DNA of 25,706 nucleotides from an uncultured Dehalococcoidia bacterium (GCA_903890885.1 CAITCX010000517.1:1-25706), one strand, 5' to 3'. Shown: positions 1 through 25,706, counted from the stretch's first letter. Notes: generated by a model from the letters alone, not told the origin. A program made the numbers and translations.

Positions 1-2
1 TA

Positions 3-338
3 GCCGTACTCAAGATCGATGCCGGAAAATTACCTGTACTTAATATTGCCGATATATCTAAGGCCGCTGTTGGGGATTCGGTAGTGGCTGTGGGAAATTC
101 CAACGGCCAGGGAATCGTTGCCACCAACGGTATCATCAAACGCCTGGGAGTGCGGGGGAGGTATTATCGCAATATTATTGTGACAGACGCCCCTATTTAC
201 ACTGGCGATAGCGGTGGTGCACTGGTAAATATGGATGGTGAAATTATCGGCATTATCTTTGAAAAAGACCTGGAAGGCCTGGGTTATGCTATTAACATTC
301 AGGAAGCATTGCCGGTGATTCAGAGTTTGTCCCCATGA
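3..338 (+). CDS. Trypsin-like serine protease (HtrA/DegP-type S1C protease domain), 5'-truncated by the window edge
   Basis: Open frame from position 3 (AVLKIDAGKLPVLNIAD...VGDSVVAVGN...IVTDAPIYTGDSGGALVNMDGEIIGI). Contains the GDSGG catalytic Ser motif and the typical HtrA context; ends without a PDZ domain. Confidence 0.85.
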   Translation, partial: AVLKIDAGKLPVLNIADISKAAVGDSVVAVGNSNGQGIVATNGIIKRLGVRGRYYRNIIVTDAPIYTGDSGGALVNMDGEIIGIIFEKDLEGLGYAINIQEALPVIQSLSP

Positions 339-400
339 TTTTCCTACCACCCAAAGCCTGCTCAGCCTCCTGGCAGGCCATAGCGAAAAAGTCAGGCGTA

Positions 401-910
401 TTATTTCTCCAAAGTTAGTTTTTCAATCCATTTAAATTGGTCAGGGTATTGGGCCAGCAAATCAGCCTTCCGGCCCGCTTCATAGTCCCTGAAGTCGAAA
501 CCGGGAGACATGGTTGTGCCCAGCAAAGCCAAACCACCGCCATGTTTGAGCATACTCCCCTGCCAGACTCCTGCCGGCACTATGGTCTGCACCTGGTGAC
601 CATTAGCCAGATCGGTGCCCATCACGATTTCTTGAAGATGCCCGTCAGGATAGAGGAGTACCATTTCCACCGGGTCACCCATATAGAAATGAAATATTTC
701 AGCAGTCGGCAAGCGGTGCAGCCTTGAACAGGTCTGCGGTGTCAGGAGATAGTAGATAGCTGTGCTTAAAGCCCTCTCACCACGACAGCCAGGGGGCAAA
801 GACCCGCTTTTAAGGATTTCTGCTGAACGATAAGTCTCCCGATAGTAACCTCCTTCGCTGGGATGGGGCTTCAAATCCAGTCTTTCGATGATTTCCTGTG
901 AGGTTAGCAT
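401..910 (-). CDS. Cupin superfamily protein (DUF985/Cupin_5-like)
   Basis: LDLKPHPSEGGYYRETYRS, STAIYYLL, HRLPTAEIFHFYMG, VPAGVWQGS and TMSPGFDFRDYE are characteristic of the family. Start placed at ATG 910, preceded by AGGAGG. Confidence 0.9.
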   Translation of the reverse strand: MLTSQEIIERLDLKPHPSEGGYYRETYRSAEILKSGSLPPGCRGERALSTAIYYLLTPQTCSRLHRLPTAEIFHFYMGDPVEMVLLYPDGHLQEIVMGTDLANGHQVQTIVPAGVWQGSMLKHGGGLALLGTTMSPGFDFRDYEAGRKADLLAQYPDQFKWIEKLTLEK

Positions 911-1149
911 GGCCGTCCTCCTTTTTCCATATTTTATCACAAGCCCCTTTTCACGGCAGCACTGCTATAATTGGCTGTTCACCCACATCTTTCAAAATAA
1001 ATAGTTCAAAGCTGAAAAATCCCGGAAGTACCAAATAGGCGGCCACGGCCAGCACCGCGGAGGTTTTGTTTTTGTGATTTTTACTTATTTGTAATCTTTT
1101 GTAACCATTTATTTCTTGTATTTTATCTGTTTTATGATAAACTTATAGA

Positions 1150-1175
1150 ATTATTGACTATTATTGATTTATAAT
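1150..1175 (+). promoter_or_regulatory. Candidate promoter: tandem 10-mers ATTATTGACT/ATTATTGATT directly followed by TATAAT
   Basis: Tandem repeat at 1150-1169 and TATAAT at 1170-1175 in an AT-rich intergenic region. A second direct repeat, TGTAAT-N4-TGTAAC, lies at 1090-1105. Confidence 0.4.
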
Positions 1176-1233
1176 ACTGTGGAAACGATGAAGATCTCTT
1201 TTCATTCGGTTACCTGGTTAACAATCTAACGGT

Positions 1234-1269
1234 GAAACCGATATTTTCAGGTCGGTTTCTTGTTTTTTA
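1234..1269 (+). terminator. Intrinsic terminator inside a 5' leader (possible attenuator)
   Basis: Stem GAAACCGA (1234-1241) / TCGGTTTC (1252-1259) followed by TTGTTTTTTA. No + strand gene lies immediately upstream. Confidence 0.7.
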
Positions 1270-1345
1270 TCAGCGGAAAAATGAGGTCTGAAAATGAACA
1301 GGCAGGGATAAATAAATAGTTTAGAGCAGGCCTTAAAAAGGAAAT

Positions 1346-1624
1346 GTGAAAAGTACGAAACTTAAAGGACCATTTATTCGAGTAAGGTCAATAAAAGCAT
1401 TATTGTTGATTTTTAGTCCGATAGTTAATTTCTTCAGCGCAGGTCTTTCTCATAAAAAGGTCTACGCCGTTTTTGTTGAGGTTTATCCCAATGTTGTCAC
1501 TACTGTTCCGATAAATGGCGCAGTGGTAGTTCCACTGAGCAGCGACATCGCCATTAAAATCGGCGAAGCCGTTAATATGGTTGGCTCATGGATCTCACTT
1601 TCGTGCGCTGGCAAGGGAGCCTGA
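1346..1624 (+). CDS. Small hypothetical protein (may be a gene remnant)
   Basis: GTG start after AAGGA; its TGA abuts the next ATG at 1625. No recognisable motif. Confidence 0.3.
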   Translation: MKSTKLKGPFIRVRSIKALLLIFSPIVNFFSAGLSHKKVYAVFVEVYPNVVTTVPINGAVVVPLSSDIAIKIGEAVNMVGSWISLSCAGKGA

Positions 1625-2666
1625 ATGAAAAAACAAGCCATTATCGTTGCTATACTGGCAATATTAACTGATGGGAATCTCGAGTATGCCAGTTATAGCC
1701 ATGGACAATGTGCCAAACCTAAAGAGAGAGCAAACCATTACGCTTTCTGCCTTATCTGATAATAGTACAGGTCCGCAGACATGGAACCTGCATTCGAAAG
1801 CGGTTTTCGGCGGATATGTAATGGATCAGGCCAACAATTCCGCCAACAAAGGAGAGGTTAAACTGGTCACGATAGCAGGCGGCGCCAGCACAATGTGGAT
1901 TTCAGACCAGGCTTTCCTTAGCGATACCCAGTACTTAGGCGGAGTATGGCACATATTGATATATTCTCTCAGCGACTGGGGGAAATATGGGAGCCTGTGC
2001 AGGGTTGATGTGGGAACCTGAAATGGGATGACCTTTAAAGCATTCACACTGAGTTCTGTGGGAACCATCTACAGTCTTTCTTCAGTCAGACAAACGCTAG
2101 GGCAGACGACTGCCGGCATTGTCTATGCCGGCGAATACCTGGCGATTCAAGTCTCCAATAGAGATACCATACCACACGAATTATATACAGCCGAAAACGG
2201 AAGCGGTTCCTATGCCTCTGGATTGATAGGCGGCACCATCACCAATCCATCTACACAAAGCTTAACAACGTCTAAGACTTTGCCCTCTACCGTATCTACA
2301 GCTGCACCTCCGGTTCCTGTCATGCCTGTTCCAGGTGGGTCGGCAGCGGTACCTTCAAATAATATACCGACTGTGCCTGCAGCCTCTACTGTCGACAAAC
2401 CAAATACGAAAACCCCACCCAAAAACGCAGCATCAAAAACCCAATTCTCTGTCATCATGGGAATCCTGGGGGTTGGACTGGCGATGATGATCACGTTCGT
2501 ATTATATATAGCCGAAATCACAACTAATAGAATTGCTGGTTTGAACAAGGGGTGTAATCGTCTTGATTGTGCCCGTTACTGGAGCTTGCGCTGCAACACA
2601 ACAGACAATTGTGAAGAGCGGGATTGCAAAAGGTGGCATAGGAAGGATTTGCAAAACTCCGCCTAA
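1625..2666 (+). pseudogene. Disrupted secreted/membrane-anchored protein gene (signal peptide, Pro/Thr/Ser linker, C-terminal TM helix)
   Basis: ATG 1625 gives MKKQAIIVAILAIL; removing one base near 1666 joins it to LMGISSMPVIA-MDNVPN, a complete signal peptide. ORFs 1671-2021 and 2028-2666 are in the same frame, separated by one TGA (VGT*NGMTF). The TM segment FSVIMGILGVGLAMMITFVLYIA follows a PTS-rich linker. Confidence 0.7.
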
Positions 2667-2745
2667 AGGAGACCTTGGGGACGTGGTGTCTGAACTAATA
2701 TTCAAAATGATTATATTTGTTTTCGGCATACTCACAGGAAACCAG

Positions 2746-2811
2746 TCTCCTCAATCTTCAGCAGTCGCAGTGGCTTTTACCTTAGTTTGCTAAAGTTATT
2801 GCTGCCACAGT
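2746..2811 (-). repeat. Orphan copy of the 3' end and downstream flank of the beta-propeller gene (second copy 7277-7336)
   Basis: 2759-2811 vs 7284-7336 match at 48/53 nt by manual alignment, extended by a shared TCTCCTC across a 6-nt indel. Translates as YCGSNNFSKLR* versus NCGSNSVSKLK*. Confidence 0.85.
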
Positions 2812-3088
2812 ATGCCGCCTGGCCAGAACCACTCTCCGCTGAATCTTCAGAATATTCTCGACTCTACGGACAGTCCAGAGGGTGTATTCCCATCCGGTGT
2901 AACCCAATTTGTCCACAGTAAAACGGCAAAGTAAAAGCCCGGTTAAACACCGGGGTTGGAAAACCACATACTTGTTCAGCAAAACAATATAATGTAAAAG
3001 GTATATCAGCACTTTTAAAAACAAAAATGTTCGAGGTCCTATCAATTTGAGTGATATGGGAAATCCCGGATTATACAGGAGGCGGGGT

Positions 3089-6000
3089 ATGAAACGGCTG
3101 GTATCATCTGGTACTCCCGGTATTATTTTGAAAGTGGTCCTCACAGTATTGTTTTGTTTATCAACATTTGGAATCAAAACATTCGATGCACAGGCTTTCA
3201 GCGGAGAGGGAGGAGTCTATTTCCCGGACGCTAATTTGCGTGCCGCCATCAACGATGCCCTGGGAAGAGAACGTTCGCACAGCGTAATCCCGGCAGACCT
3301 GGAATCCTTAACTTATCTCTATGCAGCCGGTTATGGTGTTGCTGACCTCGAAGGGCTGCAATATGGTATTAATCTCGATCGTCTGTCTCTGGGCCATAAC
3401 CCGATCACCAACATCGAGATTTTACACCATTTAACCGATCTTAAAGAACTTTCTCTGGGTAATACCAGTGTCAGCGATTACTCACCTTTATCTTACCTGA
3501 CCAACCTCTCGGTGCTGGGTCTGAACGGCGCCAATATCAGTAATATTTCTTTTCTTGATAACCTGAACGGCCTGACCATGCTATCGATTAACAATAGTAA
3601 TCTCAGCAATCTCGGTCCGCTGGAGGACATGGAATATTTAAGCTACTTAAATCTGGCTGACAATAAAATTAGCAGTATTGAATCCTTGCGAGGCCTACCC
3701 AGATTAAAGGAGCTTGACCTGATCGGTAACCAGGTCAGCAGTATCTCGGCCCTGGAAGACGTCCCCACTCTCGAAACACTCTGGCTCTATTTTAATCAGA
3801 TTACCTCGATTGCCCCTCTGGAGAATTGCCATAACCTGTACGCAATCTGGGCGGATTTCAATCAGATAACCAGTCTGGAACCCATCACCGGATTAACATC
3901 TCTGGTGAACGCGTCCTTCGCCAGAAACCAGATCGAACACATTCCTGATTTATCTGAGTTGACCAGCTTGCAGAGGCTGGATCTTTTCGGGAACAATATC
4001 GCTGGTTTTTGGCTGGATACTCAGTTTCCCGAACACCTGAAAATATTAAACCTGAGCAGTAACCCCTTAGGCACGTTTAGTTTTATTTATGGAATCGCAG
4101 CCCTTCATCTTGACAGCGTAGAAGTCATGGGTCTCGCGAACTGCGGGTTGACCAGCGGGTTCGACATCGATGAGCTGCCTGATGTTAAAGAAATATATCT
4201 TTCCGGCAATCAATTGGAGAGTGATGATTTATATGCCCTGGTCGGTGGCCAAAGCAGTCCTATAGACCCGCCCCCGATAAATACCATGGATGTTGCGGAT
4301 AACCTGATAGATAGCATCTCGACTTTGGCCAACTGGACTCGTATAACCTCCGGTGGTGTTTTAAATGTCTCCTCTAATTTCCTGGATATTACCCCGGGAT
4401 CAGATGATATGGCTGACATTAATGTTTTAAAAAACAGGGGAGTTAGCGTAACCTATGACCCGCAGAAAGTACTCCTGGACCTGCCGGATGATAATCTGGA
4501 AGCGGCTGTCAAGGCGGCCTTGCATAGGTCGCTGGGATACATCCTGACTTCGGATTTTAATGCCCTGACATATTTAGCTGCCAACAATGCCAATATTACT
4601 AACCTTTCCGGTCTGGAAAAATTCCCTAACCTGCAAACCCTGGTTCTTGCCAATAATCAGATCAGCGATATCTCGCCTTTAACAGGCTTGACCAAATTGA
4701 TGTACCTTTATCTAAATGATAATCAGATCGTCAATATTCCGTCTTTATCCGGTTTGACCAAATTATATTCCGTGACGCTGGCCAATAACCAGATCGAAAA
4801 TATCACAGCTCTCGCGGGTCTGCCCAACCTCTATTTCCTGTACCTGGATAATAACCATGTTAATCAGATTTCTGCTTTATCCGGTCTGACCAAACTGATA
4901 TACCTTGGACTGTCCGGCAATACTATCGAAGATATTTCGGTTTTAGCGAGTATGACCAATTTGCAGGCGGTTTACCTGGATTCCAACCGGATCAGTAATA
5001 TTTCCGCTTTAACCAGCCTGTTAAACTTGCAGAGTATCAGGCTCTCGGCCAATCTTGTCAGTGACCTGTCACCTCTGAACAACAAAACCACTTTATATAA
5101 TCTGGAACTGGATTCAAACCCTGTTACCGATATTCATTATCTCTCCACCCTGAGTAATCTCAGCAGTCTTAAACTGTGTTCGGATAATATCGATGATAGT
5201 GATCTATCATTTCTCGTGGGTTTGGGCAGTTTAAGCGAATTATATCTTAATTCCAACCAGATCACCGATATTTCCCAGCTAGCCGGTATGGAAAATTTGT
5301 ATTATCTGGCAATAGTCCATAATCATCTGGATATCAGCGCTGGTTCGGCGACAATGAATGATGTTGCTCAAATCCTGGATCGTGGCGGCACCGTACTTTA
5401 TTACCCGCAGCAAACTGAGGTAGTTTCTTTAGGTATTGATCCGCCGGTAGTGGCAGGTCTACCAGTTGAGGATGAAGTAATACTTAAAGCAGTGGGGACT
5501 TATGCCGATGGTTCGCAGGTTGACCTTTCCACCCAGGTCGCCTGGGTAAGTTCGAATAATGCCGTCGCCTGGGTCGGTAGTTATGGGGTCGTCACTGGAG
5601 CAGCCACTGGAATCGCCGTAATTACTGCCTCTTTACCTGGAGGGCTCAGCGCAGATGTTGATGTCACTGTAATACCTCCCGTCCATCTGGCCATACTGAT
5701 TCCTGCAGGGCCGGATGATAGTCCGACCATTCTGCCCGATGAGAGTATAGACCTTCTAATGCAGTACCCAGCTCAAGATGATGTAACCTTTGCGGCAGGC
5801 GAATGGAAAGTAGTATTCTATGCGGATTATTATGAAGAAGACTACACACAGGTCTTCGGCATTAATATTGGAGAATATGGACCGGCAGGCGAAGTATTAG
5901 GAAAAAGCGCGTATCAGCAGCCAGGTTTAAGTATGATTCAATCTTTAAACTCTGTAAACTCTTACCCTCTGACGTTTTATATCGATCGTGAAGGCTTTAC

Positions 6001-6232
6001 GGTACATCAGGGAAATTATCTGGGCATAACTATTACTAACCATGACCAGCATGGCAATAGCCACGTAATTTTCGGAGGCCATGATTCCTATTTAAAACCG
6101 CCTTCAGGTTCCCCTTCATTTCCGGTTCCTGAACTACCGGCTGGTATTTTGCTGGGAATAGGAATTGTGGGGTTGCGTGTCTATGCGTTATTAAGAAGGA
6201 GTAAAACTGCTAACAAAGCCATAATCCCATAA
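3089..6232 (+). CDS. Internalin-like leucine-rich-repeat cell-surface protein: signal peptide, two capped LRR modules, Big_2 Ig-like domain, PEP-CTERM-like VPELP sorting signal
   Basis: ATG 3089 after AGGAGG. About 22-aa LRRs (LxxLxLxxNxIxDIxxL). N-caps FPDANLRAAI and LPDDNLEAAV; matching C-caps NFLDITPGSDDMADI and NHLDISAGSATMNDV. Big_2-like WVSSNNAVAWVGSYGVVTG. C-terminus FPVPELPAGILLGIGIVGLRVYALLRRSK. Confidence 0.9.
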   Translation: MKRLVSSGTPGIILKVVLTVLFCLSTFGIKTFDAQAFSGEGGVYFPDANLRAAINDALGRERSHSVIPADLESLTYLYAAGYGVADLEGLQYGINLDRLSLGHNPITNIEILHHLTDLKELSLGNTSVSDYSPLSYLTNLSVLGLNGANISNISFLDNLNGLTMLSINNSNLSNLGPLEDMEYLSYLNLADNKISSIESLRGLPRLKELDLIGNQVSSISALEDVPTLETLWLYFNQITSIAPLENCHNLYAIWADFNQITSLEPITGLTSLVNASFARNQIEHIPDLSELTSLQRLDLFGNNIAGFWLDTQFPEHLKILNLSSNPLGTFSFIYGIAALHLDSVEVMGLANCGLTSGFDIDELPDVKEIYLSGNQLESDDLYALVGGQSSPIDPPPINTMDVADNLIDSISTLANWTRITSGGVLNVSSNFLDITPGSDDMADINVLKNRGVSVTYDPQKVLLDLPDDNLEAAVKAALHRSLGYILTSDFNALTYLAANNANITNLSGLEKFPNLQTLVLANNQISDISPLTGLTKLMYLYLNDNQIVNIPSLSGLTKLYSVTLANNQIENITALAGLPNLYFLYLDNNHVNQISALSGLTKLIYLGLSGNTIEDISVLASMTNLQAVYLDSNRISNISALTSLLNLQSIRLSANLVSDLSPLNNKTTLYNLELDSNPVTDIHYLSTLSNLSSLKLCSDNIDDSDLSFLVGLGSLSELYLNSNQITDISQLAGMENLYYLAIVHNHLDISAGSATMNDVAQILDRGGTVLYYPQQTEVVSLGIDPPVVAGLPVEDEVILKAVGTYADGSQVDLSTQVAWVSSNNAVAWVGSYGVVTGAATGIAVITASLPGGLSADVDVTVIPPVHLAILIPAGPDDSPTILPDESIDLLMQYPAQDDVTFAAGEWKVVFYADYYEEDYTQVFGINIGEYGPAGEVLGKSAYQQPGLSMIQSLNSVNSYPLTFYIDREGFTVHQGNYLGITITNHDQHGNSHVIFGGHDSYLKPPSGSPSFPVPELPAGILLGIGIVGLRVYALLRRSKTANKAIIP

Positions 6233-6377
6233 GTTTTCAACCGCAGATGAAGAGTACTCAGAAGAGGCGTCGGAATAGCTCTCTAAAGGGATAAAAATCG
6301 TTGAGGGTATATTTGTGCATTGTTGATAGGTTCAGCTTATAATGTACGGTAATATGCAGTATTTGAGGAGGATGTCA

Positions 6378-7142
6378 TTGAAGTGTCGGCTTGTACCTGT
6401 CATAGCTATTATTGCCCTTTTGATGATGATGGGAGTGGGGTGTGGAACCTCTGCCAATTCAACACGGCAGCCTCGTAGCGTCACCGTGACTGGCAGTGCC
6501 GATGTGATGGTGGTGCCCGATGAGGTCGTGTTCTCCGTGGGCGTCGAAACCAGCGACTTAGTGCTGACCAGGGCCAAGAATGACAACGATGTCATTATCA
6601 AGAAAGTGCTTGCTCAAGCGCAAAGCCTGGGCGTAGAAGAGAAATACATTCAGACAGACTACATAAGCATCGAACCGCGCTACCAGGATGCTTATCTGAA
6701 GGACGGATATCAGAAGCGGGAACTTGTTGGCTACTTTGTAAGCCAGAACATTGCCTTCACTCTTAAGGATGTATCCAGATTCGAGGCCCTATACAGTACC
6801 ATTCTGGAAAGTGGTGTGAACCATGTCTACGGCATCGAATTCCGCACCACAGAACTGCGCAAGTACCGTGACCAGGGACGTGCCATGGCCATTCAGGCTG
6901 CCCGTGAAAAAGCTGAAAGTTTGGCAAAAGAGATGGGACAGACCGTCGGCGTCCCTCTTTCTATTAATGAAAACAGCAACTGGGGATACCGCTCCTACTC
7001 ATGGTGGGGAGCGTCCTCCGCAATGTCGCAGAATGTTATTCAGAATGCCCCTTCGCAAGGTATATCAGATGGCGGCAGCACTATGGCCTTAGGCCAGATT
7101 GCTGTCAATGCAAGTGTGAGCGTTACTTTTGAACTGAAGTGA
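6378..7142 (+). CDS. SIMPL domain (DUF541/BP26-like) lipoprotein
   Basis: SVTVTGSADVMVVPD, DYISIEPRY, AIQAAREKAESLAKEMG and QIAVNASVSVTFELK are typical SIMPL segments; lipobox GVGC. Start chosen at TTG 6378 (6 nt after GAGGAGG); ATG 6342 and 6372 are alternatives. Confidence 0.88.
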   Translation: MKCRLVPVIAIIALLMMMGVGCGTSANSTRQPRSVTVTGSADVMVVPDEVVFSVGVETSDLVLTRAKNDNDVIIKKVLAQAQSLGVEEKYIQTDYISIEPRYQDAYLKDGYQKRELVGYFVSQNIAFTLKDVSRFEALYSTILESGVNHVYGIEFRTTELRKYRDQGRAMAIQAAREKAESLAKEMGQTVGVPLSINENSNWGYRSYSWWGASSAMSQNVIQNAPSQGISDGGSTMALGQIAVNASVSVTFELK

Positions 7143-7301
7143 CTATCGCGGTAACCAGCGTTCCCGGCCGGTTTCCCTTTGGCCTTACCCATCACTATGC
7201 CCCCGCTAAAGCCTTTCCTTTGCCCTCTATTTAGCTAAACCTGCTGCTGAACACTGCCGGGTTGAATGACTTTGCCTCTCCTCCAGCAGTCGCAGTCGCT
7301 T

Positions 7302-8228
7302 TTACTTCAGTTTGCTAACGCTATTGCTGCCACAGTTAGCCACCCAGGTATTGGTGCCGTCAAAGCAGATGCCAGAGGGTAAGTTGTCCACCGCATAGGT
7401 GCCCAGCCTGCCGCCGTTGCTGGCCTTCAGTTTAGTGACATCGTTGCTTTCCTGGTTTGTTACCCAGATATTGCTGCCGTCAAAGCAGATGCCCATAGGG
7501 AAGTTGCCCACCGCATAGGTGCCCAGTATGCTGCCGTCGCTGGCTTTCAGTTTAGTGACGTTGTTGCTTTCTTTGTTTACCACCCATATATTAGCGCCGT
7601 CAAAGCAGACACTGGAGGGTAAGTTGCCCACATCATAGTAGTCCAGCCTGCTGCCGTCGCTGGCTTTCAATTTAAATACATCGTTGCTTTCCTGGTTTAC
7701 CACCCATATATTAGCGCCGTCAAAGCAGATGCCCATAGGGAAGTTGCCCACCGCATAGGTGCCCACCATGCTGCCGTCGCTGGCTTTCAGTTTGGTGACG
7801 GTGCCGTTGCCCCAATTTGCCGTCCAGATATGGGTGCCGTCAAAGCAGATACCCATGGGGCAGTCTCCTACCGCATAGGTGCCCAGCATGCTGCCGTCGC
7901 TGGCTTTCAGCTTGGTCACGTTGTTTCTGCTTCCGTTAGCCGTCCAGATATTGGTGCCGTCAAAGCAGATGCCGGCGAGATTAGCTCCCACCGCATACGT
8001 TCCAATTATGCTGCCGTCGCTGGCTTTCAGTTTGGTGACGTCGTTGCTGCCTCCGTTAGTAGTCCAGATATTGGTGCCGTCATAGCAGATGCCAAAGGGG
8101 GAGTCGCCCACTACATAGGTTCCGATGGCCGGCAACGGAGAAGATGACGCCTGTTTTCCGTTAGCGGTACAAGCCGTTAATAAAAGAGATAATAAGAGCA
8201 CAACAATTAAAATCCTTGTTTTTCGCAT
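7302..8228 (-). CDS. Seven-bladed beta-propeller (YVTN/Vgb-like) lipoprotein
   Basis: Lipoprotein signal ending LLLTAC, then seven 40-aa repeats GTYAVGxxPxGICFDGTNIWxxNxxSNxVTKLKASDGSxL. Confidence 0.9.
   Translation of the reverse strand: MRKTRILIVVLLLSLLLTACTANGKQASSSPLPAIGTYVVGDSPFGICYDGTNIWTTNGGSNDVTKLKASDGSIIGTYAVGANLAGICFDGTNIWTANGSRNNVTKLKASDGSMLGTYAVGDCPMGICFDGTHIWTANWGNGTVTKLKASDGSMVGTYAVGNFPMGICFDGANIWVVNQESNDVFKLKASDGSRLDYYDVGNLPSSVCFDGANIWVVNKESNNVTKLKASDGSILGTYAVGNFPMGICFDGSNIWVTNQESNDVTKLKASNGGRLGTYAVDNLPSGICFDGTNTWVANCGSNSVSKLK
7305..8123 (-). repeat. Intragenic 120-bp tandem repeat, about 7 units
   Basis: Register visible every 120 nt (7381, 7501, 7621, 7741, 7861, 7981, 8101). 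A 50-nt block is identical at 7476-7525 and 7716-7765. Confidence 0.95.
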
Positions 8229-8333
8229 TTCCTGGTTTCCTTATTGAATCGTCTTCAAAGTATTATTTCTGGTCCACCCTATGAACTTGATAACAGGCTA
8301 ATAATAACTTGGGCAGCAGTGTGTGTCAATTTG

Positions 8334-8361
8334 AACCAGAGGGGACGGTGTGTCTGAAGTG
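8334..8361 (+). repeat. 27-28-bp dispersed intergenic repeat (second copy 12429-12455)
   Basis: AACCAGAGGGGACGGTGTGTCTGAAGTG vs AACCAG-GGGGACGATGTGTTTGAAGTG: one indel and two mismatches. Confidence 0.7.
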
Positions 8362-8498
8362 TCTTCCCTCCAATTGTTTTGCTGCTATTCCCCTGCATAG
8401 CGAAATCCAGTCTCCAATCTTTTAGCGCAACTGGATTCTTGACCTGGCGTTTCTCTATGAAAAATTGTTTCACAAACATCCGTGCTAAGTATACATTT

Positions 8499-9302
8499 TT
8501 ACAAATTGGCTATAACCAGTTCTTTGAGTAATTTTTCTATCTCCCGTAGTATCGTTTCAAATGCCGGAAGCTGAAGAATTTGTTGTTCAAGTTCACTCGA
8601 CCAGTATTGTTTAAGTGTAGCGCTATCTTTCGGTAGAAAATCACTAATGCCTGTGAAAACGAGATTTTTATGGATTAGCTTTTTAGTTAGTACCTGACCC
8701 AACAGTTTGAAGTCCAATAGGGAGGCTTGCTCTTTAAGTAGTCGCCAGACATCATAATAGTCCCGTGCCTTGCCTCTCTCGAGCAAACTCCTGATTTTCT
8801 CAGCCAGTAACTCTTCAAGACGGTAGGCTAGTACGGACTCACCTTCAGATAAGAACGGTTGAGATAAAATGAGCCTTTGTTCAGGCTCAAGGCAAAGTGG
8901 TTCATCAAAACTCAGATCCATGAAAATCATACCTGGATATGCTAACGGACCGGTAAATTGTGCCCTGACACGGGCATATCCATTCGGTTTATGCAGCATT
9001 TTCGTGGTGAGTCTTATCTGAGATGTTCGCTCTAGCTGGAAGTACCATTCATCCATGGCATTCCGTAGTTCCTTCTCATTCATTTCCTGTTTAACGGTAA
9101 AATCCAGGTCTTCTGAATAGCGCCAGTCGGCAAAGTAAACCTTGCGTAAAGCGGTACCGCCTTTGAATACCAATAAGCTTTTAAGCGACGCCACCTGGGA
9201 GAGAGCCTTCAGTACCTCGGTGAGGACATAATCTTTCTCCAGAACACCCAGGCCTATCTTTTCCCGATTGGCCAGTCTTTGTAAATCTGTCCTCGAAATC
9301 AT
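8499..9302 (-). CDS. abiEii: AbiEii/AbiGii-family nucleotidyltransferase toxin (type IV TA)
   Basis: EKDYVLTEVL, VFKGGTALRKVYF...RYSEDLDF, LAEKIRSL, KARDYYDVW. Start at ATG 9302 overlaps the antitoxin stop (ATGA). Confidence 0.92.
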   Translation of the reverse strand: MISRTDLQRLANREKIGLGVLEKDYVLTEVLKALSQVASLKSLLVFKGGTALRKVYFADWRYSEDLDFTVKQEMNEKELRNAMDEWYFQLERTSQIRLTTKMLHKPNGYARVRAQFTGPLAYPGMIFMDLSFDEPLCLEPEQRLILSQPFLSEGESVLAYRLEELLAEKIRSLLERGKARDYYDVWRLLKEQASLLDFKLLGQVLTKKLIHKNLVFTGISDFLPKDSATLKQYWSSELEQQILQLPAFETILREIEKLLKELVIANL

Positions 9303-10123
9303 CGTTGATCCTTCCATTGTGACAATTCATTTTCTGGAAGATTCACAATTATCTTCCATCGCTCGATATGCTTGCCCTTGGGCTTAGAAAGAATATCCAG
9401 CGGGGTATATCGGGTACTCAGGTTACTCTGCAGGATCTTTATGGCTTTCTCGGCCCGGAATCCCAGGGATTCAATAAGATACCCCAGGCGTTGGCTGGCA
9501 GCCCGGTTGCCATTCCGCCTGGAATATTCAGCCAGTTTGGTAAAATCCAGATCCTCTCGCCCGTACCACAAGGCCTTGGCTACTTCTCCTATTCCTCCGC
9601 AGTAACGTATCTGGTCCAGGCAATCTACGATGGTTTTTTCGGGTTCTGAAATATTGATTTGGTAGTTATCGATAGTAATCTGCTTAATTCCGAAATATTT
9701 TCGCTCAGGCAATTTGACCATTTGATAGGTTACCCCGGAAATTATCAGAGAAGATTTCAGCTTACGTTTGGTAGAGGCTATATATACTTTGCGGCTAATC
9801 TGTTCGGTATAGCCGTAATAATTCAAGGCGCTGCGAAAACCTATATAATAGGGGTCGATTAGATAAGAGCCGATGATAAATTCATGCTCTGTCCATTCTC
9901 GCTCTCTGCCAGCTTCAAACGGTATTATCAGGTATTTACCCTTCTCAATACGTTGCAGCCAGCCACGTTTGACTAATGTTGACAATAATTCACGCAACCT
10001 GCGATTATCGCTGCCATATGCTTTGACAGCATCCTCGTAGATAAAAATACGTTTACCCTGGCGAGAGATCTGTGCTAACAGATCGCTTCCAGCCCCACCA
10101 AGTGTTCTGACGTTATATGACAT
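9299..10123 (-). CDS. abiEi: AbiEi-family antitoxin/transcriptional regulator (type IV TA)
   Basis: N-terminal wHTH (LSTLVKRGWLQRIEKGKYLI), YYIGFRSALNYYG and ISEPEKTIVDCLD. Lies upstream of, and coupled to, the AbiEii gene. Confidence 0.9.
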   Translation of the reverse strand: MSYNVRTLGGAGSDLLAQISRQGKRIFIYEDAVKAYGSDNRRLRELLSTLVKRGWLQRIEKGKYLIIPFEAGREREWTEHEFIIGSYLIDPYYIGFRSALNYYGYTEQISRKVYIASTKRKLKSSLIISGVTYQMVKLPERKYFGIKQITIDNYQINISEPEKTIVDCLDQIRYCGGIGEVAKALWYGREDLDFTKLAEYSRRNGNRAASQRLGYLIESLGFRAEKAIKILQSNLSTRYTPLDILSKPKGKHIERWKIIVNLPENELSQWKDQR

Positions 10124-10145
10124 TATTGTCGCCTCTTAGCCGACT

Positions 10146-10175
10146 ATTATAGCATAAAACGTCATTAAATGACAA
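10146..10175 (-). promoter_or_regulatory. Sigma70-type promoter of the abiE operon with overlapping inverted repeat
   Basis: Minus strand TTGTCA-N18-TATAAT with an extended TG. Palindrome GTCATT-A-AATGAC at 10161-10173 overlaps the -35/spacer. Confidence 0.7.
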
Positions 10176-10600
10176 CTGCCTTAAAGCCTTTCTTGGTTAA
10201 ACCTATTTGCTGTCGTCTCCTCTTTAGCTATTTGTACCGCCCCATGTCTGGTTGCCAGCCAGGATTGAGTTTCTGCTGCGGCAGGCTTATTTGGCCACCC
10301 CGCTGTTCTGCGCTGCCTTAGGCTGAGGGGTGTCAATGGTACGTTCCATCTGCTCTCCTTTACCCGGGCTGGTTCAATTAAACGTGATACAGCCTGATAT
10401 TTCCTTTTCCAGGAATAAGAAAAAGTTATACAAAAATGGATTCTGATTCTTTAAGTGCCTGAGGATATCCCGATGTTTTTGCATTAGTAACAAATATTAG
10501 AAGTGAACAAAGATGAACATTAACACAAGAACAAGATTTCGGACAATATCGCCATAGTAAACCGGTCTTTTTTTAGAGCGGGCTTTTTAGTTTTTGGAAT

Positions 10601-10632
10601 AAAATTAGAAAAGAGAGGACTTTGTGAGAATC
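10601..10632 (+). repeat. Dispersed GAGAGGA/GTGAGAA box element, copy 1 (degenerate, no TATAAT)
   Basis: GAGAGGA (10613) CTTT GTGAGAA (10624) T shares its core with copies at 13771, 20287 and 23298. Confidence 0.75.
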
Positions 10633-10650
10633 CCCCATTCCGCTTGTCAA

Positions 10651-12318
10651 TTATTTTATTATGATTTGTAACCCAATGTCGCAATCCCCTTTAGTACCAT
10701 TTACCCTCCCACCCGCCCAATAGCTACCCGCTTCTTCCTTGGAGAGTCCCGTTTGTCCATACGAATTCCCAAAGAATGTGTACCCGGAGTATATGCCCAG
10801 CATATCATGATTGTCTAAGAGAGAAGGGTTGTCCTCGTCCCATACTCCAACCTCCCAGTATAGGAAAGGCCCTGCCTCAGGTGTGTCGAAAATAACCTTC
10901 CATTCAGGCTGCCAGTTTTCCCCAATCACATCATTATCGCTCTTGCTGGTCGTGCCAGAACTGGGGAAGCGGCTAATGACCTCACCTAACACATTGCCGT
11001 TGAAAAAATCGGCAACCCGGGTCCAGACATATATTTCAGCATCGAAGGAATCCCCATTTTCGTAAATATCGATCGGGTTTAGTCTCACTTCGACGGGGCG
11101 GTTCAAGGCCTCTGTATAGAGTATTCGGTAGCTAAACACAGCATTTCTATTATGTGCCCAATATACCTTCCCAATATCTGGCCCCGCGCCCCAGTTTTCC
11201 TCACGGGTGTAGGTGTAGTCATAAACACCGATGAAATCGGCGGCCTGTTCCCGCATGCTTTTCAAGTAATTAGTTGGATCCTGATCAGGATTTGGGGCTA
11301 TGGACTGTCCATTGATTGAGAACCAGCTTGGAACATTCTCCACGGCCCATTCTTTCCAATTTTGAACGTCGTCATCGTCCCACGCCATCATAAATAAGCG
11401 AAGACCATCACCCATCTGGTCTTCGGGAAGACAAAAGATCGGGAGATTTACGCTTATTATGGTGCCGTTAGGCGCTTCGTGCCATTGCTTAACGGGAAAC
11501 CTCGCGTTTTGCACCTTGTCACCCGTGCTTGCGCCAGAAAATATCTCTATCTCGCCAGGCCCTCCACTGTCCGAGTTGTCCAGAATCTGCACGGAATCAA
11601 GGAAAACCGCTATATACTTGTTAGGATCTGGAGGAAGCGTCTCTGTCGTTCTTGTCGGTGATATCATCGGAAGGGAAGGATTCAGCAATCCCGTATTTGG
11701 AAGAGATGTTACCTTGGGGGACACAGTCGATGGTGCAATCAGCGGTCCGGGAAGAGATGTTGACCTGGAGGATGCTGTCGAGCGAGTGGTAAGTGGGATT
11801 GAGGACGTTGCCTCTGGAGGTACCCCCGGTAGTGCAGTTACCAGTCCAGTGGGAGGTGGTACCCTGGAGGATGCCGTTGAGCGTGTCGTTAACGGCCTTG
11901 AGGCAGTTCCCTCAGGGGCCGTAATCGACGGTTCTATTAACGAACCCGGGAGAGTTGTTGCCCTGGGAAGTGCCGTCGAGCGGGTGGTTAGTGGGGTTGA
12001 TGAGGTTGACGCAGGGGACTCTGCCGGTAGTACAGTTACCATTCCCGTGAGAGGTGGTACCCTGGAGATCGCAGTCGGACGTGTTATTAAAGGGCTCGCA
12101 GGTGTTGCATCGAGGGATTCCACTGGCGTTAGCTGCTGACTGCTGGGACTGGATTGGGCCGGCCGTATAGGAACCTTGAGATTCGGCGGCGCCCCGCGTA
12201 GTGTATCGTTTTCCGTTCCCGGTCCCAGTGGGCCAGTTGCGCAGGCCATAGGGACTGCCAACAAAAATAAAAACAACAAGACACAAAGTATTCCTGTTGG
12301 AAATCCTTTACTTTTCAT
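10651..12318 (-). CDS. Secreted protein: signal peptide, Ser/Thr/Pro-rich repeat stalk, two putative C2-like acidic beta-sandwich domains
   Basis: Start at ATG 12318 (MKSKGFPTGILCVLLFLFLLAVPMACA). Four 33-aa PLTTRSTA repeats. Two C-terminal segments have the pattern DxxDxxxxGE/AEI...(A/V)WD(D/E)D. The C2 call is inference. Confidence 0.75.
   Translation of the reverse strand: MKSKGFPTGILCVLLFLFLLAVPMACATGPLGPGTENDTLRGAPPNLKVPIRPAQSSPSSQQLTPVESLDATPASPLITRPTAISRVPPLTGMVTVLPAESPASTSSTPLTTRSTALPRATTLPGSLIEPSITAPEGTASRPLTTRSTASSRVPPPTGLVTALPGVPPEATSSIPLTTRSTASSRSTSLPGPLIAPSTVSPKVTSLPNTGLLNPSLPMISPTRTTETLPPDPNKYIAVFLDSVQILDNSDSGGPGEIEIFSGASTGDKVQNARFPVKQWHEAPNGTIISVNLPIFCLPEDQMGDGLRLFMMAWDDDDVQNWKEWAVENVPSWFSINGQSIAPNPDQDPTNYLKSMREQAADFIGVYDYTYTREENWGAGPDIGKVYWAHNRNAVFSYRILYTEALNRPVEVRLNPIDIYENGDSFDAEIYVWTRVADFFNGNVLGEVISRFPSSGTTSKSDNDVIGENWQPEWKVIFDTPEAGPFLYWEVGVWDEDNPSLLDNHDMLGIYSGYTFFGNSYGQTGLSKEEAGSYWAGGRVNGTKGDCDIGLQIIIK
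11698..12093 (-). repeat. Intragenic 99-bp repeat x4 in A-B-A-B order
   Basis: Units begin PLITRPTAISRVPP, PLTTRSTALPRATT, PLTTRSTASSRVPP and PLTTRSTASSRSTS; each is 33 aa. Confidence 0.85.
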
Positions 12319-12522
12319 AGGCACCCCCTTATTATTTACCACTATATACCATTTTAGGCAACCGCGATGGGGTGCGTTACATTTTATCCCTTAGTAACTT
12401 TGAACAATTCTCTGCACAGTTTTACAAAAACCAGGGGGACGATGTGTTTGAAGTGAACATGCATAATTTAAAAATGCTGTATAATTGCCTTAATAAAGGA
12501 ATTTATCCTTGTGCCTATCAAC

Positions 12523-12566
12523 TTGACAATTCCCTGATCGCAGTATAATATACTGCTATCGCAGTA
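12523..12566 (+). promoter_or_regulatory. Promoter/operator of the MNT-HEPN operon
   Basis: TTGACA (12523) and TATAAT (12544), with a short 15-nt spacer. Palindrome TACTGC-N4-GCAGTA at 12551-12566; ATCGCAGTA occurs twice (12537, 12558). Confidence 0.6.
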
Positions 12567-12575
12567 AATAATACT

Positions 12576-13175
12576 ATGTATAACGATTTATTACCGGCTT
12601 TATTGGGGTCTAAGCTAAGAGCAAAAGTGCTCGGATGGCTGTTCATCCACATCGATGAGCGTTATTTTGTCCGGCAGCTTACGGCTTTACTTGGTTTGGA
12701 TTCTACCAATTTAAGCCGTGAGCTCGCGCGCCTGGAAAAACTGGGTCTGTTAGTCTCTACCACTTCAGGTAAACAAAAATATTACCAGGCTAACCCCAGG
12801 AGCCCTATCTTTAATGAACTGCACAACCTCATGGTAAAGACAGCCGGAGTGGTAGATATCTTGCGTTCTGCCTTGAATCCAGCCGACCGGCAGATAAATT
12901 TGGCTTTTATTTTTGGGTCTGTTGCTAACAGGACAGAAGACAGGGCCAGTGATATCGATATTATGATAATCGGTGATATCACGTTTGACGATGTTGTTAG
13001 CCTCTTGAATTCGGCTGAGAAAACCCTGGGCCGGGAAGTTAATTCTGTTGTTTATCCACTTGAAGAGTTTCAATTGAAAGTTAAGAGTGACCATCACTTC
13101 GTTAACTCGGTACTTGAAGGGGAAAAGATCTTTTTAATCGGAGATGAGAATGAGCTTAACCGACTTAGCCGGTGA
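12576..13175 (+). CDS. HTH-fused minimal nucleotidyltransferase (MNT) antitoxin
   Basis: N-terminal wHTH (YFVRQLTALLGLDSTNLSRELARLEKLGLL). MNT motif FIFGSVANRTEDRASDIDIMIIG (GS...DxD). Confidence 0.88.
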   Translation: MYNDLLPALLGSKLRAKVLGWLFIHIDERYFVRQLTALLGLDSTNLSRELARLEKLGLLVSTTSGKQKYYQANPRSPIFNELHNLMVKTAGVVDILRSALNPADRQINLAFIFGSVANRTEDRASDIDIMIIGDITFDDVVSLLNSAEKTLGREVNSVVYPLEEFQLKVKSDHHFVNSVLEGEKIFLIGDENELNRLSR

Positions 13176-13587
13176 AGGTAAATTCAAAGCTCATAAAACA
13201 AGTAAGTCTGAAATCACGCAGTTGTTGGCGGTTTTTGACAGAGACCTGGCGGATGCCCAAATATCCAACCTCAGTACTGACAGGCGTTTTATCATGGCTT
13301 ATAGTGCTGCGCTAACCATGGGTATTGCCGCGCTGGCTGCCAGTGGCTATCGCGCTGGCAGTGAGGGTCATCATTATTGGACTATTCAGTCATTGGCTTT
13401 TACTCTGGGAACAGATCCGAGGACCGTAGAGAAATTGAACAAGTTCCGCCACAAGCGTAATATCGCTGATTATGAAAGAATTGGCATGGCTTCTGGGCAA
13501 GAAGTGAGTGAAATGTTAGACCTGGCAAAAAGATTGCGGCTGGATTTAGTAGAATGGTTAAAAATCCACCATCCCGAATTGACATAA
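13150..13587 (+). CDS. HEPN-like toxin partner
   Basis: Overlaps the MNT stop. About 145 aa, helical, with AY..AL, GHH and RHKRNIADY (RN-x3-Y variant of the HEPN Rx4-6H site). Confidence 0.75.
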   Translation: MSLTDLAGEGKFKAHKTSKSEITQLLAVFDRDLADAQISNLSTDRRFIMAYSAALTMGIAALAASGYRAGSEGHHYWTIQSLAFTLGTDPRTVEKLNKFRHKRNIADYERIGMASGQEVSEMLDLAKRLRLDLVEWLKIHHPELT

Positions 13588-13745
13588 TATCTGCCTTATT
13601 TATTCCAAAATCAAGCCGTGTTTCTAGTATAAATTGAGCCTCCCCAACCTCCCCGACTGGCATTTGTTTGTTCCTTACCTCCTGTAATTCTTCAGCTTGA
13701 AGACGTTTTTATCCACTTGCGCCCTGAATTGTGAAATATTCAGAA

Positions 13746-13802
13746 AAAAAGCCCCAAATGTGAGAAAAAAGAGAGGACTTAGTGAGAATTGGAGTGTATA
13801 AT
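13746..13802 (+). promoter_or_regulatory. Dispersed box element, copy 2: three 11-bp-phased boxes plus TATAAT
   Basis: GTGAGAA (13760), GAGAGGA (13771), GTGAGAA (13782), 8-nt spacer, TATAAT (13797). Upstream AAAAAGCCCC is shared with copy 4. Confidence 0.75.
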
Positions 13803-13847
13803 ATATATGTCAGGATAACTGACACTTCTCTTACCTCCCTCCACAAG

Positions 13848-13886
13848 CTTCAGCCCGACCTGGCACAGGTCGGGCTGAAGACTTTT
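13848..13886. terminator. Strong hairpin, probable intrinsic terminator
   Basis: Perfect 15-bp stem CTTCAGCCCGACCTG / CAGGTCGGGCTGAAG with a GCA loop, followed by ACTTTT on the + strand. Lies about 120 nt past the convergent ABC permease stop. Confidence 0.75.
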
Positions 13887-13999
13887 AAATGGGTTAAATC
13901 CAAAAACCATCACAGCCGGATGCCCCCACCATGAAGGTTATTCAATTTCTTCTTCAGTGGAACCCCTTTTCGGGTTGCACAGCCCCTCCTGGTTCTTAT

Positions 14000-15118
14000 T
14001 TAAGCCGTAGTTTTATTTAAGCGGGAGGCGGCGAAAATCAAAGTTGCTACAGCCAGACCTGCCAGAATTCCAGTGTCTGTCCATAAAAACTGCATATTCA
14101 CTCCCTTAACCACGATGCCCCGTAAAATACGCAGGAAATAGGTCAGGGGCAACACTGCTGAAACCCATTGTATTACTTTGGGCATAGAATCTATAGGAAA
14201 AATAAAACCACTAAGCATAATATTAGGCAGAAGGACCATTACGCTCAATTGCATGGCCTGGAACTGGGTGCGTGAAACTGTGGAGATAAGAATTCCAATT
14301 CCCAGTGAAAACAAAACAAAAACGAAGGACAGGGCCAATAAGAGCAGCAAGCTTCCTTTAATCGTTAGACCGAAAATCAGCATGGAACCGCCGATAACTA
14401 ATAATATTTGTAAGTAAGCCACGAAGATGTACGGGATAATTTTGGCAATGATAAGTTCTCCCCGGCTTAAAGGAGTGACATTTAGCTGTTCTATAGTTCC
14501 CGTCTCTCGTTCCCTGACAATCGCAAAAGCAGTGAGCATAACAATGAGAAACTGTACGATGACGCCTACTACCCCCGGAAGATAAAATATGGAGCTTTTA
14601 AGATCCGGGTTATATAACACCTGGGGTTGAATCGTAAGTGGTGTATAAACCCCATTCTTTCCCCTTGATTGAGAGGCTAATGAGACCCCTTTGGCCTGGG
14701 TTATCAGGCTGGCATTAGAAAGTGCCTGGGTCCCCTTGGCAGATTCGGAGCCGTCAATATAAAACTGCACAGCCGCCGTTTTACCGGCCTGTAGGTTGGT
14801 AGCGAAATCCGCAGGTATAACCAGGGCAGCGGAAATAGAGCTCGCGTCCATCAAATTGTAGATATCCTGGTAACTGGTGGCATAATATTTAAGGGCAAAC
14901 AGGTCCTGGTTGCTAAAGCTCTGGATGAGTTCTCTGCTTTCAGTGGAACGGCTGTTATCCCACACTGCCAGAGAGATATTTTTGATGTCTGAACTCAAAG
15001 CATAACCAAAAAGAATAAGCTGGATCAGGGGTATAACTACCACCATGGCCAGGGTGCGGCGGTCGCGGCGAAGTTGAATGAATTCCTTTATACAAATGGC
15101 CAAAATACGCTGCAGCAT
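14000..15118 (-). CDS. ABC-2 type transporter permease (YbhR/YbhS-like)
   Basis: KEFIQLRRDRRTL, IVRERETGTIEQLNVTPL, LSGFIFPIDSMP, LPLTYFLRILRGI; multiple TM helices. Confidence 0.93.
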   Translation of the reverse strand: MLQRILAICIKEFIQLRRDRRTLAMVVVIPLIQLILFGYALSSDIKNISLAVWDNSRSTESRELIQSFSNQDLFALKYYATSYQDIYNLMDASSISAALVIPADFATNLQAGKTAAVQFYIDGSESAKGTQALSNASLITQAKGVSLASQSRGKNGVYTPLTIQPQVLYNPDLKSSIFYLPGVVGVIVQFLIVMLTAFAIVRERETGTIEQLNVTPLSRGELIIAKIIPYIFVAYLQILLVIGGSMLIFGLTIKGSLLLLLALSFVFVLFSLGIGILISTVSRTQFQAMQLSVMVLLPNIMLSGFIFPIDSMPKVIQWVSAVLPLTYFLRILRGIVVKGVNMQFLWTDTGILAGLAVATLIFAASRLNKTTA

Positions 15119-15121
15119 GGC

Positions 15122-17074
15122 TCACACTCCTTTTGTTTTTAAAGAACCGGCCTGGTTTTCTTGGGTTTCGATCAATGACACGAACACATCTTCTATCGTA
15201 AAAGGGATTGGCGTAATATTTTGGATCAAAACACCCTGGTTTTCTAATAAGGTACGAATATCCTGGAAGTCGGGTTGTTCTTCATCCACTATCAAATGTA
15301 TGGTGCTGCCGAAAAATCCCACTTGATGGTAAACCGGTTGAGTTGAGAGTAATTCCACGGCTTTGGTCAGGTCCGAGCACTTTATTTCTATTAGCTTGCC
15401 TTTAATCTGTTCTGTTTTTAGTTGGGATGGACTCCCGGTGGCAATTAATTTCCCTCGATGCATTAACCCCAGACGGTGGCAGTGTTCTGCTTCATCCATA
15501 TAATGGGTGCTGACCAGAATAGTTGTACCCTGGATGGCTAGTTCCTGGATGAGATCCCAGAAAAACCGCCTGGATAATGGGTCGACTCCGGCAGTGGGTT
15601 CATCGAGCAATATCACCTGAGGTCGATGTATAATGGCACATCCCAGGGCTAATCTTTGCTTCCAACCGCCGGATAAGTCCCGTGAAAGCAATTTTTCTTT
15701 ACCCTGCAGGCCGGCCATCTGCAGTACCCAGTTCCTCCTCTCATTCAATAGAGGCCCGGAAAGTGAATATAGACCGCCGTAGAAGTTGATGTTCTCAGCT
15801 ACAGTCAAATCCGGGAAAAGAGAAAACTTCTGTGACATATAACCAATTTTTGTCCGAAAGGTATTGGAAACTGTCATCATGTCCTGTCCCAGGACGTCAG
15901 CCTCGCCGGAAGTGGGTTTTAATAGTCCGCAGAGCATACGGATTGTGGTAGTTTTACCTGACCCGTTAGGCCCTAAAAATCCAAAAATTTCACCCCGTTT
16001 AACGGCAAAACTAACCTGGTCTACGGCTGTGAAATGGCCGAATTTGCGGGTCAAACTCGAGACCTGGATAACCTTCCCTTGTGGATCAGCGGACTTATTT
16101 TGTGCCGCTTTAGCGCTTTCTGTTGATAGAACTAGCGGAGCAACGGGTGCTTTTGATCCATCCAGTAAGTTGATGAAAACATCTTCAAGACCTGGAGCAA
16201 TGGGTCTGGCATCCTCAAGCGTTAATCCCTCTTCCTTAAGCAAAACAGGGATTTCTGATAACCTTTTTCCGGCATTGTCTACCAGGAGATGAATCGCATC
16301 ACCGAAAATTTGAGCGCTGGTTATCCAGGCGGTTTTGCGCAGCAAAGCCAGCGCCTTTTCCGGCAGGTCAGTCTTGATTTGTATTAATTCTCCGGGAAGT
16401 TGAGATTTTAATTTTTCAGGAGAATTGCAGGCAATTATCTTTCCCTCGTGCATTAACGCCACCCGGTTAAATCTTTCTGCTTCGTCCAGATAAGGGGTGG
16501 AAACAAAAACGGTGATTCCTTGCGCTACAAAACGCGATACTATCAGCCAAAAATCCCGTCGTGATACAGGATCAACACCGTTGGTAGGCTCATCCATGAA
16601 GACTATCTCGGGCTTATGAATCAAACAGCAGCATAATGCCAACTTTTTCTGCATACCGCCGGATAATTGTTCAGCCAGCCTGTTTCGGAACGGCTCCAGG
16701 CGGCTGAATTCAAGCAATTCTTTCTTTCGCTCTCGAGCTTGTACCCGGGGAACAAGGCGCAGACGGGCAAAAAAATCCAGGTTCTCTTCAACTGTCAAAG
16801 TAGAATACAGGCTAAATCGCTCGGACATATAGCCGATCCTGGGTTTGATATATGCAGCCTGTTTCAAGGTGTCCAGGCCCATTATGGCCACCGTTCCGGC
16901 CGAAGGGCGCTCCAGCATACATAACATTTTGATACTGGTCGTTTTCCCGGCTCCATCCGCTCCCACTAAGCCAAAGATATCCCCCTTTTTTACAGTGAGG
17001 TCTATGCCTGCTACAGCGATTGTATCCTTATATCTTTTTTGCAGATTATTAACTTCGATTGCCGCCGCTTCCAT
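15122..17074 (-). CDS. ABC transporter ATP-binding protein with two NBDs (YbhF-like)
   Basis: Walker A GADGAGKTT and GPNGSGKTT; signatures LSGGMQ and LSGGWK; Walker B FMDEP and LLDEP. Confidence 0.95.
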   Translation of the reverse strand: MEAAAIEVNNLQKRYKDTIAVAGIDLTVKKGDIFGLVGADGAGKTTSIKMLCMLERPSAGTVAIMGLDTLKQAAYIKPRIGYMSERFSLYSTLTVEENLDFFARLRLVPRVQARERKKELLEFSRLEPFRNRLAEQLSGGMQKKLALCCCLIHKPEIVFMDEPTNGVDPVSRRDFWLIVSRFVAQGITVFVSTPYLDEAERFNRVALMHEGKIIACNSPEKLKSQLPGELIQIKTDLPEKALALLRKTAWITSAQIFGDAIHLLVDNAGKRLSEIPVLLKEEGLTLEDARPIAPGLEDVFINLLDGSKAPVAPLVLSTESAKAAQNKSADPQGKVIQVSSLTRKFGHFTAVDQVSFAVKRGEIFGFLGPNGSGKTTTIRMLCGLLKPTSGEADVLGQDMMTVSNTFRTKIGYMSQKFSLFPDLTVAENINFYGGLYSLSGPLLNERRNWVLQMAGLQGKEKLLSRDLSGGWKQRLALGCAIIHRPQVILLDEPTAGVDPLSRRFFWDLIQELAIQGTTILVSTHYMDEAEHCHRLGLMHRGKLIATGSPSQLKTEQIKGKLIEIKCSDLTKAVELLSTQPVYHQVGFFGSTIHLIVDEEQPDFQDIRTLLENQGVLIQNITPIPFTIEDVFVSLIETQENQAGSLKTKGV

Positions 17075-17095
17075 CAGTCTTTCCTTGGCATTATT

Positions 17096-18295
17096 TTATT
17101 GGGTTATGATACCGGCATCCGCCGGCATACCGGACTTGAGCTTCTGTTCCGGATTGGGCAAGGTTATCTTCACGGCAATTACAGTTTTCGCCCGCTCTTC
17201 CACGGTCTGAACATTTTTAGGTGTAAATTCTGCTGCGGATGAGATAAATGTCACGGTCCCCTGAAATACTTGTCCGGGATAAGCATCTACCGCCACATTG
17301 GCTTTTTGTCCGAGTTTAACCAGACCTATTTGCCTCTCAGGAACATATATTGTGAGAGTCAATTTTTTGAGGTCAGATAGTGTCAGAACCGATATTCCAG
17401 GCTGGGCTAAATCACCAATTTCTGCATTTCGTTGAGTTACTGTGCCTGCCACCAGTGAAGCAATAACAGTTCTGGAAAGGTTAACCTGCGCCAATTCCAA
17501 AGATGCCTGGGCTTGATCTACCTGTTTGGCGGCGGTTTGCGCGGCCTTATCTGTCACATCAACTTGCCTGGCGGCCGTTTGGGCGGCTTTGTCTGCACCC
17601 TCTGCCGCTGCGGAAGCAACTTGATAAGCTGCCTGCAACTGGTCTGTACTGGCCTTGAGACTTTGAGGATTATTTTTAATAGCCAGCAAACTATCCAGCA
17701 CAATCCTGGCGCCGTCTCGCTGTTGAGTGGCATAAACTAATTTGAAGGGATATACGGCATCGTTGATTGACCCCGTAATATCCTCAGCGTATTCTAAGCC
17801 CTTTTCCGCTAAGTCCAGTTGGCTTTGAGCCTGGGCGATGCGAATATCGATCTCCAGCGGATTTTGTTGTATTTCTTGAGCATCCTTCCAGGCCGTTTTG
17901 GCGCCATCCATATAAATCTTAGCCTGGTTTTGCGCTGCCTGGGCCTGTTGTAAGACGGCCTGGGCAACCGGCAGCCCTGCCTGAGCTTGTTGCAAAGCGC
18001 TCTGGGCTACCTGCAGGGTGGCTTGAGCCTGCTTAAGTTGGGCCTGCTGTATAGAATCATCCAGTTTGATAATAGCATCACCCGGGGTAACCTGATCGCC
18101 TTCATCGAATGCAATTGAGATTATGCGTCCGCTTATTTCTGGCGATATCCCGACATTGGTAGATTCGATAAATCCAGAAGCTTTAATTGTAGAAATATCA
18201 ACTGGCGCTTCTTTGCGGTGATAGTTCCACCATAGTCCACCGCCAACGCCGATTACTAATAAAACGATTACCGGTATCAGAATTCGTTTGTGCAT
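17096..18295 (-). CDS. HlyD/YbhG-family membrane fusion protein
   Basis: N-terminal TM, ASGFIE, lipoyl-like ISGRIISIAFDEGDQV, long Ala/Gln coiled coil, AEFTPKNVQT, LKSGMPAD. SD AGGAGG. Confidence 0.93.
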   Translation of the reverse strand: MHKRILIPVIVLLVIGVGGGLWWNYHRKEAPVDISTIKASGFIESTNVGISPEISGRIISIAFDEGDQVTPGDAIIKLDDSIQQAQLKQAQATLQVAQSALQQAQAGLPVAQAVLQQAQAAQNQAKIYMDGAKTAWKDAQEIQQNPLEIDIRIAQAQSQLDLAEKGLEYAEDITGSINDAVYPFKLVYATQQRDGARIVLDSLLAIKNNPQSLKASTDQLQAAYQVASAAAEGADKAAQTAARQVDVTDKAAQTAAKQVDQAQASLELAQVNLSRTVIASLVAGTVTQRNAEIGDLAQPGISVLTLSDLKKLTLTIYVPERQIGLVKLGQKANVAVDAYPGQVFQGTVTFISSAAEFTPKNVQTVEERAKTVIAVKITLPNPEQKLKSGMPADAGIITQ

Positions 18296-18307
18296 ATTCC
18301 CTCCTTT

Positions 18308-18952
18308 TTACTTGCCCGCCCGTGGTTTAGCGCCTGGCTGGTTTAGTCCAAAAAGTACAAAGTTCACCATTTCGTCGACGATTTGGCCTTGCGGCAGGCG
18401 GTTCAAAGGGCTATTCTCACCCTCTATACTTTTTAAAAAATTCATACCCAGCATCATGCCGCCGACCAATCTGACAGTAACGGCAGGTTCCATAGGCCGG
18501 AATTCTCCTGCCTCAACGCGCGCGCGATAGAGTTCTTCCATCCTGGCTAAAAATGGCCGTATAAGTTTTTCCATGAATATGGCCCTCAGTTCAGCATCAC
18601 GCTGAATCTCTCCGATCAGAGATAACAGCTTGGTCAAAAGTACACTTTGTAAAATGGAAAGGCGTTCATTTAAGGCTTTTTTCAAGGTTTTCTGAAAATT
18701 TTCTCCGGTCTCATTTTTAAAGACATTAAGTATTGGAACTACCATCAAGCTCTCTATGACAGCGATGAATAATTCCCGTTTGCTGGGATAATAAATATAG
18801 ATAGTACCTGTCGCCAGACCGGCTGACCTGGCGATCTCAGGCATGGTGGATTCCGCGTAACCCTGTTTAGCAAAAAGGTCCAAAGCCGCGTCCAATATTT
18901 GTTGACGCCGTTTGTCCCCAATTTGTTTCTTTCTGGTCTCTCTATCAGCCAT
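18308..18952 (-). CDS. TetR/AcrR-family transcriptional regulator
   Basis: RQQILDAALDLFAKQGYAESTMPEIARSAGLATGTIYIYYPSKRELF. SD AAGGAGG. Confidence 0.95.
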   Translation of the reverse strand: MADRETRKKQIGDKRRQQILDAALDLFAKQGYAESTMPEIARSAGLATGTIYIYYPSKRELFIAVIESLMVVPILNVFKNETGENFQKTLKKALNERLSILQSVLLTKLLSLIGEIQRDAELRAIFMEKLIRPFLARMEELYRARVEAGEFRPMEPAVTVRLVGGMMLGMNFLKSIEGENSPLNRLPQGQIVDEMVNFVLFGLNQPGAKPRAGK

Positions 18953-18965
18953 CCTGGCCTCCTTG

Positions 18966-19021
18966 ATATAATGAATGAATGGTCATTCATTATATTATAT
19001 ATCTTGCGCACGAAAAGTCAA
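18966..19021 (-). promoter_or_regulatory. Promoter and palindromic TetR operator
   Basis: Perfect 13-bp arms ATATAATGAATGA-N4-TCATTCATTATAT (18966-18995) overlap a minus-strand TTGACT-N16-TATAAT (19021-18994). Confidence 0.85.
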
Positions 19022-19493
19022 GGGTACTCCGGGTACGGCTGCAGGGGTGAGGGTCAATTATTTTGCTTCGGTTGCTGAAGAGGGTAAAAATTTATTAAAA
19101 TTGGTTAAACGAAAGGCTTAATTACAGGTTCGCCTGGAGATTATTTTGGTGCGGCAAAAATGAATCGGATTGTCTTGCAGCTGCAATAAATATTTAAACG
19201 TCATTACCAATGCAGGTTAAAAATGTTTATTTCTTTAATGACGTGGAGTATACCTCCATTGCTCCGTGGTTCGAAAACAATATCGCGAAATTGAGATTAA
19301 TTCAGCCCCAGTACGCCACCCCGGCACCGGCTGTCTCTGCAACAACGGCCACTGCTGTTCCAACTCCGGCTGGTCTGCCCGGTTGCAGCAGCCGCTACAT
19401 CATGTAATGTGACGGCTAAAACTTCAATAACTGCTGTTTTAACCTGTGAGTTATGCCTGAAGGATAATGCGGTTTTAAGGTCAAAACCCGCTC

Positions 19494-19522
19494 TTGACTT
19501 GCTAGGCTGCGTTCAATAACAT
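19494..19522 (+). promoter_or_regulatory. Sigma70-type promoter for the TIGR04076-like gene
   Basis: TTGACT-N17-TAACAT, about 140 nt upstream of the ATG. Confidence 0.55.
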
Positions 19523-19663
19523 AGATGGTAACTCCATTAAGAGGTAGGGGGCAGCTACCTCAATATCAGTGTTTTACGATACTGGCGGCTTATCCTTTGT
19601 TATATTCAGGCAGTGATGGAGCGGCTACTTCTTGTGCCCTATTTTATTGAAGGAGGAACAGGT

Positions 19664-19999
19664 ATGTCACCAGAGTATGACGTGCGAATTAAGGTAATAT
19701 CCCAGGAGGGCAGGTGCGGCGCCGGTCATAAAGTTGGGGATGAATGGATCGTGGGTGCTACAACTCCCGGTGGCATGTGTTTCAATGCCTTCGCTGTTCT
19801 GCAATCCAATATCAGGATCCTGAGGTTTGGCGGTAAATTTCCCTGGGGGAGAAATCCGGATAGTCTTAGATTAGCCTGCTCCGACTTCAGGAATCCGGTT
19901 ATCTTTGAAATTAGCCGCATCTATAAACCGGGTGAGGAACCGCCCCCGGTTGAAGCGGCAGAAAAGGCTCCGCCCATGCCTCCACCACCTGTGAAATAA
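19664..19999 (+). CDS. TIGR04076-family protein with a Pro-rich C-terminal tail
   Basis: VRIKVISQEGRCGAGHKVGDEW, GGMCFNAF, LRFGGKFPW and ACSDFRNPVIFEISR. ATG 19664 follows AGGAGG. Confidence 0.8.
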   Translation: MSPEYDVRIKVISQEGRCGAGHKVGDEWIVGATTPGGMCFNAFAVLQSNIRILRFGGKFPWGRNPDSLRLACSDFRNPVIFEISRIYKPGEEPPPVEAAEKAPPMPPPPVK

Positions 20000-20002
20000 A
20001 AG

Positions 20003-20047
20003 TGGTTTGCCTGGAGGGATTCTAACCCTCGACTACCGGTTTCGAAG
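20003..20047 (-). mobile_element. Decayed tRNA-Arg(TCG) 3'-half fragment, probable att junction of an integrative element
   Basis: Minus strand CTTCGAA-ACCGG-TAGTC-GAGGG-TTAGAAT-CCCTC-CAGGCAA-A-CCA reads as anticodon loop, 3' anticodon strand, variable loop, T-arm, acceptor strand, discriminator and CCA. The 5' half is absent. Confidence 0.8.
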
Positions 20048-20133
20048 TGCGTCTGTAAAGACAACTTTAGCCTTATAATGTCACCATTTATTATTAGGAC
20101 TTAAGGGAGTATTACGCGCCATGGTGACTAATG

Positions 20134-20167
20134 TTTGCTAACAAAGAATAGCAAACAGAATAGCAAA
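20134..20167. repeat. TAGCAAA repeats, putative integrase arm-type sites
   Basis: TTTGCTA (20134, inverted) plus GAATAGCAAA at 20146 and 20158, about 90-120 bp inside the att fragment. Confidence 0.55.
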
Positions 20168-20286
20168 AACCAATAACAATGACCCAAATATTATCTTCCG
20201 CTAAATTATTTGGATATTCAGCATTTAGGCCGCATTTACCAAACTGTAACTATTTTTCAAAATATTTACCTTAAATTGGCCAAATC

Positions 20287-20397
20287 GTGAGGACTTAGTG
20301 AGAATTGGCGGGTATAATAAGTGCTTAGAAGGTGAAAAGTGGCAATTAGATGATTGTTTATATCTGCTGAATTCAAACTGTAAAAACATTTTCCATC
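20287..20397 (+). repeat. Dispersed box element, copy 3, with an ~80-nt leader shared with copy 4
   Basis: GTGAGGA (20287), GTGAGAA (20298), 8 nt, TATAAT (20313). About 80% identical to 23298-23407 over ~105 bp by manual alignment. Confidence 0.85.
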
Positions 20398-20464
20398 ACT
20401 CGTTTGTTTTTCTGTCTTTTAAATTGTATACTCTTCCCTAGCTTCAAGATTAAGGGGGTGTATA

Positions 20465-23137
20465 ATGGCGCCAGTCATTCTAGCAGTAACCAGTTCCCGG
20501 ATTACCGGTATTTCATTTGACGATCTGATCAAATTAAGCACGCAAACCATACTCGAAAATGTTTCCCCCAGCCATACTTTCTATGTCTATGTTTACGGGG
20601 TAGACGTTAAATATTCCGTGATAACCGAAGAAGTGAAGAGCAAGATAATAACTTACCCCAGCGGAAGGAAACACTTTAGCATCAGAACACTGTCATTTAC
20701 TATCAAAAGCAGCCGCAGCCTGACCGGTCTTATTCCAATACCCGGAATAGGCAGCATCCTGGAACTGGAAGTGCAGGTACCCTCATCTCTCAAACTCAAA
20801 AAGCTGGAAGGCGCCGAGCGCTTTGGCCCGGTCATGTTTACTAAAATCAAGGTGGTTGATGAGAACACGGGCACCAGTAATCTCTGGCCGCTGTGCATCC
20901 TGTTGAATGTCCCCACCATTCTGGGCGTTACCACTAAAAAGGTTGATGCAATAGCGAATCCTTCAAATCCTAAAGAAATTTATGCCAGTTTATTGAAAGA
21001 GAACCTGGCAACCCTGGTTAAAGGGACTACACCAGGCGTCCTCCGCCGTGGTTCAAACCGCGAGAACCCACCCACGGACGTGTATATTTACGGATGCAAT
21101 TTTATTAGTCCTGAGGTCAAGCCGGTCGAAATTGCCGCGCTTGATCACCTTTTAATTAGCAAAGATAGACGCTATCCCAGGAGAATTTGTACTATAGAAT
21201 TCGATTTTTCCATCGGGCCGCTGTCCAAGAAGTTTCATTTCACCCTCCAGGAAATAGCCGTGTCGCTGCCCTCGATGGCAGAACTTCAGGATTCCAGTAA
21301 TTACTTGCGGAACGCTATCCTGATGGCCTTTGGCGTTAAGGTGGTCAATGACTACGGAAGCGGAGAAGAGAGCAATGCCTGGCAATGGCCGATGTGGCTG
21401 CCGCTGCCGATTATCTCCGCAGTCGAACCGGATAAGGAAACTGGCTATGGCAACGGAAAGTACCTGGCAAAACAAACCTCCCTTCTTGACCAGGGCGAGG
21501 TGCGCTGGTATTTCGGGAACCCCTTCAGCGATCAGAGAAAACCTCTGCCAAAGTGTCTTCAGGGCATCGCCGCTGATCTTCAGAAGATAGACAGGATCCC
21601 TTTTGACCGTTTGAGCACAGTCTGGAATTTCAAGGCGGATGAATTGACGGGCAAGAAAACCGTGGTGCTCCCTCAAGACCTGGTCAATGTCCTCAAGGAA
21701 ATACGCGAGGCTGGAGACCTGTGCCAGGTTCTGCCTGATCACTGGAGTGATGATACCCTTATTTTCCGCCGGCCCTTTGAGAAATGTTACCAGGATACCT
21801 GCGGTTATATATACGATCCGGCCGAGGGAGATCCAGGCCGCGGAATCCAGCCCTGGACGCCTTTCGACTTTCTTCCGGCTTCCTGGGTCTGCCCCAATTG
21901 CGGCAACGGCCGTCAATATTTTGTAGAAAACGGAGAACAGAGAAAAAAGGACACGGGTTTCGCAGTTGTCTGGCGCGGCGATATCCCGTCATTACCCTTG
22001 CCCATTAACCTGTTTGAATACGTCAGAGAACTGGCTAAACGTCTCTGGCGGCCGGTGATTGGCAATGGAATATCGGACTTCTCTGTCCCTGTTCCTGTCC
22101 CGGTCGGAGAGGTCATCCATCTGGGAGTAGAACGGCTGGAAGACGTCTCTAATGAGCTTTTACAATTTATCAATGCCCAGGACGGCTTAACCGTGCAATT
22201 TGCCTTCTTGTCCAGTAATGGGAATACCGCAGATTTCAAATTGCAGGACGGTCAGGTATCAGGTCTTTCTGCGGAAACTGCCGTTGATAGAAGCGATTTC
22301 TTCACCGAGCTTCTCGAACCCGGAAAGACCGGCATTGGGGAGGCGATTAAATTTATTTATAATCCCACTGCCGGCGATTTCTACCTGCAGCTGCACATCA
22401 TTATCAAAGGCAAGATCACACTTTTTGGACAGGAGATAATAATATCTGAACCCGGTGAACCGGGTTGGGACTTCCCTATCGGCCCGCGGCTGAAGTTCTG
22501 CCCCGAGCAGATCAAGCTGCCCACAGTGGCCATTTTCTTTGAAGATAGATATTACATGGGCCGGGCTTTAGTGGCGTTTCCATCCGGAACAGGCTTGTTC
22601 GGCGATGATGATATTAAAATCGATGCGCAAACTGAGGATGCTGCTGGCTTGAACCAAAAAAGGTTTAAGATCGTCAACCAGTTAGCTCTCCTTAATGGTC
22701 TGCTTGATAAAATTAGCTGGTTTGTCAATATCCCGGCTCTTGATAAGGTCTCAGAGGTCATTGGCAGAATCTGCGCCATTGGTGGATCGCTCATGAGCAG
22801 CAAGGGTAGTATCAATGATCTAGGAGAATATTGTCTGGCCAAGCCGGATCTTTTAGGTATAGGCGGTTCGAGTTTCGCCAATTGTATTTCTTCCGCGGTG
22901 ATAATCGGACTGCCATATAATTATTCCGGGACGAAGATCATCTGCTGGGAGGGGCCGTTGACTGCGGTGGATCGAGGGCGGCGGCTCGAGCTGCCGATAC
23001 CGGATAACCAGTATATATACACGGTCAATGACTTCAGATATGTCACAACTATTCCGGAAGTTATCGAAGGAGTTGGGTTCGGCGAACCGAATGGTTTCAA
23101 CGATGCTGTCATAGGCATCGAATTCGCCGCTGATTAG
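20465..23137 (+). CDS. 890-aa multidomain protein of unknown function: IPT/TIG-like segments, internal rubredoxin, split beta/gamma-crystallin-like C-terminus
   Basis: Uninterrupted ORF after AAGGGGG. Rubredoxin sequence is clear; TIG-like ([17 protein letters not shown]) and crystallin-like ([29 protein letters not shown]) motifs are inferred by eye. Confidence 0.85.
21779..21928 (+). other. Embedded rubredoxin domain (C-x4-C...C-x2-C)
   Basis: [50 protein letters not shown]; Cys at codons 441, 446, 476 and 479. Confidence 0.9.
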
Positions 23138-23272
23138 CCTAAATAACAGCACTATGACAAATCAGATCAGCTATTATTATAACTTGCCTGCATTCATGGG
23201 CAGTTCGCTTTTTCCCTCTGCGCTTGCCCTGGGTCCCCGCCGCTGCTCTGGCCGCTTGTGCCCCGGATCATC

Positions 23273-23407
23273 AAAAAGCCCCCAAAATGAGAAAATAGTG
23301 AGGACTTCGTGAGAATTGACGGGTATAATAGGGTCTTAGTACCATAAAAGCGGCAAATAAGATCATTATTTATATCGGCTGAATTCAAGCCGTTAAAAAT
23401 TCCCATC
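23273..23407 (+). repeat. Dispersed box element, copy 4 (longest)
   Basis: ATGAGAA (23287), GTGAGGA (23298), GTGAGAA (23309), 8 nt, TATAAT (23324). Left part is shared with copy 2 and right part with copy 3. Confidence 0.85.
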
Positions 23408-23480
23408 TTGTTCACGCTCAATAACAGGTATATAATAGGCATAATCTTAAAGACTTCTAATTTTAAGGATAACAATAATT

Positions 23481-25706
23481 TTGAATACCGATACCACCTT
23501 TATCACCAACGAAACTGAAAACACCCTGAGAGATCGCTTCAGGGTTCTTATTAAAGATACTCGTCTATTTGATGTACTGGTCGGTTTTTTCTTTACTAGC
23601 GGATTTTACGCCATTTATCGTTCTTTGGAAAAAACCGAGCATATCCGCATTCTGGTCGGCATCGGTACCGGCAAAGAGACCCTTGATTTGATCCGGCAGG
23701 TTAGCGTCCCTCAGCAGGGCAGCTTTGATTTTTCCCATGCCGAAGTCAAAGACCAGTATGCCGGCGCCGTAATCAGTGAAATGGAAAACTGTGAAGACAG
23801 CCAGGATGTGGAAGAGGGGATTCTCAAATTCAAGCAGTGGCTGATCAGCGGCAAGCTCGAAATTAAAGCCTATCCTTCCGCTAATTTACATGCCAAACTC
23901 TATATCATGACCTTTGCTGACGGGGATAAGGACGCCGGTCGGGTTATTACGGGCTCCAGCAATTTCACCCAGGCTGGTCTGGCCGATAATCTGGAATTTA
24001 ATGTTGAATTGAAAGATCGGGCGGACTACGCCTTTGCCTTGGCCAAATTCAATGAGCTGTGGGCAGAGGCTGTGGAGCTTAAAGACAAGTATCTGGATGT
24101 TATTGAAAATAAAACCTGGCCCAATTCGACTATTACCCCTTACGAGCTCTATTTGAAATTTCTCTATGAATATTTTAAAGAGAAGATCAACAAAGATCAG
24201 GAAACCCTCGAAAATGAAGATTTGCCCGATGACTTTTTAAAGTTGAAATATCAGGAAGATGCCGTTATCGATGCCAAAACTAAATTGGAAGAATACGGGG
24301 GTGTTTTCATCTCTGATGTGGTTGGTCTGGGCAAGACTTATATCTCTGCTATGTTGGCCAGGCAACTGGACGGCCGTAATCTGGTTATCGCTCCGCCGGT
24401 CTTGCTGGATAAAAAGAGTCCGGGTTCCTGGCCCAATGTTTTCTATGATTTCGGCGTTCCAGCCACCAAATTTGAATCTCTGGGTAAACTGGATAGTTTG
24501 ATCGAGCAGGGCGTTGAAAAATATAAAAATGTCTTTATCGATGAAGCTCACCGTTTTCGCACTGAAACTACTCAGTCCTATGAGAAGCTCGCTCAGATTT
24601 GCCGGGGCAAGCGCGTTATTTTAATCACTGCTACGCCTTTGAACAATTCTCCGCAGGATATCTTCAGTCAAATCAAGCTCTTTCAAAAGGCTCGTAAAAG
24701 CACCATCCCCAATCAGCCCGACCTGGAGAAATTCTTCGGCGGATTAAGTCGCAAGCTGGAAGGTCTGGATCGGGCTGAGGATTTTGATGCCTATATTAGT
24801 ATTGTCAAAGATAATTCCAACCAAATCCGCGAAAAAGTTCTCAAATATTTGATGGTGCGTCGCACCCGTGGCGAAATCAGCCGTTATTTCGCTGAAGACC
24901 TCAAACAGCAGGGCATGAAATTTCCAGCAGTTGCTGACCCGGCGGCGGTCTATTATCAGTTAAACGCCAATGAAGACCGGGTTTTTACCAGGACAGTTGA
25001 GCTGGCAGTCAAGGCCTTTCATTATTCTCGTTATACCCCCATGCTGGATTATCAGGGGCAGATCACCCAGCCGGAAGACCTGGCGCAGAAAAACATGCGC
25101 AAGTTTATGAAAATACTTCTCTTGAAAAGACTCGAAAGCAGTTTTTACGCTTTCCGCAAGACTTTGGGTCGTTTTATCCATTCATACGAACAGTTTATTG
25201 CCGAGTTCGATAAAGGCAATGTCTATATCAGTAAAAAGTACAGTAATAAACTCTTCGAGTTTTTGGAAAACGATGACGATGAAGCCATACAGCGTTTAAT
25301 CGATGAAGATAAGGTCCACCGCTATGATGCGGCCGACTTTAAGCCCGTTTTTCGTCCCAAATTAGAGGAAGATTTGAAGGTCTTGCATGAAATGCACGCC
25401 CTTTGGGAAACTGTCGATCGTGATCCTAAGCTTTTAACCTTCCTGGATATTTTAGCGGCTCATCCCGTCTTAAAAGAAAATAAGCTGATTATTTTTACCG
25501 AGTCTCGCGAGACCGCCGAATATTTAACAGCCAACATCCAGAAGAAGTACCCTGGCAAGGTTCTCCTGTATCATGGCAGTTTGGAGTCCTCCAGGCGTGA
25601 GCAGGTCATTAATAATTTTGATGCTCGGGCTCAACACCCGGATAATACTTACCGGATTTTGATTACTACCGAAGTTCTTTCAGAAGGCGTCAACCTCCAC
25701 CGTTCA
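23481..25706 (+). CDS. Phospholipase-D-like nuclease fused to an SF2 (SNF2-like) helicase, 3'-truncated by the window edge
   Basis: TTG 23481 after AAGGA; open for 742 codons to the edge. PLD HAK (23889)...ITGSSNFT; Walker A DVVGLGKT (GLGKT from 24324); DEAH (24540); motif III TAT; motif V TEVLSEGVNL. Absent from the ORF track. Confidence 0.92.
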   Translation, partial: MNTDTTFITNETENTLRDRFRVLIKDTRLFDVLVGFFFTSGFYAIYRSLEKTEHIRILVGIGTGKETLDLIRQVSVPQQGSFDFSHAEVKDQYAGAVISEMENCEDSQDVEEGILKFKQWLISGKLEIKAYPSANLHAKLYIMTFADGDKDAGRVITGSSNFTQAGLADNLEFNVELKDRADYAFALAKFNELWAEAVELKDKYLDVIENKTWPNSTITPYELYLKFLYEYFKEKINKDQETLENEDLPDDFLKLKYQEDAVIDAKTKLEEYGGVFISDVVGLGKTYISAMLARQLDGRNLVIAPPVLLDKKSPGSWPNVFYDFGVPATKFESLGKLDSLIEQGVEKYKNVFIDEAHRFRTETTQSYEKLAQICRGKRVILITATPLNNSPQDIFSQIKLFQKARKSTIPNQPDLEKFFGGLSRKLEGLDRAEDFDAYISIVKDNSNQIREKVLKYLMVRRTRGEISRYFAEDLKQQGMKFPAVADPAAVYYQLNANEDRVFTRTVELAVKAFHYSRYTPMLDYQGQITQPEDLAQKNMRKFMKILLLKRLESSFYAFRKTLGRFIHSYEQFIAEFDKGNVYISKKYSNKLFEFLENDDDEAIQRLIDEDKVHRYDAADFKPVFRPKLEEDLKVLHEMHALWETVDRDPKLLTFLDILAAHPVLKENKLIIFTESRETAEYLTANIQKKYPGKVLLYHGSLESSRREQVINNFDARAQHPDNTYRILITTEVLSEGVNLHRS

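Follow-up and report, generated by a model that had tools for sequence, protein, structure and literature searches.

The window analysed here, a 25,706-nucleotide stretch of DNA from an uncultured Dehalococcoidia bacterium, carries the 17-mer GAGGACTTNGTGAGAAT at positions 10615, 13773, 20289 and 23300, always on the + strand and with 0 mismatches, as the first-pass annotation had claimed; the chance expectation is 0.01 matches, and 0 of 100 shuffles reach four. The ORF map places all four copies (c1 to c4) between genes, which also agrees with that annotation. c1 lies between an AbiEi/AbiEii pair and a 563-aa ORF, c2 between PDC-M05A/B and a convergent ABC-2 permease, c3 between a tRNA-Arg fragment and an 890-aa rubredoxin-domain gene (20465-23137), and c4 between the 890-aa gene and a PLD-SNF2 (DrmD/PbeA-like) helicase gene (23481-25706, running off the window); c3 and c4 head the genes that follow them. 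The AbiEii/AbiEi toxin-antitoxin pair to the left of c1 (8499..10123, - strand) is not under cassette control, and the candidate defence pair just upstream of c2, PDC-M05A (wHTH + nucleotidyltransferase) and PDC-M05B (12576..13587, + strand), is served by a consensus promoter of its own (12523-12551). A second, ordinary sigma-70-like promoter (TTGTTC, 17 nt, TATAAT; 23408..23436, + strand) lies close to the helicase gene, and this segment also comes after the cassette in the C270 copy, that of the type III RM system (90% over 60 bp). The window contains no Rfam match at the gathering score and no tRNA gene.

Full cassettes are found at c2 (13764..13803, + strand, matrix score 60.1), c3 (20280..20319, + strand, 53.5) and c4 (23291..23330, + strand, 58.4), and in all three TATAAT stands exactly 8 nt past the last box (13797-13802, 20313-20318 and 23324-23329, respectively), as had been noticed before. 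The boxes of c2 are GTGAGAA (13760-13766, an extra upstream box), GAGAGGA (13771-13777) and GTGAGAA (13782-13788), and those of c4 are ATGAGAA (23287-23293), GTGAGGA (23298-23304) and GTGAGAA (23309-23315), with steps of 11 bp in both; the three 11-bp-spaced heptamers described earlier for these copies are thus correct in spacing, but the first box of c4 departs from the GTGAG(A/G)A heptamer at one position. Copy c1 (10606..10631, + strand, 32.6) is a truncated cassette of the A-tract and two boxes (GAGAGGA at 10613-10619 and GTGAGAA at 10624-10630), and it lacks a -10, as previously stated, with similarity stopping directly after GAGAAT at 10631; it matches only positions 6-28 of a sequence-only Infernal model, and in the 60 bp upstream it is similar to the copy at the cas3 promoter on C288 (85% over 61 bp). 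The suggestion that c1 and c2 are scars of older insertions therefore fits the truncated c1 but not c2, which shares nothing beyond the 40-bp core. No ORF follows c2 ahead of a terminator in the ORF map. c2 may instead drive a small RNA. The putative transcript of ~77 nt (13809..13885, + strand; MFE -38.7 kcal/mol, z = -8.2) would form one hairpin at its 5' end and a strong terminator hairpin (13848-13880), leaving the CU-rich stretch CCUCCCUCC single-stranded; it has no paralogue in the genome.

The cassette consists of ~40 bp: an A-tract, two GWGAGRA boxes 11 bp apart, 8 variable bases including one invariant G, and TATAAT. In the profile of 19 distinct copies, self-similarity peaks at an offset of 11 bp (0.56 per position, compared with 0.10-0.39 at other offsets), which makes two phased boxes a general property of the cassette. 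The 11-bp phasing expected in further copies is borne out for these two boxes but not for the third, upstream one, which is clear in only ~3 genome copies (c2, c4 and, loosely, the pilin copy), the A-tract occupying its place elsewhere. Conservation is position-specific: both boxes contain invariant G/T/A positions and the -10 is near-invariant (14 of the 19 distinct full copies have the exact TATAAT, and most others come very close to it), whereas 5-6 spacer positions vary freely. Counted from a start 7 nt past the -10, the boxes cover about -38 to -21, and the earlier view that they sit where the -35 should be is supported, since at 17-bp spacing nothing closer to a -35 than AGGACT (3/6) is found and a consensus sigma-70 scanner calls none of the cassette sites. 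The cassette thus combines tandem repeats of ~10-11 bp period with overlap or replacement of the -35, both of which characterise OmpR/PhoB-type promoters. By eye, its consensus shows no dyad of the kind expected of a palindromic operator, except for a 7-bp ACTNAGT in some copies.

The weight-matrix search proposed in the first-pass annotation, applied to the genome and its relatives, returned 16 copies in the 2.3-Mb genome, a discrete set scoring 28-61 with no site between 16 and 28, while the reversed-genome control stayed below 16; the sequence-only Infernal model recovers the identical 16 sites. Metagenome contigs of the same population add four further loci, giving ~20 copies, although copy number per cell is uncertain because the genome is a fragmented MAG (529 contigs, 6% contamination) in which strains may be mixed. 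No cassette copy was found in 100 genomes of the same order, a same-genus genome included, and exact cassette patterns gave no match among ~185,000 species representatives or viral contigs. By these sequence searches, the cassette is confined to one uncultured freshwater Dehalococcoidia population among the species searched; this confinement precludes phylogenetic footprinting, and recent spread could account for part of the conservation. It is also evident that the flanks outside the 40 bp are unrelated in most copy pairs, and copies without similarity past the core, including the best-scoring cas3 copy and c2, form the majority. At the cas10 locus, G000 and the metagenome are identical from about +70 onward and ~85% identical upstream, and the C270 copy joins a c3-like upstream part to a c4-like downstream part. 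Highly similar upstream sequence precedes non-homologous genes within one genome, as in putative mobile promoters.

A co-directional ORF starts 20-440 nt downstream in 17-18 of the 20 copies, the exceptions being the truncated c1 and c2 with its putative short terminated transcript. The cassette heads ~20 otherwise unrelated operons, many of them anti-phage. They include Cas3c of type I-C (C288 copy, E 8e-220), Cas10/Csm1 of type III (C401/L039), a type III Mod/Res with PDC-S22 (C270), a WYL regulator with MzaB-E (mzaBCDE; L046), the DrmD/PbeA-like PLD-SNF2 helicase behind c4 and a second PLD protein behind another copy, as well as an operon of radical SAM and DO-GTPase2, a type IV pilus operon (pilin, T2SSE, T2SSF) and several secreted proteins. 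Scattering through core housekeeping promoters had been named beforehand as the mark of an ordinary regulon site; no copy precedes a recognisably core gene, some downstream genes being unnamed. Several target genes (those for the helicase, Cas3 and the WYL protein) have proximal promoters of their own and so do not strictly depend on the cassette to be expressed.

The cassette marks module junctions, including the inner end of islands that integrate at tRNA-Arg. Upstream of c3, the 3' half of a tRNA-Arg(TCG) forms an att remnant (20003..20047, - strand); the 48 nt at 20000-20047 are 91.7% identical to C18, where the tRNA is intact (c[3453-3528]), and metagenome contigs with an intact tRNA-Arg diverge from the window at 20047. 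It is followed by an arm-like segment with TAGCAAA repeats (20048..20279, + strand) common to the type III RM and cas10 islands, so that the tRNA-Arg(TCG) 3' half and the ~230-bp arm stand directly upstream of c3, of the type III RM copy on C270 and of the cas10 copy on C401/L039. Only the promoter-adjacent part of the arm is shared by the copies on C450 (~55 bp) and L042(+), and the remaining 15 copies have neither tRNA nor arm; closeness to an att core (a few hundred bp at most) is not a property of the family as a whole. The alternative view of the first-pass annotation, that the repeat is the conserved end of integrative elements stacked in tandem, holds only for this subfamily and not for most copies, which share only the 40-bp core.

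We are moderately confident that the cassette, specific to this lineage, is a promoter-operator of the sigma-70 type that depends on a factor, co-regulates accessory cargo (for the most part defence systems) and has spread by recombination. The mobile, activator-dependent promoter first suggested is broadly supported by the discrete family of ~20 copies, the position-specific conservation and the co-oriented, unrelated accessory operons; what is shown is the family, with its anatomy, its positions and the genes behind it, and what we infer is transcription from the cassette, a dedicated regulator and the direction of its action. The A-tract would act like an UP element and the housekeeping sigma factor would use the TATAAT -10, and, because the -35 is poor, output would be set by a protein binding both direct repeats on one helix face. 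The likeliest binder would be a winged-helix activator of the OmpR/PhoB type, a repressor being less probable, and recombination would have moved the cassette between loci. An OmpR-family response regulator (L018:5767-6555) does lie, with its kinase (pair at L018:4926-6555), directly upstream of one copy and has no orthologue in the motif-free same-genus genome; it is a lead only, as this copy scores low (31.7) and we estimate that such an adjacency arises by chance in ~20% of such genomes. The cassette probably switches its operons on or off together, in which case one signal would co-regulate CRISPR I-C/III effectors, type III RM, WYL-Mza, PLD nuclease/helicases, radical-SAM/GTPase, pilus and secreted proteins.

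The same pattern might arise from a portable, strong constitutive promoter without a dedicated regulator, its boxes conserved through recent recombinational copying, which we consider unlikely but deserving of serious thought. The A-tract with GAG resembles AAAAAARNR, said to be the consensus of the proximal UP subsite. The limitation of the cassette to one population, the mosaic junctions and the allele swap at the cas10 locus are also consistent with such a promoter, and reuse before unrelated genes is widespread (PMC3575422). However, variation recurs at the same spacer positions and leaves the boxes untouched, even in those copies that have diverged most (scores 28-38), which points to selection on the boxes, and with a poor -35 and no extended -10 the promoter would be weak when unaided. 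It is highly improbable that an alternative sigma factor reads GAGGACTT as its -35 together with a TATAAT-like -10. Conservation is strong at and beyond the -35 position, and GGACTT resembles GGAACTT, the -35 of ECF-type promoters; but a perfect housekeeping -10 would be unusual there, the conserved block extends through the spacer to -19, which is not normally read by sigma, and self-similarity at 11 bp suggests instead a protein that binds DNA in tandem.

Other proteins than an OmpR-type factor might bind the boxes. The PafBC motif stands in place of the -35. PafBC-dependent promoters are read by sigma adaptation (PMC11804915). The single WYL-domain regulator of the genome (HTH-WYL-WCX, 333 aa, at the head of the mza operon) might bind the cassette in a DdaA/PafBC-like immune regulon. 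Among regulator genes, only that of this protein has a copy directly in front of it (1 of 20, on L046), which would imply autoregulation; it matches the N-terminal 317 positions of the PADLOC WYL-Cas3c fusion model, the remainder of which matches the separate Cas3c that also lies behind a copy, and there is one such gene in G000 and none in the motif-free same-genus genome. [quoted passage not shown] Rather improbable, too, is that the repeats serve as Xis/RDF or integrase-accessory sites where islands integrating at tRNA-Arg have their conserved end, with att-less copies as old scars and a Cox/Apl-like protein coupling excision to transcription. P2 Cox and 186 Apl each recognise phased direct repeats, in att sites as well as in promoters. 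Three copies (c3, type III RM and cas10) lie ~240-280 bp from the tRNA-Arg(TCG) 3' half with the shared TAGCAAA arm, tRNA-Arg is an integration hotspot (intact on C18, and on C499 a satellite-like element with a tyrosine integrase lies between two further tRNA-Arg remnants), and c1 is truncated. Yet the tRNA remnant and full arm accompany only 3 of 20 copies (the arm segment alone 2 more), nothing of the arm is seen at the copies with the highest scores (cas3, c2, c4), and the weight-matrix scan found no copy in the integrase-bearing C499 element; moreover, a neutral scar would decay with its flanks, but the 40-bp core is kept between unrelated flanks, and orientation follows the downstream gene rather than the att site.

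Among known systems, P2 Cox and 186 Apl resemble the c3 subfamily in having helically phased direct repeats near an att arm that overlap a promoter, whereas most cassette copies have no att site nearby and no gene of the Cox/Apl kind was found. Putative mobile promoters (Matus-Garcia, Nijveen and van Passel 2012; PMC3575422) likewise place similar upstream sequences before non-homologous genes; that survey set a minimum of 80% identity over 50 nt between -150 and -50 from the start codon, whereas the cassette has 40 bp with the -10 included, a defence bias and internal phased repeats. The CUP (conserved upstream) elements of IncN plasmids are also repeated promoter-operators before unrelated accessory genes and, according to PMC6289460, which cites Delver and Belogurov 1997, they are controlled by ArdK; they belong to a conjugative plasmid with a known repressor, whereas the cassette copies are on chromosomal contigs and islands. 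In class II activator-dependent promoters of the PhoB/OmpR type (the pho box), as in the cassette, two 7-bp direct repeats with an 11-bp period take the place of a poor -35, a good -10 follows some 8-10 bp further downstream, and unrelated operons share one box; however, the cassette differs in box sequence, its link to a response regulator is one adjacency only, its targets are defence and surface genes, and its motif is confined to one population. RpaB is a transcription factor of the OmpR type. It controls a type III-Dv CRISPR system (bioRxiv 10.1101/2023.12.07.570523), and the WYL activator DdaA controls DNA-damage genes and CRISPR, RM and Zorya loci via one motif (PMC12392091). DdaA and DriD have palindromic motifs that are conserved across a bacterial family and also serve core DNA-repair genes, in contrast to the direct repeats of the cassette, its one population and the lack of recognisably core genes behind its copies. 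As in the DdaA (Moraxellaceae), PafBC and DriD regulons (PMC12392091, PMC11804915), one motif stands before several anti-phage systems and would coordinate the immune response: CRISPR-Cas, RM and Zorya under DdaA, and CRISPR I-C/III, type III RM, Mza and PLD-helicases behind the cassette.

The four-copy intergenic element described in the first-pass annotation is confirmed: the 17-mer GAGGACTTNGTGAGAAT occurs at 10615, 13773, 20289 and 23300 of the window, always on the + strand (chance expectation 0.01), and the four cassettes that contain it (copies 1 to 4, at 10606..10631, 13764..13803, 20280..20319 and 23291..23330) all lie outside ORFs. Reading of the sequence also bears out the TATAAT placed exactly 8 nt past the last box in copies 2, 3 and 4, and the absence of a -10 from copy 1. 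The three heptamers claimed at 11-bp steps are found in copies 2 and 4, except that the first box of copy 4 is ATGAGAA. Rfam (at gathering thresholds) and tRNA scans of the window were negative, both over the cassette copies and elsewhere. Copy 1 ends directly after GAGAAT, beside the 3′ end of a minus-strand ORF of 563 aa, and is a dead remnant. This ORF (10651-12342, -), whose 3′ end abuts the truncation point, lies between the AbiE pair and PDC-M05 and has no Pfam or PADLOC match.

A 40-nt weight matrix made from the first matches was scanned against the metagenome-assembled genome (2.3 Mb in 529 contigs, 47% G+C, 93.7% complete and 6% contaminated) and a reversed-genome control. The genome derives from freshwater lake and sediment metagenomes, and its RpoB falls among the Dehalococcoidia (Chloroflexota), with named best matches about 70% identical; the assembly is fragmented and may merge strains, and contig breaks cluster at the cassette repeats. 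The scan gave 16 sites with scores of 28-61 and left the interval from 16 to 28 empty, while the control never reached 16. A sequence-only Infernal model returned the same 16 sites, so that the weight-matrix search proposed in the first-pass annotation yields a discrete family. The pattern is also present on twelve metagenome contigs, all from the same population at 98-100% identity, which lengthen short contigs of the assembly and contribute four further loci; these were the only metagenome hits in the scans, which used exact patterns. A scan of 100 other genomes of the order, a same-genus species (95% complete, 30 contigs) among them, found no cassette copy, and strict and relaxed exact patterns including the -10 matched none of about 185,000 species representatives and no viral contig. 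A DNA search with the first 20 kb of the window found nothing in the same-genus genome, which could result from either divergence or accessory status. Three 17-mer variants in a genome of the same family were rejected as cassettes because they are part of a different repeated element of about 150 nt (three copies, at L002, L004 and L006), which carries GAGGAATTAGTGAGATT downstream of a -10-like site and a terminator at its end. An OmpR-type regulator gene is found some 670 bp away from one copy of that element, and the element is possibly a small RNA or leader family.

The cassette consensus is AAAAAAGAGAGGACTTAGTGAGAWTTGnnGTGTATAATA. Its conservation depends on position: both boxes contain invariant sites, the -10 is near-invariant and is preceded three bases ahead by an invariant G, and five or six spacer positions are free to vary. 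Self-similarity of the profile reaches its maximum at an offset of 11 bp, which shows that two phased GWGAGRA boxes are a general feature and that the 11-bp phasing extends to further copies for these two boxes. The third box seen upstream in copies 2 and 4 is not shared by the family at large; most copies have an A-tract there. At 17-bp spacing the best -35 is AGGACT (3/6 matches), and a scan with the sigma-70 consensus did not call the cassette sites. GAGAAT was rejected as an alternative -10, since it fits a single copy (on contig C163). Four parts make up the cassette: a UP-like A-tract, a poor -35 over which two direct repeats lie on the same face of the helix, a spacer that is conserved, and a perfect -10. 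The arrangement reads as a factor-dependent housekeeping promoter, and the closest known form is class II activation of the pho-box type. In some copies a GGNCTTAG-like word recurs at about +1 to +8, which would be compatible with cooperative binding to either side of the -10.

A co-directional ORF begins 20-440 nt downstream in 17-18 of 20 copies, with gene calls approximated by the longest ORF. Among the best-scoring copies, one heads Cas3c of a type I-C system (E = 8e-220; no CRISPR array was found upstream of this copy), one Cas10/Csm1 and its operon, one a type III restriction-modification operon with PDC-S22, and one a complete HTH-WYL-WCX regulator followed by mzaB, C, D and E. Others precede a PLD-SNF2 helicase of the window (DrmD/PbeA-like), a second PLD protein, an 890-aa rubredoxin-domain protein of the window, and a radical-SAM and Double-GTPase operon with a second, opposite-facing copy 240 bp away. 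At this last locus (L042:13406-13728) the two divergent cassettes have the nine-gene radical-SAM/Double-GTPase operon on one side and an unknown gene on the other. Lower-scoring copies head a type IV pilus operon (pilin, T2SSE ATPase and T2SSF platform) and LamG, C39-peptidase/Ig-like and trypsin-like secreted proteins. Defence genes stand behind seven or eight of the 20 copies, a purely descriptive count, and there are defence systems that lack the cassette, such as AbiE and PDC-M05 in the window, which are served by other promoters. Because no recognisably core housekeeping gene was seen behind any cassette copy, the promoter model of the first-pass annotation is not refuted. It is also seen that the WYL protein (L046:5122-6123) and Cas3c (L035:10158-12326) correspond to positions 5-317 and 324-1001, respectively, of one PADLOC WYL-Cas3c fusion model; in this genome each half is a gene in its own right, at its own locus and with a cassette ahead of it. 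The WYL regulator heads the mzaBCDE operon (L046:5122-13496), in which mzaA was not found.

Transcription starts, co-regulation of the genes behind the cassettes and the sign of that control are inferences, and searches for RNA runs of this organism listed none. Instead of an activator, a repressor covering the -35 and spacer may act there. As for candidate binding proteins, one low-scoring copy has the genes of an OmpR-family response regulator and its kinase immediately upstream, and the motif-free same-genus genome has no orthologue of this response regulator; however, such an adjacency is estimated to arise by chance in roughly a fifth of genomes. The WYL regulator is the sole regulator gene behind a copy and is likewise missing from the same-genus genome, but its candidacy as the cassette binder is weakened by several observations. 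WYL factors with consulted motifs bind palindromic sites (PMC12392091), the closest WYL homologue (79% identity) has no cassette upstream, and the extended -10 promoter of the WYL gene itself is preceded by a perfect inverted repeat of 10 bp that occurs nowhere else in the genome. This repeat, GGATTTCACA-N20-TGTGAAATCC at L046:5021-5060, is probably the regulator's own operator.

A different reading, also raised in the first-pass annotation, is that the cassette is the conserved end of a family of integrative elements. The window carries the 3′ half of a tRNA-Arg(TCG) gene (20003-20047, -) within a 48-nt match that is 91.7% identical to contig C18, where the gene is intact, and metagenome contigs with the intact tRNA part from the window exactly at 20047. 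Other tRNA-Arg remnants lie on C270 (the type III restriction-modification copy), on C401 (the cas10 copy) and twice on C499, where they bracket an integrase-bearing element, which makes this tRNA an integration hotspot. The C499 element (5455-14134, 8.6 kb) encodes a Toprim primase, an AAA_25 protein, an HK97-type capsid and a tyrosine integrase, and it resembles a phage satellite that has integrated at this tRNA. Between the tRNA remnant and copy 3 is an arm of ~230 bp with TAGCAAA repeats, which the type III restriction-modification and cas10 copies have in common at about 80-85%; the C450 copy and one L042 copy have in common only its promoter-side ~55 bp. Two direct GAATAGCAAA repeats and one inverted copy, probably integrase arm-type sites, are present at 20120-20170 of the window and at the equivalent positions of L045, L039 and L013, and one GAATAGCAAA repeat is deleted in the metagenome cas10 allele. 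In this arm subfamily (copy 3, type III restriction-modification and cas10) the island-end reading holds, and the cassette would face inward, as a promoter, from the far end of related islands whose cargoes differ. Copies without any of the arm, the two best-scoring ones (the cas3 copy and copy 2) among them, have only the 40-bp core in common with this subfamily and are therefore not decayed island ends. The suggestion that copies 1 and 2 are scars of older insertions suits copy 1, the remnant, but not copy 2.

Several loci point to recombination at the cassette. The type III restriction-modification copy consists of the upstream side of copy 3 joined to the downstream side of copy 4, and the cas3 copy and copy 1 have 60 bp of upstream sequence in common, including a terminator-like hairpin. 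At the cas10 locus, the assembly and the metagenome contigs are identical from about 70 nt past the -10 onward, whereas the upstream part, cassette and arm, is only about 85% identical. Different strains carry one cas10 operon with two versions of arm and cassette (L039:3100-3480 and L013:3790-4054; ~85% identity). Metagenome contigs joining 10603 to 13765 and 20321 to 23400 were considered as deletions of the window and rejected, as they are the paralogous cas3 and type III restriction-modification loci, which join the flanks of different window copies.

No ORF follows copy 2. A transcript of ~77 nt is predicted at 13809-13885 (+); it has a hairpin at its 5′ end, an unpaired CCUCCCUCC segment whose bases complement Shine-Dalgarno sequences, and a terminator stem of 15 bp (z = -8.2). 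It resembles a small RNA that acts in trans and would belong to the same regulon; no paralogue of it was found.

We tentatively propose, while holding it to be rather doubtful as a whole, that the cassette is both the cis-element of a master immune switch and a homology patch for cargo swaps among tRNA-Arg islands. One undescribed regulator that binds direct repeats would turn on together two CRISPR types, the type III restriction system, Mza, the PLD-domain nuclease/helicase genes, the radical-SAM/GTPase system, the pilus (a likely phage receptor) and the anti-SD small RNA. Islands would swap defence cargo at the 40 bp, and a newcomer system would be wired into the regulon on arrival. Most known regulators of defence act on one neighbouring system, and the question of how a bacterium coordinates the many it carries is still open. 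Here, one short promoter-operator stands before at least seven defence operons that can be recognised, and before surface structures as well, in a lake-dwelling uncultured Dehalococcoidia, a case drawn wholly from the sequence of one fragmented metagenome-assembled genome. If the promoter-operator works in the inferred way, this would be a natural multi-system immune regulon built by the spread of a portable promoter, and cargo exchanged at the junctions would come already under shared control. The 40-bp cassette is a concrete probe for catching the regulator.

Related arrangements have been described. DdaA in Moraxellaceae has a single motif common to several defence systems (PMC12392091), CUP elements of IncN plasmids are repeated promoter-operators before unrelated accessory genes (PMC6289460), and promoter reuse in general is documented (PMC3575422). 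What is different in the cassette is that its repeats are direct and phased without a palindrome, its unit is compact, 40 bp with the -10 inside, and it is confined to one population, biased to defence and surface genes, and coincident with the recombination junctions of tRNA-Arg islands.
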